Positions 1 through 45,862 of a DNA stretch of 45,862 nucleotides are shown here, piece after piece (within the stretch, counting starts at the first letter, position 1; every line of letters begins with the position of its first letter). The translations under genes were made by a program, and so were the position numbers. The stretch lies in contig JANWIZ010000036.1 of the NCBI GenBank assembly GCA_025449635.1, positions 1 through 45,862 of the forward strand, written 5' to 3'. The stretch comes from Patescibacteria group bacterium. GTDB lineage: Bacteria > Patescibacteriota > Microgenomatia > Woykebacterales > RBG-16-39-9b. The notes beneath the pieces were generated by a model. That model did not search any database. It had not been told where the DNA came from and saw only the letters and a program-made list of their open reading frames with translations.

Positions 1-228
1 TTGATTATTATCTTCAAAATAAGTAAGTACTGCTTGTTCAAGTCTCTTTAGATCAGAGATTCTAATTTCATCTCTTTTTGCTTTTAAATAATTAAGCGGG
101 CTGTACTTTGAAAGTGAAAAATCTGGATTGTAGTAAGCGTAAACATTGAGTAGAGCAAAAATAACTGCACTAATGACAATTATGGAGATGAAGCCAATTC
201 CTTTTTGTTGTTGAGATGATTTAGTCAT
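1..228 (-). CDS. Pilin-like/GspG-like protein, partial (runs off window start)
   Basis: Not in the ORF track. Read manually: MTKSSQQQKGIGFISIIVISAVIFALLNVY...KAKRDEIRISDLKRLEQAVLTYFEDNNQ. It has an N-terminal hydrophobic helix and the RD-x-R-x-SDL motif seen in the neighbouring pilins. Its ATG overlaps the upstream pilin stop (ATGACTAA). Confidence 0.8.
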   Translation of the reverse strand, partial: MTKSSQQQKGIGFISIIVISAVIFALLNVYAYYNPDFSLSKYSPLNYLKAKRDEIRISDLKRLEQAVLTYFEDNNQ

Positions 229-733
229 TACAAACTACAAAGTCAGCGTTTGCACCATCAGCATAGGCGCCAGAAATAGTTGTAGCGCATTTACTAAGTG
301 CGTTTGTGTCATCAGTAGTTCTTGTATTTAACCGCGCTGTAATTTCATAATTCGCACTAGTACCATCAACAGTATAAGTATAGCTACCTGCAGTATCATT
401 AGGAACCTGCTTCATATAAGTACTATTATCATCACAGGTTGAAGCAGTAGAAGGATTATTATTTCCTAATGTAGCACCTAAAGGTAGGGAAGGAGGGTAT
501 ACTTTACAATCATTGTAATAAAGCTGCATTCCCGCTTTCATTTGGTTCAAATCAGATCTCATTTTACTATCTCTAGAATCTCCAATTATTCGAATCGGGT
601 TTATTGCAACTACTACAATAGTTACCAAAACTCCAATTATTGCTATAACGATTAGAAGTTCCACTAAGGTAAAGCCTCTTTGATGAATTAATTTTTCTTT
701 TGTTACAATTTCAGTTTTTTTAATGTTTTCCAT
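221..733 (-). CDS. Type IV pilin / GspG-like pseudopilin
   Basis: Class III signal RG|FTLVELLIVIAIIGVL, RDSKMRSDL helix, Cys pairs. Confidence 0.92.
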   Translation of the reverse strand: MENIKKTEIVTKEKLIHQRGFTLVELLIVIAIIGVLVTIVVVAINPIRIIGDSRDSKMRSDLNQMKAGMQLYYNDCKVYPPSLPLGATLGNNNPSTASTCDDNSTYMKQVPNDTAGSYTYTVDGTSANYEITARLNTRTTDDTNALSKCATTISGAYADGANADFVVCND

Positions 734-799
734 CTAGGTAAATTAATAAATACTAAATATTAATAATATTTATTAATCTGGGTGTTACCAAGACTCAAA

Positions 800-1255
800 C
801 TACGGACAATAAACAGTAGAGGCGGGTAAAGTACCAGCAGTTTCTGTAGTTGCTCCAGTCGAGTGTCTAAAGACATAATAGTTGGTCGCACTACCTTGTT
901 GTGCAGCACAAACATCTGTTGTCGGTGTGCTAGTATCAGCTACAACTGTAACGCCGGCAGGTACGTTTCCTTGTCCATTATTTGCTACATCAGTGTTATC
1001 GTCACACCAGCTAAGGTCAGTTGGGTTACCCAAAGCTCCAGAAAGAGCTCTAGTACCACAAGTACCAATCAACGTTCCAGTTGACCTTACATTAGCACGA
1101 GCTGCTCGATCTTGTCCGTCTCGAATACGTTGAAGTGGGTTAATTGCTACGACAACGATGACGACTAAAACAGCAATAATGGCGATTACAACCAAAAGTT
1201 CGATAAGTGTAAATCCTTTTTCACTTTTTAAGTGAGAGCGAAGTTTTTCGATCAT
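800..1255 (-). CDS. Type IV pilin, probably the major pilin
   Basis: KG|FTLIELLVVIAII prepilin motif, C-terminal Cys, and a strong SD-like GAGGGGGTGA upstream that the other pil genes lack. Confidence 0.9.
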   Translation of the reverse strand: MIEKLRSHLKSEKGFTLIELLVVIAIIAVLVVIVVVAINPLQRIRDGQDRAARANVRSTGTLIGTCGTRALSGALGNPTDLSWCDDNTDVANNGQGNVPAGVTVVADTSTPTTDVCAAQQGSATNYYVFRHSTGATTETAGTLPASTVYCP

Positions 1256-1402
1256 CCGTTCTCACCCCCTCTCAAGTTGGATTTAGTTTCTAAACTAACT
1301 TTAAGAAATTGACTCTCTGAAAATGAAAAAAACACCAAATCTGAATTAACTGACGTTTGATGTTTAAAATTTATTTTTACTCGGGCAGAGTAGTTCATTA
1401 TA

Positions 1403-2251
1403 TTACAAACCTAGAGTTTTAAGATACAGCCCCAAGATCTTGTCTCCGCAAACTGCAGAGATAAAGGATCCGAAGGCTAGAGCGGGTCCGAACGGAATAG
1501 TCTGTCCGAAGCCTTTCTTACCTAGTAATATAAGCATAACAGCACTGATAGCGCCTGTCAAGAAACCTAGAACAACCGCAACAAGAGCTAGTGGCCAACC
1601 TAAAGAAAGTCCTATAAAAATGCTGAGTTTGAAGTCCCCACCGCCCATACCTCGACCTTTAGTGACAATAATTAAAACCAAGAAAAAAGCGGCAATACAA
1701 AAAGTAGCGAAAAGGTCAATAGTAAGAATGCGCATGACAGTAAACGCATTGTTGCTAGCAAAAATCGATACTAATACAAGATACAGAGAGGCGATTAAAA
1801 TTGACGGAAAAAGAATTTTGTCCGGAATTATACCTTTTTTGAAATCAAAAACAGTCAGAACTATCAGAACTGAAAAAAAGAAAAGCATATAAACAAAACG
1901 GAACCAAAACGCCAAACTACTTCCCACAAATGTCTGATAAAAATCACAAGAAAAAGAGATGAATGCTAAGGTAAAGGCGAGAGCTGTGATCAACTCAACA
2001 GTTGGGTATTGAAGAGAGATCTTGGAATGGCAATAGCGGCATTTTCCAGATAAAAAGAGATAACTGGCGATTGGGATCAGATCTAAAACACCAAGTTGAT
2101 GCTTACAATGAGGACAAAAAGATCGTCCCGACAAATTTTTACCAGATTCGAAACGATAAATAACTACATTAAGAAAAGAACCGACTGCAGCGCCAAAGGC
2201 GAAAAAAATTATTATTCCAAAAACCAAATAAACAACTGTTTCTGCAATCAT
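1403..2251 (-). CDS. pilD: Prepilin peptidase
   Basis: GSFLNVVIYR, two CxxC pairs (CPHC, CRYC), GMGGGDFKL, IPFGPAL. Confidence 0.95.
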   Translation of the reverse strand: MIAETVVYLVFGIIIFFAFGAAVGSFLNVVIYRFESGKNLSGRSFCPHCKHQLGVLDLIPIASYLFLSGKCRYCHSKISLQYPTVELITALAFTLAFISFSCDFYQTFVGSSLAFWFRFVYMLFFFSVLIVLTVFDFKKGIIPDKILFPSILIASLYLVLVSIFASNNAFTVMRILTIDLFATFCIAAFFLVLIIVTKGRGMGGGDFKLSIFIGLSLGWPLALVAVVLGFLTGAISAVMLILLGKKGFGQTIPFGPALAFGSFISAVCGDKILGLYLKTLGL

Positions 2252-2257
2252 AGTTTT

Positions 2258-2848
2258 TTAGGGAACCAAACTTAGTTCTCCGATCTCATATCGATCAGCT
2301 AAACTACCCCCGTCACTTTTTGCTTCTTCAAGTCCAGTTTCACTTTCCATTTTGGCAGTTAGTTTGTACTTGCCATTTTCTCCTGGAGTGAATGTATAGA
2401 CAAAATCCTCTTTTTCGCTAGGAAAAAATCCATTAATTATTGGCAGTTTTTGCCTTATAGGAAAGGTTTCCTCGAGCGGATCTATCGGTAAAAGGTTTAG
2501 TGGAGTCCCAAAAAGCTTGGCGTTGATTGAGAGGTCAAGCGGCACCCAACCATGAGAATTGACAAAGCGCTTGTTTATCACCTTTACAGTTGCGTTTGTT
2601 AGTTTAATTTCGCGAAATGCAAAAACATCACTACCGATAGCACAATTTTGGCAAAGAGGGGGGAGTGCTTTGGCATTTTTGGTAATGTAAAAATCAATGG
2701 CCTTCTTTAATTGTCGAAGGTCTGCTACCCTTCGCTGATCCCGATGTTGTCGGTTTTTTTCAAGTGGATTATAGAGAAAAATGAAAGTAAGAATTACAAC
2801 TATAACTACTGCAATACCTGCTAAAACTTTAATTACCATTTTAGTCAC
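2258..2848 (-). CDS. Pilin-like protein (minor pilin, GspG-like)
   Basis: N-terminal TM helix, RDQRRVADL helix, LPIDP and YKLTAKMES motifs; no canonical G|F cleavage site; lies within the pil operon. Confidence 0.7.
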   Translation of the reverse strand: MTKMVIKVLAGIAVVIVVILTFIFLYNPLEKNRQHRDQRRVADLRQLKKAIDFYITKNAKALPPLCQNCAIGSDVFAFREIKLTNATVKVINKRFVNSHGWVPLDLSINAKLFGTPLNLLPIDPLEETFPIRQKLPIINGFFPSEKEDFVYTFTPGENGKYKLTAKMESETGLEEAKSDGGSLADRYEIGELSLVP

Positions 2849-4047
2849 TAATTACCAAAGGCCGAAGTAATATTGTAAATTGGCAAGATGATCGAAATGA
2901 CAAGCAGCGCAACCATCACACCGAGCACAATCATAATAATTGGCTCTAGTGCTGAGGTCAGATTTTTCACCTGATGCTCGACTTCTAGCTCGAAATAATT
3001 TGAAACCTTATTCAGAACATCGTCGATCTTTCCAGTCTCTTCACCAACTGCAATCATTTGCGGGACAAGCACTGGAAAAGTATCGTCCTGTCCAATGGCT
3101 TTGGAAAGTTGCGCCCCTTTCTCAACCAAGGATATCGCCTTTTTTACGGCTAATCGGTGAGTCGCATTTGAGGCAACTTCCCCAGAAATTTTTAAACCCT
3201 CAAGTATCGGCACTCCAGCCGCAATCAGAGCAGCTAAAGTACGAGTAAACTCAGTGATCGAACTATCACGATTGAGTTTGCCAAAGATCGGCACCTTTAA
3301 CATCAAACGATCAACCACCAGCGCTCCGCTTTCGGTCTTACGATAACGACGTAGCAGTATGGAGGCGCCAATAAAAGCCAATATAATTAACCACCAAAAA
3401 CTACTAACAAATTTGCTAAGTGCAATCATAATCACCGTTGGTAAAGGTAAATCAATATTCATTTGAACATAAAGCTCGGACAATTTTGGTACGACAAAAA
3501 CCATGATCACACCAATAACTAAAGTCATAGCTATAAGAATAATTGCCGGATAGACAAAAGCTCCTTTGACTTTTGCCTGAAACTCACGATCTTTTTCAAG
3601 AGTATCAGCAAGCTTTGCCAGTACTTTATCAAGAGTTCCAGAAGATTCTCCCGCTTTGATAATGTTGATATAAGCAATCGAAAATTCATTAGGGTGTTTA
3701 GCTAGACAAGCCGCAAAAGTCTGTCCTCCTTGAATGTCATCAGCCAACTGTTTAAGGATCACTTTCAAACGATCATTCTCAGTTTGTTTTTCAAGTACAA
3801 CTAGAGACTCTGTTAACGGCAACCCTGAGGAGATCATAGTTGCTAACTGTCTAGTAAAATTAGCGATTGGCCCCAACCCAATGCCACCAAAATGAAAGGC
3901 AAATTCTTTCTTTTTATCTTCAATCTTGATAACTACATAACCACGATCATGTAGAATCGACGAGGCCTGACGGCTGTCAACCGCCTCAATAACACCCTTT
4001 TTGGTTTGCCCTTGGGCATCTTTGATAATGTAGTTAAACTGTTGCAT
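2848..4047 (-). CDS. pilC: Type IV pilus inner-membrane platform protein (T2SS F family)
   Basis: FTRQLATMISSGLPL, GESSGTLD, VGEETGKID, LEPIIM. Confidence 0.95.
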   Translation of the reverse strand: MQQFNYIIKDAQGQTKKGVIEAVDSRQASSILHDRGYVVIKIEDKKKEFAFHFGGIGLGPIANFTRQLATMISSGLPLTESLVVLEKQTENDRLKVILKQLADDIQGGQTFAACLAKHPNEFSIAYINIIKAGESSGTLDKVLAKLADTLEKDREFQAKVKGAFVYPAIILIAMTLVIGVIMVFVVPKLSELYVQMNIDLPLPTVIMIALSKFVSSFWWLIILAFIGASILLRRYRKTESGALVVDRLMLKVPIFGKLNRDSSITEFTRTLAALIAAGVPILEGLKISGEVASNATHRLAVKKAISLVEKGAQLSKAIGQDDTFPVLVPQMIAVGEETGKIDDVLNKVSNYFELEVEHQVKNLTSALEPIIMIVLGVMVALLVISIILPIYNITSAFGN

Positions 4048-4055
4048 TTATATTT

Positions 4056-5138
4056 TTAGCTTTTGGGCGCTCCTGAAGCTCCAATTCTTTTGACTTCACG
4101 CAATAAATCTTCTGATTTCATACTGTAGCTCAAAGCCGTGTCTAAACTAACCAAACCCTCTTTGACAAACTGCGCCAAACTAGACTCCAGAGTTTGCATA
4201 CCAACACCCGAAGAGGTCTGTATGATGTTGTCTAAAAGGTGGGTTTTTCCTTCACGAATTACATTACGAACCGCACCGTTGGCAAGCAGTACCTCAGTGG
4301 CGGGATAACGACCGCCTTTAATACCAGGTAAAAGTCGCTGGGAAACCACTGCCTCGAGCACATTTGACAACTGCATTTGAATCTGGGATTGTTGATTATC
4401 TGGGAACACACCGACAATACGATCAACTGATTGAGAAGCTGAATTGGTATGCAAAGTGGCAAAAACTAAATGTCCAGTTTCGGCAATTGTTAACACTGCT
4501 TCAATAGTTTCGTAGTCTCGCATTTCTCCAATCAAAACAACATCTGGATCTTCCCGCAAAACACTTCGCAAGGATATCTCCCATGAATGAGTATCCAAAT
4601 GCATTTCGCGCTGGGCGATTAGGGACTTACGAGAAGGGTAGACATATTCGATTGGATCCTCAACTGTAATAATATGAGCTGATTGATTCTCGTTTATTTC
4701 ATTAATGATCGAAGCAATAGTAGTCGATTTACCGTGACCAGTCGGTCCAGTAACCAAAATAAGACCTTGCTTAAGTTTAGAAAAATTAGCTAAAGCTTTT
4801 GGTAAATGTAGTTCTTCTATATGAGGAATTTTTGATGGTATCAACCGTAGTGCAGCTGAAACATAACCTTTTTGATAAAAAGCATTAACACGAAAACGGG
4901 CAATTTCTCCAAGCGCAAACGAAAAATCAATTTCTTTGTTCGTTACCAATAGTTCCTTTTGCTCTGGGGTAGTTAAAGAAAAAATTAATTTTTCAATAAA
5001 TTCCGGACTCGGATCTGGAGATTTTGTAATTGGTATCAACGAACCATTGATACGAAGAGTCGGATAAGTACCTACCATCAGATGTATATCGCTAGCACCC
5101 CGACGAAGTGCATCTTCCAAAATTTCTTGAATTTCCAT
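4056..5138 (-). CDS. pilT: Type IV pilus retraction ATPase
   Basis: ASDIHL, Walker A GPTGHGKST, EDPIE, LREDPDVVLIGEMRD, TLHT, AVRNVIRE (AIRNLIRE variant). Confidence 0.95.
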   Translation of the reverse strand: MEIQEILEDALRRGASDIHLMVGTYPTLRINGSLIPITKSPDPSPEFIEKLIFSLTTPEQKELLVTNKEIDFSFALGEIARFRVNAFYQKGYVSAALRLIPSKIPHIEELHLPKALANFSKLKQGLILVTGPTGHGKSTTIASIINEINENQSAHIITVEDPIEYVYPSRKSLIAQREMHLDTHSWEISLRSVLREDPDVVLIGEMRDYETIEAVLTIAETGHLVFATLHTNSASQSVDRIVGVFPDNQQSQIQMQLSNVLEAVVSQRLLPGIKGGRYPATEVLLANGAVRNVIREGKTHLLDNIIQTSSGVGMQTLESSLAQFVKEGLVSLDTALSYSMKSEDLLREVKRIGASGAPKS

Positions 5139-5144
5139 GTTAGT

Positions 5145-5280
5145 AAACTTCCTTAAAAATTATAATAATGTTTTTGTTTAGTAAAATATGACGCTTTAGC
5201 GGCATATATTGTTAAAATTTCCTTAAAACTAATAATAATTTTCTCTATTAAAATATCTCGCTTTAGCGGGATATAATTTC
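5145..5280. repeat. Imperfect tandem duplication (~68-70 bp unit), each copy with a 22-nt hairpin
   Basis: Both copies start (A)AA(C/T)TTCCTTAAAA...ATAATAAT. Hairpins are ATATGACGCTTTAGCGGCATAT (5186-5207) and ATATCTCGCTTTAGCGGGATAT (5253-5274). Confidence 0.8.
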
Positions 5281-5285
5281 CAGTT

Positions 5286-7052
5286 TTATGCATCCTGAGC
5301 AACCCGAATCACCTCTTCAATCGTAGTTAAACCCTCAAGAGCCTTTAAATATCCGTCTTGCTTCATCGAAATCATGCCATCGGAAATCGCTGTTTTTTCA
5401 ATTTCACTGCTCGGTGCTCTCTCAAGAATAGATTTTCCAACTTTTTCAGTAATATTTAGAACTTCAAAAACTCCAATTCTGCCCTTATAACCACTGTCGT
5501 TGCACTTATCACACCCCTTACCTTTGTAAAGCTTGAATTTCTTTGTTCCAGTAACTTCTTCCATATCTTTAGCTTCTTCGGCTGAAAGCCGCTTTTGAGT
5601 CGCCTCATTGGCCAAACTTCCAAGTACAGCTTTGATATTCTGGACAATCAAATCTGTCGGTTCAACCGCTTCTTTACAGTCAGAACAGATCTTTCTCACA
5701 ACTCTCTGGGCTACAATTGCGTTCATTGACGAGGCAAGTAAAAAGGTTTCTGCTCCCATATCCATCAGACGAGGCAGAGCCCCAGCAGAAGAGTTTGTAT
5801 GCAAAGTAGAAAAAACCAAATGTCCGGTCAAAGCTGCCTGAATCGCCAAACCAGCAGTTTCAGAGTCTCGAATTTCACCAACCATGATGATGTTTGGATC
5901 TTGTCGCAAAAAACTACGAAGTCCAGAGGCAAAAGTAAGCCCGGCAACTGGATTGATTTGAACCTGATTGACACCGGGAATTTGATATTCAACTGGATCC
6001 TCAAGGGTAACAATATTAACCTTGGATGAATTTATTTTCGAAAGTGCTCCAAAAAGCGTGGTTGTCTTACCAGAACCTGTTGGACCGGTAATCAAAACAA
6101 TTCCATTAGGGCGGGTAATATTTTCTTCAAAAATCTTTAACCCCATACCTCTCAATCCTAAGTCACCTAAAGTGGGGGCACTACCGGCTTTGGGAAGAAG
6201 ACGCATTACCACCTTTTCACCGTGTACTGTCGGTAGAGTCGAAATACGCAAATCAACTGCCTGATCACCAACTTTAAAACTAAAACGCCCGTCTTGAGGA
6301 ATTCGTTTTTCGTCAATTTTTAGATTTGAAAGAATTTTTATTCTGGAAATCAAGGCTTCATGAACTTTGGTTGGCAAAACCACGCGCTCTTGCAAGATAC
6401 CGTCAATTCGATAACGAACTCTAGTTTTTTCCTCTAATGGTTCGATGTGTATATCAGAGGCACGACCTTTAATCGCGTATTCGACTAGGGTTGCAACTAT
6501 CTTGGCGACCGGTGCTTCCTTGATAACTTCTTCGACTTTATCCAGATCTTTGAGTACTTCTTTAGCCTCAACTGGTTCAGTTTCCTGGACAGCGGCAGTC
6601 ACTGTTGTTGTCAAACTCTGTGAGTATTGATCGACAATTGCTTGATTGATCAAAGCCGGAGTTGAAATAAAGGTCCGAATTCGCTTTTCACTTTTTCTTT
6701 CAATAAATTCGACGACTTGCAAATCAAGAGGGTCGGACATGGCCACTGAAAGAACATCGTCTTTTCCGAGTTCAAAAGGAATCAGTACATACCGTCTCGC
6801 AACTGGTTCTGGGATCAGCGATAACACATCACTAGGGATTGGCTTTAAGTTGGGGTTATAAAAGTGAACCCCAATCATTTCACCTTTTGCAGCTACCAAG
6901 TCATCATTAGAAACAAAATTGTGTTCACGAATAATATCTTCAGGGGTTTTACCAGTATTTACAGACTCAAGTTTAACCAGGGAACGGTTTTCTGTAGTTA
7001 TTTTTTTCTGTTCGAAGAGAATGTCTTCGATACTTTTGTTGGTTACTTCCAT
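5286..7052 (-). CDS. pilB: Type IV pilus assembly ATPase (PilB/GspE)
   Basis: ASDIHIEP, PQDGR, GPTGSGKTT, LRQDPNIIMVGEIRD, CxxC..CxxC Zn site; ATG at 7052 preferred over TTG at 7058. Confidence 0.95.
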   Translation of the reverse strand: MEVTNKSIEDILFEQKKITTENRSLVKLESVNTGKTPEDIIREHNFVSNDDLVAAKGEMIGVHFYNPNLKPIPSDVLSLIPEPVARRYVLIPFELGKDDVLSVAMSDPLDLQVVEFIERKSEKRIRTFISTPALINQAIVDQYSQSLTTTVTAAVQETEPVEAKEVLKDLDKVEEVIKEAPVAKIVATLVEYAIKGRASDIHIEPLEEKTRVRYRIDGILQERVVLPTKVHEALISRIKILSNLKIDEKRIPQDGRFSFKVGDQAVDLRISTLPTVHGEKVVMRLLPKAGSAPTLGDLGLRGMGLKIFEENITRPNGIVLITGPTGSGKTTTLFGALSKINSSKVNIVTLEDPVEYQIPGVNQVQINPVAGLTFASGLRSFLRQDPNIIMVGEIRDSETAGLAIQAALTGHLVFSTLHTNSSAGALPRLMDMGAETFLLASSMNAIVAQRVVRKICSDCKEAVEPTDLIVQNIKAVLGSLANEATQKRLSAEEAKDMEEVTGTKKFKLYKGKGCDKCNDSGYKGRIGVFEVLNITEKVGKSILERAPSSEIEKTAISDGMISMKQDGYLKALEGLTTIEEVIRVAQDA

Positions 7053-7149
7053 GGGCAAGTTTTATTTCGTACTATTCAATATTAAATGAAATTCCCGCAT
7101 GCTGTCAATTGACTCACTGGGCTTTTTTGGTTTTAATGAAAGGAATAAA

Positions 7150-7776
7150 ATGGCACAAACTCTCTTACTTGTTGGCAAGAATAAAAAAGAATTAAAAATT
7201 AGTGCTGAAAAACTCTCTCTTGAGCAGTCCAGCACTTTCGATACACTTTTTTTTGACGCTTCTGAAAATAAGGGAATCGAAAGCACCAGAGAAATAATTA
7301 CTACTAGTTTTCGCAAACCCTTTAACTCTCGCATTCTAACACTAATAGTATTGGAAGCCGATAAGCTAACCGTCGAAGCACAAAATTCACTTCTAAAGCT
7401 GCTTGAGGAACCCCCAAACGAAACTCAAATTATTCTTACCACGAACAACCGAAACAGTTTAATACCAACTGTAGTTTCCCGCTGTTTGGAAATCGATTTA
7501 TTAAAATCCGAGGAACTATCAAGCCCGACAGCGTTTGAAGGTTTTCTGGAAAAGCCTTTTGGTGAACGTCTTGAAATTCTCGAGAAAAATCAGGTTGAAC
7601 AATACTTACTTTTCTTACAAAAGCTGCTTCATCAAAAAATATCTTTAAACGAATCAAGTCTTGAAAATAAAGCGAGCCAAATCACAAAACGGCTAAGAAT
7701 TGCCTTAAAACTTCATAAAGCCTCAAAAAGCTTTGCGAATAAAAAACTTATAGCGTTGCTTTTAGCACAAAGTTAG
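7150..7776 (+). CDS. holB: Short DNA polymerase III delta-prime-like subunit
   Basis: ADKLTVEAQNSLLKLLEEPP and LIPTVVSRC clamp-loader motifs; ATG at 7150 chosen. Confidence 0.8.
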   Translation: MAQTLLLVGKNKKELKISAEKLSLEQSSTFDTLFFDASENKGIESTREIITTSFRKPFNSRILTLIVLEADKLTVEAQNSLLKLLEEPPNETQIILTTNNRNSLIPTVVSRCLEIDLLKSEELSSPTAFEGFLEKPFGERLEILEKNQVEQYLLFLQKLLHQKISLNESSLENKASQITKRLRIALKLHKASKSFANKKLIALLLAQS

Positions 7777-7794
7777 ATTTCAGCTTGCCAGTAA

Positions 7795-9882
<2,088 letters not shown>

Positions 9883-9894
9883 TTTTTAAATTTT

Positions 9895-12405
9895 ATGGAA
9901 GAACAAGAACAACAAGACGAACAAGTCGCAAACCAGGAAATAAATAATAATTCGATCGGAAAACTCAAAAACGTGCAAATAGTTGAGGAGATGAAAACTA
10001 GTTACCTCAACTATGCGATGAGTGTTATCGTTTCACGAGCACTTCCTGACGTTAGAGATGGTTTGAAACCAGTTCACCGCCGAATTCTTTACGCGATGAA
10101 CGAAATTGGCTTAACTCACAGTGCAAAGTATCGTAAGAGTGCAACTGTAGTCGGGGAGGTACTGGGTAAATACCACCCTCATGGTGATGGTCCAGTTTAT
10201 GACGCGATGGTACGCTTGGCCCAAGATTTTGCCATGCGTTATCCATTGGTTGACGGTCAAGGCAACTTTGGTAGTGTTGATGGGGACCCACCAGCTGCCA
10301 TGCGTTATACCGAAGCTCGTTTGGCTCAAATTTCCAATGAATTACTTGATGACATTGATAAAAATACCGTCCCCTGGGCTGACAATTTTGACGCAACCAG
10401 AAAAGAACCAATCGTCTTACCAGGAAAACTTCCCAATCTATTACTTTCTGGTGGTAGTGGAATTGCCGTTGGGATGGCAACAAACATCCCTCCTCACAAC
10501 CTCACTGAGATTTGTGATGGGATCATTCACCTAATTAATCAACCAGAAGCACCTCTTGAGGAGCTGATGGGTTTTATCAAGGGTCCAGATTTTCCAACTG
10601 GAGGAGCGATTTTTGATATTAGTGAAATAACTAATGCTTATGCGACTGGGAAGGGTAGGGTGGTGATGAGGGCAAAAGCTGAGATCGAAGAGGACAAAGC
10701 CAGCCGTTTTAAAATAATTGTTACGGAAATTCCATATCAGGTTAATAAATCTCAATTAATCTCTAGAATTGCCAATTTAGTCAAAGAAAAGAAACTCGAC
10801 GGTATTTCAGATCTTCGAGATGAATCAGATCGAACTGGTATGCGAATAATGATCGAGCTCAAGCGTGACGCCCGCCCACAAAACTTACTTAATCAACTTT
10901 TCAAACACACTAGTATGCAAATGGCTTTTAATGTCAATATGGTTGCCTTGGTTGACGGCACACCACAAATTTTAAACCTTAAACAAATTTTAACTGAATA
11001 TATTCGTCATCGCCAAGATGTCGTAACCAAACGAACCCAATTCGAACTTGATCAAGCCAAGGCACGAGCACATATTCTTGAGGGGCTCAAAATTGCACTT
11101 GATCATCTCGATGAGGTAATAAAAACGATCAGAGAGTCTGCTGATGCCGATACTGCCAAAACTAACCTGATGACCAGGTTCAAACTTAGTGATATTCAGT
11201 CTCAAGCTATTCTTGACATGCAGTTGCGCCGATTAGCAGCGCTAGAGCGAAAAAAGATTGAAGATGAGTACATTGAAGTTATGAAAACAATTGCTTATCT
11301 GGAAGATTTATTGGCTTCACCAAAGAAAATTTTGGCAGTTATCGAAACAGAGCTGAAAGAGCTTAAAAGCAAATACGGGGATGAGAGAAGAACCAGAGTC
11401 TATAAACAAGCGATTGGAGATTTTTCAGAGGAGGATTTGATTCCAGCAGAAAATGTCATCGTCACGGTTACAGAAACTGGTTATATAAAAAGAAGTCCAA
11501 CAGATACTTTCCGAACTCAACTGCGCGGGGGAAAGGGTGTAACTGGAGCAACTCTCAAAGAAGAAGATAGCATTTCTCAGTTATATTTAGCTAATACTCA
11601 TGACAACATGATGTTTTTCACAAACAAAGGTCGAGTATTTCAGATTAAGGTCTATGAACTACCAGAAGGATCCCGCCAAGCAAAGGGTCAAGCAATTATT
11701 AACTTAATAAATATCGAGCAGGGTGAGCTGGTTACCTCAATGTTTAATGTTCCTAAAAGCACTAAGTCAGGCTTTATCTTTATGGCAACGAAAAAAGGGA
11801 TCGTCAAAAAAACTGCCCTCGAAGGTTTTGCTAATATTCGTCGGTCTGGTATTATCGCGATCAATTTAAATAGTGGTGATAGCTTGCAGTTTGTTACCCT
11901 AACATCCGGAGACGAACATATAATTATGGCAACGAAAAAAGGTCAATCGATCCGCTTTCATGAGAAAAATGTTCGAGCTATGGGAAGAGCGACAGCCGGG
12001 GTGATGGGTATAAGACTCGGAAAAGATGATGAAATAATTTGCGCTTCAAAAGCACCGGAAAAAGGAGAGTTTTTGATAGTTACTGAGAAAGGCTTTGGCA
12101 AAAAAAGTAAGATCACAGACTGGCCGCTGCAGGGTCGTGCTGGTAGCGGAGTCAAAGCTGCTGAAGTCACAGCGAGAAACGGCAAAGTAATGGCTGCAAA
12201 AGTGATTGAACAAGACGATCAGGATATTTTAATAACCTCGAAAGGTGGTCAGGTCATAAAGCTCCCGATTAAGGATGTTCCATTACTCACACGTCAAACC
12301 CAAGGAGTTATTCTAATTCGACTGGCTAATAGTTCTGATGTTGTTTCTGCTGTAACAACATTTAAAAAAGAGATAAAGGCCGACGAAAAGAAAGCAAAAG
12401 AGTAA
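9895..12405 (+). CDS. gyrA: DNA gyrase subunit A
   Basis: [29 protein letters not shown] catalytic Tyr, GyrA-box variant QLRGGKG. Confidence 0.98.
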
Positions 12406-12411
12406 AAAAAG

Positions 12412-14691
12412 TTATTTTTTAGGTGACTTACGGAAGAACATTTTTCTACTTGAAGGTACACCAGGAGCAATTTCAGGTAATTTCTGTTCGAGTGAAACTG
12501 GAACAGAAAAACTAAACCTACTTCCTTTTCCAAGTTCAGATTCTACCCAAATTCTCCCTTTATGCATATCAACAATTGCTTTAGAAATGTAAAGTCCCAA
12601 TCCAGTACCTTTTGAGCCTTGTTCGAGTACTCCAGAAACTCGAAAGAACTTGGTAAACAATTTTGGTAAGGCTACACTTGGTATTCCCGGACCGGTATCG
12701 GCAACATGGGTAATAACTTCTTCTTTGTTAGATTCAAGACTGATTTCGACTGACCCGCCGGCAGGTGTGTAATTCAATGCATTGCTAACTAAGTTGGAAA
12801 CAACTTCGCTGATTCTAAATTTATCAACCAGAACAAAAGGTAGGGCAGATTTTGGCTTAACGTAAGTCAAAGTCACTTTACGCTCCTTTGCTTGCGGTAA
12901 AAAGTTACTAAAAGCTTCCTCTACAAGCGGCTCCCAAGGGGTGATTTGAGACTGAATTTGCAGAGAACCTCGCTCAATTCGAGAAACAGATAAAAGGTTC
13001 TCAACTAAAGCGGCTAATTGTGTACTTGAAATAAATGCTTTATCTAAGAACGAAACTAATTCTGGACTTAGTTGATCTTTGGTTTCTTCTTGTAAAACCG
13101 AAAGATAGCCTCGAATTGAAGTCAATGGGGTTCGAAGTTCATGAGCTGCCATCGAAACAAAATCCAACTTCATTTCCTCTAAGTCTTTTTCCTTAGAAAC
13201 ATCGTGCATTGTCACTATCGCCCCCAAATTTACACCCTCACTCTCGACTATATTGGCCGCAATAAGATTCACGTAAACAAGTTGCCCGTCGGATCTTTCT
13301 ATCTTGACCCCATTTCGGCTAAAAGTAACCATATCTTTTGACAATTGTTCTTTCGGAAAAAAGTATTCCATCAGAATTTTACCGTCATCATCATTTATGT
13401 TAAAGATTTCATCAGCCCTCTTTCCTAATACGTCACTTTCTCTAACATTGAAAATTTTCTCTGCTGCCTGATTAATAAAGGTAACAATCCCTTCTTTATC
13501 GACAACAAAAACACCCTCACTTACTCCAGAAAGTGTAATGCTTAATTTATTCCTTTCAGCGACGAGATTGTAAACCAATTTCTTCATTTCCCTCATATCA
13601 GCTGCCAGTAGGACAAAACCAACCAAAGAGCCAGATTCATCTTTGATTGGGGTTCCGGAAAGATTTACCGGGATTGTTTCTCCGGACTTTGAGGTAAATT
13701 CAAGTTCTAAACCATTAACGGCTTGCCCCGAACGAAGTTTTTCAACCAAATTCTTCTGAAAAGAAAGGGTAGTACTTTCACCCCTTAGTAAGGTTTCAAC
13801 GTTTCGATTGTAAAGTTCGTCATTTTTGAAACCAAACAAACGCTCTACAGTATCGTTAGTAAACTCAATTGTATTTCCTAAATTAAAAACAATTAAAGCT
13901 TCGTTCATTGTTCTGACTATATTTTCAAAGTGTGTTGCTGGATTAATGACGAACAATTTATACCGAAGAATTGAATAAGTTGCGAGTGCTCCCAAAACGC
14001 TAGTCAAAACAATTGCAAATCCGGGGATTCTAATATCATTAGTTAGACCTAGATTTATTATCGGTACAATAGCATCGGTTAGAGTCCCTCCTAATAAGGG
14101 GATCAAAAGTCCTACGATCAAAAACAACGTCTGCTTTTTGCGAATTTGGTCAGCCGTATGAAAATAAAACCTCACGAGAAAAACCAATGAGCTAATAAAA
14201 TAAAATTCTAGCCAAAGTATAAAAACTGGAAAAAATGATCCTAGATTTGAACTCCAACCCCAGGGAACTTTGTAGAAAGTGTCAATAGTATGAATTGAAA
14301 TAATATTTGTATTCCAAACGATGTAAAGGAAAATTATTGTCGGAGCATAGATTAAAAACTTTTTAATCAGACTGTCGACTAAGTACTCCTTACCCACAAA
14401 GGCCAAAGTAAAATTAAAAAAAGCAATCGACATAAAAACCCAACCAGGAGCTCCCACTGAAGACCAAAAATTGGCTCCCTCAGGATAAACGCTCAATCTA
14501 TTGAGAAATTCTCCAGTCCCCCATAAAACCAAGCAAAAAAGAAAAAAAGAAAACCAACGGTTAGCAGAATTTTGAATACCACGAGATAAAATCAAATAGA
14601 TCAAAAGTAAATTGCCAACTATACCAATCAATGAAAGAAGAGAATAAGGGTTAAATTGAAAACTAAGTACCTGAGCAGAAATAGGTATCAT
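12412..14691 (-). CDS. Sensor histidine kinase (N-terminal 7TM region, two PAS domains, HisKA, HATPase)
   Basis: About 7 hydrophobic helices, PAS-like repeats, AHELRTPLT H-box, NLVSNALNY, DTGPGI, GTGLGL. Confidence 0.92.
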   Translation of the reverse strand: MIPISAQVLSFQFNPYSLLSLIGIVGNLLLIYLILSRGIQNSANRWFSFFLFCLVLWGTGEFLNRLSVYPEGANFWSSVGAPGWVFMSIAFFNFTLAFVGKEYLVDSLIKKFLIYAPTIIFLYIVWNTNIISIHTIDTFYKVPWGWSSNLGSFFPVFILWLEFYFISSLVFLVRFYFHTADQIRKKQTLFLIVGLLIPLLGGTLTDAIVPIINLGLTNDIRIPGFAIVLTSVLGALATYSILRYKLFVINPATHFENIVRTMNEALIVFNLGNTIEFTNDTVERLFGFKNDELYNRNVETLLRGESTTLSFQKNLVEKLRSGQAVNGLELEFTSKSGETIPVNLSGTPIKDESGSLVGFVLLAADMREMKKLVYNLVAERNKLSITLSGVSEGVFVVDKEGIVTFINQAAEKIFNVRESDVLGKRADEIFNINDDDGKILMEYFFPKEQLSKDMVTFSRNGVKIERSDGQLVYVNLIAANIVESEGVNLGAIVTMHDVSKEKDLEEMKLDFVSMAAHELRTPLTSIRGYLSVLQEETKDQLSPELVSFLDKAFISSTQLAALVENLLSVSRIERGSLQIQSQITPWEPLVEEAFSNFLPQAKERKVTLTYVKPKSALPFVLVDKFRISEVVSNLVSNALNYTPAGGSVEISLESNKEEVITHVADTGPGIPSVALPKLFTKFFRVSGVLEQGSKGTGLGLYISKAIVDMHKGRIWVESELGKGSRFSFSVPVSLEQKLPEIAPGVPSSRKMFFRKSPKK

Positions 14692-14771
14692 TTAAGAAAA
14701 CAAAATTAACAGTAAAAACTGTTTTTAATTAATCTAAGCATATTGGTTTTTTGGGTCAAGGTCAAGAATTA

Positions 14772-16004
14772 TTAGTCAGAGAAGGGCAATTTTTTGGCCA
14801 AACTTAAGGCTGAATTTTTGGCTTCACTTTGCACCTTTTCATCGGCGGGGTTTTTTAGAACTGCTGAAATCAATTTTGCGACTAATTTCGTTTCCTCGGT
14901 ACTAAAACCTCTAGTTGTCAAAGTAGGTGTGCCCAAACGAACTCCAGAAGAAATATAAGGTTTACGTTTATCCCTAGGGACAACCTCACGATTGACAATA
15001 ATATTAACGCTCTCAAGTAGTTTTTCCGCCTCTTTTCCAGTCAATCCTGCCTCACCAAAATCAATGTTAAGTAAATGATTATCAGTCCCCCCTGAAACCA
15101 ACCTAAAACCCTCATTTTCCAATTCTTTAGCTAGTGTTTTGGCATTGTCCAAGACACTCAGAGAGTAAGTCTTGAACTCTGGTTTACTAGCCTCAAGAAA
15201 GGCAACTGCTTTGGCAGCAATTATATTTTCAAGCGGACCACCCTGAATTCCCGGAAAAAGCATTTTATCGATGGTTTCACCAAATTCCTCTTTGCAAATA
15301 ATCAATCCGCCTCGAGGACCCCTGAGTGTTTTGTGAGTAGAGCTAGTAACGAAATGGGCGTAGGGGATGGGTGAAGGGATCACTCCGGCTGCTACAAGTC
15401 CAGCGATGTGAGCCATATCAACCAAAAGCAAAGCACCAACATTATCTGCAATTTCTCGAAAGACTTTATAATCGATTAATCGACTGTAGGCTGAAGCACC
15501 CGCAACGATTAGTTTTGGTTTCTCTCTTTTTGCTATTTTTTCAAGCTCATCATAGTCGAGTAGTTCGGTTTCAAGATTCACTCCGTACTGAGCGAAACGA
15601 AAGACTTTTCCAGAAATACTCATTGGAGATCCGTGGGAAAGATGTCCTCCCGCTTGTAAATTCATAGCAAGAGCAGTTTCCCCGGGCTCCATTACAGAAA
15701 AATATACTGCTAAGTTTGGATTGGTACCAGAGTAGGGCTGTACATTAACATGTTCAGCAGAGAAGAGTTTCTTGGCCCGATCAATTGCCAATTGCTCAAC
15801 CTCATCAACTAAACCAGTACCACCATAGTAACGTTTACGTGGGTAACCTTCAGCATACTTATTGGTTAAAGAGGAAGCAGTTGCTTCTCGAACTGCTCTA
15901 GAAACATGATTTTCTGAAGCAACAAGGTTTAGCGTTTCATTCTGTCTTAGCTCTTCGCGATCAATAATTTTGGAAAGTTCTTTATCTTGATCAGCTAAAT
16001 TCAT
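14772..16004 (-). CDS. glyA: Serine hydroxymethyltransferase
   Basis: LVASEN, NKYAEGYP, GGHLSHG, SSTHKTLRGPRGG PLP-lysine motif. Confidence 0.97.
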   Translation of the reverse strand: MNLADQDKELSKIIDREELRQNETLNLVASENHVSRAVREATASSLTNKYAEGYPRKRYYGGTGLVDEVEQLAIDRAKKLFSAEHVNVQPYSGTNPNLAVYFSVMEPGETALAMNLQAGGHLSHGSPMSISGKVFRFAQYGVNLETELLDYDELEKIAKREKPKLIVAGASAYSRLIDYKVFREIADNVGALLLVDMAHIAGLVAAGVIPSPIPYAHFVTSSTHKTLRGPRGGLIICKEEFGETIDKMLFPGIQGGPLENIIAAKAVAFLEASKPEFKTYSLSVLDNAKTLAKELENEGFRLVSGGTDNHLLNIDFGEAGLTGKEAEKLLESVNIIVNREVVPRDKRKPYISSGVRLGTPTLTTRGFSTEETKLVAKLISAVLKNPADEKVQSEAKNSALSLAKKLPFSD

Positions 16005-16079
16005 AGTTTCCCCATGTTAATAGAAAGATAGGCTAATTTCAACTAATTAAGATCCTTATACCAGAGTGAGCGCAAAGCT

Positions 16080-17003
16080 TTATAAATCTTTATTTCCGCT
16101 GTGAAAAGCTTTATGAACATCTTTTAGATGCTTATTGGTTATATGGGTGTAAATCTGAGTTGTCGAAATATTGGCATGACCTAACATTTCCTGAACGCTA
16201 CGAATATCAGCTCCGTTAATTAACAAATCAGTTGCAAAAGAATGCCTTAAAGTGTGTGGGGAGGCCTTGATTGGGATCTGAGCTTTGCGAACATATTTGT
16301 CTAAAACCCTTTCGACCGATCGCACTGATAAACGCATTTTTTCTCCGTTTTTACTGGGATCCTCTTTACCTGAATACCGAATGAAAAGTGGGTTATAGCG
16401 ATCTTTTCGCTGCGAAAAGTAACGATCAATCCACTCTGCTGCTGTATCAGAGATAAAAACAACTCGTTCCTTTCCTCCTTTACCGACGATTCCAAACTCA
16501 CGCCTTTCAAGATTGATTTTGTCGCGGTTTATTTTCGTCAATTCACTCACTCGCAAACCAGTTGAAAATAAGGTTTCCAGTATTGCTTTATCTCGCAAAC
16601 CGTCAATCTTAGATATATCTGGAGCAGAAAGTAGGCGGGAAAGTTGATCGTTGTCCAAAACTTTAATCGGTCTGGGATCTTGATCTCCAAGTTCGATTTT
16701 CTCAGGAGCGAGGGTTTCGATGTCATTTTTAGCCAGATAACGCAAAAAAGCTCGCAATGCAATCACAAAGTAGTTTTGGGTAACTTTTTTCAAAGACAGG
16801 CCAGTTTTTTCATCAACATAACGCGCTAGGTAAACACGGTACTTTCTAACCAGATCTTGTTTTATTTCCTTGGGATCTATGTCACCAGCAAAACCCAAAA
16901 ATCGCTGTAGATAATGATGGTAGTTACGAATTGTCAGCTGCGAAGCGTTTTTCTCAACTTCGAGATGTTCGAGAAAATCAGTGATGAGTTTGGACAGAGT
17001 CAT
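16080..17003 (-). CDS. XerC/XerD-family tyrosine recombinase
   Basis: N-terminal SAM-like domain, TGLRVSEL, GKGGKER, HTLRHSFAT, LGH..STTQIYTH; promoter TTGCTT-17-TAAGAT ends 6 nt before the ATG. Confidence 0.93.
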   Translation of the reverse strand: MTLSKLITDFLEHLEVEKNASQLTIRNYHHYLQRFLGFAGDIDPKEIKQDLVRKYRVYLARYVDEKTGLSLKKVTQNYFVIALRAFLRYLAKNDIETLAPEKIELGDQDPRPIKVLDNDQLSRLLSAPDISKIDGLRDKAILETLFSTGLRVSELTKINRDKINLERREFGIVGKGGKERVVFISDTAAEWIDRYFSQRKDRYNPLFIRYSGKEDPSKNGEKMRLSVRSVERVLDKYVRKAQIPIKASPHTLRHSFATDLLINGADIRSVQEMLGHANISTTQIYTHITNKHLKDVHKAFHSGNKDL

Positions 17004-17063
17004 AGATAAATCTTAATTGAAACAAAGCTAAAAAGCAAATATTGTACGACGTGACATTATTTA

Positions 17064-17110
17064 CAAAAGGGAAGATCGCGATGGTCACTGTTAGGTGGTC
17101 GCGATCTTTT
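17064..17110 (-). terminator. Intrinsic terminator of the zinc-finger gene
   Basis: AAGATCGCGA...TCGCGATCTT inverted repeat followed by CCCTTTTG on the - strand. Confidence 0.6.
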
Positions 17111-17363
17111 GGGTTTTGCCGCAAACTGGACAAGTGTTGTAACCTTCTCCCTCTGGAAATGGTCCGCCACAGTCTGGGCAACGCTTTTCGGATGGGGGAG
17201 TCCAGGGCAACCGCTGGGTTTTAACCTTTGGTCTTACTGTCGACTCCACCTCACTGCAGTCGTGATCTTCGATGTGTTCCTTACAGAACCGTCGATCACA
17301 CTTGCTACAGTATTGATCAGAGCGGTAAGGAAGATCCTTATCGCACTTAGCACATTCGTACAA
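17091..17363 (-). CDS. Small double zinc-finger protein (AN1-like finger plus C4 zinc ribbon)
   Basis: CAKC-x11-CSKC-x4-CKEH-x3-HDC, then CPDC...CPVC; SD AAGGAG before a TTG start; own terminator. Confidence 0.75.
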   Translation of the reverse strand: MYECAKCDKDLPYRSDQYCSKCDRRFCKEHIEDHDCSEVESTVRPKVKTQRLPWTPPSEKRCPDCGGPFPEGEGYNTCPVCGKTQKIATT

Positions 17364-17506
17364 TGGATAACTCCTTAACTACGCTCTATTTTTTATAGTA
17401 TAGCATATTTTAGCTTCAATTGCAACCCTATAGTCAATTAATTACTAATTTACTTGTACCTTACCTATATAATTAATCAGTACTTTAAAAAGGAGGCTAA
17501 TAGTCA

Positions 17507-18598
17507 ATGGCGAGAAAGTTGCGACTTTCTGTTTCTGGTATGAAGACTTATTTGACTTGTGCCCGTCGATACTTCTACTACCGACATCCAGATATTCCCA
17601 ATCATACAGATTACCCAAGACTTCTAGGCATTGCTGTTCACAAGCACATAGCTCAGCTTTATCGACCAACTAAAGATCCAAGACCGTTTTACTATCGCAG
17701 TGAGCAGTCTTACAGGGGAGCGTGGTTCAATCGCTGGAAAAGAGAATTGGACGAAGCAGTTGAAAGTGAGCGTCTGCTGGCTCGAACTACTGAGTTAGAT
17801 GATGAGTTTGGACGAATAGGGGCAATCTGCATCGATAAGTATTGGGAAACAAATATTACTCTGTCACGACCCTTGCAAGTCGAGCAAAGATTTGAACATT
17901 CTTTCAACCCAACTCTTAGCTTGATTGGTGTAATGGATCAAGTCCGTACAGTTCCAATAAAGTATATCGAAAAGCACCGACCGGAACTAATAACTAACGG
18001 CCAACTTCACCCTGACTATGACCCAGTTGCGATTGTTGATCTCAAAACCAATCAGTATGATTTTGATACAGAACGGCTAAAGGATCCAACCGAATCTGAA
18101 AAGATGCGGTCGCAATACAATCTTCACGAAGATTTGCAGGCAACGGCTTACACCTTTCTTTATCAACAAGCGACAGGGAAAAAACCGATCGGGTTTATCT
18201 GGTATCACCTACGAAGCGGTTCAACTTTTTTCACTTTTCGTGATGAAAGTGACTTTTTGAACTTGTTCTTGGTAATTGATCACGTGGTGGACAACCTGCA
18301 AGCTCAGTCTTTTCCAAAGAATTCGACTGACAACAACTGTTTCCACTGTGACTTTGTTCGTGAATGCTGGGAAAAGAATATTTTTCCAATCTCAGCGGCA
18401 GAAAAATTGTCAGGAGAACTTGTTGGCGCAGATTTTATTCCAAATCTTATCGAGGTTGATCCAGTTATACAGAAACGAATGAAACTCAAAATCCCCCGAA
18501 TAGTCCGCCCAGAACCTGAAACACCTAGCAGTAAAGTTTCAGTCTTACGTAACCTTCCCTGGAGAGAGGAAAGCAGTACTTTAGTAACAGCCGAGTAA
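17507..18598 (+). CDS. PD-(D/E)XK nuclease, RecB/AddB/Cas4-like, with a predicted 4Fe-4S site
   Basis: LSVS..TYLTC, GIAVH, E..F, GVMD, IVDLKT, QATAY, C-terminal CFHCDFVREC; SD AAGGAGG. Confidence 0.88.
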   Translation: MARKLRLSVSGMKTYLTCARRYFYYRHPDIPNHTDYPRLLGIAVHKHIAQLYRPTKDPRPFYYRSEQSYRGAWFNRWKRELDEAVESERLLARTTELDDEFGRIGAICIDKYWETNITLSRPLQVEQRFEHSFNPTLSLIGVMDQVRTVPIKYIEKHRPELITNGQLHPDYDPVAIVDLKTNQYDFDTERLKDPTESEKMRSQYNLHEDLQATAYTFLYQQATGKKPIGFIWYHLRSGSTFFTFRDESDFLNLFLVIDHVVDNLQAQSFPKNSTDNNCFHCDFVRECWEKNIFPISAAEKLSGELVGADFIPNLIEVDPVIQKRMKLKIPRIVRPEPETPSSKVSVLRNLPWREESSTLVTAE

Positions 18599-18621
18599 AT
18601 AACATCCTCGGCTTTTTCTTT
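18589..18621 (+). terminator. Intrinsic terminator
   Basis: AGCCGAG...CTCGGCT followed by TTTTCTTT. Confidence 0.7.
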
Positions 18622-18658
18622 GCAAAAAAAGTACTCCGTTTGTATAATCGCTGCACCA

Positions 18659-19228
18659 ATGTCAATTTTTAATTATTTGCTCAACCGCAACCTTGCTCAT
18701 GTTCGCCGCTTTAACAATCGCCCGATGACATTCGGTGAGTCAGTTGCCGAACACTCCTACTACGTAGCTCACTTTGTCCAATTGATCTGCTTCCTTCTGG
18801 AAAAAAAGAAAATAAAAATAGATTCAAAAAAAACGATTGCTATGGCTTTGATTCACGACAGCGAGGAAGGTTTTTCTGGTGATATCCTCAACCCTTTTAA
18901 ACATTTTAATAAAAAAATCGCCGACGCTATTCACGAGGTTAACAAAGAAACAATTCATTTGATGTTTGAGGATTTACCAAAAGACATTTCCGGTAACTTT
19001 ATTGGCTTGTGGCAGGAAGAGCAAAAACGAGAATCGATTGAAAGCCAAGTAGTCAAAGTGGCTGATAGTTTGTCTTTGATTTCAAAATGTTATGAAGAAA
19101 TTGAAGTGGGCAACCATTTTTTTCATGAAATTTACAAAAGAGAGCTTAAAAATCTCAAGAATCTCGATTATTCGTGGTGGAAAAAAATAAAATCCCAAAT
19201 CCTTAACAAAGCAGAGACCGTAATTTAA
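18659..19228 (+). CDS. HD-domain 5'-deoxynucleotidase (YfbR-like)
   Basis: LAHVRRF, ESVAEHSY, ALIHDSEE..GDI, VKVAD; promoter TTGCAA-17-TATAAT (18620-18648) places the start at ATG 18659. Confidence 0.88.
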   Translation: MSIFNYLLNRNLAHVRRFNNRPMTFGESVAEHSYYVAHFVQLICFLLEKKKIKIDSKKTIAMALIHDSEEGFSGDILNPFKHFNKKIADAIHEVNKETIHLMFEDLPKDISGNFIGLWQEEQKRESIESQVVKVADSLSLISKCYEEIEVGNHFFHEIYKRELKNLKNLDYSWWKKIKSQILNKAETVI

Positions 19229-19284
19229 CCGAATAATTATTCACTATAACTAGATAATTTTTCTTTTTTTGAACCGCTTATAGG

Positions 19285-19313
19285 TTGACAAAATCCTCTT
19301 CTCGGAGTAATAT
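19285..19313 (+). promoter_or_regulatory. Sigma70 promoter for candidate ncRNA-1
   Basis: TTGACA (19285-90), 17 bp, TAATAT (19308-13); predicted TSS ~19320 coincides with the first base of the first helix. Confidence 0.8.
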
Positions 19314-19319
19314 GCTCGA

Positions 19320-19653
19320 GCACGTTTGATCTCGCAGGCAAATGATCAACACTAACAACTGGACGGGGAAGTCCTGCACAGGGAGAGATCGACATGACGT
19401 GTGACGCTGGCGGTGGAAGTGGCTGACCAACGCGGGTGAAGGGAAGTGAAAGCTTTCACCGCCAGCACCTTATGCCGGACTGCGAGGAAGCGCGCGAAGA
19501 GCGACTGAGACATTATCCCCCTCATGTTCTCGCAGCCCGGCACCAACTTGATAATTTCAATTGGGGAGGGGTGTTAGCGGTAGAAGACCAAAGTCATGGA
19601 AAACTGGGAAAGCTCATGACGATGGAGTACTCTTCTACCGCTTTATTTTTTTT
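19320..19653 (+). ncRNA. Candidate large structured ncRNA-1 (~330 nt, family unknown)
   Basis: Helices 19320-33/19385-402, 19406-20/19452-66 (15 bp), 19473-88/19527-42, 19576-87/19631-42 (12 bp), then a U-tract; G-U pairs on + only; no credible long ORF. Confidence 0.75.
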
Positions 19654-20821
19654 CAAGCAGCATAAGAGACGCTGGAATTACAGCGCTTTTGCCAAAACGT
19701 GCTTTCAGTTGATCGATTCGTTTTTCCAAACCCAATCTTTTTTCCCGAACTTCGTCAAATAGTGACGGTTGCACTGTTTCTCCAAACTGAGTCAGGCCGA
19801 TGCCTACCAAACGCAGTGGGGTAGAGCTATCCCACAACTCTTTTAACAAGATTTCCCCAAGATCATAAATTTCCTTAGTGATGTTTGTCGGTGTTTCCAA
19901 AACCCGCTGTCGACTGACAAACCGAAAATCTTTATACCGAATTGTCACATGAACTGTCCGACCAAAATACCCATGTTCTCGAGCTTCTTGCCCAACACTT
20001 TCGGTAAGTTTTCGTAGCATCGCTAGGATGAAAGCCTCGTCCGGATTGTCTTTATAAAAAGTTTCACTACGAGAAATAGATTTCACCTCAACTCGAGGAC
20101 TAAACCAAACATTGTCCACACCATTGGCAGCTTCCCAAAGATTGATGGCAAACTTGCCCCAAGCTTTGATTTTTTCATAATCAACTCTTGCCAACTCTCC
20201 CAATGTTCTGACTCCAAGACGCTGAAAATACTCTTCCATCTTCCGTCCAATACCAGGTAAATCACGCAGCGGTAGGGGAGCGAGAAAAGCTTTTTCTGTT
20301 CCCACAGGCACGTAAGTAAAACCATCCGGCTTGCGGAAGTCACTAGCAACTTTGGCAGCCACTTTGGTCGCAGCCAAACCGATCGAAGCGGTAATACCAA
20401 TTTCATTTTTAATGTCAGAGCGAATTTTCTCAGCTACGATTTTTAAGTCTGGGTAAAGAATTTCAGTGTTAGAAAAATCCAAGAAGGCTTCGTCAATGCC
20501 AACTTGCTCAACTCTAGGTGCGTAACGAGCAGCAATCTCCATCACTGCCTCTGAAGCTTCGATATACTCCGCAAAGTGCCCTCCAACAACGACTGCAGAG
20601 GGACAAAGTCTCAAGGCTTGATAAACTGGCATTCCGCTTTTACAACCAAAAGCTCTGGCTTCATAAGAAGCAGTTGCGATCACACCTCGGGGAACATTTT
20701 TCCCTTGAGGATTGACTCCACCAACCAAAACTGGTTTACCTTTCAACGTTGGGTCAAGCTTGATTTCAACAGCTGCAAAAAAACAGTCCATATCCAAATG
20801 CATCCAAGAAGAACGTAACAT
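19643..20821 (-). CDS. dinB: DNA polymerase IV (Y family)
   Basis: HLDMDCFFAAVE, ASYEARAFG, GIDEAFLD, AKVASDFRKPDG, LRLVGIG; ATG at 20821 follows a TTGACA/TATTAT promoter. Confidence 0.95.
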   Translation of the reverse strand: MLRSSWMHLDMDCFFAAVEIKLDPTLKGKPVLVGGVNPQGKNVPRGVIATASYEARAFGCKSGMPVYQALRLCPSAVVVGGHFAEYIEASEAVMEIAARYAPRVEQVGIDEAFLDFSNTEILYPDLKIVAEKIRSDIKNEIGITASIGLAATKVAAKVASDFRKPDGFTYVPVGTEKAFLAPLPLRDLPGIGRKMEEYFQRLGVRTLGELARVDYEKIKAWGKFAINLWEAANGVDNVWFSPRVEVKSISRSETFYKDNPDEAFILAMLRKLTESVGQEAREHGYFGRTVHVTIRYKDFRFVSRQRVLETPTNITKEIYDLGEILLKELWDSSTPLRLVGIGLTQFGETVQPSLFDEVREKRLGLEKRIDQLKARFGKSAVIPASLMLLEKK

Positions 20822-20833
20822 ACTATATAATAG

Positions 20834-20849
20834 CCGAAAGTTAACCGAA
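20834..20849 (-). promoter_or_regulatory. Direct-repeat operator TTCGG-N6-TTCGG in the dinB promoter (putative LexA/SOS box)
   Basis: - strand TTCGG TTAACT TTCGG between -35 TTGACA (20857-52) and -10 TATTAT (20832-27). Confidence 0.65.
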
Positions 20850-20876
20850 GATGTCAATTGGGACAAACTGTATCAG

Positions 20877-20922
20877 AAAAGAAAAAACCCGAGGAACTTA
20901 CTAAGTCCATAACGGGTCTTTT
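20877..20922 (-). terminator. Intrinsic terminator of desaturase 1
   Basis: - strand GACCCG..GGAC TTAGTAAG TTCCTCGGGT followed by TTTTTCTTTT. Confidence 0.7.
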
Positions 20923-20935
20923 GACAATCTCTCAA

Positions 20936-21985
20936 CTAACTATAAACTCCAGCGACATTCACATGCCTGACGATCTGGTGTCGAAGCAAAGACTTGATCC
21001 GATTAACCAATCCATTGCTTTGTGGAATTCGCTGATCAAAACCAAAACTCTCCAGTACTATTTCACCGACAAATCCGTTCTGACGCAAGAAGGTCAGTAC
21101 TGACCGCAGAATCTTTGGATTCATACCAGCCAAAGAATCACCACGAGCAGCAGCAAGATCAAGCATCAACCGACCGGTTTTGTTGACATCATTGGTCAGT
21201 TCATGCATGTAGCGCACTAGATCCCGAACCCAAGCTCGGTAATCAGCTCCCATCATCTGCCCAAGTTCACCACCGCGATGAGCCAAATCCGGAGCGACTT
21301 GGTGCTCAGGCATCTCAAACTTTGCAGTTGCGATCGCTACCTGCTCCAAAAGTTCAGGATTGTACTGGACCTGAATGGCTGTAAAACGGTTATACCAAAC
21401 GGTGTGTAAAGTTTCTCGCTTTCTGACTCGTACGATTCGATCAGCTGCCACTGGCGAGCTCGCTCGTACAGTCTTTGCAACCACTCCATGATAACCGTCA
21501 GTGACTCGTTCTTGAATCGTACCAAACCAAGTAACCCCAATCGGCGTCAAAACTCCACGATGTTCAAACTCTCTAGCCAGATCTTCGCGGGCAATTCTGA
21601 TCAAATCAGAAGGGTAGTAACCTAGATCCACCAAACTATCGAAATAGGGAAGGTTGTGGGTTTTTTCGTCCGGACTCCACACCTCAGCATTAAATCGTCC
21701 AAGCCAACCAACCCCAAATAGATCCGCGACCATCTGAAACTGATGATCGTAAGTTTCAGTTGCTGCTTCGGTACGGTAACCTAGCATGAGAGCATCGCGA
21801 AAGTCCTCGATACCCATCCCTTCAGGGAGACTACGACCTACTGCCGAAACATCCAAACCTTCACCAATCTCTCTGGTCAAATCAGGATGAACAAATTCCC
21901 CAGGATCCTTCAGAATCGACAAACTGTAGTCCTCAAGAGCCTTAATACCAGCTTCAGGAACAAAATAGTCCATTTTGAGAACCAA
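20936..21985 (-). CDS. Soluble acyl-ACP desaturase (ferritin-like di-iron, DesA-like), copy 1
   Basis: Di-iron ligand pattern TEAAT...WSPDEKTH...QERVT...RETLH, and FEMP; SD AAGGAGGTGA before a TTG start. Confidence 0.82.
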   Translation of the reverse strand: MVLKMDYFVPEAGIKALEDYSLSILKDPGEFVHPDLTREIGEGLDVSAVGRSLPEGMGIEDFRDALMLGYRTEAATETYDHQFQMVADLFGVGWLGRFNAEVWSPDEKTHNLPYFDSLVDLGYYPSDLIRIAREDLAREFEHRGVLTPIGVTWFGTIQERVTDGYHGVVAKTVRASSPVAADRIVRVRKRETLHTVWYNRFTAIQVQYNPELLEQVAIATAKFEMPEHQVAPDLAHRGGELGQMMGADYRAWVRDLVRYMHELTNDVNKTGRLMLDLAAARGDSLAGMNPKILRSVLTFLRQNGFVGEIVLESFGFDQRIPQSNGLVNRIKSLLRHQIVRHVNVAGVYS

Positions 21986-22070
21986 TTCTCACCTCCTTTT
22001 TTGATCTCTACAGTAATTTTAGTATAACATCTGAGAAGTAACCGCACCTTAAAATCCAAATGGAGGAAAA

Positions 22071-23327
22071 ATGAGAGTCGTCATCACTGGAATGGGAGCG
22101 ATCACTCCTGTCGGCAAAACGCCAAAAGAGATCTTTTCCGCAGTTGTGAACAAAAAATCTGGGATTCGTGAGGTAAAATCGTTTCCGCTTGATGAAAATC
22201 ACCTTTGCCGTGTTGCTGGTGAGGTAGATTTTAATCCAAGCTGGTTGGATCGCTTGATTCATCGAAAGGATCAGCGAAAAATCGCTCGAGCCTCGCAATT
22301 TCAAATGTATGCGATCGATCAAGCACTTATTGACGCCAAACTTCTTTACAAACATTTGACTCCAAAGCTGGCTCAGCGTATTGGCATTTGCGTTGGTGCC
22401 AGTATGATCGGGATGTCAGATGTTATTTATGAGGTTGGTCGTTACCGAGATTCTGGTGCAAGATTTATTTCTGCGGCTTTGATCCAAAAAATCATGCCGA
22501 ATGCCGCTGCTGCTCGACCTTCACTACACAGTCAGATTCATGGTCCGGTCTATACGACATCAGCTGCTTGTGCAACAAGTGCAATGAGTATGATCGATGC
22601 TTATAAAATGATTACAGATTTGGAATGTGACGTTGTAGTAACTGGTGGTTGTGAAGATGCGCTTGATCCAATTTCTTTGGCTTCTTTTGGCAATTTGACA
22701 GCGCTTTCAACCAGCTGGAACGATCAACCGCATAAAGCACTTCGTCCGTTTGACTCAAAACGAAATGGTTTTGTACCAGGCGAGGGGGGAGTTGCTTTTG
22801 TTTTTGAAGGTTTGGATCACGCTCTAGCCAGAAAGGCAAATATTTACGCAGAAGTCGTTGGCTACTGTCGCAATTCCGATGCTCACAACATCGTTCACCC
22901 GCACCCTGAAGGGACTTGGCAAGCACTATGCATGTCAACCGCTCTGGAAAGGGCAGGGGTAACACCGTCAAATCTGAGCTATATCAATGCTCACGGAACA
23001 GGTACTCCGGAAGGAGACCCGTCTGAGTGCCGGGCAATCGCTACTTGTCTTGGTAAAGATGTGAAAAAAGTTCCAGTTTCTTCCAGCAAAGGTGTTCTCA
23101 GCCATTTGATGAGTGCCTCAGCTGCAGCTGAACTGTTAATTTGTGTCGAAGCGATAATGCAAAATATTATCCCTCCAACTACCAATCTAGAAGTTATTGA
23201 CGCTGAATGCACTGATCTTCACCATGTCACCAAAGCTTTCAGATCTGAAGTGACTGCAGTGATGAATAATTCGTTTGGATTTGGTGGGGAAAATACTGCC
23301 ATGGTTGTGAAAAAATTTACAGAATAA
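22071..23327 (+). CDS. fabF: Beta-ketoacyl-ACP synthase II
   Basis: RVVITGMG, SAACATS catalytic Cys, YINAHGTGT, SHL, NSFGFGG (Cys-His-His triad). Confidence 0.93.
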   Translation: MRVVITGMGAITPVGKTPKEIFSAVVNKKSGIREVKSFPLDENHLCRVAGEVDFNPSWLDRLIHRKDQRKIARASQFQMYAIDQALIDAKLLYKHLTPKLAQRIGICVGASMIGMSDVIYEVGRYRDSGARFISAALIQKIMPNAAAARPSLHSQIHGPVYTTSAACATSAMSMIDAYKMITDLECDVVVTGGCEDALDPISLASFGNLTALSTSWNDQPHKALRPFDSKRNGFVPGEGGVAFVFEGLDHALARKANIYAEVVGYCRNSDAHNIVHPHPEGTWQALCMSTALERAGVTPSNLSYINAHGTGTPEGDPSECRAIATCLGKDVKKVPVSSSKGVLSHLMSASAAAELLICVEAIMQNIIPPTTNLEVIDAECTDLHHVTKAFRSEVTAVMNNSFGFGGENTAMVVKKFTE

Positions 23328-23334
23328 ATCTGTT

Positions 23335-23376
23335 AAAAGCCCGTTGGGATATCAATCCAATCAATGGGCTTTTTTT
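23335..23376 (+). terminator. Intrinsic terminator of fabF
   Basis: AAAAGCCCGTTG...CAATGGGCTTTTTTT. Confidence 0.8.
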
Positions 23377-23441
23377 ATTACTTTTATAACTATTATGAGT
23401 CAACCTATTGCTTTTTTAATTCCTTTAGTAAATAATTTTTA

Positions 23442-23746
23442 TGTAATCCTGTGTGAAAGAGCGTGAAGAAAGGAGACCGCGCACTTTTCCGATATATAAA
23501 GGCGGCCAGACTCCATCATGACCCCCTCTAGTATCGTGATTCGCACAAAACAGAGCAGAGCTGGACAACACGGGCGCACATTCCCAACCGGATTTTGCCG
23601 CCCACACAGGATTGCACGACAACCAGAGCCCGGAGATAGACTGTCGATCCGCCGACAGGTGAAAACGCCGCACCCCCCGCAGATTTTTCACGAGAGTAAC
23701 GAGAGGAGCACTCTTTACTCTTTTTCTATTTTCGGGCAACTTTTTT
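23442..23746 (+). ncRNA. Candidate large structured ncRNA-2 (~305 nt, two multibranch domains, family unknown)
   Basis: 14-bp closing helix 23442-55/23603-16. 13-bp closing helix 23628-40/23725-37 encloses three abutting hairpins. U-tract at 23741-46. Promoter TTGCTT-17-AATAAT at 23408-36. Confidence 0.75.
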
Positions 23747-23750
23747 GAAT

Positions 23751-23787
23751 AAAAAAACCGCCCTAGTAGAGAAAACTAACGCGGTTA
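23751..23787 (-). terminator. Intrinsic terminator of desaturase 2
   Basis: - strand AACCGCGTTAG...CTAGGGCGGTTTTTTT. Confidence 0.75.
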
Positions 23788-23812
23788 AAACTTACCTCTC
23801 TAAAAACTTCAA

Positions 23813-24805
23813 TTAAGCAGCAACCAACTGGAAACTACCATCCGAAACCAACTGATAAACCTCAGCTCCTTCAGGTATTCCCTCCAAAGGCTTATTGGGT
23901 AGAACAACAACGGCATTCTCGGGAAGCTCTTGAACTGCAACTTCAGCTGCTCTGACCGCATTGCGATCTTTCAAACCCATACTCTGGATTGCTGGGCTAA
24001 GAACACTTCTACCCCAATCCATCAACGAGAAAACACCCGCCGAATAAACCGTTGCCTCGAATTGCTCCTTGTTGGGAAACCTAACTTCTGGCATACGATA
24101 CGTGGCGAAAGCCTGATTCATCGCTTCAATTGCAAGATCAGGTCGGTATCGTAGGTAAATGCGAAGAATTTCTCGAAAATTACTTTCGTGAGCACCTTCG
24201 TCACGTTCCACATACCAAACCATCATACTCAACACCAAAAGCAGAGGGTTTTTGGTTCTTTCATACTCTGCTTTGAGGAATTGGCGAAAGCGGTGATAGT
24301 TATGCTTGGTCTGACGCTCTTGGACAATACCATAAGCCGAAGCGTTATAAGGTGTCGCTGCGTGTCCGGTTTGGCGCTCAAACACCCACGTATCCTCAGA
24401 AGCCTCTTCCAAGAATTTGTCTACCTCTGCCTGTGTTGCCAATCCAGAGTCAACCAAACTATAACGAAAGGTCTGACCGTGCTTACGCTCTTCGACACCC
24501 CAACCAATTGTCGCTTCACGAATCGTAATACTGTCACCAGCACCTTGAATACCAGCGAAAACATAATCGTCAACAAACGACTCAACCCCAAGAAACCCAA
24601 AAAGCATTTCCCGAATTTCTGAAATAAGCTGAGCCGCTACTTCACGATACCGACGAAGTTCATCTCGCTCTTTAAGACGCTTCGGAAACCATGCACGAGC
24701 CACTACCGCTTTAGCAAAATAGGTATCGTATTGAGTACGAATAGCCTTCTGAATCGCGGTCTCTTTACCAACCAAAGTAATCGGATCGGTATTGAGATAA
24801 ACCAA
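23813..24805 (-). CDS. Soluble acyl-ACP desaturase (ferritin-like di-iron, DesA-like), copy 2
   Basis: GVESFVDDY...WGVEERKH...QERQT...RDEGAH...YRMP; SD AAGGAGGG before a TTG start. Confidence 0.87.
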   Translation of the reverse strand: MVYLNTDPITLVGKETAIQKAIRTQYDTYFAKAVVARAWFPKRLKERDELRRYREVAAQLISEIREMLFGFLGVESFVDDYVFAGIQGAGDSITIREATIGWGVEERKHGQTFRYSLVDSGLATQAEVDKFLEEASEDTWVFERQTGHAATPYNASAYGIVQERQTKHNYHRFRQFLKAEYERTKNPLLLVLSMMVWYVERDEGAHESNFREILRIYLRYRPDLAIEAMNQAFATYRMPEVRFPNKEQFEATVYSAGVFSLMDWGRSVLSPAIQSMGLKDRNAVRAAEVAVQELPENAVVVLPNKPLEGIPEGAEVYQLVSDGSFQLVAA

Positions 24806-24886
24806 TAATCTTCCCTCCTTTTCTGTGATCTCAACTCTTGAGGGGAGTATAACATTTTTTGCTTCAGTTTTTTTGTTTTTCGGATA

Positions 24887-25672
24887 TTAAAGTTTCGAGG
24901 CACGCCAACCAGCAGTTTGGGCTTCTTGCTCAGTACAAAACCAACGTTCACCTTTACTTTCATCAATACTAGTTTTGTCGTAATAACTACCATTAGGAAT
25001 ATGGTAGATCTTTTCACCAGAACTGGAGATGTTTCCTTTGATTTTACAATCAGAATTTGAGTTTAGGGTGGTTAGAGAATAATTTGTACTTGACTGCACC
25101 TGACCAGAACCAAGACTACAACTGCCCCAAAGCCCTTTTTTACTGTTTCGGGCAGAGGTTTCAGCTGCTTTAAATTTGTCTTGATACTTTACATCTGGAG
25201 GGTAAGAAGCTGCTTTGCCAAAGCCCTCACTAACCAAGTATTCATTTACAAAAGTTTCGTCAACATAGACGTACCGAAGCAATCGTCCATATCGGTCAGT
25301 CTCAGAAACATCCTTCTCCAAACGGACTTTTTTACCTTCGACCAAGTCCTTGTTTTTATTTGAAGCTTCTTTTCCGTAACAGCCGACTGTCTGTCTGGGA
25401 TCTACAGTCTCTGGGGTATCAATACCGATATAGCGAACTTTTTGTCCACCCTCGATCTCGATGGTGTCGCCGTCAACAATTTTTGTAACTAAGATACCTT
25501 CTTGGGAATTACTTCCTGAATTAGAGGTGGTATTTTCTGATTGTTCTGTTTCTGTAGAATTATTGCCAGATTTATTAACAGTAATATTTTGAGAGGATAA
25601 CCCTTGTGAAAAAAGTACCAAAACAAGAAATACGGCAAACCCAAGTAGAGGATAGAAAAGTTTTTCTTTCAT
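24887..25672 (-). CDS. Membrane-anchored thermonuclease (SNase) with a C-terminal Ada-like/CxIKGNI domain
   Basis: IVDGDTI, VRYIGIDTPE, DRYGRLLRY, ARNSKKGLW; CKIKGNIS..KIYH..WFCTEQEA. Confidence 0.92.
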   Translation of the reverse strand: MKEKLFYPLLGFAVFLVLVLFSQGLSSQNITVNKSGNNSTETEQSENTTSNSGSNSQEGILVTKIVDGDTIEIEGGQKVRYIGIDTPETVDPRQTVGCYGKEASNKNKDLVEGKKVRLEKDVSETDRYGRLLRYVYVDETFVNEYLVSEGFGKAASYPPDVKYQDKFKAAETSARNSKKGLWGSCSLGSGQVQSSTNYSLTTLNSNSDCKIKGNISSSGEKIYHIPNGSYYDKTSIDESKGERWFCTEQEAQTAGWRASKL

Positions 25673-25706
25673 CTCTTCTAGATTAACTTAAATAAAAACT
25701 GAATAC

Positions 25707-25748
25707 AAAAAAGAAAAGGGAAGCTGTCAAAAAGTGACAAATTCCCTT
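25707..25748 (-). terminator. Intrinsic terminator of the DegV gene
   Basis: - strand AAGGGAATTTGTCA..TGACAGCTTCCCTTTTCTTTTTT. Confidence 0.7.
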
Positions 25749-25749
25749 A

Positions 25750-26673
25750 TTAGTCATAAACGATAATCATCGCAACATACTTGGGACCAGTAATCGAAAG
25801 AAGAGCAATCGGCAGTACTTCTCTTTCAATTATCTCAGCCTGTGTGTGACCAAGCAACGATCCCACAATTGTACCGGTTTCAAACGAAGATTCTCGCTGA
25901 TATAGGTAAATCTTTTTAATACCTTTACCCATTTCGACCCTTTTCTCAACTTCCTTGCAAATCGCAGCTACCATTGGTTGAAAGGTACGAGAAATACCGA
26001 CAATTTTCTCTTTCCCCTCCATGAGCGTCAAAGCCAATTTGGGAGAGTGGTGCGTCCGACGAGCAAACCAGGCAGCCAAATTTCGAGCGTAGTGCTTCAG
26101 TGTTTCTCTCAGTTTGTGGGAGGCCAACTCTTCGATCCGACCGCTAGCTGTGATGTAGTCGATCTTATCAAGCGCCAGGAACAGTTCAACTTTACCTGCC
26201 AATCTCTCCATTCGATGAACGATGTGGTCAAAGATCTCACCTTGTTCAGCAAGTGCTGTTGCTTCCTGCGCCAAGTACTCGACACCAGCAGCGGTTGTAC
26301 CTGTATCGATTACTTCAACAACCACATCCGATTTTTCTTCTCTAAAAAGATTGACTGCTAGCATAGCAGAATTGTAAGTACCGCTTTTACTAGCTGGAAC
26401 AGTCAAAACCAAGAAACGATTGTAACCCTCATCTGTCATTTCCTGATAAACAGTCAAAAAATCAATCGGGGACGGTTGAGCAGTTCCCGGTGGCTTCTTG
26501 CAAGCACGTTGAATTTCGAGAAAATCTTCCGTTGAAATCTCATCCTGCTTAATCGAGATTGGATCAGGTTGATCAGTCTGATAAGTTACATAAAAAGGAA
26601 TGACTCGGTGGGCAAAAGGTGAATCCCGCAACAAACTGCCATCAGTGATTACGGCAATCCTTTCTTCGGTCAC
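25750..26673 (-). CDS. DegV/FakB-family fatty-acid-binding protein
   Basis: IAVITDGS, TAQPSP, SKSGTYNSA, VIDTGT, SGRI; SD GAGGAG before a GTG start. Confidence 0.88.
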   Translation of the reverse strand: MTEERIAVITDGSLLRDSPFAHRVIPFYVTYQTDQPDPISIKQDEISTEDFLEIQRACKKPPGTAQPSPIDFLTVYQEMTDEGYNRFLVLTVPASKSGTYNSAMLAVNLFREEKSDVVVEVIDTGTTAAGVEYLAQEATALAEQGEIFDHIVHRMERLAGKVELFLALDKIDYITASGRIEELASHKLRETLKHYARNLAAWFARRTHHSPKLALTLMEGKEKIVGISRTFQPMVAAICKEVEKRVEMGKGIKKIYLYQRESSFETGTIVGSLLGHTQAEIIEREVLPIALLSITGPKYVAMIIVYD

Positions 26674-26718
26674 TTCTTTCTCCTCTCTAAGTTTGAAACC
26701 TGGCTATAATAGCAAACT

Positions 26719-27240
26719 TTGCAACAGAAAGGCAAATTGTGGTTTAGTAAAAGAGTGAACAATGATTATTTAAAAGGTAGCTTTCTAGCATTTCTGGTTT
26801 TAAGCGCGACAGTTGGATTAGTCTATTTGTCTCAAAACTTTTCTGAAACGAAATCATTTTCAAAAGTAAATACAAACTCAGAAAGGAAACTTCAGATCGG
26901 GTATACGACTATAACTGTGGAGACAGCCGATTCGCCAGTCGAGCAAGCTAAGGGTTTGTCTGGTCGAGAAAGTTTAGGAGAAAACCGTGGAATGTACTTC
27001 GTTCTAGAAAAAAGAGGGTTAATCAGTTTTTGGATGAAAGAGATGAAATTTTCGATTGACATCATTTGGGTCGACAGAGATACGATAATCGGTTTTGTCG
27101 AAAACGCCCCGCTACCATCAGAAGAGGGTATCCCAACTTTCAAATCTCCTTCTCCAGTAACCCACGTACTTGAAGTCAACGCTGGTTTTGTACAACAACA
27201 CGATTTGGAAGTTGGTCAGGAAATTGTTGAGCTAAAATAA
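26719..27240 (+). CDS. DUF192-family protein
   Basis: VETADS...AKGLSGR...GMYF...FWMKEMKFSIDIIW...VLEVNAG; N-terminal TM helix; start uncertain. Confidence 0.85.
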   Translation: MQQKGKLWFSKRVNNDYLKGSFLAFLVLSATVGLVYLSQNFSETKSFSKVNTNSERKLQIGYTTITVETADSPVEQAKGLSGRESLGENRGMYFVLEKRGLISFWMKEMKFSIDIIWVDRDTIIGFVENAPLPSEEGIPTFKSPSPVTHVLEVNAGFVQQHDLEVGQEIVELK

Positions 27241-27246
27241 TTAAGT

Positions 27247-28221
27247 ATGAAAATTTTTGATAGTGTTTACGGTGAATTTGAAGTTAAGGAACCAGTTCTT
27301 GTTGAACTAATAAATTCTAAACCACTCCAGCGAATCAAGGGCGTTAACCAAGCTGGTACCCAACTAGTTCAAATTGAAAAAACTACAACCCGATACGATC
27401 ACTGTACTGGAGTAATGATCTTACTTGCCAAATTTGGGGCAAGTTTGGAAGAACAAATTGCAGGATTGTTACACGACGTACCACACACTGCCTTTTCCCA
27501 CGCAGCAGATTTTGTTTTTAAAGAAAATGAAAGTCAAACCTATCACGAAAGGTTTTTAAAGCAAATTGTTTTTGATTCAGAGATTCCAGCAATTCTAGAA
27601 AAATACGGTTTTGACCCTGAAAGAGTAACTGATGAACACAATTTTACCCTTCTAGAACAAGATATTCCCCAGCTGTGTGCTGATCGTATTGATTACTCAC
27701 TCCGGGATATAGCTACGGATAAGATTTTTTCCGAAAATGATATTAAACATATTCTTGATTCAATTACTGTCTTCGAAGGTAAATTTGCGATGAACGATAA
27801 AAAAATAGGCTATTTTTATGCCAAAGCTTTTATGAATCAGTGTCTTAACTCCTGGAACGCGCCAGTCACTCTGACAGCCTTTGAGCTTTTCGGACAACTT
27901 GTCCGTCAAGCAATAAAAATTAAAGTTTTGACTGAGCAAGACTTGTTCCAGACTGATGATGAGGTTCTGGAAAAATTGAAAACTTCAGAAAATAAAGAGG
28001 TTAAGAATTTACTCTCTAAACTGAATCCAAATCTTTCTGTGGTTCACGATGAAATAAATTTTGACTTTGACACTAGAGGGAAGGTGCGCTACATCGATCC
28101 CCCAATACTAAAAAACAAAATTGTCACACCTCTTTCCAAACTAAATCCCGCCTTTGAGCGGGATATAGTTACCTTTATTCAGTTAGCCAAGGCTGGCCAT
28201 AAAATTCGAGTTATTTCCTAG
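27247..28221 (+). CDS. HD-domain phosphohydrolase (dNTPase-like)
   Basis: D.VYG, LQRIKG..QAG, RYDHC, LLHDVPH..FSH, CADRIDY. Confidence 0.88.
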   Translation: MKIFDSVYGEFEVKEPVLVELINSKPLQRIKGVNQAGTQLVQIEKTTTRYDHCTGVMILLAKFGASLEEQIAGLLHDVPHTAFSHAADFVFKENESQTYHERFLKQIVFDSEIPAILEKYGFDPERVTDEHNFTLLEQDIPQLCADRIDYSLRDIATDKIFSENDIKHILDSITVFEGKFAMNDKKIGYFYAKAFMNQCLNSWNAPVTLTAFELFGQLVRQAIKIKVLTEQDLFQTDDEVLEKLKTSENKEVKNLLSKLNPNLSVVHDEINFDFDTRGKVRYIDPPILKNKIVTPLSKLNPAFERDIVTFIQLAKAGHKIRVIS

Positions 28222-28879
28222 ATACTGCTTGAAAGGCATATTTATTAACTGTATTCACTACTATCCCAATCAAAACCAACGCCAAAGCTAGAGCTAGATT
28301 CCCGATCAAACCAAGATAAGAATCGTTCCCGGTTTGTGGAAGCTTAGTTACCGAAGATAACACAGTTGGAGTTACTACAGTTGTAGTAGCTGCAACAACA
28401 GTGGGGGTACCACTTGGTTGATTTCTGGTAGGCTCGACTATTGGCTTATTTACATTTGGTTTACAATCGTTTTCCACTGGTTTATTTACAACTTTCTTTG
28501 GTTTGTGACCGCACCAACCTTCGTTGTCATCTTCAAAGTCATCGTCATTGCCACAACCATTGTTACCATCTTGATCGGCTTTATCGACACCACCAGTACT
28601 TCCCGGTTTGTCAGATTTACCGTAGTTTCGCTCTGGTCCTTTAGAGTTGTTATCTGGATCAGATTTAGATTTACCTTGAGTGAAAGAGAGTCCTTTTTCA
28701 ATACTGCGATCTTTTCCAGATGGGTGAGAGTTGTCACCTTCATCAGGCTTGTCGTAAACTATTGAGGACTTTATTGGTTTGGAATGCGAATAGTTACCGT
28801 AAGAGGCAAAAGCCACCTTTGGCAATAAAGCTAAATTAAAAAGAAGTATTAACCCTATAATAACAGTTTTCTTAATCAT
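28211..28879 (-). CDS. Secreted LPXTG-type surface protein
   Basis: Signal peptide ending AFA, Asp/Gly/Asn-rich core, Pro/Thr linker, LPQTG plus TM helix and basic tail; promoter TTGACA-17-TAGAAT ends 7 nt before ATG 28879. Confidence 0.82.
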   Translation of the reverse strand: MIKKTVIIGLILLFNLALLPKVAFASYGNYSHSKPIKSSIVYDKPDEGDNSHPSGKDRSIEKGLSFTQGKSKSDPDNNSKGPERNYGKSDKPGSTGGVDKADQDGNNGCGNDDDFEDDNEGWCGHKPKKVVNKPVENDCKPNVNKPIVEPTRNQPSGTPTVVAATTTVVTPTVLSSVTKLPQTGNDSYLGLIGNLALALALVLIGIVVNTVNKYAFQAVSRK

Positions 28880-28886
28880 GGTAGTT

Positions 28887-28950
28887 ATTCTATCATATCT
28901 TATAGTATATGTCAATGTGACTTGACTCTTGCATAATCTTAGGGTAAAAT
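28887..28950. promoter_or_regulatory. Back-to-back divergent sigma70 promoters
   Basis: - strand TTGACA (28915-10)-17-TAGAAT (28892-87); + strand TTGACT (28922-27)-17-TAAAAT (28945-50). Confidence 0.78.
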
Positions 28951-28957
28951 GCTTTTC

Positions 28958-29265
28958 AGCTCAATTACCTTCGGGAGATTTTGAGATAGGCTCTTGGGCC
29001 TGCGAGAAAGGAAGATAATTGAGTTAGGGAAGACTCTGGTGTGGATGCCACAGAGAATAAAACTAGGAGTGAGACCTAGTCGGGGTTTGCCTTGATCCCC
29101 GTTAGAGCTTTCGTTCTCCAAGGACAGTGACTCATCTTTTGTGAAATAATGAGGAGATGAGTGGAGTATGTAAATCACACATACTTTGAGTCTGTTCTGC
29201 CAAAAACTTGCACGAAAAAGGGCTATCCCAACTCTGCAAGTCGTGTGTCTTCCCGAATTTTTTTT
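28958..29265 (+). ncRNA. Candidate large structured ncRNA-3 (~308 nt, family unknown)
   Basis: Helix 28958-67/29016-25. Long-range GGGAAGAC/GTCTTCCC (29027-34/29247-54) encloses at least 7 helices. U8 tract at 29258-65. Starts 7 nt after the -10 box. Confidence 0.75.
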
Positions 29266-29360
29266 AAATCGTAGCAACCTCAAATTTTCGTATTTAAATA
29301 TAAGCTCCCTAGGTATATACTCAAACTACTATATAGAGAGATCAGGAAAGGAGGTTTTCC

Positions 29361-29954
29361 GTGTTCCCAGAAAGCGGGCTGGGTTTTGACTTTCTGGTAA
29401 ATCAACCGATTTACTTGCGGGGTAGAAGAATTGTTGGTCCTTTAGTCAACAGTTACTGGCCCGCAACTTTCGTGCACATGGAGTCAAGATTTTCGAAGTA
29501 TTTTCTTTTGCTTCCTTTGGCAGCTTTTTTGGGAATCGAATGGGCGATTGGGATCATGCTTGTTTATGGTATGGGCTACACTTTGTTTTATGAGTGGCTT
29601 AGCTCTCGTGGCAGAATCCCAGAACCAATGGAGACAAACAATCCCGCCAAAGGGTTTATGGTTGGTCTCCAGCAGTGGGGTTACTCAAAAGTAGTGAAGC
29701 GGTTGGGTCCAGGAAGTTCGAACCTCGTCAAAATACCGACAATTGCTTTTGGAGCCTTAACTTGTGGTGGTGTGGTCGCTGTGCACTACTATATAAAAGC
29801 TGCGGGTTATTCAGGAATTGGGGCGGTAGTTGGTAATATGGCTTGCAGACTTGCTGCCATTCCGGAAAAGTTTCTGTATCTTAGTGGTCTGTCAATTGCA
29901 ATCGGTCTGGTCAAACCACAAGCTTTGCAAATACTGAGCGAGATCTTCAGATGA
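29361..29954 (+). CDS. Hypothetical membrane protein
   Basis: Several hydrophobic segments; SD AAAGGAGG before a GTG start; own terminator. Confidence 0.7.
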   Translation: MFPESGLGFDFLVNQPIYLRGRRIVGPLVNSYWPATFVHMESRFSKYFLLLPLAAFLGIEWAIGIMLVYGMGYTLFYEWLSSRGRIPEPMETNNPAKGFMVGLQQWGYSKVVKRLGPGSSNLVKIPTIAFGALTCGGVVAVHYYIKAAGYSGIGAVVGNMACRLAAIPEKFLYLSGLSIAIGLVKPQALQILSEIFR

Positions 29955-30007
29955 CAAGGTGTCTTTTTGCTGCAAAGGCAACGAAGACCCCTTGTCTTAT
30001 TTTTTTT
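29953..30007 (+). terminator. Intrinsic terminator
   Basis: GACAAGG.GTCTT..TTGC...GCAA..AAGAC.CCTTGTC followed by TTATTTTTTTT. Confidence 0.75.
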
Positions 30008-30023
30008 CAATAACTCCAAACTA

Positions 30024-30052
30024 TTTACCCTATAGAAATTATTTGTTATAAT
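30024..30052 (+). promoter_or_regulatory. Promoter of the two-gene operon
   Basis: TTTACC-17-TATAAT with extended -10 TG. Confidence 0.65.
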
Positions 30053-30125
30053 CTCACCCTAAAAGTAGCAAAGGAGGATTTTACAACTTAATAAAAACGG
30101 ACTAGTTCAAACAAGGAGAAGATCA

Positions 30126-30413
30126 GTGGAAATTTCAACTCTAAACACCCAAGAGGGAGACCGAAAGGTCACTCTCGACACCCGGAGCGTGAACGGTCGC
30201 AACACCGCCAAAGAAATGATCGAGAGTAAGCTCAAAGAGGGTGCAGCGCTCTTCATCAAGATCAACGGCGATGACTTTCGAGTCAAAGGCTACGACCCGA
30301 AGAAAGACGAGCTGATTGTGCGTCGCAACACAATAGTTGCTCGACAGCAAACGTTCCGTTACCCGGGTCACGAAGCGAAACTCACGATCGTTCCTCCCCG
30401 CGCCGGCGGCTAG
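30126..30413 (+). CDS. Small hypothetical protein with a ubiquitin-like C-terminal Gly-Gly
   Basis: 95 aa ending LTIVPPRAGG-stop; SD AAGGAG before a GTG start; 2 bp from the next ATG. Confidence 0.75.
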   Translation: MEISTLNTQEGDRKVTLDTRSVNGRNTAKEMIESKLKEGAALFIKINGDDFRVKGYDPKKDELIVRRNTIVARQQTFRYPGHEAKLTIVPPRAGG

Positions 30414-30415
30414 CA

Positions 30416-31246
30416 ATGCCTCCAAAAACACTCAATCTGGAAGCTCCTGGGACAGAGTTGCTTAAAGAAGCTCTCCAAGGTCCCAACGGGTATGGAGTAC
30501 CAAAGTATTTGAGAGGCTATCCTTTAGTTGGTCGGTCAGCTGGTGTTTTAAACGAGGTGTTTGAAATTAACGATCACCCCAAATCAGACTCAGTTTTCCC
30601 AGCACTTTCTGAACTTGAGTTTCGGGACAAGTTTCTTGGTCTAGCAATCTGGTCGATGAGCTGGGAATTTTGGGATAGGTTTTTCCCAAGATTTTTTGCA
30701 GCTCTAAGAAATGAAGAGTTGGGTTGGAGATACGTTAATACTTGGCATCCGAAAAAGGGGGTTAAAATCACTGTCTACCAGACAAGTGAGGGTGAGTACT
30801 TTCACATCCCTCTTCGAACATATGATGATCCTTACTCGCTGCTAATACGTACAAATAAGGTTTTGGTCCGAACTGGCAATGTAACTGCGGAGAAGAAGGC
30901 TAGGAAAAATCTGCTGTCTCATCTCAACAGACGACAAAGAAAAGAGCTGATTCTTACTGGTTGCTTTGTTGAGGTTGGCAAGAACCGAACCAACTACAGA
31001 ATTAGGTTTAACCGACCGACCATTGCCTTCCGCGAAACAAAAGGTAAGGAGGGTTTGCGGTACGAAGAGTTCGTAGGTAGCTATTGCCTCCACTCTCTTG
31101 GTTATTATTACGGTACTTTCGCTGGAGTTATGGCACCATCCGATGAAATGCTAGCTCATCTACTAATGATCCGTGCGGACGAGATTGACTTCTTGAAGGA
31201 AGCGAATAAGCATGGGCTGGAGGATCCCTTGGGAGGAGTGTCTTAA
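30416..31246 (+). CDS. Hypothetical protein, operonic partner of the GG-ending protein
   Basis: 276-aa ORF with C-terminal AEKKARKNLLSHL..Q..YRIR..YCLH..P.DEMLA.LLMI..DE..FL..AN; followed by a terminator. Confidence 0.75.
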   Translation: MPPKTLNLEAPGTELLKEALQGPNGYGVPKYLRGYPLVGRSAGVLNEVFEINDHPKSDSVFPALSELEFRDKFLGLAIWSMSWEFWDRFFPRFFAALRNEELGWRYVNTWHPKKGVKITVYQTSEGEYFHIPLRTYDDPYSLLIRTNKVLVRTGNVTAEKKARKNLLSHLNRRQRKELILTGCFVEVGKNRTNYRIRFNRPTIAFRETKGKEGLRYEEFVGSYCLHSLGYYYGTFAGVMAPSDEMLAHLLMIRADEIDFLKEANKHGLEDPLGGVS

Positions 31247-31274
31247 AAGCAGAACACAAATGTTCTGCTTTTTT
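31245..31274 (+). terminator. Intrinsic terminator
   Basis: AAAAGCAGAACA CAAA TGTTCTGCTTTTTT, a perfect hairpin. Confidence 0.85.
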
Positions 31275-31342
31275 CTTTTCTCTAAAACTTTACTACGCTT
31301 TGCTTGTAATTTTTTTATTGAATCTTTAGAATTAACTTTCTC

Positions 31343-32002
31343 ATGATAAAAGTTGAGAGTGTTTCTAAGATTTACAAAACAGGGGATAGCGAATTCAAGG
31401 CTTTGGATAATGTTTCGGTCGAGATCAAAAAAGGTGAATTCGTGGCTATTCTTGGACCTTCAGGTAGTGGTAAATCCACTTTGATGCATCTCATTGGCGG
31501 TCTCGATAAACCAACAAAAGGTACAATTGAGGTTGACGGTCAAATTTTAAACAATCTAAATGACAAGCAATTGGCTACTTACCGCAATCAAAAAATTGGT
31601 TTTGTCTTCCAATTTTTTAACCTTCTACAAGGAACTAATACCCTTACCAATGTGACATTGCCGTTAGTTTATTCAAAAAAGAAATTCAACCGCAAAACTA
31701 AAGCTGTTGAGATCTTAAAAGAAGTTGGCCTTGAGCACAAACTAAAAAATCGACCCAATCAACTTTCCGGTGGCGAGCAACAAAGAGTCTCGATTGCCAG
31801 AGCTTTGGTAAACGATCCAGATATCATTTTAGCTGATGAACCAACTGGAAATCTTGATTCTAAAACTGGTCTACAGATTTTTGAACTACTTAACCAACTA
31901 AATGCAAACGGTAAAACTATTATACTTGTCACTCATGACAATTCACTTGCCGAAAAGGCTAAAAGAATTATTCGTGTAAAAGATGGTGGTATTGAGGTTT
32001 AG
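31343..32002 (+). CDS. ABC transporter ATP-binding protein (LolD/MacB type)
   Basis: GPSGSGKST, LSGGEQQR, ILADEPTGNLD, VTHD. Confidence 0.95.
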   Translation: MIKVESVSKIYKTGDSEFKALDNVSVEIKKGEFVAILGPSGSGKSTLMHLIGGLDKPTKGTIEVDGQILNNLNDKQLATYRNQKIGFVFQFFNLLQGTNTLTNVTLPLVYSKKKFNRKTKAVEILKEVGLEHKLKNRPNQLSGGEQQRVSIARALVNDPDIILADEPTGNLDSKTGLQIFELLNQLNANGKTIILVTHDNSLAEKAKRIIRVKDGGIEV

Positions 32003-32004
32003 AT

Positions 32005-33228
32005 ATGGGAATTTTACTAGATAGCATCAAGATGGCTTTTTCTTCCCTACTTGCTAAAAAGGCGAGGAGTTTTCTCTCGATGCTAGGAATAGTCATTGGA
32101 ATTCTGACAATCTCCAGTTTACTTTCACTGGCATTTGGAGTGCGGTCTGAAGTAGAAAAGACCATCACAGATCTAGGTACTAATCTTGTAGCAGTGACGC
32201 CAGGAAAACAACTTAGCGAAGAAGGTGGTGCTAACTTAGCAGCTCAATTTGGTCAAAGTACTCTAACTGAAGAGGATTTTCTGGCAATCAAGGCAGAGGT
32301 TATTGATGCAAAAAAGATTTCTGTGGCTCTGCTTTTAACAGGCACGACTAGAGTAGGCGGTACAGTTTCAAACTCCGCGTCTATTTTGGCTGGTTCCCCA
32401 GGGTTCGAGGAAATCTTCAACCTGAGTCTCGATCGGGGTCGACAATTGAACCAAGACGATGAGGACACCAACGCTAGGGTCGTTGTCATTGGTCCAAAAA
32501 CTGCACAAAAATTGTTTCCCGATCAAAACCCTCTTGGTAAAATTTTGGAAATAAGATCGACTGAATTCACTGTAGTTGGACTTTTTAAGAAAATAGAAAC
32601 CGCTTCAAATATTGGAGGTCCTGACTTCAATGATGTCGTTATGATGCCCATCCACACTGGCTGGGAAATTACCAATACCAAATCAGTTTTTCGAATTGCA
32701 ATGCAAGCTCCAGATGCGGAGTCAGTTGAGAGAATAAAAAAAGAGGTCAAAGATGTCTTACTTAGAACCCACAAGGGAGAGGAAGATTTTTCAGTTCTAA
32801 CACAGAAAGATCTGCTCAAGGTCACTGGGGGAGTCTTGGATATTATGACCGCTTTATTAGGAGCACTTGCAGCGATTTCACTTTTGGTAGGTGGGATTGG
32901 GATCATGAATATTATGTTAGTTTCGGTAAGTGAAAGGACTAGAGAAATTGGTATCAGAAAAGCAGTTGGAGCAACACAAGGAGCGATATTACTGCAATTT
33001 TTGATTGAAAGTATGATCTTAACTTTGCTTGGTGGTTTAGTCGCGATTAGTTTTTTTACCTTTGCTATTAGTTTAATTCCAGCCGATTCGCCAATACCTA
33101 TCAAACTTAATTGGGGAGTACTGACGCTATCACTAATCTTTTCAGCGTTAGTTGGAATAATCTTTGGTCTGATCCCTGCAATTGGAGCAGCTCGTAAACA
33201 TCCAATCGATGCTCTTCGTTACGAATAA
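32005..33228 (+). CDS. ABC transporter permease (MacB/FtsX type)
   Basis: RSFLSMLGIVIG, GGIGIMNIMLVSVSERTREIGIRKAVGA, PIDALRYE. Confidence 0.95.
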   Translation: MGILLDSIKMAFSSLLAKKARSFLSMLGIVIGILTISSLLSLAFGVRSEVEKTITDLGTNLVAVTPGKQLSEEGGANLAAQFGQSTLTEEDFLAIKAEVIDAKKISVALLLTGTTRVGGTVSNSASILAGSPGFEEIFNLSLDRGRQLNQDDEDTNARVVVIGPKTAQKLFPDQNPLGKILEIRSTEFTVVGLFKKIETASNIGGPDFNDVVMMPIHTGWEITNTKSVFRIAMQAPDAESVERIKKEVKDVLLRTHKGEEDFSVLTQKDLLKVTGGVLDIMTALLGALAAISLLVGGIGIMNIMLVSVSERTREIGIRKAVGATQGAILLQFLIESMILTLLGGLVAISFFTFAISLIPADSPIPIKLNWGVLTLSLIFSALVGIIFGLIPAIGAARKHPIDALRYE

Positions 33229-33318
33229 ACACGTTTTTTAACAACACTACTTGACAGCAGTTCAAAAAAAGCTTCACAATAACAACATTATTAAATCTCC
33301 TGAAAGGAGAGCTGCCAA

Positions 33319-34017
33319 ATGAACACTTTTTCCCCAGTAGAAGCAATTAAATACGGTTGGACCACTTTTAAAACCAATCCAAGTTTTTTAATTAAATTAT
33401 TTCTGATAGTTTTTGCTCTGGAAATCGGTTTGAGTATGTTATCTCCAAAAAGCACCGCTTCAAATTGGCCTTTGGTAATGCTTATATCTATTCCGACAAC
33501 CATTGTTTCGATGATTATTTCGCTTGGAATGATTAATACGCTATTAAAGTTTGTAGCTACTGGAAAAGCAAGTTTCTCGGATTTATTTTCTGAGTTTACA
33601 AATTTTAAACTAGTTATTAACTATATTATTGGGTCAATTATAGTTGGACTGATTGTGATTGGGGGATTAATATTATTGATAATTCCAGGTCTTTATTTCG
33701 CAATTAGGCTCAATCTATTTGTTTACTATATTGTAGATAAGAACTTAGGTTATATGGAAGCTGTAAAAGCTAGCTGGAGTGCTACTAAGGGAAATGTCTT
33801 GAACCTAATGATTTTTGGAACCTTAAGCTTGGGGGTAATATTGCTAGGTCTTTTAGCACTTATAGTTGGCTTGCTTGTAGCCATTCCAGTAATTTCCCTT
33901 GCCGGAATTTATGTTTACAAGAAAATTTCTCAACAAGGAACTCAAGCGGCTGCTCCTGCAGAATCAACACCAATTCCTCAACCAACAGTTGAGCAACCTG
34001 TAACACCAGCTGTATAA
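33319..34017 (+). CDS. Integral membrane protein (DUF975/YciC-like)
   Basis: Multiple TM helices, LLLIIPGLY, EAVKASWSATKGN; SD AAAGGAG. Confidence 0.7.
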   Translation: MNTFSPVEAIKYGWTTFKTNPSFLIKLFLIVFALEIGLSMLSPKSTASNWPLVMLISIPTTIVSMIISLGMINTLLKFVATGKASFSDLFSEFTNFKLVINYIIGSIIVGLIVIGGLILLIIPGLYFAIRLNLFVYYIVDKNLGYMEAVKASWSATKGNVLNLMIFGTLSLGVILLGLLALIVGLLVAIPVISLAGIYVYKKISQQGTQAAAPAESTPIPQPTVEQPVTPAV

Positions 34018-34074
34018 GTCTATGACATAAATGCTCTATTTACTTTAATAAAAAACTTTCTATAATCATTTCAA

Positions 34075-34944
34075 ATGGCAATATTTCTTTCGATAATAGT
34101 TCTGATTTTTGGCGGACTTTTGGGGTTATTTTTTGCTGAATCCTCCCCATACCTGGCTTTTACAATTTGGGGGATAACTGTTTTTATTTCGATTTATGTC
34201 GCTTACGCTGTCAGGATTGCTAATCAGTGGGAAAAGCACGTGGTACTGCGAATGGGTCGTTACAGTGGTTTGAGAGGACCCGGACTTTTCTTTATTATTC
34301 CAATTTTAGACAGAGTTACTTACGTTCTTGATCTTCGTACTCAAGTCTCTACTTTTGATGCTAAGCAGACTCTTACCAAAGATAATGTACCAGTTGATGT
34401 TGATGCAATTTTGTTTTGGAGAGTCATTGACGCTGAGAAAGCTGCTCTTGAAGTAACCGATTACTGGCTAGCGGTTACTCAAGCGGCACAAACTGGCCTG
34501 CGGGATATCATTGGTCAAACCGAACTTTCCCAAATGTTGGCCGGCCGAGATGCAATTGGTACTAGTTTAAAAAGTTTGATAGATGGGCGAACAGATGGCT
34601 GGGGAGTCGATGTATCAAGTGTTGAGATCAAAGATGTGATTATCCCAGCAAACTTGCAAGACGCGATGTCCCGTCAGGCTCAAGCAGAAAGAGAACGTCA
34701 AGCTCGAGTGATTCTAGGAGATTCGGAAAATCAAATCGCTGACAAATTTGCCCAAGCAGCAAAAAAGTACGAGGGCAATCCAGCGGCAATGCACCTTCGC
34801 GGTATGAATATGCTCTATGAAGGGATGAAGGATAAGGGTTCTTTGATAATTGTGCCTTCTAGTGCAGTTGAATCAATGAATCTTGGCACTATTGCCGGAT
34901 TAGCAGCGATAAATAAAGAAAATAATCGGGACGAGAAAAAATAA
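34075..34944 (+). CDS. SPFH/band 7 (slipin) family protein
   Basis: GPGLFFIIP, LTKDNVPVDVDA, AQTGLRDIIG, AMSRQAQAERERQA. Confidence 0.93.
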   Translation: MAIFLSIIVLIFGGLLGLFFAESSPYLAFTIWGITVFISIYVAYAVRIANQWEKHVVLRMGRYSGLRGPGLFFIIPILDRVTYVLDLRTQVSTFDAKQTLTKDNVPVDVDAILFWRVIDAEKAALEVTDYWLAVTQAAQTGLRDIIGQTELSQMLAGRDAIGTSLKSLIDGRTDGWGVDVSSVEIKDVIIPANLQDAMSRQAQAERERQARVILGDSENQIADKFAQAAKKYEGNPAAMHLRGMNMLYEGMKDKGSLIIVPSSAVESMNLGTIAGLAAINKENNRDEKK

Positions 34945-34949
34945 CTAAT

Positions 34950-35360
34950 CTACTCCAAACCAAATTCTTTGAGATCGATTTTCATTGGGCCATCAGTAAA
35001 GAATTTTCCAATTGACTCAAGTACCTGAGAGGGGAGGAAACGAGCTTTGAGAAGATATCCTTGGGCGCCAATCTCAACTGCCTGTTTGATGATAGAACCT
35101 TGTCCTAGATTGGTAAGTAAATACACTGGGGTATTTTTATAAGGCTCCGGGCTAGCTCTTAACTCTCGTAAAACATCAATACCAGTTTTTTTGGGAAGCA
35201 TGATATCGAGTAAAATCAAATCAAATTGCTCTGAAGTTGCTTTGTCGATCCCAATTTGACCGTCTTCAGCCAAAACAATCTCATAATCACCTTTCCTGAG
35301 TTCTCGAGAATAAATATCTCGAACAAAAACATCATCTTCAACCAAAAGTATTTTTTTCAT
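34950..35360 (-). CDS. Single-domain response regulator (CheY-like)
   Basis: ILLVEDD, DLILLDIMLP, LTN, YLLK. Confidence 0.92.
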   Translation of the reverse strand: MKKILLVEDDVFVRDIYSRELRKGDYEIVLAEDGQIGIDKATSEQFDLILLDIMLPKKTGIDVLRELRASPEPYKNTPVYLLTNLGQGSIIKQAVEIGAQGYLLKARFLPSQVLESIGKFFTDGPMKIDLKEFGLE

Positions 35361-35419
35361 AGATTAAGTTTGTAATACCTTTTTCATTATGACAATGACT
35401 ATCAATCTTGTCTAGGTGT

Positions 35420-35959
35420 TCACTTTTTCTTTTTTGAAGTTGCTTTTTTATCCTTCTGACCAAAGCGAGAAAAATTCGATACTGTTGTTATTGATCCGGC
35501 AGGAATGATATGGATAGTCCCGTCTTCTTCTTTTAACCAAATTGTTCTCAAAGTCAACTTAGTAACAATTCCTTTCTTTCCAGAAATTTCAATCTCATCA
35601 CCCTCGTCAAACTGATCCTCAACCAAAAGAAAAAAACCAGTAATTATATCTTTTACTAGTGTTTGCGCTCCAAAACCGATTGCCAAACCAACAACTCCTG
35701 CGGAAGCAATGATAGGAGTAATATTGACACCAACTGTTGCCAAAGACTCAAAAATCGCAAACCCTACAATCAAAGTCGAACCAAGCGTACGCACAATTGA
35801 ACTTAGAGTTCGGAGCCGCCTTCCACTGGGGCTACCTGAAGAAATTCCCCTTACAATCGAGCTCGCCAAAAGTTGAAATACTACCCAAATTGCAACTGCC
35901 AAAACAAAAATATAAATCAAACGCAAAGTATTGTGATCCAAAAGAGCTGAGTAAATCAT
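35420..35959 (-). CDS. Short MscS-family mechanosensitive channel
   Basis: ASAGVVGLAIGFGAQTLVKDIITG, GDEIEI..G.V, IP...I..VSN. Confidence 0.88.
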   Translation of the reverse strand: MIYSALLDHNTLRLIYIFVLAVAIWVVFQLLASSIVRGISSGSPSGRRLRTLSSIVRTLGSTLIVGFAIFESLATVGVNITPIIASAGVVGLAIGFGAQTLVKDIITGFFLLVEDQFDEGDEIEISGKKGIVTKLTLRTIWLKEEDGTIHIIPAGSITTVSNFSRFGQKDKKATSKKKK

Positions 35960-36026
35960 ATTAAAATGATAACAAGATTTTTAATAATTTGCACACAAGT
36001 AAGCAGTGTTGCTATAGTTTCAAATA

Positions 36027-36635
36027 ATGGATACTGCTCAAACGATTGATCTAGGTGATATAAAACCACAAACGAAGCAGAATGGTAAAAAAACTAATAA
36101 ATTTGTAATTAGTTTTGTACTTTTATTGTTACTAATTTTCTTTTCTGGTTTTGCTTTTGGAACTGGATATTTGTGGGGGAAATTTCAATCATTCTCTGGC
36201 ACTAAAAACGTGAAATTAGAATCAACGACCCCTGCTAAAAACATGTTGCAAAATGTTTACGAGGATAAGTCAAATAAATTTAAACTTTCTTATCCATATG
36301 GATGGAACGCGACTAAACGAAGTTCAGGAATACCTGGTGTTGTGTTTTTTAAGAATAAGTCTTCGGTTGAGGTTTGGTTATCGGTTGATCAGCCAGTTAC
36401 CTTTAGTTCCGAACAAAAATCTGCAATTGTAGTAACTAACAGTTTAAGCTTGAAAATCGAGGAGCAAACTGCGAAAATGACTGAGTATATATACACAGCC
36501 GGAAACTACTTTTCAATCATTAAATTTTCTGATAAGGATACTAGTCGACCGTTAGTTACCATATGGCTAAAAGCGGAGGACCAGAAGACTTACTTTCAAA
36601 CAAAGGAGATTGCCCAATCTTTTATTTTTAACTAG
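36027..36635 (+). CDS. Membrane-anchored hypothetical protein (PsbP-like)
   Basis: Single TM helix, Y.D...FKLSYPYGW motif, ends IAQSFIF. Confidence 0.6.
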   Translation: MDTAQTIDLGDIKPQTKQNGKKTNKFVISFVLLLLLIFFSGFAFGTGYLWGKFQSFSGTKNVKLESTTPAKNMLQNVYEDKSNKFKLSYPYGWNATKRSSGIPGVVFFKNKSSVEVWLSVDQPVTFSSEQKSAIVVTNSLSLKIEEQTAKMTEYIYTAGNYFSIIKFSDKDTSRPLVTIWLKAEDQKTYFQTKEIAQSFIFN

Positions 36636-36637
36636 CG

Positions 36638-37501
36638 ATGAAAAATCGATATAAGGTAGCTGCCTTATTTTTTTCAATTGTTTTTTTAGTTTTCCTACCT
36701 CACAGTAACTTATTAAATGAAGTCGAGGAGGCTCTTTCCGAACAGACAATTCTTCAGAAAAAAACCGAATCTAAAAAACTTGAATTGCCGAAAAAGAAAG
36801 ACCATAGCCAAGAAAAAGCCGCCTTGTTGGTAGAATTAGACTCCAATCTGAAAATACACCAAAATTTTGCTGTATCTATTTACGATATAAACAATCAGGA
36901 ATCGTTTGGTTTAAATGAAACTAATTCGTTTCACTCAGCATCAGTAATGAAAATTCTGGTAGCGACTGCTGCTTTGGAGGAAGTCGAGAAGGGTAAGATA
37001 AATCTAAATTCAAAACTAGGTAACGGAACTTTTCAGTATCAATTACAACAAATGATCAATCAAAGTAACAATAATTCTTGGGATTATTTTAACAATCTTC
37101 TTGGGTTTAAAAGAGAACAAGAAACTGCCGATCGACTTAACCTGACTGGAGCAAATGTTTTTCAAAACCACATGACCACAAAAGGAGTAACTGAACTATT
37201 ATTTAAGCTATATAATGGTGATGTCCTATCTAGAAAGCACCGGGATTTACTTTTTTCTTATATGCAAAAAACGGAAACTGAGAATCGTATTTCACCGGCA
37301 ATTCCTGCAGATGTTACTTTTTACCACAAAACCGGGAGCTATGGTGGAGGCTTTCATGATGCAGCAATAATAATTCACCCAAAAAACCCCTTTATTCTAG
37401 TTATTTTCACCAACGATATTACTGGGGTACCTGAATCTCAAAGATTTGCAGCCATGCAAAAAGCCGCCAGTGCTGCTTACAATTACTTTAGTTCCATTTA
37501 A
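36638..37501 (+). CDS. Class A beta-lactamase-like serine hydrolase
   Basis: SASVMK (SxxK), SNN, HKTG, HDAAII; N-terminal TM helix. Confidence 0.87.
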   Translation: MKNRYKVAALFFSIVFLVFLPHSNLLNEVEEALSEQTILQKKTESKKLELPKKKDHSQEKAALLVELDSNLKIHQNFAVSIYDINNQESFGLNETNSFHSASVMKILVATAALEEVEKGKINLNSKLGNGTFQYQLQQMINQSNNNSWDYFNNLLGFKREQETADRLNLTGANVFQNHMTTKGVTELLFKLYNGDVLSRKHRDLLFSYMQKTETENRISPAIPADVTFYHKTGSYGGGFHDAAIIIHPKNPFILVIFTNDITGVPESQRFAAMQKAASAAYNYFSSI

Positions 37502-37532
37502 CAATAAATTGTGCTAATCTAGCAAAAAAATC

Positions 37533-38108
37533 ATGTCTGATAAATCAAAAATTTACACTCGTACTGGCGATAAGGGCGAAACCTCACTTTTTGGAGGCGA
37601 ACGAGTAGCGAAAACTCATCAACGAATCATTGCCATAGGTTCGGTTGATGAGTTAAATGCTGCCCTTGGAACTGTTGCTGCTTTAACAAAATCAAAAAAA
37701 ATCAGAGTAGAACTTGAAAAAATACAGAGTGACTTGTTTTCGCTTGGCTCCGAACTTGCAAATACTGGCGGTAAAACCTCAATCGATTTAATAAAAACAC
37801 AGTCTCTGGAACGAAGTATTGATTATATGGACAAACAACTTAAACCGCTGGTGAATTTTATACTACCCGGCGGAAGTCCAGACGCAAGCCAAGCTCAACT
37901 AGCCAGAAGTATATCTCGACGAGCTGAAAGAGAGGTTCTTAAACTTAATGAAAGAGAAAAGGTTAACGCGGAAACCACCAAATATCTAAATCGTCTTTCC
38001 GACTTCTTATTTGTTTTAGCTAGATATCTAAATAAAAAATCTAAATTTCAAGAAGTCGTCTGGAAAGGAAGTATCTCAAAAGTTTTGACAGACAAAAAGA
38101 AAGTGTGA
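37533..38108 (+). CDS. PduO-type ATP:cob(I)alamin adenosyltransferase
   Basis: KIYTRTGDKGETSL, GSVDELNA, FILPGG, RRAER, YLNRLSD. Confidence 0.93.
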   Translation: MSDKSKIYTRTGDKGETSLFGGERVAKTHQRIIAIGSVDELNAALGTVAALTKSKKIRVELEKIQSDLFSLGSELANTGGKTSIDLIKTQSLERSIDYMDKQLKPLVNFILPGGSPDASQAQLARSISRRAEREVLKLNEREKVNAETTKYLNRLSDFLFVLARYLNKKSKFQEVVWKGSISKVLTDKKKV

Positions 38109-38129
38109 GAAAATTAGACTGATATTCAA

Positions 38130-39347
38130 ATGGATAATCAAAACTCCCTGCCTAAACAAAATAATGCTCCAATCGAAAATTCCCTAAAACAATCTTCGAT
38201 ACAACCTCAACCACCTAGACCAAACCCTACGATTTCAAACGATACCCAAATTTTTATCCATCCTGATCATGAATCCGGAACTCTGACCGTCCCTCAACAA
38301 ACGAATTCAAAAACACCGAAGAAAAAAGTTGATCTGATGTTAGTGCTTTTATCAATCGTTAGTGGTTCCTTAATCATTATTGGAAGTGCGATTTTTTTTA
38401 TTTTGATCCCAAGATCGCAAAATGTCACTTTCGCGACTTCAATCAAAGACACAGTTAGTTCTTCTAGTGACAAAACCGATAAAGTAAATTCATCACTGGA
38501 GGTTCTTTACAAAGCAATTACAAAACAGGAAGAAGATATAACTTTATCACAGTACCAAGATTTAAATGTGTTACCAACGGCTGAAAATAGTTTGACTAGT
38601 ATTTTTAATGCCGCCTCAAATTTAGCCAAACGTACAAAAGATAATCTCGATCAAAAAGAAAATGTAAAAAGCTTTGCAGTTCCAGCTGGAGATCCAAATG
38701 AAGAGGCCAGACAACATCGAGAGCTCGCCCAAAGTATCTCAGACAAATCTTCAGATGCCAACGAAATAAACCAAGAATTATCTGATTTAGTCAGCAAACC
38801 AGTTCAAATTGGCGTAAAGGAATTAAAATTTGAAACTACCGAATTGATAAAAACAACCACTAAGTATATTGAACAAGCGACCTACACCGCAGACTATTAC
38901 ATTGCCTTAAACGAAGCATCGATCGAGCTAGTTACACTTGCATCTTCACTTAACTCCGCCAAAGATATTGATAATGCAATTTCCAAATTGGCGAGTTTGA
39001 AAACTAGATTTGCTGAATACGAAAAAGCAAAGCTTCCCGAAAAAATTGAAGATTACAACAACGATATCGTAGAGATTTTGGATCTACTTTTGGTCTTTTA
39101 TCAAGATGTAAAAGCTGGAAAACTGGATACGGAAGAAAAAATAGTTAAATCTTACACAGTTTTTATGACTGATTTACAAGGTGTTGCTGCTAGATCAACC
39201 CACGACCAAATTAGCTTTTGGCAAAATAATGATGCGTTAAAATCATTTAGCAAACTTTCGAGCAAGCAAACTGAGGTTCAAAAGCAAGCGGAGAAAGTTA
39301 AAGATGCAAACAATTTCTTCTTATTAGAATGGGCTGGTGTGTCATAA
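38130..39347 (+). CDS. Hypothetical single-TM, helical/coiled-coil protein
   Basis: 405-aa ORF with a Pro/Gln-rich N-terminus and one TM helix. Confidence 0.7.
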   Translation: MDNQNSLPKQNNAPIENSLKQSSIQPQPPRPNPTISNDTQIFIHPDHESGTLTVPQQTNSKTPKKKVDLMLVLLSIVSGSLIIIGSAIFFILIPRSQNVTFATSIKDTVSSSSDKTDKVNSSLEVLYKAITKQEEDITLSQYQDLNVLPTAENSLTSIFNAASNLAKRTKDNLDQKENVKSFAVPAGDPNEEARQHRELAQSISDKSSDANEINQELSDLVSKPVQIGVKELKFETTELIKTTTKYIEQATYTADYYIALNEASIELVTLASSLNSAKDIDNAISKLASLKTRFAEYEKAKLPEKIEDYNNDIVEILDLLLVFYQDVKAGKLDTEEKIVKSYTVFMTDLQGVAARSTHDQISFWQNNDALKSFSKLSSKQTEVQKQAEKVKDANNFFLLEWAGVS

Positions 39348-39370
39348 CTCACTAGCAATACTCAAAGCAT

Positions 39371-39961
39371 ATGTCAAATTTTAAAATTTGCGTCAGTGGT
39401 GCTGCGGTCGGTGACTGTATAAACGAAGAAACTATCGAAAAATCCGAGCAGGTGGGTAAGGCCATTGCCAAAAGCGGTTCTATACTCGTCACTGGAGCAA
39501 CTACAGGTATACCATTTTATGCTGCGCGAGGTGTGAAAAAGCTTGATGGTATGAGTATTGGCTTTTCTCCTGCAGCAACGTATCAAGATCATGTTAAACG
39601 GTATCAACTCCCAACTCGGTATATGGATCTAATTGTTTATACTGGTTTTGGTTATGCTGGAAGAAATTTGATATTAACTCGCAGTGCTGATGCAGTCATC
39701 GTGATCTGCGGTAGAATCGGAACCTTAAATGAGTTTACTGTTGCGTTCGAGGACAAAAAGCCCTTAGGAGTTCTTGTGGGCAGCGGTGGAATTGCCGACG
39801 AAATAAAAGAGATAACTGAAATTGCCCATAAACACGAATGCTCTGTATTGTACGAGGAAGATCCTGAAAAACTCGTCAAAGAGTTACTTCGAGATTTGGA
39901 AAAAATGCGAACTAGTGATAATGCAAGCTCTGCCGTGACAAAACTTTCAAAAACAGACTAA
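39371..39961 (+). CDS. LOG/SLOG-family protein (TIGR00725-like)
   Basis: LVTGATTG, GFGYAGRN, GRIGTLNEF, GSGG. Confidence 0.87.
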   Translation: MSNFKICVSGAAVGDCINEETIEKSEQVGKAIAKSGSILVTGATTGIPFYAARGVKKLDGMSIGFSPAATYQDHVKRYQLPTRYMDLIVYTGFGYAGRNLILTRSADAVIVICGRIGTLNEFTVAFEDKKPLGVLVGSGGIADEIKEITEIAHKHECSVLYEEDPEKLVKELLRDLEKMRTSDNASSAVTKLSKTD

Positions 39962-39993
39962 ACCTTTGCTAAATTAGTATGGAAATTAATTAA

Positions 39994-40063
39994 GCAGCCC
40001 ACCTTGCTTGTCCAGATGTTTCTAGAAACGAACCTGTGAGGTTCGCTGCATTGAGTGAGCTGC
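39994..40063 (-). ncRNA. Candidate small structured RNA (~70 nt)
   Basis: - strand closing stem GCAGCTCACT/GGTGGGCTGC with internal hairpins AGCGAACC/GGTTCGTT and TCTAGA/TCTGGA; G-U pairs on - only; TTGACT -35 at 40101-096. Confidence 0.5.
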
Positions 40064-40158
40064 GTATCTTATATATAAATCGTTTTAGTTTTTGTAGTCA
40101 ACAACCAAGCAAGTTAGTTTTATTGACAAGCTCAAATCTTTAGCTTAGAGTGAAATTG

Positions 40159-41151
40159 ATGGAAGTAGAAACGAATCAAGAAACTAGTGTAGAACCAAGC
40201 TCTCAAACACTAGATAGTAAAAAATCTCGACCCCTTTGGGCTAAAATTTCTTTTTTTGCTATAGTTTTTTTAATCCTGACAACAATTGGATTCCTTGGTT
40301 ACATGCTTTTGGGTAAAGAAACTACTAAGACTCCTACTAATAATTCTACCGAAAAAACTGCTTCATCTTCAGCAACACTCTCAAAAAGATGCGGGGAGGA
40401 ACAAGAATTTACCAGTAATGCTCAAGGATATAGTGTTTGTTTCACTAGTAGCTGGCTAAAAAAACAACTTAAGATTTCTGATATTGCCGTTGGTTTTGAT
40501 AAAACGAAAGTCGATGAAAGTTTCCCTGGAACAATCTCAATAAGAATTTCAGATAAATCTGAGAACCTCAGCATTCAAGACATCATCAGCAACTCTTTGA
40601 AATACGAATATTCAAAAACAACTCTTGACTCCACCAGAGGTACAAGAATAGTGTGGGAAAGAACAAGTGAGGATTCCTTAAGCTCATTTCCAAAATCTGT
40701 AGATGTGGTAATTCCAAAATACGAACGAACTTATACTATTAGTCTAATCTCCAACGAAACTGATTACTCAGCAAACTTGGAGTTGTTTGAAAATTTCCTT
40801 AATAATTTTAAATTCCAAGAAAAAGAGCCGGAACTACCCTGGTCAGAATCACGAAATATCTTAGTTTATTATCCTTGGCCCAACGATACAATTAAGAATC
40901 CAATCGACTTGGAAGGGGTAGCGATAGCTTTTGAAGGTACAGTAAGTATCAGAATCAAGGATAGTAAAGGAAAGTCTCTAATAGAAACTACAGTTCAAGC
41001 AGAATCTGGTACTGAACGGTCCGTCTTTAAAGGACAGGTAAGTTTTGATAAATCAGAGAGTAATAAAGGCTTTGTTGAAATTTTTACGCTGTCCCCAAAA
41101 GACGGGCAGGAACAGGACAAAGTCACAATTCCTGTTAATTTCCAAAAGTAA
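40159..41151 (+). CDS. Membrane-anchored protein with PsbP-like and C-terminal Gmad2 Ig-like domains
   Basis: TM helix; NILVYYPWPND..G.A.AFEGTVSIRIKD..SPKDG; promoter TTGACA-17-TAGAGT favours ATG 40159. Confidence 0.8.
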   Translation: MEVETNQETSVEPSSQTLDSKKSRPLWAKISFFAIVFLILTTIGFLGYMLLGKETTKTPTNNSTEKTASSSATLSKRCGEEQEFTSNAQGYSVCFTSSWLKKQLKISDIAVGFDKTKVDESFPGTISIRISDKSENLSIQDIISNSLKYEYSKTTLDSTRGTRIVWERTSEDSLSSFPKSVDVVIPKYERTYTISLISNETDYSANLELFENFLNNFKFQEKEPELPWSESRNILVYYPWPNDTIKNPIDLEGVAIAFEGTVSIRIKDSKGKSLIETTVQAESGTERSVFKGQVSFDKSESNKGFVEIFTLSPKDGQEQDKVTIPVNFQK

Positions 41152-41229
41152 ATCGGCCACAAGGCAGTGTAACTAAGCGCCCTTATTGTTGTTATATAGC
41201 TTCAGTACTGCTTCTCTGTGAGTTTTGGT

Positions 41230-41925
41230 TCAACGACTAGAATATTTTTTAATGGTCCTTACGAATTTATCCTTCAAACTATCTCTACGTTGAAAAGCGA
41301 AAATTAAGGCAGGAATCCCTACCAAAACACCGACCGGAACAACGATCAATGCGGGATTTATTTCGCGTAAAAAACTTGAGGAATAAAAATAAAAGATATT
41401 AATAGCAGTCCAAGGAATCATGCTTACTATCAAAAACCTCCAAAACTTTAAACCCGCCAACCCCGAAGCATAGCTAACCGCATCGATTCCAACCGCAGTC
41501 AGGGGTAGTAAAAAACGTAAACCAAAAATCCAATTCAAGTTGATCCTCCTACTTAAATCCTCAATTCTCTCAACCTCTTTCTTAGCGAGAATCTTTTGTA
41601 AAAATCGATCAAGAAACTTCCGCCCAATCAGGTAATTTGCAGTTAGCGCTACTAGGTGGGCTACAAAGGTTGCGCTCACCGACACTACTGGCGGAAAGAG
41701 TAAAGCGGCCAAACTCACAACCAATAAATCAGATATTGGGTTGAACGGAACTGTTAACCCAAAAAAAAGTAAAAAAGAATAGGCGATTGGAGCAGCAGGT
41801 CCAAAATAATCAACCAAATTTCTAATGGTTTCAAAATCAATGTTAAATATTTGTTGAAGCAAAATACTTCCAAAGAAAGATATCAGAAAAACCAAAGAAA
41901 TCTTAATCACAGTTTTTTGATCCAT
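41230..41925 (-). CDS. DedA/VTT (TVP38) family membrane protein
   Basis: ANYLIGR, LRFLLP...DAVSYASGL..LKFWRF. Confidence 0.85.
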   Translation of the reverse strand: MDQKTVIKISLVFLISFFGSILLQQIFNIDFETIRNLVDYFGPAAPIAYSFLLFFGLTVPFNPISDLLVVSLAALLFPPVVSVSATFVAHLVALTANYLIGRKFLDRFLQKILAKKEVERIEDLSRRINLNWIFGLRFLLPLTAVGIDAVSYASGLAGLKFWRFLIVSMIPWTAINIFYFYSSSFLREINPALIVVPVGVLVGIPALIFAFQRRDSLKDKFVRTIKKYSSR

Positions 41926-41998
41926 ATGCCGTTAATAGTAGCATAATAATTTGCTGGGGCTTCTAAATAAACTTTTTTACATTTAAAATATATAGTGT

Positions 41999-43987
41999 AT
42001 GTATTCAAAGCTCTCTGATTATGGATTGATTGGAAATTGTCGCAGCAGTGCCCTTGTTTCAAAATGGGGGAGTATTGACTGGGCTTGTTTACCTGACTTA
42101 GATTCTGATGCGTATTTTTGCAAACTTTTAGATGATAAAAAAGGAGGTTTTTTTGACATACACCCTCTTGGTTTTTACCAAAGTTCACAAAAATATAAAG
42201 AAAGAACGAACATTCTCAAAACCGATTTTTTTAACCACACAGGCAGGTTAATTCTGACAGACTACATGCCAATTTCACGTTCAATTGAAGCATTTGGTGA
42301 TATACCAGAATTCGGTCCGAAATTTTGTCGGCGAATCAAAGCAAAAAGTGGGAGCCATAGAGTTAGACTCGAAATCAAAATTACCCCAGCGTTCGCAGAG
42401 GAAGAGATTAGAATCGAAAAACAAGAGGATAATGTAAAGTTTGTATCTTCAAAAACTGTATTTACCCTGATAGGCAATACTTCTGACCTTATTATAGACA
42501 AAAATTTGTTGAGTTGTGAATTTGTTTTGAACGAAGGAGAGGAAAAGTATTTTTTCTTAACATTTGATAACACTCATGACATTCAGAACGACTATTCACT
42601 CGAGGAACTTAAAAAAACCTATGCAGAAACATTGTCTTTTTGGCTGTGGTGGTCTGGTCTATCAAAATATAACGGTGTATTCCAAGAAGAAGTTATACGA
42701 TCAGCATTAGTTCTCAAACTACTTACTTTCGCACCAACTGGAGCTGTTGTAGCCGCACCAACCACTAGTTTACCAGAAAAAATTGGTGGGGAATTAAACT
42801 GGGACTATCGTTATGTTTGGTTAAGAGATGCTTCTTTTACTATGTATGCTTTTCTTGGATTGGGTTACCTTAAAGAAGCTGTTGATTTTATGAATTGGCT
42901 TACTTCAGTTTGCCTAAAAAACAAAGATAAAATTCAAATTATGTATGGAATTCGTGGGGAAAGTACGCTTGAAGAAAAGGAAATAAATCATTTATCTGGT
43001 TATGAAAATTCCAAACCAATCAGAAAAGGAAACGAGGCTTATAAACAAACTCAGCTTGATATTTTTGGGGAAGTACTTGATTGTATTCTTTTGTTTGTTA
43101 ATTCTGGAGGAGAGGCGAGCAAGGAGTTAAAGGAATTGATTGTTATTTTGGTGGAGGTTTGCCTAAGGAATTGGCAAGATAAGGATGCTGGAATCTGGGA
43201 GCCAAGGCATGGTTATCAACACCATATATATTCTAAAGTTATGTGCTGGGTGGCTCTTGATCGTGGCTTACGGTTGGCAAAAAAACTTAATCTACCTTTA
43301 GATCAGATTGGTTTAGAAAATGAAATGGAAAAAATTAAAACAGATGTTTTGGCCAAAGGTTACAACGAAAAATTAGGCGCTTTTGTCGAATATTACGGAA
43401 GCCAAACTGTAGACAGTAGCAACCTTAACATACCTCTAGTTGGTTTTTTACCTGCCAGTGATCCAAAGGTTCTTTCAACTCTAAACATAACTCTTTCACA
43501 ACTCACAAAGGACTGGTTTGTTTATCGCACAAATGATCAAACAGATAAATTGAAAGAAGGTGAAGGCGCTTTTTTCCTGTCTATTTTTTGGCTGATAGAT
43601 ACTTTGTCAATACTTGGCCGTACAAAAGAAGCCAAGATTTGGCTTGAAAAGTTAATTTATTTTTCTACACCGTTGGGATTGTACGCTGAAGAATTCAACC
43701 CCAAAACCAAAGAACATCTAGGGAATTTTCCTCAAGCATTTACACATTTGGGTCTGATAAACAGCGCGCTAAATTTGAATAAATCAATCAAAAACGGTCC
43801 TGAAAGAATTTTTACCAACTCATCAGAAAGACTTTTTCAAGCCAGAGAAGCTCTTGGGAATAGTGTAAAACACACTTTCGAACTATTAATCCCTTTAGTG
43901 ATTAGAAAATTCTTCAGTAATCGAGCTTTGCGACAAACCCAAAAGCATTCTATTTTGGGAAAGGTTTTTCAAAGAGACAAGCTTTAA
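41999..43987 (+). CDS. Glycoside hydrolase family 15 (trehalase/glucoamylase-like)
   Basis: YGLIGNCRSSALV, PTTSLPE..GG..NWDYRYVWLRD, GIWE, GNFPQAFTH. Confidence 0.93.
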   Translation: MYSKLSDYGLIGNCRSSALVSKWGSIDWACLPDLDSDAYFCKLLDDKKGGFFDIHPLGFYQSSQKYKERTNILKTDFFNHTGRLILTDYMPISRSIEAFGDIPEFGPKFCRRIKAKSGSHRVRLEIKITPAFAEEEIRIEKQEDNVKFVSSKTVFTLIGNTSDLIIDKNLLSCEFVLNEGEEKYFFLTFDNTHDIQNDYSLEELKKTYAETLSFWLWWSGLSKYNGVFQEEVIRSALVLKLLTFAPTGAVVAAPTTSLPEKIGGELNWDYRYVWLRDASFTMYAFLGLGYLKEAVDFMNWLTSVCLKNKDKIQIMYGIRGESTLEEKEINHLSGYENSKPIRKGNEAYKQTQLDIFGEVLDCILLFVNSGGEASKELKELIVILVEVCLRNWQDKDAGIWEPRHGYQHHIYSKVMCWVALDRGLRLAKKLNLPLDQIGLENEMEKIKTDVLAKGYNEKLGAFVEYYGSQTVDSSNLNIPLVGFLPASDPKVLSTLNITLSQLTKDWFVYRTNDQTDKLKEGEGAFFLSIFWLIDTLSILGRTKEAKIWLEKLIYFSTPLGLYAEEFNPKTKEHLGNFPQAFTHLGLINSALNLNKSIKNGPERIFTNSSERLFQAREALGNSVKHTFELLIPLVIRKFFSNRALRQTQKHSILGKVFQRDKL

Positions 43988-44054
43988 ATTACCTGATTGT
44001 TTTTTTCCTTATTTTGTTCTAAATTTAAACAGCTGTTTCAGGAGGCAGTAGTTT

Positions 44055-44447
44055 ATGATCAAATCATTAGAATCCGTTTTACTTTCTAGCGAGAATGCCA
44101 AAGCTCTGGCTGAATTTTACCAAGACAAAGTCGGAATAAAAATAAAAGAGGAATATGAAATGGGGGAAGACTCAAGTGCATTTGAAATGGATGCAGGCGA
44201 CGGTAGTAGCTTTATGATCAACGATCATTCCGAGGTCAAAGGTAAATCAAGTCAACCACAAAGATACATGTTAAATTTTGAAGTTAAAAATATCGATGAA
44301 GCGGTAAAAACAGTTGAAGGTAACGGTGTTTCAAAAATTACTGATAAATATCATGTGGAGGGGTATGGTTACATTGCAACATTTGAGGACTTAGACGGTA
44401 ACTACTTTCAATTGGTTCAAGTTAAAGATGATGAAGACGATGATTAA
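44055..44447 (+). CDS. VOC/glyoxalase family protein
   Basis: AEFYQDKVG, LNFEVKNID, FEDLDGNYFQL; SD AGGAGG. Confidence 0.88.
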   Translation: MIKSLESVLLSSENAKALAEFYQDKVGIKIKEEYEMGEDSSAFEMDAGDGSSFMINDHSEVKGKSSQPQRYMLNFEVKNIDEAVKTVEGNGVSKITDKYHVEGYGYIATFEDLDGNYFQLVQVKDDEDDD

Positions 44448-44459
44448 ATTTTTAGTCCA

Positions 44460-44819
44460 ATGAAATTACTAGCAAGTTGGTTAATCAACGCACTAGCTCT
44501 TTATGTAACTGATTTTATTATTAGTGGCATTTCCTTTGAGAATTGGCAAACATTATTTGTCGCTGCTTTAGTTATTGGAATAATTAATACCTTAATCAAA
44601 CCAGTTGCACTATTGATCACTTTACCGATAACAATACTGACTCTCGGAATCTTTGCTCTGATTGTAAACACAGCAATGCTGGCTCTGGCTGCACAAATAG
44701 TTCCTGGATTTAACATAGCTGGTTTTTGGTCAGCCTTTTTTGGAGCAATTGTTTTAGCAATTGTAAGTACCTTTCTACAGTCAATGATTAAGGAACACCC
44801 TAGTCAAACAAGTCTTTGA
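44460..44819 (+). CDS. 4-TM phage-holin-like membrane protein (YvlD family)
   Basis: INTLIKP...LPITILTLGIF.LIVN...PGF.I.GFWSAFFGA. Confidence 0.88.
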   Translation: MKLLASWLINALALYVTDFIISGISFENWQTLFVAALVIGIINTLIKPVALLITLPITILTLGIFALIVNTAMLALAAQIVPGFNIAGFWSAFFGAIVLAIVSTFLQSMIKEHPSQTSL

Positions 44820-44820
44820 C

Positions 44821-45474
44821 GTGAACCAATTTTTAGAAAACAACAAAACCCTTTTTCGCTATATTTCTTTAATTTTTTTTATTTTGATTATATTACTTCC
44901 AGGTTTGGTGTTCTTTCAAACTCGTGGAGGAGTCAGTTTTCTGGAAAAAACTAGTCTTAAGTCTGCAATTGCATTAATTTTCCCACTTTTTGGTCTTTAT
45001 GGCTTCACCCTTATTTGGTTTCAAATCATGATTGGATCGAATATCAGATATTTAACTAAAATTTGGCCCAAAATATTTCTTTTTCACCGAACTGAGGGTA
45101 TTATTGCTTTTTTGTTTGTTTTGGTTCATATCAGCTTTATCCTTATCACTTATAGCTTTGAAAAGTTTTTGGAAGCAAGATTCTTACCTGAAAATTTAAG
45201 AATTTTTGGAATCTTGGGAAACTTTGCCTTTTATCTTCTCGTTCTATCAACCACAGCAGCTCTTTTCCGACAAAAGAAACTGTTAAGAAAGTATTGGCGT
45301 TTTATTCATTATTTTAATTATGTTGTTTTTTTCTTGGTTTTGATTCACTCATTAAATTTGGGATCTGACACGCAGTCTGGAGCATTAAAATACTTATGGT
45401 ATTTCTTTGCCACCACAGTTGTGATCTCTTTAATAAATAAATTTTCTAAACGATTTAGTCTGTCTTCAAACTAA
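44821..45474 (+). CDS. Ferric-reductase-like transmembrane (heme b) protein
   Basis: Heme-ligand His pattern FHR..G...LVH and WRFIH.FNY...LIH. Confidence 0.85.
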   Translation: MNQFLENNKTLFRYISLIFFILIILLPGLVFFQTRGGVSFLEKTSLKSAIALIFPLFGLYGFTLIWFQIMIGSNIRYLTKIWPKIFLFHRTEGIIAFLFVLVHISFILITYSFEKFLEARFLPENLRIFGILGNFAFYLLVLSTTAALFRQKKLLRKYWRFIHYFNYVVFFLVLIHSLNLGSDTQSGALKYLWYFFATTVVISLINKFSKRFSLSSN

Positions 45475-45862
45475 AGACTTGGTGATTTTAAAAAGTATAA
45501 ATAAGAAGCTAATTGCCCAAGACGATCAGTAATTAAAAGTACTCCCAAACAAATCAGAAAAACCCCAGCAATATAGTTAAAATATTTCAAATAGATACTT
45601 ACTTTTCGTAGCCAACTTGATATTTTGGAAATAAAAAGCGCGAAAAAAAGAAAAGGAACTGCCAAACCGAAACCATAAGCCATCAGATAAATACCGCCAG
45701 TAAAAGCAGTAGCACTAGACCCAGCTAACAAAAGTATAGCCGCTAAAATTGGTCCAACGCAGGGTGTCCAGCCAGCCGCAAAGGCGGCCCCGACTAAAAA
45801 TGATTTAGTTAAATTGAAACCAGACCCACTAGAAATATTCAATTTGAAAGTCCTTTGTAAAA
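45471..45862 (-). CDS. ccdA: Cytochrome c biogenesis CcdA/DsbD-TM protein, partial (5' end outside window)
   Basis: GWTPCVGPIL, YGFGLAVPF; frame stays open to the window edge. Confidence 0.85.
   Translation of the reverse strand, partial: LQRTFKLNISSGSGFNLTKSFLVGAAFAAGWTPCVGPILAAILLLAGSSATAFTGGIYLMAYGFGLAVPFLFFALFISKISSWLRKVSIYLKYFNYIAGVFLICLGVLLITDRLGQLASYLYFLKSPSL

Follow-up and report, generated by a model that had tools for sequence, protein, structure and literature searches.

We identified three intergenic units, RNA A, RNA B and RNA C, in the window (the whole stretch of DNA that was analysed, 45.9 kb), which are non-coding, fold exceptionally well and match no known RNA family; RNA C, in addition, has a homologue with covarying base pairs. 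On balance, we consider it somewhat probable that each of the three units is a gene of its own, unrelated to the other two, for a stand-alone structured ncRNA of a non-Rfam family, and that these RNAs most likely act in trans and form a repertoire of fast turnover. So far, evolutionary support lies with RNA C and not with A or B, since no homologue of A or B was found in any genome or collection searched.

Table 1. Positions of the three units and of their promoter and structural elements in the window
Feature	Positions	Strand	Basis
RNA A	19320–19655	+	Non-coding stretch, predicted fold
Promoter of RNA A: TTGACA, 17 bp, TAATAT (10/12)	19285–19313	+	Promoter scan
RNA A body: 5′ long-range domain and two long hairpins	19320–19576	+	MFE, centroid, z −3.72
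RNA A 3′ extended hairpin (GCGGUAGAAGA...UCUUCUACCGC), then UUUAUUUUUUUU	19577–19655	+	Sequence and MFE
RNA B	23442–23747	+	Non-coding stretch, predicted fold
Weak candidate promoter of RNA B: TTGCTT, 17 bp, AATAAT (8/12)	23408–23436	+	Below scan threshold
RNA B 5′ domain with 14-bp long-range closing stem (UGUAAUCCUGUGUG / CACACAGGAUUGCA)	23442–23616	+	MFE, centroid, z −5.78
RNA B 3′ domain with three hairpins inside the closing pair GCCCGGAGAUAG / CUAUUUUCGGGC, followed by AACUUUUUUG	23628–23747	+	Sequence, MFE and centroid
RNA C	28958–29267	+	Non-coding stretch, predicted fold; homologue known
Promoter of RNA C: TTGACT, 17 bp, TAAAAT (10/12)	28922–28950	+	Promoter scan
RNA C P1 domain: 10-bp P1 (28958–28967 with 29016–29025) and extension hairpin	28958–29025	+	Comparative structure
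RNA C core with closing stem P2 (29027–29034 with 29247–29254)	29027–29254	+	Comparative structure, compensatory changes
RNA C 3′ end: GAA and U8 tract, immediately following the 3′ strand of P2	29255–29267	+	Sequence, fold

The GC content was 52.5 % for RNA A, 51.1 % for RNA B and 43.8 % for RNA C, compared with 38.3 % for the genome, so that A and B lie 13–14 points above the genome average. In other GC-rich gaps of this genome (on contigs C32, C8 and C37), genes for small proteins stand in clusters and have ribosome-binding sites; thus, GC-richness alone is not evidence for an RNA here. To assess folding, we compared the + strand of each unit with shuffled sequences, a check proposed in the first-pass annotation. 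The z-scores were −3.72 for RNA A, −5.78 for RNA B and −3.47 for RNA C, and none of the 100 shuffles of any unit folded as well. As a positive control, RNase P RNA from this genome gave −5.58, while 26 coding windows of 320 nt gave a mean of −0.29 (sd 0.94, minimum −1.96), with none below −2. In the predicted folds of the three units, 62–65 % of bases were paired. RNA A contains its long hairpins at approximately 19406–19466 and 19476–19541, within a body of about 56 % GC.

Z-scores as extreme as that of RNase P RNA argue against a reading in which A and B (and, to a lesser degree, C) derive from foreign or decayed GC-rich DNA that settled where genes are sparse, between convergent genes, and have no function, their good folding being inherited from that source rather than selected. 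The GC excess of A and B and their lack of homologues would fit such an origin, as would the appearance of other GC-rich islands of the genome, which look acquired, and the insertion hot spot in which RNA A lies (the yfbR–dinB gap, occupied in other genera by a gene of 117 aa, by an IS200-like Y1 transposase or by other units). We nevertheless consider it unlikely: a consensus −35 box with a 17-bp spacer is placed exactly upstream of RNA A and a U-tract stands at its end, each unit is present as a single copy in 760 kb with no direct or inverted repeats found on its flanks, no similarity to the units was detected in phage records, exact 20–21-nt words of A and B were absent from viral contigs, and RNA C, of like anatomy, is demonstrably conserved. 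Miniature mobile elements of the MITE or REP type were rejected on the same copy number and flanks.

The first-pass annotation had described a sigma-70 promoter with a 17-bp spacer at each unit. This was recovered for A and C but not for B, whose best candidate matched at 8 of 12 positions. The scan as a whole, with 31 sites versus 21.2±5.5 in shuffles, is weak evidence. The first helix of every unit begins 5–7 nt past the −10 box, and at all three 3′ ends a U-tract comes after the last helix, both as described earlier, though none of these ends was picked up by a simple search for terminators. The claim that G-U pairs occur on the + strand only failed, as the predicted folds of both strands contain them (+ versus other strand: 16 versus 13 for A, 8 versus 9 for B and 14 versus 6 for C). 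Minus-strand z-scores were equal or better for A (−3.91) and C (−4.80), and the + strand fold energies of these two units were lower than those of the minus strand; thermodynamics gives no strand choice for A or B. We favour the + strand on the basis of the promoters, the U-tracts and, for A and C, the lower energy of the + strand fold, and for RNA C also on the basis of conserved G-U pairs and of the promoter and terminator that its homologue possesses. Judged from these signals, each unit would have a sigma-70-type promoter of its own and be transcribed on the + strand into an RNA of about 300–340 nt, predicted to fold into a multi-helix junction and to end at the U-tract after the last helix.

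A model made from the single sequence of RNA C matched a related metagenome contig, L011, over its full length (8164–8403, 61.5 bits, E 4.1e-19). The L011 copy carries its own promoter (TTGACT-17-TATAAT, 11/12) and its own terminator, followed by a convergent gene. In the alignment of these two sequences, which was fitted to the structure of the model, 21 of the 98 base pairs were changed on both sides and still paired, and 94.5 % of cells were paired, compared with 1–5 pairs in slid controls and with 500 shuffles, none of which scored as high. Five of the pairs changed on both sides belong to helix 1, and compensatory changes were also detected in P2, P3, P4, P5, P6 and P7; inside P2, hairpins P3, P4 and P5 are accompanied by a variable P6 branch, the conserved single-stranded UGCCAAAA and P7. 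The comparative structure lies only 0.1 kcal/mol above the MFE of RNA C. A full-length match combined with compensatory pairs indicates that RNA C is a real family with two known members. The search for homologues and covariation envisaged in the first-pass annotation was thus rewarded for RNA C but not for A and B. Since RNA C was not found in genomes with a DinB nearer than that of L011 (81 and 79 % versus 68 % identity), its distribution is patchy.

The surroundings of the units were also considered with respect to a function in cis. A and B lie between convergent genes, the 3′ hairpin of RNA A abuts the stop codon of convergent dinB (19643–20866, minus strand), and a same-strand gene (29361–29954) starts 94 nt after RNA C; the units could accordingly be pictured as cis-acting or antisense elements, such as long 3′ UTRs, bidirectional terminators or insulators, with RNA C as the leader of the same-strand gene. 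We regard this as very unlikely. Because the genes downstream of A and B are convergent, these two are not leaders, and RNA C is not one either, because its homologue is followed by a terminator and then a convergent gene. Riboswitches, T-boxes and other leaders were also rejected from the lack of an Rfam cis-regulator match. Moreover, a multi-branch structure of 300 nt is far more than a terminator needs, A and C have promoters of their own, and yfbR–dinB gaps of just about 60–120 nt in two related genomes (G006 and G010) indicate that such an element is dispensable for these genes. The earlier description of stand-alone structured RNAs is therefore upheld by the convergent genes after A and B, by the lack of an Rfam family and by the compensatory changes in the RNA C homologue.

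Searching the window with 4227 Rfam families gave no match at the gathering thresholds, and the six matches at E≤10 in 19000–29600 all lay outside A, B and C. This agrees with the earlier statement that the units are not tmRNA, RNase P RNA, 6S RNA, SRP RNA, T-boxes or introns. Group I and group II introns had no Rfam match, and the units lie between genes and have promoters of their own; likewise, the large ornate ncRNAs curated in Rfam (OLE, ROOL, GOLLD, HEARO and raiA) matched none of the three units at E≤10. RNase P RNA (RF00010) was not matched at E≤10 in 19000–29600, and the sole match in the whole genome was at C39:9266–9642 (84.7 bits; the gathering score of this model, bacterial RNase P RNA type A, is 100 bits). 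For tmRNA, RF00023 had no match and ARAGORN predicted no gene in the window; ARAGORN also found no tmRNA in the whole assembly of 46 contigs, in which RF00023 gave only low-scoring matches (≤26.4 bits, the best one tRNA-sized). The 6S model (RF00013) matched neither the window nor, at E≤1, the genome. Neither RF00169 nor the other Rfam SRP models matched A, B or C at E≤10, the single small-SRP match of the genome (15.5 bits) being on contig C16.

The poor recovery of tmRNA, SRP RNA and 6S RNA from the assembly raises the idea that one of the units is a known essential RNA, possibly a second RNase P RNA, too diverged for Rfam; RNA A does contain purine-rich strings that may resemble RNase P segments. 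This idea is highly improbable, as none of these families matched A, B or C even at the permissive threshold, RNase P RNA is already accounted for on C39, and ARAGORN found neither a tRNA-like end nor a tag frame in the units. The assembly is 83 % complete, so the missing RNAs may be unassembled, and an essential RNA would be expected in the 16 genomes of the family, in which A, B and C were not found.

Coding by the units was judged from their reading frames. The flanking ORFs are long, and those inside the units measure 64–114 aa; stop-free frames of 76–114 aa exist, which would be the starting point for a proposal that A, B and C encode small proteins. None of the six frames reached the Pfam cut-off (one sub-threshold match, to DUF4131, had 19.6 of the 31.6 bits required), the 104-aa frame of RNA B had no relative in a search of 5.8 billion proteins that covered those of similar length, and the 114-aa minus-strand frame of RNA C is not kept in its homologue, where the longest stop-free stretch is 59 aa. 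No convincing ribosome-binding site was found on reading the sequence of the units. We find the proposal scarcely credible, and the first-pass annotation of the units as non-coding and intergenic stands.

Homologues of RNA A were detected in none of 60 relatives by BLAST, and its covariance model (R3, based on the predicted structure) matched none of 39 relatives and none of 150 genomes of the class. RNA B had no homologue in 120 genomes, and L011, the nearest syntenic contig, lacks both A and B at matching positions. In the genome under study RNA A occupies the gap between yfbR and dinB. In five related genera (G002, G003, G004, G008 and G011), other promoter-led, GC-rich, non-coding units of about 300–1200 nt lie in or beside this gap, with folding z-scores of −3.2 in G002 and −7.3 in G008, and none of 13 loci had an Rfam match at E≤0.1. 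Four of these units share a 5′ domain, and we refer to them as slot RNA X; G008 and G004 were assigned to X on weak E-values of 0.088 and 0.11, respectively. The X units of G002 and G003 are 76 % identical over their 5′ 100 nt (E 2e-12), and the four aligned 5′ regions share 20 consensus pairs, five of them changed on both sides.

RNA A might then be an extremely diverged orthologue of X. Both are promoter-led, GC-rich and non-coding, with the same slot and the same orientation relative to yfbR and dinB; the length of X, from about 450 nt (G004) to 1200 nt (G003), implies fast divergence, no copy of X was found elsewhere in the genome under study, and by eye AAGUCCUGC occurs near the 5′ end of both RNA A and the G004 unit. 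This orthology is doubtful: nhmmer searches with the X profiles gave no match at RNA A, which was on this account not accepted as a member, their best matches in its genome (E 0.56–1.2) were at unrelated places, the RNA A model matched none of the X-bearing genomes, the 9-mer common to A and G004 is within chance expectation (about 0.1), and the weak E-values of G008 and G004 apply here too. The occurrence of unlike structured units in one gap of sister genera suggests that such RNAs arise, are lost or diverge unusually fast. In a more far-reaching and distinctly unlikely version, the bacterial family would keep a dedicated yfbR–dinB slot for a promoter-driven, highly structured RNA of 300–1200 nt that is always being replaced or diverging, RNA A being the local version and all three units belonging to a fast-evolving repertoire under diversifying selection (for example, from interaction with a host cell or phage), unlike the slow purifying selection on housekeeping RNAs.

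No sequence similarity was found among A, B and C, as stated earlier, or to other places in the genome; within the window each covariance model matched its own unit only, and the three share no neighbouring gene. The first-pass annotation had read them as one design and possibly one system. A shared promoter, fold and terminator would describe any bacterial ncRNA gene, and in view of the lack of similarity in sequence and covariance models, 'one system' is unsupported. Taken together, the earlier observation of three structured units is partly confirmed, and the interpretation given to them is partly supported.

As a best guess, A, B and C would be structured RNAs that bind proteins, act in trans and turn over rapidly among lineages. 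Once made, the stable folded RNA would act in trans and might bind a protein or other macromolecule as a scaffold or sponge. In RNA C, the conserved unpaired UGCC (present twice), GCCAAAA and a GG bulge would form a candidate binding surface. Its presence in apparently just one related metagenomic organism, and the non-matching structured units of sister genera in the slot of RNA A, are consistent with a lineage-restricted repertoire that may turn over fast.

6S RNA, CsrB-type sponges and Y RNA bind proteins, act in trans and have a promoter and a terminator of their own; A, B and C are similar to them as stand-alone units of a few hundred nucleotides with a stable fold and no obligatory neighbour gene. 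They differ in that the 6S model does not match them, in that multi-way junctions are predicted rather than a rod with a central bubble, and in having no known partner protein; the two copies of RNA C retain no repeated loop motif in common. They resemble RNase P RNA in length, GC excess and z-score (−5.6 versus −3.5 to −5.8), but not in matching its model. The GC-IGR pipeline reports orphan structured ncRNA candidates from AT-rich bacteria, in intergenic regions that are long and rich in GC (PMC11109978; also PMC8632094 and PMC6429828), and the 'smtA motif' is placed there among large ncRNAs lacking assigned function (PMC11109978). A, B and C share with these candidates a low-GC genome, a location in a long intergenic stretch that is GC-rich, and a multi-helix, non-coding, non-leader character, but differ from the curated families in having no sequence or model relation to any of them and in their distribution (one genome for A and B, two for C). 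The passages of PMC11109978 contain no occurrence of candidate-phyla or Saccharibacteria genomes.

No description of such RNAs in these lineages came up in our literature search, and to our knowledge hardly any work has been done on structured RNAs in ultra-small, host-dependent bacteria. The three units are good candidates rather than a demonstrated new mechanism. If expressed, they would represent three new structured-RNA families, one of them with covariation support, and would be worth their cost in a genome that leaves very little room for non-coding functions.

Each of the three intergenic units of the window, RNAs A, B and C, is flanked by long ORFs, and the frames within them span 64–114 aa. 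None of the six internal frames reached the Pfam cut-off, and a protein search with the 104-aa minus-strand frame of B, its longest, found no relative among proteins of 57–182 aa. The homologue of C described below does not preserve the long frame on the minus strand of C. The first-pass annotation had seen no credible long ORF in the units, and these results are in agreement; that A, B and C encode small proteins, for which these frames would be the candidates, is extremely improbable. The strong folding claimed for the units was reproduced on the plus strand, with 0 of 100 shuffles folding equally well for each unit. As controls, the RNase P RNA of the same genome gave a z of −5.58, and 26 windows of 320 nt within genes gave a mean z of −0.29 (sd 0.94, minimum −1.96). 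Compared with these values, the folding signal of A, B and C is well beyond chance.

Promoters scoring 10/12 with a 17-bp spacer were detected for A and C, ending 6–7 nt ahead of the first helix, while the candidate for B scored 8/12 only; of the sigma70 promoters proposed for all three units, those of A and C were confirmed and that of B is weaker. The promoter scan returned 31 sites over 14 kb where 21 were expected, so a match of this kind is, on its own, weak evidence. Between the fabF terminator and RNA B there are two direct copies of a 25-nt repeat (23368–23392 and 23410–23434; 80% identity, spacing 42 nt), the second of which overlaps the weak promoter of B. At the 3′ end of each unit a helix is followed directly by a U-tract, as had been described. 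A simple terminator scan flagged none of these three ends, the closing helices being putatively long-range or with large loops. G–U pairs had been assigned to the plus strand only; the predicted folds of both strands contain them, and the minus-strand z is equal or better for A and C. The plus strand is favoured by the promoters, the U-tracts, the lower energy of A (−126.7 vs −114.0) and C (−100.3 vs −92.4), and the comparative data for C.

We compared the units with known RNA families. Rfam gave no match at gathering thresholds in the whole window, and none of the six matches at E≤10 within 19000–29600 lay over A, B or C, consistent with the earlier view that they are not tmRNA, RNase P, 6S or SRP RNAs. 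In twenty other loci of the genome (~113 kb), Rfam matched nine tRNAs and one DUF805b motif (contig C11, L036:2669–2701; 36.3 bits vs the cut-off of 35.6) and nothing else; no rRNA was found in these loci or in the window, and 13 loci of the family gave nothing at E≤0.1. ARAGORN detected nothing in the window and no tmRNA in the whole assembly (760,548 bp, 46 contigs, GC 38.3%, completeness estimated at 83%), in which no 6S RNA was detected either. The sole RNase P RNA match of the genome lies on contig C39 (84.7 bits); A as an RNase P paralogue was dropped on this ground and for want of any Rfam match at E≤10. A single SRP-like match was found (C16:51672–51765, 15.5 bits). Because 17% of the genome is missing, non-detection of tmRNA, 6S and SRP RNA does not mean absence. 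None of the three units is an RNase P, tmRNA, 6S or SRP RNA, since no model matches them and they are absent from all 16 family genomes, where an essential RNA would be present. A diverged version of some known RNA among the three is very improbable.

Sensitive blastn and nhmmer searches detected no similarity among A, B and C, as the first-pass annotation had noted, or to any other part of the genome. Within the window each covariance model (257 nt for A) matched only its own unit, and all three are single-copy and without flanking repeats, indicating no relation among them. The single design, or system, that had been proposed for the three is not supported: their common features are the generic anatomy of any bacterial ncRNA gene.

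GC-rich gaps elsewhere in the genome (C32:14999–16737, and on contigs C8 and C37) consist of small protein genes with ribosome-binding sites, as do two gaps of the window (29955–30415 and 17004–17506) that were considered and rejected as RNAs. Because of these gaps, GC-richness alone is not diagnostic; what sets A, B and C apart is the absence of such genes. The small genes of the window lie at 17091–17363 (minus strand) and 30126–30413 (plus strand); one encodes a zinc-ribbon-like product of 90 aa that is rich in cysteine, and the other, for a 95-aa protein, has a ribosome-binding site. In the related metagenome contig L011, the corresponding gap (596–1043) contains, by eye, a cysteine-rich frame. 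The C32 region has a perfect TTGACA-17-TATAAT promoter followed by 1.7 kb at 50–60% GC, in which there are several small ORFs with GGAGG sites and no RNA; it may represent a cassette of small-protein genes that was acquired. Contig C1 carries two copies (620–835 and 1360–1565) of a strongly folding repeat of ~220 nt around a lipoprotein-like gene, with no Rfam match at gathering; a signal peptide suggests that this contig may come from another organism. On C11, a GC-rich long hairpin of ~130–150 nt (~6040–6190) in a 199-nt gap (GC 51.8%), likewise without an Rfam match at gathering, is possibly another small RNA.

L011 was retrieved by scanning metagenomes with the FabF-like protein; it is 63% identical to the window in FabF and 68% in DinB and shares the synteny of SHMT, yfbR, dinB, fabF, degV and DUF192. 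Past DUF192 in L011 lies a sequence of 240 nt, with a promoter scoring 11/12 and a terminator hairpin, and the single-sequence model of C aligned to it end to end (61.5 bits, E 4.1e-19). The common architecture, derived by hand, comprises P1 with an extension and a closing stem P2 around P3, P4, P5, a variable P6, the conserved unpaired UGCCAAAA and P7; its cost relative to the MFE is 0.1 kcal/mol in C and 8.1 in the homologue. In the model-fitted alignment of these two sequences, 94.5% of cells are paired and 21 of 98 pairs are changed on both sides, compared with 1–5 when slid and with 0 of 500 shuffles reaching the observed value; the covariation is that of two sequences only, in an alignment fitted to the structure. 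Position 2 of P1 is a G–U pair in both copies, which fits the plus strand. Judged from this comparison, RNA C is a conserved family. The homologue and covariation check proposed earlier succeeded for C, and no homologue of A or B was found in the genomes searched. C is not a leader, because a convergent gene comes after the RNA in L011, and cis or antisense roles of the three units are improbable.

Beyond its own genome, the covariance model of C matched none of 40 relatives and none of 150 genomes of the class, and its conserved-core pattern none of 400 genomes of the class. Across all species-representative genomes the pattern matched once, within a protein-coding gene in an unrelated bacterium, and this match fails the C model, as do all 27 loose matches in viral contigs. 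Weak nhmmer matches of C in four loci (L017, L019, L020 and L024) were treated as chance, because that in L019, the one examined, lies by reading in coding-like DNA. Family genomes with a DinB 79–81% identical, nearer than the 68% of L011, are without C, indicating a patchy distribution.

A was found by BLAST in 0 of 60 relatives, and by covariance model in 0 of 39 relatives and 0 of 150 genomes of the class; the B model matched 0 of 120. The genomes of the relatives searched were 0.6–1.8 Mb in size. Neither model matched any of 39 retrieved loci besides the window, and both units are missing from L011, in which a 117-aa gene on the minus strand sits in the yfbR–dinB gap and a terminator comes after fabF, together with what is, by eye, an acyltransferase-like frame. 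The case for A and B as RNA genes consists of folding, composition and signals, and there is no evolutionary evidence. They could be inert foreign remnants, which we consider unlikely. Distant BLAST of both against phage records gave no match, and viral contigs contained none of their exact 20–21-mers.

A lies in the convergent yfbR–dinB gap. Of 16 other family genomes, 14 have DinB, and in eight of these both yfbR and dinB fall within the retrieved locus. In three of the eight (G002, G008 and G011) this gap contains units that are GC-rich, preceded by a promoter, poor in frames and on the same strand as yfbR; two have the 117-aa gene (G012 and G015), two no more than ~60–120 nt (G006 and G010), and one (G009) a pair of inserted genes, one of them for an IS200-like transposase. 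The gap of G003 has a ~1.2-kb unit and a transposase of the G009 type, and G004 has a unit adjoining dinB. None of these units has an Rfam match at E≤0.1.

Positions of RNAs A, B and C in the window and of units in or beside the yfbR–dinB gap of related genomes (G numbers)
Unit	Position	Strand	Length	GC (%)	z (plus strand for A, B and C)
RNA A	19320-19655			52.5	-3.72
RNA B	23442-23747			51.1	-5.78
RNA C	28958-29267			43.8	-3.47
Gap unit, G002	L060:2677-3275	minus	599 nt with flanks		-3.2
Gap unit, G008	L061:725-1497		773 nt		-7.3
Gap unit, G011			391 nt		-1.8
Gap unit, G003	L102 (G003:C5:24700-27900), ~1040-2290 after reversal	minus	~1.2 kb		
Sister-genus unit with X domain	L065:about 1000-1490				

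The GC-rich, promoter-led, non-coding units of ~450–1200 nt in or beside this gap in sister genera have a common 5′ domain, named X. The G002 and G003 units are 76% identical over the first ~100 nt (E 2e-12), and those of G008 and G004 align weakly to the X domain (profile E 0.088 and 0.11). Of the 20 pairs in the consensus hairpin of X, five are changed on both sides. Membership of A in X was tested and not supported: X-domain profiles matched neither A nor anything else in its genome, and the A model had 0 matches in X-bearing genomes. That A, in the same gap, is a diverged X is a doubtful reading, and one compatible with three RNA genes. Across the family, structured RNA-like units are found in this slot, which A would occupy as either a diverged X or a replacement. 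In G009 (L055:2668–3970) and G003 (L102), the IS200-like Y1 transposase gene is flanked by GTGTCAGACAC-type palindromes, and the gap also holds a gene whose product resembles, by eye, an S-adenosylmethionine decarboxylase proenzyme; this gap has the appearance of an insertion hot spot.

The genes around A, B and C encode a yfbR-like HD nucleotidase, DinB (a Y-family polymerase), a FabF-like synthase, two desaturase-like proteins, a staphylococcal-type nuclease, DegV, DUF192 and an HD protein; the window, which is the whole of contig C36, further codes for components of type IV pili, gyrase and sensor kinases. The FabF-like synthase, the two ferritin-like ‘desaturase’ homologues and DegV form a lipid-related cluster (20936–26673), which is unusual in so small a genome.

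We found no report in the literature on structured RNAs of such bacteria, and the main text of a 2024 survey of 50 genomes based on the GC-rich-gap principle does not mention these lineages (PMC11109978). We lean slightly towards reading A, B and C as three independent trans-acting structured RNA genes, for which binding of a protein or another macromolecule would be the preferred mode of action. All three are classed as new families of a type already known, namely, orphan structured ncRNAs in the GC-rich gaps of low-GC genomes.

Follow-up and report, generated by a model that had tools for sequence, protein, structure and literature searches.

Orphan GC-rich structured RNAs have been found in AT-rich genomes by the GC content and length of intergenic regions, and the large ornate RNAs OLE, raiA, ROOL and GOLLD, all of them in Rfam, were recognised as families through broad conservation and through covariation. 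Among smaller regulators, RsaE/RoxS of Gram-positive bacteria are conserved C-rich-loop sRNAs of ~100 nt with several UCCC motifs, and in excludon-type arrangements a long mRNA or UTR usually serves as the antisense partner. Here we describe a locus in a member of the Patescibacteria that shares something with each of these and belongs to none of the families in Rfam.

The window, by which we mean the whole stretch of 45,862 nucleotides analysed, is one contig (C36) of a genome of 0.76 Mb (760,548 bp in 46 contigs, 83% complete; G000 below) from a bacterial family whose genomes span 0.6–1.1 Mb. Between a yfbR-like gene and the gene for DNA polymerase IV it contains what is probably a real, separately transcribed, structured RNA gene of ~330 nt, judging from its predicted signals and fold. 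The features of the locus are as follows.

18620..19228, plus strand: yfbR-like HD-domain 5′-deoxynucleotidase gene, upstream of the RNA gene
19285..19313, plus strand: predicted sigma-70-type promoter (TTGACA at 19285-19290, 17-nt spacer, TAATAT at 19308-19313), matching at 10 of 12 positions
19320-19653, plus strand: predicted RNA gene (334 nt), tail-to-tail with dinB
19320..19402, plus strand: Domain 1, with a closing helix of 7+7 bp (GCACGUU/GACGUGU and UGAUCUC/GAGAUCG; pair probabilities 0.86-0.97)
19345-19358, plus strand: exposed CA-rich single strand of Domain 1, AUCAACACUAACAA (unpaired probability >0.7)
19359-19381, plus strand: small hairpin with loop GAAGU, inside the closing helix of Domain 1
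19406..19466, plus strand: Domain 2, a 15-bp helix (19406-19420/19452-19466; mean pair probability 0.96)
19473..19542, plus strand: Domain 3, a 6+9-bp helix (UGCCGG/CCGGCA and CUGCGAGGA/UUCUCGCAG; probabilities 0.94-0.96) around two small hairpins
19510-19520, plus strand: exposed C-rich apical loop of Domain 3, ACAUUAUCCCC, unpaired in the partition function
19543..19564, plus strand: Domain 4, a 4+4-bp hairpin (CCAA-UUGA/UCAA-UUGG, loop UAAUU; probabilities 0.94-0.98)
19565..19575, plus strand: G-rich linker, GGAGGGGUGUU, by duplex energy a candidate partner of the C-rich loop of Domain 3
19576..19653, plus strand: Domain 5, a predicted compound intrinsic terminator (12-bp perfect stem, inner 7-bp hairpin, UUA-U8; pair probability 0.99)
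19576-19587/19631-19642, plus strand: stem of Domain 5, AGCGGUAGAAGA/UCUUCUACCGCU, a perfect 12 bp as read from the sequence
19643..20866, minus strand: dinB, DNA polymerase IV of the Y-family (Pfam IMS, IMS_C and IMS_HHH), convergent with the RNA gene

The promoter is near consensus, as the original prediction had it, and lies 7 nt upstream of the first helix of the RNA, with transcription presumably starting at ~19319-19321. Sites of the form TTGACA-N16-18-TANNNT are rare in this genome, with only 59 on both strands of the 0.76 Mb, and the RNA promoter is among them; the genome's RNase P RNA gene, too, is equipped with a comparable promoter and with a hairpin-U terminator. Directly after Domain 5 stand TTA and T8 (19643-19653), TTA being the complement of the dinB stop codon, and the last 11 nt of the RNA gene overlap the end of dinB such that the U-run covers the last codon and the stop, which bears out the terminal hairpin that had been proposed at this position. 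On the other strand, none of the five minus-strand hairpins read from the sequence downstream of the dinB stop is followed by a U-run, and no hairpin terminator is present in the sequence between the HD-domain gene and the RNA promoter. Elsewhere in the window, a GC-richer gap (17091-17363, minus strand) between an integrase-like gene (16080-17003) and a PD-(D/E)XK nuclease gene (17507-18598) contains a 90-codon cysteine-rich ORF that looks zinc-finger-like, and is not an RNA gene.

The plus strand of the region folds with a predicted energy of -126.8 kcal/mol (z -4.69), and none of 100 dinucleotide shuffles folds as well. The minus strand reaches -115.5 kcal/mol (z -4.06), such that the plus strand is better by 11 kcal/mol, and 10 of the 101 predicted pairs are G-U pairs, corresponding to C-A mismatches on the opposite strand. 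The partition function assigns the main helices mean pair probabilities of 0.86-0.99, the fold resolves into five independent domains, and both the 5′ and the 3′ end of the RNA are unpaired. All five sets of helices described earlier from the letters alone are present where they had been placed; instead of the inner GCAGG/CCTGC pairing in Domain 1, the energy model prefers CUG/CAG together with CGGG/CCUG. The helix of Domain 2 consists of 13 Watson-Crick and 2 G-U pairs and ends in a purine-rich irregular tip, GGGUGAAGGGAAGUGAAAG. A pseudoknot between the loop at 19510-20 and the segment at 19563-74 would form a duplex of -14.7 kcal/mol, with p=0.146 in comparison with shuffled linkers of equal composition, and a kissing pair between the loops of Domains 3 and 4 (AUUAUC/GAUAAU) is likewise not above chance (p=0.054).

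The region has a GC content of 52.4%, in contrast to 38.3% for the genome. Among its purine motifs, the four copies of GGAAG that the original prediction counted are confirmed and exceed expectation (0.57 expected, p=0.002), as do the seven copies of GAAG (2.0 expected, p ~0.002), whereas GGA, at 11 copies and 7.5 expected, is not significantly enriched (p=0.09), and only ~3-4 of the 11 lie in loops or linkers by our own reading of the predicted structure. A 14-nt motif, CUGG(A)CGGNGGAAGU, is present twice, on the 5′ sides of hairpins. There is little to suggest a protein product. The longest stop-free frame in the region has 75 codons; the small frames (a 10-codon frame following GGGAGAG, and frames of 108, 64, 52 and 50 codons) all lie within helices and have no Pfam match above noise; and a Pfam search with the four ORFs that overlap the region likewise returned nothing above noise, its sole listing being SspP (E=0.17, 12.9 bits, where the cut-off is 25 bits). 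With a promoter, an intrinsic terminator, no coding frame and a stable fold, the predicted gene has the general marks of a stand-alone bacterial sRNA gene, and the original view of it as a stand-alone, multi-domain structured RNA gene holds at the level of prediction.

The RNA does not correspond to a described class. A scan with Rfam 15 (4227 models, including RNase P, tmRNA, SRP, 6S, OLE, raiA, ROOL, GOLLD, HEARO and ribozymes) found no family at gathering score anywhere in the window, and at E<=10 the segment 19150-19750 yields only MIR533 on the minus strand (16 bits, E=1.8), which is noise. Three purine-rich stretches resemble conserved regions of RNase P RNA by eye, a likeness that the models do not support, and the genome has its own RNase P RNA on another contig (G000:C39:9266-9642; 84.7 bits, E 9e-27, full model length). 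For tmRNA, ARAGORN has no match in the window and the tmRNA model finds none in this assembly, which is 83% complete; each of the 16 relatives encodes a canonical tmRNA, scoring above the cut-off (92-157 bits), at a locus away from dinB, and the unpaired ends of the RNA speak against this assignment as well. A 6S RNA (~180 nt, a rod with a central bubble) is not supported either, there being no model match and the unpaired 5′ and 3′ ends being unlike a 6S-like rod. The comparison with a CsrB-type sponge made in the original prediction is not supported: GGA is not significantly enriched, few of its copies are in loops, and CsrA (PF02599) has no match in the genome, which at 83% completeness does not prove its absence.

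An SRP RNA can be set aside for a broader reason. Across the 17 genomes of the family (G000-G016) there is no match to the small or to the large SRP RNA model, the Ffh M domain is likewise found in none of the 17, and the SRP-type GTPase domain of Ffh and FtsY and the NCBIfam ffh model are both lacking from the five genomes searched with them, four of which are rated 100% complete and one of which is a single contig. No SRP RNA is therefore expected here, because Ffh, the GTPase domain and the SRP RNA are all missing from the family. In controls the protein families were found in 14 of 14 cases, and the two SRP RNA models in 12 of 14 and 7 of 14; SecE and NusG are present in G011, one of the relatives. 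The whole bacterial family thus seems to be without a signal recognition particle, and our literature search found no report of SRP loss in Patescibacteria.

The genome contains a second orphan RNA gene, predicted in the same way, on another contig (G000:C15:570-916, plus strand; locus L034:570-916). It is ~345 nt long, with a TTGACA-17-TATAAT promoter and a hairpin-U6 terminator, and its fold has a z of -3.6. It has no match in Rfam and no BLAST match in the 21 genomes of the order.

Searches for homologues of the dinB-proximal RNA returned little beyond the RNA itself. BLASTN in 41 genomes (40 relatives and its own) finds only itself, and in the 21 genomes of the order only chance matches of 15-29 nt, with the region present in a single copy. 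Phage and plasmid collections contain no match, and scans that used dinB as the entry point identified no closer relative in a genome collection and, in metagenomes, only a contig like that of relative G003. A covariance model built from the single sequence of 19320-19545 (226 nt of the RNA; model R2) has a best match at E=0.093, on the wrong strand, among 20 syntenic or related loci searched with filters off, and among 151 genomes of the class it finds only the genome of the window. As a positive control, the same BLAST finds the RNase P RNA of this genome in 5 of 5 relatives, with 75-77% identity over nearly the full length in the two closest. The RNA would thus either be confined to its genus or be evolving far faster than RNase P RNA. 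We found no paper on such RNAs in the candidate phyla radiation/Patescibacteria.

The position next to dinB is nevertheless one in which structured RNAs recur, even though their sequences differ. Orthologues of dinB (49-81% identity) are present in 14 of the 16 relatives, and we compared 15 orthologous loci, including its own, in the same orientation, leaving out a paralogue with 27% identity (L025). In six of the 15 a GC-rich (52-56%) non-coding unit lies tail-to-tail with dinB. Each of these units has a hairpin-U terminator and either one or two sigma-70 promoters, and its distance from dinB varies between an overlap of 11 nt and a gap of no more than ~50 nt; counting G003, a predicted structured-RNA gene is convergent with dinB in seven of 15. 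The contents of this slot in the individual genomes are listed here.

Genome of the window: unit beside dinB, 334 nt
G011 (L017): unit beside dinB, 301 nt
G004: unit beside dinB, 407 nt
G002: unit beside dinB, 507 nt
G008: unit beside dinB, 597 nt
G007: unit beside dinB, 992 nt
G003: structured RNA 1.8 kb from dinB, beyond an inserted IS200-like transposase
G012 (L018) and G015 (L023): small minus-strand ORF of ~115-120 codons and low GC between the HD-domain gene and dinB
G010 and G006: only ~65-120 nt between the HD-domain gene and dinB
G009: speH-like gene and IS200-like transposase with REP-like palindromes
G016, G001 and G013: unrelated coding sequence

Eight of the 15 loci are thus without such an RNA, four having a short gap or a small ORF and the rest unrelated genes, and therefore the RNA is not needed for dinB. 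In G004 and G007 the RNA is beside dinB although the HD-domain gene was not found within the 1.5 kb examined. No Rfam family matches the dinB loci of the relatives at E<=0.1. The IS200-like, REP-associated tyrosine transposases in the slot, with flanking palindromes of the GTGTCAGACAC type, are present in G009 (L010), G003 (L011) and the metagenome contig (L026), and the speH-like S-adenosylmethionine decarboxylase gene of G009 is itself GC-rich (55-62%) and probably foreign; both the transposase and the speH-like names come from reading the translated sequence.

The units beside dinB are not versions of one sequence. In pairwise local alignments our RNA has z values of -1.1 to 1.5 with the five syntenic RNAs, and neither it nor the G011 RNA resembles any of the syntenic units (z -1.1 to 2.5); the G011 RNA is itself an orphan, unique in the 21 genomes of the order. 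The units of G007, G004 and G008, in contrast, have ~100 nt in common at the 5′ end (z 3.2-12.9), with the G002 unit aligning more weakly (z 2.0-4.2 with two of the three). These belong to what we call family A, a structured, non-coding RNA defined here that is ~350-1190 nt long, has 53-56% GC, often has tandem sigma-70 promoters, and ends in an intrinsic terminator. Since G011 has a family A RNA upstream of secE-nusG plus a separate orphan RNA beside dinB, at least three unrelated types of structured RNA, with no detectable sequence similarity, appear to occupy the dinB tail: our RNA, the G011 RNA and family A.

The 5′ part of family A includes a conserved strand, UUGAAAGUUGAGAGAAA, and a long hairpin (alignment A1, model R1), in which 11 of 21 predicted pairs have compensatory double changes among four sequences. 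By eye there is also a second long-range helix of the CCCAGCGG/CCGCUGGG type, followed by GGGAAC. At E<=0.01, model R1 detects family A in 10 of the family's 17 genomes. Training sequences account for four of these, and five others (G003, G006, G010, G011 and G013) look convincing on inspection; weak matches in G015 and at a second site in G011 look like mRNA leaders. Outside the family there is one weak match, in one of the 151 class genomes sampled, and family A thus appears to be essentially confined to this bacterial family. It has no match in Rfam. Its loci are L013 (G007), L020 (G004), L016 (G008), L015 (G002), L041 (G003), L042 (G006), L043 (G010), L044 (G011) and L045 (G013), and it lies tail-to-tail with dinB in G002, G004, G007 and G008, behind the insertion in G003, and away from dinB in G006, G010, G011 and G013. 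In G006 a tRNA-Pro(UGG) gene (L042, 1123-1198, minus strand) directly follows the family A RNA within the same GC-rich promoter-to-terminator unit, which suggests that the two are co-transcribed. Our RNA is like family A in its slot, its orientation relative to dinB, its high GC, its sigma-70 promoter, its intrinsic terminator and its non-coding character, but it lacks the UUGAAAGUUGAGAGAAA strand, the compensated long hairpin and the tandem promoters of family A. Model R1 has no match in the genome of the window, nor within the RNA itself with filters off, and an nhmmer profile has none either.

As to what the RNA does, the reading that we favour, tentatively, is one of cis-antisense or convergent control of dinB as its principal role. 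Its transcription would begin at a sigma-70-type promoter and stop at a compound intrinsic terminator, both belonging to the RNA gene itself, and the dinB transcript would run antisense through the whole RNA gene because dinB is without an intrinsic terminator, unless a Rho-dependent stop intervenes. The 3′ end of the dinB message would then be the point at which the RNA and its strong convergent transcription take effect, either by transcriptional collision or by formation of a long RNA-RNA duplex that is cut by a double-strand RNase, such that the level of the error-prone polymerase is set by the RNA. In favor of a link with dinB, structured RNAs unrelated to one another recur at this position, oriented alike, in seven of 15 loci, two of them (G004 and G007) with no HD-domain gene found within 1.5 kb; against it are the eight loci without an RNA, the family A members located elsewhere, and the use of the slot by transposases and foreign genes, and the space between the convergent genes may simply tolerate insertions.

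Next in likelihood, close behind and likewise tentative, is that the RNA is a stable trans-acting molecule, either a protein scaffold or a regulator that base-pairs through the C-rich loop at 19510-20 and the CA-rich strand at 19345-58, with the proximity of dinB being incidental. These two segments are robustly unpaired while all else is predicted to be locked in helices, the loop includes UCCCCCU, which is anti-Shine-Dalgarno-like, GAAG and GGAAG are enriched, the 14-nt motif is repeated on the 5′ sides of hairpins, and the second orphan RNA gene is of the same style and unlinked to dinB. A target search with both exposed strands, however, gave 10-11-nt complementary matches only at chance level, the best of them inside a coding region; CsrA, a potential partner protein, was not found in the incomplete genome; no conservation points to a functional motif; and the C-rich loop might be hidden by pairing with the G-rich linker, though that pairing is not above chance. 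We regard it as improbable that the region has no RNA function of its own and is instead a structured 3′ region, common to the yfbR-like and dinB genes, that acts as terminator or insulator or contributes mRNA-stabilising hairpins, or that it is decayed foreign DNA of higher GC that folds by chance. The lack of a terminator between the HD-domain gene and the region would fit, as would the genus-specific sequence, the folding of both strands, and the transposase, REP-like palindromes and speH-like gene that occupy the slot in relatives. But the near-consensus promoter is placed exactly at the 5′ edge of the region, 330 nt of structure are dispensable in relatives whose two genes lie only 65-120 nt apart, a single-copy region is not a MITE or REP, the translated frames have no protein-family match above noise, and five well-defined helices with a z of -4.7 are not what decayed coding DNA would be likely to give.

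Least probable is that the RNA represents a strongly diverged version of an established class, whether 6S, SRP RNA, tmRNA, an RNase P paralogue, a CsrB-type sponge or family A. In favor of this, the tmRNA, SRP RNA and 6S models have no match in this genome, some of the purine-rich stretches look by eye like motifs of RNase P and SRP RNA, and in four or five relatives the slot of the RNA is taken by family A. Set against this, the 4227 Rfam models give only the 16-bit microRNA noise at E<=10, RNase P RNA is accounted for on another contig and tmRNA lies elsewhere in all 16 relatives, the SRP components are missing from the family, the unpaired ends do not make a 6S-like rod, CsrA was not found, and neither the model nor the profile of family A matches.

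Ultra-small bacterial genomes keep little non-coding DNA, and a GC-rich RNA gene of this size, with five domains and a strong predicted promoter, is therefore costly and probably used. Were the control of dinB that we favour functional, mutagenic DNA synthesis would be governed in a simple way at the RNA level, in organisms with few classical regulators. A broader and speculative version, which we consider unlikely, is that in this SRP-less, small-genome family the dinB tail is a dedicated site for fast-evolving structured RNA genes, of at least three unrelated types, convergent with the gene for the error-prone polymerase, and that selection acts on structure and convergent transcription rather than on sequence, amounting to an RNA brake on translesion synthesis, or else that the RNA is the core of a novel ribonucleoprotein. 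Even without a link to dinB, the locus illustrates a fast turnover of structured RNA genes in these lineages, and its study has yielded a new conserved RNA, family A, with covariation support. For the RNA itself, the predicted features warrant the description of a new and so far single-genus structured non-coding RNA gene, and nothing stronger.

Among known systems, the RNA is like the CsrB/RsmZ sponges in being stand-alone, a few hundred nucleotides long, and built as a series of stem-loops carrying purine-rich motifs that include GGA, but it differs in having long helices of 12-15 bp rather than many short hairpins, and few GGA in apical loops. With RsaE/RoxS it shares a C-run that is exposed in an apical loop and might base-pair with G-rich ribosome-binding sites, whereas it has a single C-rich loop in 330 nt and a target search at chance level. 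Like RNAs of the OLE, raiA, ROOL and GOLLD type it forms a GC-rich intergenic island (52% compared with 38%) with many stable helices, but unlike them it is known from a single genus and does not match these families. Excludon-type arrangements likewise have convergent units with overlapping transcripts, an overlap predicted here from the sequence, with the 3′ end of the RNA extending over the dinB stop; the difference is that at this locus the partner is a compact structured RNA of five domains that brings a terminator of its own.

Follow-up and report, generated by a model that had tools for sequence, protein, structure and literature searches.

In mycobacteria, DesA1 and DesA2 work with KasA and KasB in meromycolate synthesis, and in Firmicutes exogenous fatty acids are activated through the FakA/FakB route, FakB being a DegV protein, and then elongated via FASII/FabF. 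Bacterial fab genes are usually clustered. Plant acyl-ACP desaturases (castor delta-9 18:0-ACP desaturase, PDB 1afr, 1oq4 and 2xz1; ivy, 2uw1; Thunbergia, 7pp7 and 7t63; Pfam PF03405) have a four-helix-bundle di-iron fold, with six ligands in the order E / EXXH / E / EXXH and the motifs W-x-x-(D/E)-E-x-x-H and Q-E-R-x-T.

For Patescibacteria (CPR), the record is mixed as far as the available text of the publications goes. Surveys report no complete fatty-acid pathway, with ACP-dependent enzymes missing from 675 CPR genomes (PMC7242380), yet partial gene sets are in print: near-complete FAS-II sets in some CPR, Nealsonbacteria (PMC7242380), and partial ones in the Saccharibacterium T. rhizospherense (PMC6031116) and in Minisyncoccus archaeiphilus (PMC12281837). 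The first-pass annotation of our locus noted that CPR bacteria are generally described as lacking fatty-acid synthesis; because such partial sets have already been reported, a lone FabF in a CPR genome is less surprising than it assumed. Like our locus, these sets consist of isolated genes for fatty-acid enzymes, in genomes considered incapable of fatty-acid synthesis; unlike it, they list FabG, FabK, FabA-like proteins, AccC and thioesterases and, in the available text, no KAS II with genes for soluble desaturase-like proteins on either side. Patescibacterial acpP is described as horizontally acquired (PMC12455944), a lipidomics-based proposal holds that CPR get lipids from others "and introduce modifications" (PMC7242380), and a soil Saccharibacterium has a cytochrome bo3 oxidase, so that exposure to O2 does occur in the lineage (PMC6031116). 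Our literature search found no paper tying CPR to FabF or to an acyl-ACP desaturase.

The window, i.e., the whole 45.9-kb stretch of DNA that was analyzed, contains the following features of interest:

20936..21985, minus strand: desat-like 1 (P0001), 349 aa from TTG; soluble di-iron, acyl-ACP-desaturase-like protein (alignment A3)
21986..22070: 85-bp spacer separating the genes of desat-like 1 and FabF, which are transcribed divergently
22071..23327, plus strand: FabF-like beta-ketoacyl-ACP synthase II (P0003), 418 aa
23430..23725 (approximate ends), plus strand: ncRNA-2, a candidate structured non-coding RNA, from folding
23813..24805, minus strand: desat-like 2 (P0002), 330 aa; soluble di-iron, acyl-ACP-desaturase-like protein (alignment A2)
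24887..25672, minus strand: staphylococcal-nuclease homologue with a C-terminal "sunset" domain, from profile matches
25750..26673, minus strand: DegV/FakB-family fatty-acid-binding protein (P0004), 307 aa

All open reading frames lie where the first-pass annotation had placed them, with two ferritin-like proteins flanking FabF and the DegV gene 0.9 kb beyond desat-like 2. The database copy of desat-like 1 is 345 aa long, starting at the ATG of codon 5. The CPR assignment, for which gyrB had been suggested as a check, held up: the contig's GyrB shares 81% identity with a protein of Candidatus Saccharimonadales, and among the 120 matches listed, 14 are organism-named, 10 of them with CPR names and none from a non-CPR bacterial phylum. 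Further CPR context on the contig comes from genes for type IV pili and from the nuclease with the sunset domain. The gene set is native in its codon use: in their choice among synonymous codons, the four genes are typical for this contig (z -0.51 to +0.28). In GC content they rank above all other genes of the window (0.444-0.473 vs a mean of 0.394 over the genes, sd 0.037).

The ligand sets of both di-iron proteins are complete, as had been claimed, comprising E73, E107-x-x-H110, E159 and E191-x-x-H194 in desat-like 1 and E75, E106-x-x-H109, E163 and E203-x-x-H206 in desat-like 2. The former, together with W103, are the sole invariant columns of the A3 family alignment (40 sequences), and the latter are invariant across the 23 sequences of the A2 alignment. 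The W-x-x-(D/E)-E-x-x-H and Q-E-R-x-T motifs are likewise kept in both, invariant or nearly so. The description of the pair as divergent proved apt: the two proteins are only 15-19% identical to characterized acyl-ACP desaturases, score 19.0 bits (desat-like 1, under the cut-off of 22.7) and 40.8 bits (desat-like 2) against the Pfam FA_desaturase_2 profile (PF03405), have no NCBIfam match and retrieve no desaturase from the PDB with phmmer. At the family level, PF03405 matches 18 of the 40 A3 members, and 18 of the 22 weak outer matches of the A3 profile that were scanned are PF03405 proteins. The A3 profile found no desaturase among PDB sequences; the A2 profile reached acyl-ACP desaturases at E 2.2e-4, its W-x-x-E-E-x-x-H-G, Q-E-R-x-T and D-E-x-x-H-E segments aligning with the Thunbergia 16:0-ACP desaturase.

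For the AF2 model of desat-like 1 (pLDDT 91.9), the top PDB folds are the castor, ivy and Thunbergia acyl-ACP desaturases (TMq 0.54-0.58, E 6.7e-6), with RNR R2 at TMq 0.31 or less; for that of desat-like 2 (pLDDT 88.0), they are again acyl-ACP desaturases (TMq 0.57-0.61, E 2.7e-5), with R2lox at 0.36-0.46. Mycobacterial DesA2 (1za0) appears in both lists with TMt 0.62-0.63, below the plant enzymes (E 1.7e-3 and 1.9e-2). The TM similarity of about 0.6 is moderate, and, unlike the plant enzymes, desat-like 2 ends in a small conserved three-strand element and some relatives of desat-like 1 carry an N-terminal hydrophobic helix. The A3 family aligns onto the same core of A2 by hhalign (probability 94.6%, E 6.6e-8, 129 columns). 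Their predicted folds and conserved motifs place both proteins, as remote members, in the superfamily of soluble acyl-ACP desaturases; they are paralogous to each other but very divergent.

FabF contains both ketosynthase domains (PF00109, 134 bits; PF02801, 109 bits) and stays under the cut-offs of two NCBIfam models (TIGR03150, 391 vs 493.75 bits; NF005589, 385 vs 387 bits). Its best PDB match is Thermus FabF (1j3n, E 2.5e-84), to whose catalytic triad, lysine and gating phenylalanine C167, H308, K340, H345 and F402 align, in agreement with its first description as catalytically intact. The DegV protein matches PF02645 (113.9 bits) and TIGR00762 (113 bits, cut-off 99.7), whereas its 51 bits against the FakB1 equivalog model fall far under the cut-off of 350, and only residues 5-185 align with FakB3 (6cng, E 3.1e-14), the C-terminal half being unmatched. 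The locus resembles the Firmicute route in having a DegV/FakB-family protein and FabF within 3 kb of each other, and differs from it in that no FakA, PlsX, ACP or reductive-cycle genes were found in the window. The nuclease between DegV and desat-like 2 (PF00565, 89.8 bits; NF047694, 131 bits; sunset domain NF051437, 47 bits) probably lies outside lipid metabolism.

Collectively, we give roughly even chances to the reading that these genes form an acyl-chain tailoring set, with a KAS II, two di-iron enzymes and a DegV/FakB-type protein, in a CPR genome. FabF would extend an acyl thioester by C2 units taken from malonyl-ACP, the two di-iron enzymes would desaturate long acyl chains, or oxidize them in a related way, with the help of O2 and an external electron donor, and the nearby DegV/FakB-type protein would bind free fatty acid. 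Fatty acyl chains are the presumed substrates, and the three enzymes may act in one pathway, on chains that may be either scavenged or made de novo. The pairing of two paralogous soluble desaturase-like proteins with a KAS II-type enzyme in one genome is analogous to the mycobacterial system, but the window carries no sign of very long chains or of actinobacterial relationship. The locus places divergent forms of a known kind of enzyme, acyl-ACP-desaturase-like proteins, in an unexpected lineage of ultra-small bacteria, and suggests that this lineage can tailor fatty acyl chains, even though related bacteria are described as lacking the capacity to produce such chains.

The FabF of the window cannot elongate alone. 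Pfam searches of all 45 non-overlapping open reading frames of 100 aa or more, with inspection by eye of 26 small intergenic ones (4 of these and 7 unannotated larger frames were also scanned), found no PP-binding/ACP, FabD/G/Z/I, FakA, PlsX/Y/C or ferredoxin in the 45.9-kb window, bearing out the gaps listed by the first-pass annotation. The ACP, the malonyl-ACP supply, the reductive cycle and the electron donor would have to be encoded elsewhere or obtained otherwise. Ordinary de novo synthesis, with a complete or near-complete FASII and ACP elsewhere in the genome and the window contributing an elongating synthase and aerobic desaturases, would require neither scavenging nor host ACP. We consider this unlikely but worth weighing: FabF is an ordinary KAS II whose catalytic residues are intact and whose codon use is native, and the published near-complete and partial sets and the acquired acpP would fit; however, fab genes usually cluster, yet the Pfam/NCBIfam-annotated window holds no other within 20 kb on either side of FabF, and the surveys cited above speak against a complete pathway.

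A reading of similarly low probability is that the di-iron pair comprises oxidases or hydroxylases of some other substrate, with R2lox-, AurF- or other ferritin-like chemistry, placed beside FabF and DegV by coincidence. The very low similarity to characterized desaturases, the presence of R2lox and RNR R2 lower down in both fold lists and Atlas neighbors that include clusters labeled AurF or Rubrerythrin in Pfam are consistent with it, as are 21 related Chloroflexota loci without lipid-gene context. Against it, acyl-ACP desaturases rank above every other fold for both models, their two signature motifs are kept, and the sole neighbor that the two proteins have in common in the window acts on fatty acids.

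Both families are rare: one search of 1.84 billion representatives gave 115 matches at E<=1e-3, and another gave 23 clusters, the window's own included. All 21 genomic loci with an A2 relative, drawn from GTDB species representatives (a set outside which the window's genome lies), belong to Dehalococcoidia/SAR202/Chloroflexota MAGs, so the class, introduced in the first-pass annotation as best known from plants and actinobacteria, is represented here not by those types but by two rare subfamilies whose members come mainly from Chloroflexota. The earlier term "cluster" holds in part: the A2 and A3 genes, 1.8 kb apart in the window, are 0.7 kb apart in one Dehalococcoidia locus (L017), but this is the only one of the 21 with an A3 partner nearby, none has FabF or DegV relatives near the A2 gene, which otherwise stands alone among varying neighbors, and in the window the nuclease gene separates DegV from desat-like 2. 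Desat-like 2 is only 40-53% identical to the Chloroflexota proteins, from which it splits off, together with five metagenomic proteins, as a clade of its own (split support 100/100). Because the di-iron copies of the window form their own deep branches, they reflect old sharing or exchange with Chloroflexota, not recent import. That the contig is not CPR, or is a chimera of a CPR part (gyrB, pili) and a Chloroflexota part (the desaturase-like genes), is very improbable: the exclusively Chloroflexota loci and the high GC of the four genes would fit, but their codon choice is that of the contig, desat-like 2 is too distant from its Chloroflexota relatives, and genes of CPR type are present to either side (upstream, gyrB/gyrA and those for pili; within and downstream, the sunset-domain nuclease, DUF192 and others).

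Judging only by the head-to-head arrangement, the 85-bp spacer may be a regulatory region shared by desat-like 1 and FabF. Transcription units at the locus are not established, because consensus promoters and terminators occur at shuffle level (13 found vs 10.1 expected, and 8 vs 7.6). ncRNA-2, which had been placed inside the cluster, does correspond to a structured, GC-rich intergenic stretch, on which the FabF and desat-like 2 genes converge with their 3' ends. No Rfam family matches it at gathering score, and at the E-value threshold it yields only chance-level matches, none across the GC-rich core. The folding energy of its plus strand is -105.1 kcal/mol (z -5.56; 0/100 shuffles as good), compared with z -2.05 for the minus strand, and a terminal hairpin and a U-run can be read from the sequence.

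A first-pass annotation had read a fatty-acid scavenging or remodelling cluster at 20936..26673 of this contig from a Patescibacteria (CPR) bacterium. The ORFs that it named are real, and all are present:

20936-21985, minus strand: desat-like 1 (P0001), a di-iron protein of 349 aa
22071-23327, plus strand: FabF-like ketoacyl synthase (P0003), 418 aa
23813-24805, minus strand: desat-like 2 (P0002), a di-iron protein of 330 aa
24887-25672, minus strand: staphylococcal-nuclease homologue with a C-terminal sunset domain
25750-26673, minus strand: DegV/FakB-family protein (P0004), 307 aa

Desat-like 1 and FabF stand head to head across an 85-bp spacer, FabF and desat-like 2 lie tail to tail with a 485-bp gap, and on the minus strand DegV is followed by the nuclease after 77 bp and the nuclease by desat-like 2 after 81 bp. 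Counts from a promoter and terminator consensus scan of the window were at chance level. All 45 non-overlapping ORFs in the window with at least 100 aa were put through Pfam scans; in addition, 26 small intergenic ORFs were looked over, and 11 that are small or unannotated were scanned. These ORF scans found no ACP, FabD/G/Z/I, FakA, PlsX/Y/C, or ferredoxin in the 45.9-kb window, bearing out the earlier statement that such partner genes are absent from it.

Both di-iron proteins carry the full set of ligands in the order E, EXXH, E, EXXH (E73, E107/H110, E159, and E191/H194 in desat-like 1; E75, E106/H109, E163, and E203/H206 in desat-like 2). In the alignment of 40 full-length relatives of desat-like 1, the six ligands and W103 are the sole invariant columns, and in the desat-like 2 family the ligands are invariant in 23/23 aligned sequences; the intact ligand sets reported earlier are thus a property of both families, with all six ligands invariant in each alignment. 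AlphaFold2 models built from the family alignments (pLDDT 91.9 and pTM 0.91 for desat-like 1; pLDDT 88.0 and pTM 0.87 for desat-like 2) were compared with the PDB using Foldseek, and in both cases the best folds were the castor, ivy, and Thunbergia acyl-ACP desaturases (TMq 0.54-0.58, best E 6.7e-6, and 15-17% identity for desat-like 1; TMq 0.57-0.61, best E 2.7e-5, and 16-20% identity for desat-like 2). At E<=0.001, both lists consist exclusively of plant acyl-ACP desaturases (TMq 0.50-0.61). The nearest solved folds are therefore those of acyl-ACP desaturases rather than of other ferritin-like enzymes, and the two proteins side with the desaturases, as first proposed. R2-like ligand-binding oxidases and RNR R2 were rejected as closest relatives, both ranking under all acyl-ACP desaturases in the two fold searches: the former lie well below (TMq 0.36-0.46), the latter range from 0.22 to 0.50 over both lists and do not exceed 0.31 for desat-like 1, and the sole R2 match at the sequence level had an E of 0.38.

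Plant acyl-ACP desaturases, which are homodimers, resemble the two proteins in fold, ligands, and motifs, whereas the sequences are very distant. Against PF03405 (FA_desaturase_2; gathering cut-off 22.7 bits), desat-like 2 scores over the cut-off at 40.8 bits and desat-like 1 under it at 19.0 bits, with 18/40 members of the desat-like 1 family matching at E<=0.01 (best 3.7e-8). Neither protein matched an NCBIfam model, and neither retrieved a desaturase from the PDB with phmmer. When family profiles were used against the PDB, that of desat-like 2 reached plant acyl-ACP desaturases at E 2.2e-4, and that of desat-like 1 reached none. The motifs W-x-x-E-E-x-x-H-G, Q-E-R-x-T, and D-E-x-x-H-E are common to the desat-like 2 family and the 16:0-ACP desaturase 7pp7. 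In hhalign, the desat-like 1 family aligned onto the desat-like 2 family core over 129 columns (probability 94.6%, E 6.6e-8), its own core reading W-S-P-D-E-K-T-H, Q-E-R-V-T, and R-E-T-L-H. Both families hence possess Q-E-R-x-T at the third ligand, the Thr of which would correspond to castor T199, and W-x-x-(D/E)-E-x-x-H at the second; Q158 and T162 are nearly invariant in the desat-like 1 alignment, and Q162, E163, R164, and T166 are invariant in that of desat-like 2. Since the weak outer matches of the desat-like 1 family profile were mostly PF03405 proteins (18/22 scanned), we assign both proteins, as distant members, to the soluble acyl-ACP desaturase superfamily, in which they belong to two separate, uncharacterised subfamilies, and infer their activity and substrate.

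Some features lie outside the shared core. Residues 298-329 of desat-like 2 (window 23813-23914) form a conserved C-terminal three-strand beta element in the AlphaFold2 model, and P295, G323, and F325, near or in this element, are invariant in the family. Three relatives of desat-like 1 (P0039, P0046, and P0049) have N-terminal extensions of ~70-100 residues with a single hydrophobic helix, which suggests membrane-anchored members in an otherwise soluble-type di-iron family. Because some relatives bear this helix, there are hints of the desat-like 1 family working at the membrane, which may leave room for a substrate other than acyl-ACP.

Word-indexed searches of 5.8 billion clusters recovered 23 proteins for desat-like 2 and 3 for desat-like 1, the query included in each case; a HMMER search of 1.84 billion representatives with the desat-like 1 family profile yielded 115 matches at E<=1e-3, of which 55 reached E<=1e-30. 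The desat-like 1 family is much more diverse than that of desat-like 2. A locus scan for the latter, with one genome per GTDB species and the window's own genome outside the set, gave 21 loci, all of them in Dehalococcoidia, SAR202, or Chloroflexota MAGs, and their proteins are 40-53% identical to desat-like 2. For desat-like 1, the top-scoring Atlas neighbour is a 73-member cluster labelled "commonest Chloroflexota" (phylum known for 14 members), a link to Chloroflexota that we treat as a lead only. Among plasmids, tblastn with desat-like 2 returned a single record, a Deinococcus plasmid 'fatty acid desaturase' with 24% identity and an uninformative neighbourhood.

In an unrooted LG+G4 tree, computed with no outgroup, desat-like 2 and five metagenomic relatives (P0007-P0011; 51-71% identical to it) are set apart from the other 36 rows with support of 100/100, and those 36 rows hold all 19 complete Chloroflexota genes. 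When an outgroup was included, in a quick mixture-model tree, the base of the desat-like 2 family stayed poorly resolved, so that the tree gives no direction of transfer. Desat-like 1 pairs with P0032 (42% identity), distant from the Dehalococcoidia member encoded at locus L017.

That locus, on a Dehalococcoidia MAG contig (10001-12846), bears on whether the genes form a cluster. It carries one member of each di-iron family, 0.7 kb apart, downstream of genes for an alpha/beta-hydrolase (Abhydrolase_3) and an MFS transporter; in the window, the same two rare families are 1.8 kb apart. Neither of the L017 copies is closely related to its counterpart in the window, and the pairing therefore arose or was kept independently. 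In the flanks of the 21 Chloroflexota loci, covered to at most 10 kb on either side (phmmer, E<=1e-5), the partner di-iron family is present at 1/21, and relatives of the window's FabF and DegV at none. Pfam scans of 72 neighbouring ORFs revealed no recurring gene context round these loci. The proposed cluster is thus backed in part: the pairing of the di-iron genes and the short divergent spacer between desat-like 1 and FabF speak for it, and the 0/21 loci with relatives of FabF and DegV, the changing neighbours, and the chance-level promoter and terminator counts speak against it. We regard the link between the two di-iron genes as supported, that of the di-iron genes to FabF as suggestive, and that to DegV as weak. 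Overall, the first-pass interpretation holds in part, and the observation of the genes themselves is confirmed.

FabF contains both ketoacyl-synthase domains (Pfam), and its best PDB match is Thermus FabF 1j3n (E 2.5e-84), with whose triad, active-site Lys, and gating Phe its residues C167, H308, H345, K340, and F402 align; the alignment of the catalytic residues agrees with the description of this enzyme as catalytically intact at the sequence level. Its top-scoring NCBIfam models are FabF models, above FabB and PKS models. Because it falls below the NCBI FabF cut-offs (391.4 bits against 493.75 for TIGR03150; 385 against 387 for NF005589), we consider P0003 a predicted, somewhat divergent KAS II. 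DegV passes the cut-offs of PF02645 (113.9 bits; cut-off 27) and TIGR00762 (113 bits; cut-off 99.7) and, at 51 bits, is far under that of the FakB1 equivalog NF038249 (350). Its alignment to solved FakB/DegV proteins is confined to residues 5-185, and Pfam scans identified no FakA (Dak2) partner for it in the window.

The CPR origin of the contig was checked through gyrB. The GyrB gene, at 7846-9882, has relatives of up to 91-92% identity; the best organism-named match is Candidatus Saccharimonadales (81%), followed by Woykebacteria (70-74%) and "Patescibacteria group" (68-70%). Among the 120 matches listed, 14 are organism-named (10 CPR, 2 "bacterium", and 2 "Nanoarchaeia archaeon"), and the nearest of these are CPR sequences, as expected from the lineage assigned at the outset. 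The window also contains a type IV pilus operon and the sunset-domain nuclease, and sunset domains are typical of the CPR lineage. The two desaturase-like genes, FabF, and DegV have the highest GC content in the window (0.444-0.473, vs. a gene mean of 0.394, sd 0.037), and in synonymous codon choice they do not stand out from the rest of the contig (z -0.51, +0.28, -0.24, and -0.20). The four genes are resident in the contig; recent import or an assembly chimera, as the GC content might suggest, was rejected, codon choice being ordinary despite the high GC. The sunset domain of the nuclease (24887-25672, minus strand) matches NF051437 with 47 bits, and weak matches to sunset variants of ribosomal proteins L17 and L4 were also obtained.

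CPR bacteria have fatty-acid-based membranes, yet no known genomic route to make or tailor them, and the lipid biochemistry of Dehalococcoidia/SAR202 is poorly known. The CPR lineage is mostly described as fermentative. Past the intact active sites and the desaturase-like fold, any mechanism proposed here would be an extrapolation from established family knowledge. FabF would join an acyl chain, bound as a thioester, to malonyl-ACP by condensation; each di-iron enzyme would draw on O2 and on a ferredoxin- or flavodoxin-type donor of two electrons to remove hydrogens and introduce a cis double bond, or else would carry out a related oxidation, with the pair differing in position or chain length; and DegV would bind a free fatty acid for a kinase. 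That a CPR episymbiont nearly or wholly devoid of ACP machinery elongates and desaturates acyl chains acquired from another cell, by means of a KAS II and a pair of Chloroflexota-type di-iron desaturases, is a reading we find rather unlikely. If true, it would supply the 'scavenge, then modify' lipid model, put forward on the basis of lipidomics, with its first candidate enzymes, and the two shared rare families would mark Dehalococcoidia/SAR202 as a long-term gene-exchange partner or host. If active, the proteins could be expressed to test the elongation and desaturation of acquired acyl chains by CPR cells, and would tie an O2-dependent lipid reaction to a mostly fermentative lineage. Whatever holds for CPR, the two di-iron proteins represent two uncharacterised deep branches of the acyl-ACP desaturase superfamily, found mainly in Dehalococcoidia/SAR202, one of which is invisible at the Pfam cut-off.

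Incomplete sets of fatty-acid genes have been described in CPR before, and what we describe are variant enzymes of known type in an unexpected lineage. In excerpts from a study of 675 CPR genomes, these are reported to encode neither a complete lipid pathway nor machinery that produces or requires ACP, a near-complete FAS-II is noted in some Nealsonbacteria, and lipid scavenging by CPR, which then "introduce modifications", is proposed (PMC7242380). Portions of other articles describe Patescibacteria as being without fatty-acid synthesis, with a predicted transfer of acpP into them (PMC12455944), and Minisyncoccus as having AccC, FabK, FabG, and a FabA-like protein with no full pathway (PMC12281837); a further article on Patescibacteria deals, as regards desaturases, only with those of carotenoids (PMC9948471). 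The present arrangement was not found in searches of the literature on CPR/Patescibacteria with FabF, acyl-ACP desaturase, or DegV, and supplementary gene tables might list such genes.

Two small ORFs elsewhere in the window deserve mention. One, on the minus strand at 17091-17363 within the 503-bp gap after a XerC-like recombinase gene, encodes 90 aa and is Cys-rich, with two zinc-ribbon-like CxxC pairs, and its Pfam zinc-ribbon matches are all sub-threshold. The other (28939-29283, minus strand; 114 aa) matches no family and is, by a wide margin, the outlier of the window in synonymous codon use (z -3.9); it may be either a spurious gene call or foreign.

Two intergenic stretches also stand out:

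19229-19642, plus strand: GC-rich (0.49) intergenic stretch
23430-23725, plus strand: GC-rich, strongly structured stretch in the gap where FabF and desat-like 2 converge

No Rfam family matches either stretch, the former giving only a chance lncRNA match at E<=1, and the two share no sequence similarity. ARAGORN found no tRNA or tmRNA, and no repeat is common to the four large intergenic gaps. The stretch at 19229-19642 contains a promoter-like TTGACA-17-TAATAT at 19285-19313, the plus strand from 19315 folds with a z of -4.62, and the final hairpin may be the DinB terminator. At 23430-23725, the z for folding is -5.56 on the plus strand and -2.05 on the minus strand, and the 3' end forms a hairpin followed by a U-run; this stretch is a candidate novel small RNA of ~290 nt.

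Follow-up and report, generated by a model that had tools for sequence, protein, structure and literature searches.

We analyzed a window of 45,862 nt (here, the whole stretch of DNA under study) from a bacterial genome assembly of 760,548 bases in 46 contigs, which is 83% complete and has a GC content of 38.3%; this size and that of its relatives (0.6-1.8 Mb) suggest an ultra-small bacterium of the Candidate Phyla Radiation (CPR) type. The subject of this analysis, an element at positions 23442-23746, is held in a gap of 486 nt on which a fabF-like gene and a desaturase-like gene converge. The genes, candidate signals, and open reading frames (ORFs) of this locus are as follows:

22071-23327, + strand: fabF-like gene, beta-ketoacyl synthase (ORF list, Pfam)
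23335-23380, + strand: terminator of the fabF-like gene, a hairpin and seven U (-19.1 kcal/mol, z -4.63, 0 of 200 shuffles as good)
23408-23436, + strand: weak promoter-like site TTGCTT-17 nt-AATAAT, 8 of 12 matches (3/6 and 5/6; read from the sequence)
23425-23739, - strand: ORF of 104 aa with a TTG start, judged spurious
23518-23748, + strand: ORF of 76 aa inside the element, judged spurious
23738-23746, + strand: AAC and six U, terminator-like in combination with the closing stem of domain 2 (read from the sequence)
23752-23790, - strand: terminator of the desaturase-like gene, a hairpin and seven U (-16.2 kcal/mol over 23745-23812)
23813-24805, - strand: desaturase-like gene, soluble fatty-acid desaturase domain (ORF list; Pfam FA_desaturase_2)

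The Pfam domains identified in four ORFs of this neighborhood (20936-21985, 22071-23327, 23813-24805, and 24887-25672) were ketoacyl synthase, FA_desaturase_2 (in two ORFs, in one of them below the cut-off), and SNase, and further out the window encodes proteins that we take, from reading their translations, to be DinB and DegV. There is no co-directional gene directly 3' of the element, as the adjoining downstream gene (23813-24805) is convergent and the nearest downstream + strand ORF of at least 100 aa begins at 26719. A role as a riboswitch or other cis-regulatory leader is therefore unlikely, in agreement with the preliminary description of this DNA, which had argued that the unit is not a UTR. 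The same description regarded the unit as insulated, and it does lie between the terminator of the fabF-like gene, 60 nt 5' of it, and that of the convergent desaturase-like gene, both of which fold into hairpins as claimed. Neither was listed by a strict terminator scanner, their loops or bulges falling outside its rules.

The element is present as a single copy in the genome. Its GC content is 51.5% overall and reaches a 250-nt maximum of 55.6%, versus 38.3% for the genome; if the 80 intergenic regions that reach 250 nt are ranked by GC content, this maximum would come fourth, and it exceeds the value for the RNase P region (46.8%). GC-rich small ORFs also occur in other intergenic-looking regions of this genome. 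A second strongly structured region is located in the window at ~19320-19650, 4 kb from the element. The element has no likeness to that region or to the other strongly folding regions of the genome.

The only + strand promoter candidate is the TTGCTT-17-AATAAT site, which scored below the threshold of the promoter scanner, and the element begins 6 nt downstream of it. Judged from these letters, transcription would start ~6-7 nt past the site, at approximately 23442-23444, that is at the first base of helix P1. The 3' end of the putative RNA likely falls within 23738-23746, although the terminator scanner rejected this signal, since the U run is 3 nt past the stem and the "loop" is an entire domain.

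The minimum-energy fold of 23442-23746 on the + strand has a free energy of -105.0 kcal/mol and contains 95 pairs (51 G-C, 36 A-U, and 8 G-U), with 190 of the 305 nt paired. A makes up 41% of the unpaired bases, C 30%, and G 10%, and unpaired bases that are A/C-rich and G-poor are typical of natural structured RNAs. Every helix that the preliminary description had listed was found in the sequence where it had been placed. The parts of the predicted structure, all on the + strand, are:

23442-23616: domain 1, multibranch, closed by the 13-bp helix P1 (minimum-energy fold, pair probabilities)
23442-23454/23604-23616: P1, 13 bp, mean base-pair probability 0.97
23455-23488: P2 hairpin, with 23455-59/23484-88 at probability 0.79 and 23461-65/23478-82 at probability 0.98
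23489-23571: ill-defined center of domain 1 (pair probabilities)
23572-23603: GGGCG/CGCCC arm, probability 0.71
23617-23627: linker between the domains, A/C-rich and unpaired in the fold (CGACAACCAGA)
23628-23737: domain 2, a 110-nt four-way junction (fold; probabilities 0.87-1.00)
23628-23640/23725-23737: closing stem of domain 2, 13 bp, with two G-U pairs
23641-58, 23659-91 (with a C-rich loop), and 23692-23722: the three abutting hairpins of domain 2, probabilities 0.87-1.00

The description of a near-perfect four-way junction holds for domain 2, which has almost no unpaired junction bases, and whose minimum-energy fold is identical to its centroid and accounts for a share of 0.28 of the ensemble. 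Domain 1 is less uniform. The loop of its P2 hairpin is purine-rich and contains AAGGAG, and its proposed central arm (CCAG-CTC/GAG-CTGG together with ATCATGA/TCGTGAT) is part of the minimum-energy fold but has a probability of 0.27-0.34 and is absent from the centroid. According to the folding model, then, domain 2 appears solid and the core of domain 1 ill-defined. The inter-domain pseudoknot suggested earlier, between GGCGG (23501-05) and CCGCC (23649-53), is at chance level: both words exist, but C23653 is already paired and rival partners are available in GCCGCC (23597-602) and CGCCGC (23668-73).

To assess the fold against chance, dinucleotide-preserving shuffles served as the null. The whole element has a z-score of -6.22 on the + strand, with none of 100 shuffles as good. 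Domain 2 alone (-48.1 kcal/mol) has a z-score of -6.93, equaled by none of 200 shuffles, and domain 1 alone (-54.9 kcal/mol) one of -3.42, equaled by one of 200. Controls from the same genome scored -3.77 for the true RNase P RNA and -3.53 for a window of fabF coding sequence. The genome contains 235 long-range helices of at least 12 bp with no more than two G-U pairs on its + strand and 264 on its - strand, and we estimate that composition alone would give ~250 per strand; two such helices are adjacent at 10 places genome-wide, making the closing stems by themselves weak proof of a structured RNA. The other nine of these places have z-scores of +0.5 to -2.1, versus -7.06 for the element in the same comparison, indicating that what is unusual is how the interiors of its two domains are filled. 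When energy was regressed on composition over 5016 genome windows, the element fell 3.47 standard deviations below expectation (-3.47 sd), and 20 windows were equal or better. Among the best 40 windows by this regression, six had z-scores of -6 or below. Most windows with such z-scores are little covered by any ORF of at least 100 aa, and no sequence is shared between them and the element. The element therefore belongs to the top handful of structured places in this genome, without being unique.

For the whole element the absolute energies of the two strands are nearly equal (-105.0 kcal/mol on + and -103.8 kcal/mol on -), but the z-score of the - strand is only -2.0. Seven of the eight G-U pairs are in + strand helices with probabilities of at least 0.79, and mirroring the + strand structure onto the - strand breaks eight pairs and reduces its energy from -105 to -83 kcal/mol, a loss of 22 kcal/mol. 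Domain 2 on the - strand has an energy of -41.8 kcal/mol and a z-score of -3.25. Domain 1 is lower in absolute energy on the - strand (-60.5 vs. -54.9 kcal/mol), and by modeled energy its strand is ambiguous. The architecture described above is that of the + strand, and in the folding calculations it favors a + strand RNA over a palindrome acting at the DNA level.

Searches for relatives of the element returned little. When 60 relatives were searched by blastn, the element itself drew no match; the two alignments obtained were confined to the initial 39 bases of the query, which are AT-rich. Single-sequence covariance models, whose reach is limited, were built for domain 2 (R1) and domain 1 (R2), and neither found anything in 150 class genomes each or, at E <= 5, in all 20 other genomes of the order each; R1 likewise found nothing in 150 genomes of the phylum. 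With filters off, both models returned only noise at four loci that share synteny around the desaturase-like gene. No exact match to words of 21-23 nt turned up in metagenome, genome, and viral contig collections, and blastn had none in phage and plasmid collections.

The sole relatives found are two short soil-metagenome contigs, ~91-95% alike to the element, which were obtained from one DNA run (X1) that contains a fraction of 0.06 of the element's sampled words. In the same survey of sequencing runs no RNA run was listed as containing the element, which tells neither for nor against its transcription. The first contig spans 23360-23528 with eight substitutions and two gaps, and confirms the left junction of the element in an independent strain. 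It has no listed difference over 59 nt (23428-23486), a stretch comprising the -10 site, the 5' strand of P1, and P2, and the differences listed upstream (23401, 23419, and 23427) leave both promoter hexamers unchanged. A listed change at 23487 disrupts a terminal A-U pair of P2. The second contig spans 23628-23706 with six substitutions and one gap, and both of the changes listed in domain 2 (23666 and 23673) are at unpaired positions. Immediately 5' of 23628 its letters are unlike the linker, and a variant of the 3' strand of P1 is still recognizable there, altered at two adjacent positions that are visible on the 3' strand alone. Divergence inside the element is about the same as in its flank. 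These contigs show that diverged relatives of the element exist in nature.

The desaturase-like gene is present in 4 of 401 class genomes, the source genome counted, and all four belong to one family, which places the element within a rare accessory island. Searches with the desaturase-like protein in genome and metagenome contig collections identified no loci. In the relatives that carry this gene the corresponding gap is ~90-120 nt, except in one genome (G016), where the gap between a DinB-like gene and the desaturase-like gene measures 413 nt (L017:1076-1488). As in the source genome, this gap adjoins the terminator of the desaturase-like gene, and it contains a branched domain closed by a 12-bp stem, which resembles domain 2 in having GAG on its 5' flank and ACUUUU on its 3' flank. 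Unlike domain 2, its junction is three-way rather than four-way, and the domain has 62 rather than 86 interior bases. This domain alone has a z-score of -3.0; the covariance model scored 7.0 bits on the gap (E 0.087 within 461 nt) and 7.2 bits on the opposite strand, and MAFFT did not recover a structural alignment. We consider the likeness positional and not significant, a lead only, and do not count this domain as a homolog.

Taken together, these results partly support the non-coding RNA interpretation of the preliminary description, its observation of an exceptional, + strand-specific structure being supported. That the element is a lineage-specific structured RNA gene is credible but unproven. 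Our tentative preference, ahead of any other single explanation, is for a stand-alone + strand structured RNA that acts through its shape and whose domain 2 also serves in termination or 3' protection. Such a gene would specify a non-coding RNA of ~300 nt, with transcription probably beginning near 23442, just past the weak sigma-70-like site. The RNA would fold during its synthesis into two independently closed domains, and the closing stem of domain 2 with the six U would end and protect the transcript near 23746. It would most likely act in trans via its three-dimensional shape, as a scaffold for binding a protein or ligand and not as a base-pairing regulator, and its contact surfaces would likely lie in the flexible center of domain 1, in the AAGGAG loop, and in the A- and C-rich loops that are left exposed. 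The suggestion of shape-based action comes from the extent of pairing (190 of 305 bases), the two junctions with long closing stems, and the fact that no antisense match of at least 15 nt to the element occurs elsewhere in the genome, the two 15-nt genome matches being same-sense and U-rich. The RNA gene is further favored by what the soil relatives retain, namely the left junction, the 59 nt free of listed differences, and pairing in domain 2. Weighing against it are the blank homolog searches, the low prior for a functional RNA restricted to a single genus, the weakness of the promoter-like site, the 3 nt that separate the U run from the stem, the ill-defined center of domain 1, the 20 genome windows that fold equally well, and, in the soil relatives, a divergence about as high within the element as beside it and the altered 3' strand of P1.

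A serious, although unlikely, alternative is that the element is functionless, a young or decaying sequence (e.g., the remnant of a gene or mobile element that arrived with a horizontally acquired fabF/desaturase island) that happens to fold well. Its confinement to this lineage would be expected of such a sequence, as would the rarity of the island itself, given that the desaturase-like gene occurs in so few class genomes; GC-rich islands occur elsewhere in the genome, as do at least six other windows with z-scores of -6 or below, and a + strand frame has a sub-threshold match to DUF4131 at 23620-23745 (considered further below). On the other hand, folding on one strand only, with G-U pairs in the main helices, is not what a relic would be expected to show, nor is a tight junction with an ensemble frequency of 0.28. 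Neither of the long frames has a protein homolog, the DUF4131 match is probably noise, and the element has neither a match in the phage and plasmid collections nor a second copy in the genome.

Appreciably less probable is that the element is a cis-acting part of its neighbors, a 3' region or insulator in which domain 2 backs up termination or blocks exonucleases. Its location exactly between two convergent genes and the U run after the closing stem of domain 2 are consistent with this role, and both flanking terminator hairpins could work in either direction. Yet the strong fabF terminator (-19.1 kcal/mol, seven U) is situated 60 nt upstream, and little read-through is expected past it; moreover, ~40 nt would suffice for a back-up terminator, which has no need of 300 nt and two multibranch domains, and relatives with the desaturase-like gene manage with gaps of ~90-120 nt at the matching place, apart from G016.

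A bolder form of the RNA-gene explanation, which we regard as improbable, would make the element the first example of a novel complex-folded RNA class, either a ribozyme or an RNA that binds a ligand or protein, confined to one lineage of ultra-small CPR-type soil bacteria and working together with the lipid island, which would comprise the fabF-like synthase, two desaturase-like proteins, and DegV. The RNA might, for example, sense or handle scavenged host lipids or acyl carriers, and with the region at ~19320-19650 it could form a small cluster of lineage-specific RNA genes.

We attach very little weight to the notion that the element is a highly divergent version of a known housekeeping or mobile-element RNA (6S, tmRNA, SRP, retron, or transposon guide). 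It is raised by the fact that Rfam leaves tmRNA, SRP RNA, and 6S RNA unaccounted for in this 83%-complete genome. Nevertheless, a scan of the whole window with Rfam 15 (4227 models) gave no families at the gathering score, and the raiA, OLE, ROOL, GOLLD, and HEARO models, all of which are among the 4227, had no match to the element. With lax filters, the region 23300-23830 gave six matches, all with E values of at least 1.1 and scores of 14.6-18.9 bits; we regard these as noise, and most lie over the flanking terminator hairpins. RNase P RNA was eliminated because the genome has its own copy on another contig (C39:9266-9642, RF00010, 84.7 bits). For tmRNA, ARAGORN reported none in the window or genome and no tRNA-like ends at the element, and RF00023 matched only tRNA-sized stretches elsewhere in the genome. 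As a canonical tmRNA (92-157 bits) was identified in all 16 family relatives, the missing copy of the source genome is probably in its unassembled 17%. No SRP RNA is expected here, since neither the SRP RNA models nor the RNA-binding M domain of Ffh (Pfam SRP_SPB) had a match in any of the 17 family genomes, source included; on the element itself there was no match to RF00169 or RF01854. 6S RNA is a rod-like hairpin of ~180 nt with a large central bubble, and the two branched domains of the element are unlike such a rod; RF00013 had no match in the genome. Lastly, the four neighboring ORFs contain no reverse transcriptase, TnpB, IscB, or recombinase domain by Pfam, leaving no adjoining cognate gene for a retron msr-msd, a TnpB/IscB omega RNA, or an IS110 bridge RNA, and a housekeeping RNA should recur in relatives, which the element does not.

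It is equally hard to credit that the locus encodes a small protein, from either the 76-aa ORF on the + strand or the 104-aa ORF on the - strand. Both frames are open over most of the element, and the GC-rich small ORFs elsewhere in this genome lend the idea some substance. The preliminary description had held that conservation and translation of the 76-aa ORF would tell against an RNA gene, and we found no homolog of it among proteins of similar or greater length. Its product is very basic and proline-rich and lacks a hydrophobic core. Over 23620-23745 it resembles DUF4131 (the ComEC N-terminal domain) at 19.3-19.6 bits by hmmscan (E ~1e-3), below the cut-off of 31.6, and a six-frame search of the genome gave 17.4 bits at the element, the best such match in the genome. 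No longer protein shares this similarity, and matches below the cut-off were obtained in 7 of 14 control genomes, archaea included and genomes that lack ComEC among them; we therefore think the relationship probably noise. The 104-aa ORF combines its TTG start with the lack of a Shine-Dalgarno sequence, and had no Pfam match and no usable Atlas hit, recognition in the Atlas being low. Against 1.84 billion proteins it had a single match at E <= 0.001 (P0001, on a 334-kb ENA contig), which proved to be a tandem repeat of 3 x 64 aa whose score was summed over three weak stretches, and we rejected homology as an artifact of the repeat. In the soil relatives, a deletion of 2 nt at 23494 and one of 1 nt at 23673 would shift the 104-aa frame, and the latter, which has a depth of 2.6, lies in a C run, and may be an error, would also shift the 76-aa frame.

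Just as implausible is an element acting as DNA (a cruciform, single-strand origin, or recombination site): it would account for the pair of long, 13-bp inverted repeats and the similar absolute energies of the strands (-105 vs. -103.8 kcal/mol), but the eight G-U pairs become A-C mismatches on the opposite strand and the mirrored structure is 22 kcal/mol weaker, the element is single-copy, the four neighboring ORFs have no replication, integrase, or transposase domain by Pfam, and the 149 nt between the arms of P1 would probably be unfavorable to cruciform extrusion.

Returning to the lineage-specific RNA gene that we prefer, the closest parallel known to us is with the orphan, complex-folded bacterial non-coding RNAs that were identified in AT-rich genomes from long intergenic regions of high GC content (GC-IGR/DIMPL; raiA motif RNA; PMC6429828, PMC8632094, PMC11109978, PMC8723152, PMC11706538). 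The element is like them in occupying a 486-nt intergenic region with a GC content far above the genome mean, in having several multi-stem junctions and no adjacent co-directional gene, and in carrying promoter-like and terminator-like signals of its own. It differs in that such classes are recognized by conserved, covarying structure over many genomes, whereas its detectable homologs are limited to near-identical soil relatives.

Among other structured RNAs, four-way junctions are found in the SAM-I and cobalamin riboswitches and in the hairpin and twister-sister ribozymes. With its compact size of ~110 nt, its closing stem, and its three arms, domain 2 is comparable to the general architecture of such aptamers and ribozymes, but it has no Rfam score at E values up to 10 and no downstream gene to regulate. 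A likeness to trans-acting small RNAs that end in terminators is seen in the independent intergenic unit, the 3' stem and U run, and the C-rich and purine-rich loops. Unlike base-pairing small RNAs, the element is much longer and more fully paired (190 of 305 nt), and the genome holds no antisense target longer than chance; by our reading, its C-rich loops lack complementarity to the AAGGAGG ribosome-binding sites seen in the window.

Our literature search on structured non-coding RNAs in this bacterial group retrieved no relevant paper, and to our knowledge almost no structured RNAs have been described for the group. Even as an accident of sequence the element would be instructive, since conservation would then not be needed for an extreme folding z-score and a clean four-way junction to arise. 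If it is real, it would represent a new RNA family of a familiar kind, an orphan structured non-coding RNA in a long GC-rich intergenic region, and it is from orphan structured RNAs that new ribozymes, riboswitch-like sensors, and RNA-protein machines usually come. Very small bacterial genomes are thought to retain only necessities, and a folded RNA kept by one lineage of such organisms would thus, if it is indeed an RNA gene, point either to a function of recent origin or to an accessory trait that few organisms carry.

Besides the element (23442-23746), the window holds a second orphan structured region, and further places of note lie in the same stretch, elsewhere in the source genome, and in one of its relatives, G016.

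Features in and beyond the window
19229-19653, + strand: second orphan structured region, with a promoter-like site, a fold, and a 3' hairpin with a U run
20936-24805: rare lipid-gene island of two desaturase-like ORFs and a fabF-like synthase
Within 17110-17370, - strand: small GC-rich ORF, Cys-rich, found by eye
Within 30127-30413, + strand: small GC-rich ORF of ~95 aa preceded by a ribosome-binding site, found by eye
L017:1334-1421 (desaturase-like gene locus of G016), + strand: three-way junction with a 12-bp closing stem, directly upstream of the desaturase terminator
Contigs C8:1801-2700, C3:4801-5100, C10:39901-40200, C32:15001-15300 and C38:5101-5400 of the source genome: further windows with shuffle z <= -6

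The region at 19229-19653 is probably the one named ncRNA-1 in the preliminary description. A strong promoter-like site (TTGACA-17-TAATAT, 19285-19313, + strand; 10 of 12 matches) is followed downstream by a multibranch fold of ~330 nt, and the structured region ends at its 3' side in a long hairpin and then the U run. The fold energy of the region is -144 kcal/mol; its z is -4.9 for the + strand, against -3.9 for the - strand. Rfam returned no match for it, and sequence comparison with the element revealed no likeness.

Most of the windows with z <= -6 on the five other contigs are little covered by any ORF of at least 100 aa, and in several there are strong local hairpins or ORFs that are small and GC-rich. 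None matched Rfam, and they resemble neither one another nor the element. Inspection by eye also showed that two gaps of the window which look intergenic, 17110-17370 and 30127-30413, nevertheless carry small ORFs.

The lipid-gene island is adjoined by DegV-like and nuclease genes, and its desaturase-like gene was found in only 4 of 401 genomes of the class, all from one family. In G016 a DinB-like gene directly adjoins the desaturase-like gene, which makes the element, the fabF-like gene and the second desaturase-like gene appear to have been inserted, or else lost from G016. The three-way junction of G016 (z -3.0) has GAG and ACUUUU flanks similar to those of domain 2 of the element; the covariance model scored it at only 7 bits.

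Neither Rfam nor ARAGORN identified a tmRNA in the source assembly (83% complete), and a canonical tmRNA is present in all 16 family relatives (92-157 bits); the missing gene is probably located in the unassembled part of the genome. For bacterial SRP RNA, neither the small nor the large model matched in any genome of the family (17 genomes, 16 with a completeness of at least 90%), and the Ffh M domain (Pfam SRP_SPB) was likewise found in none. Identical searches gave matches in 9-14 of 14 control genomes. This family lineage may be without the SRP ribonucleoprotein, or may have an SRP that is very divergent.
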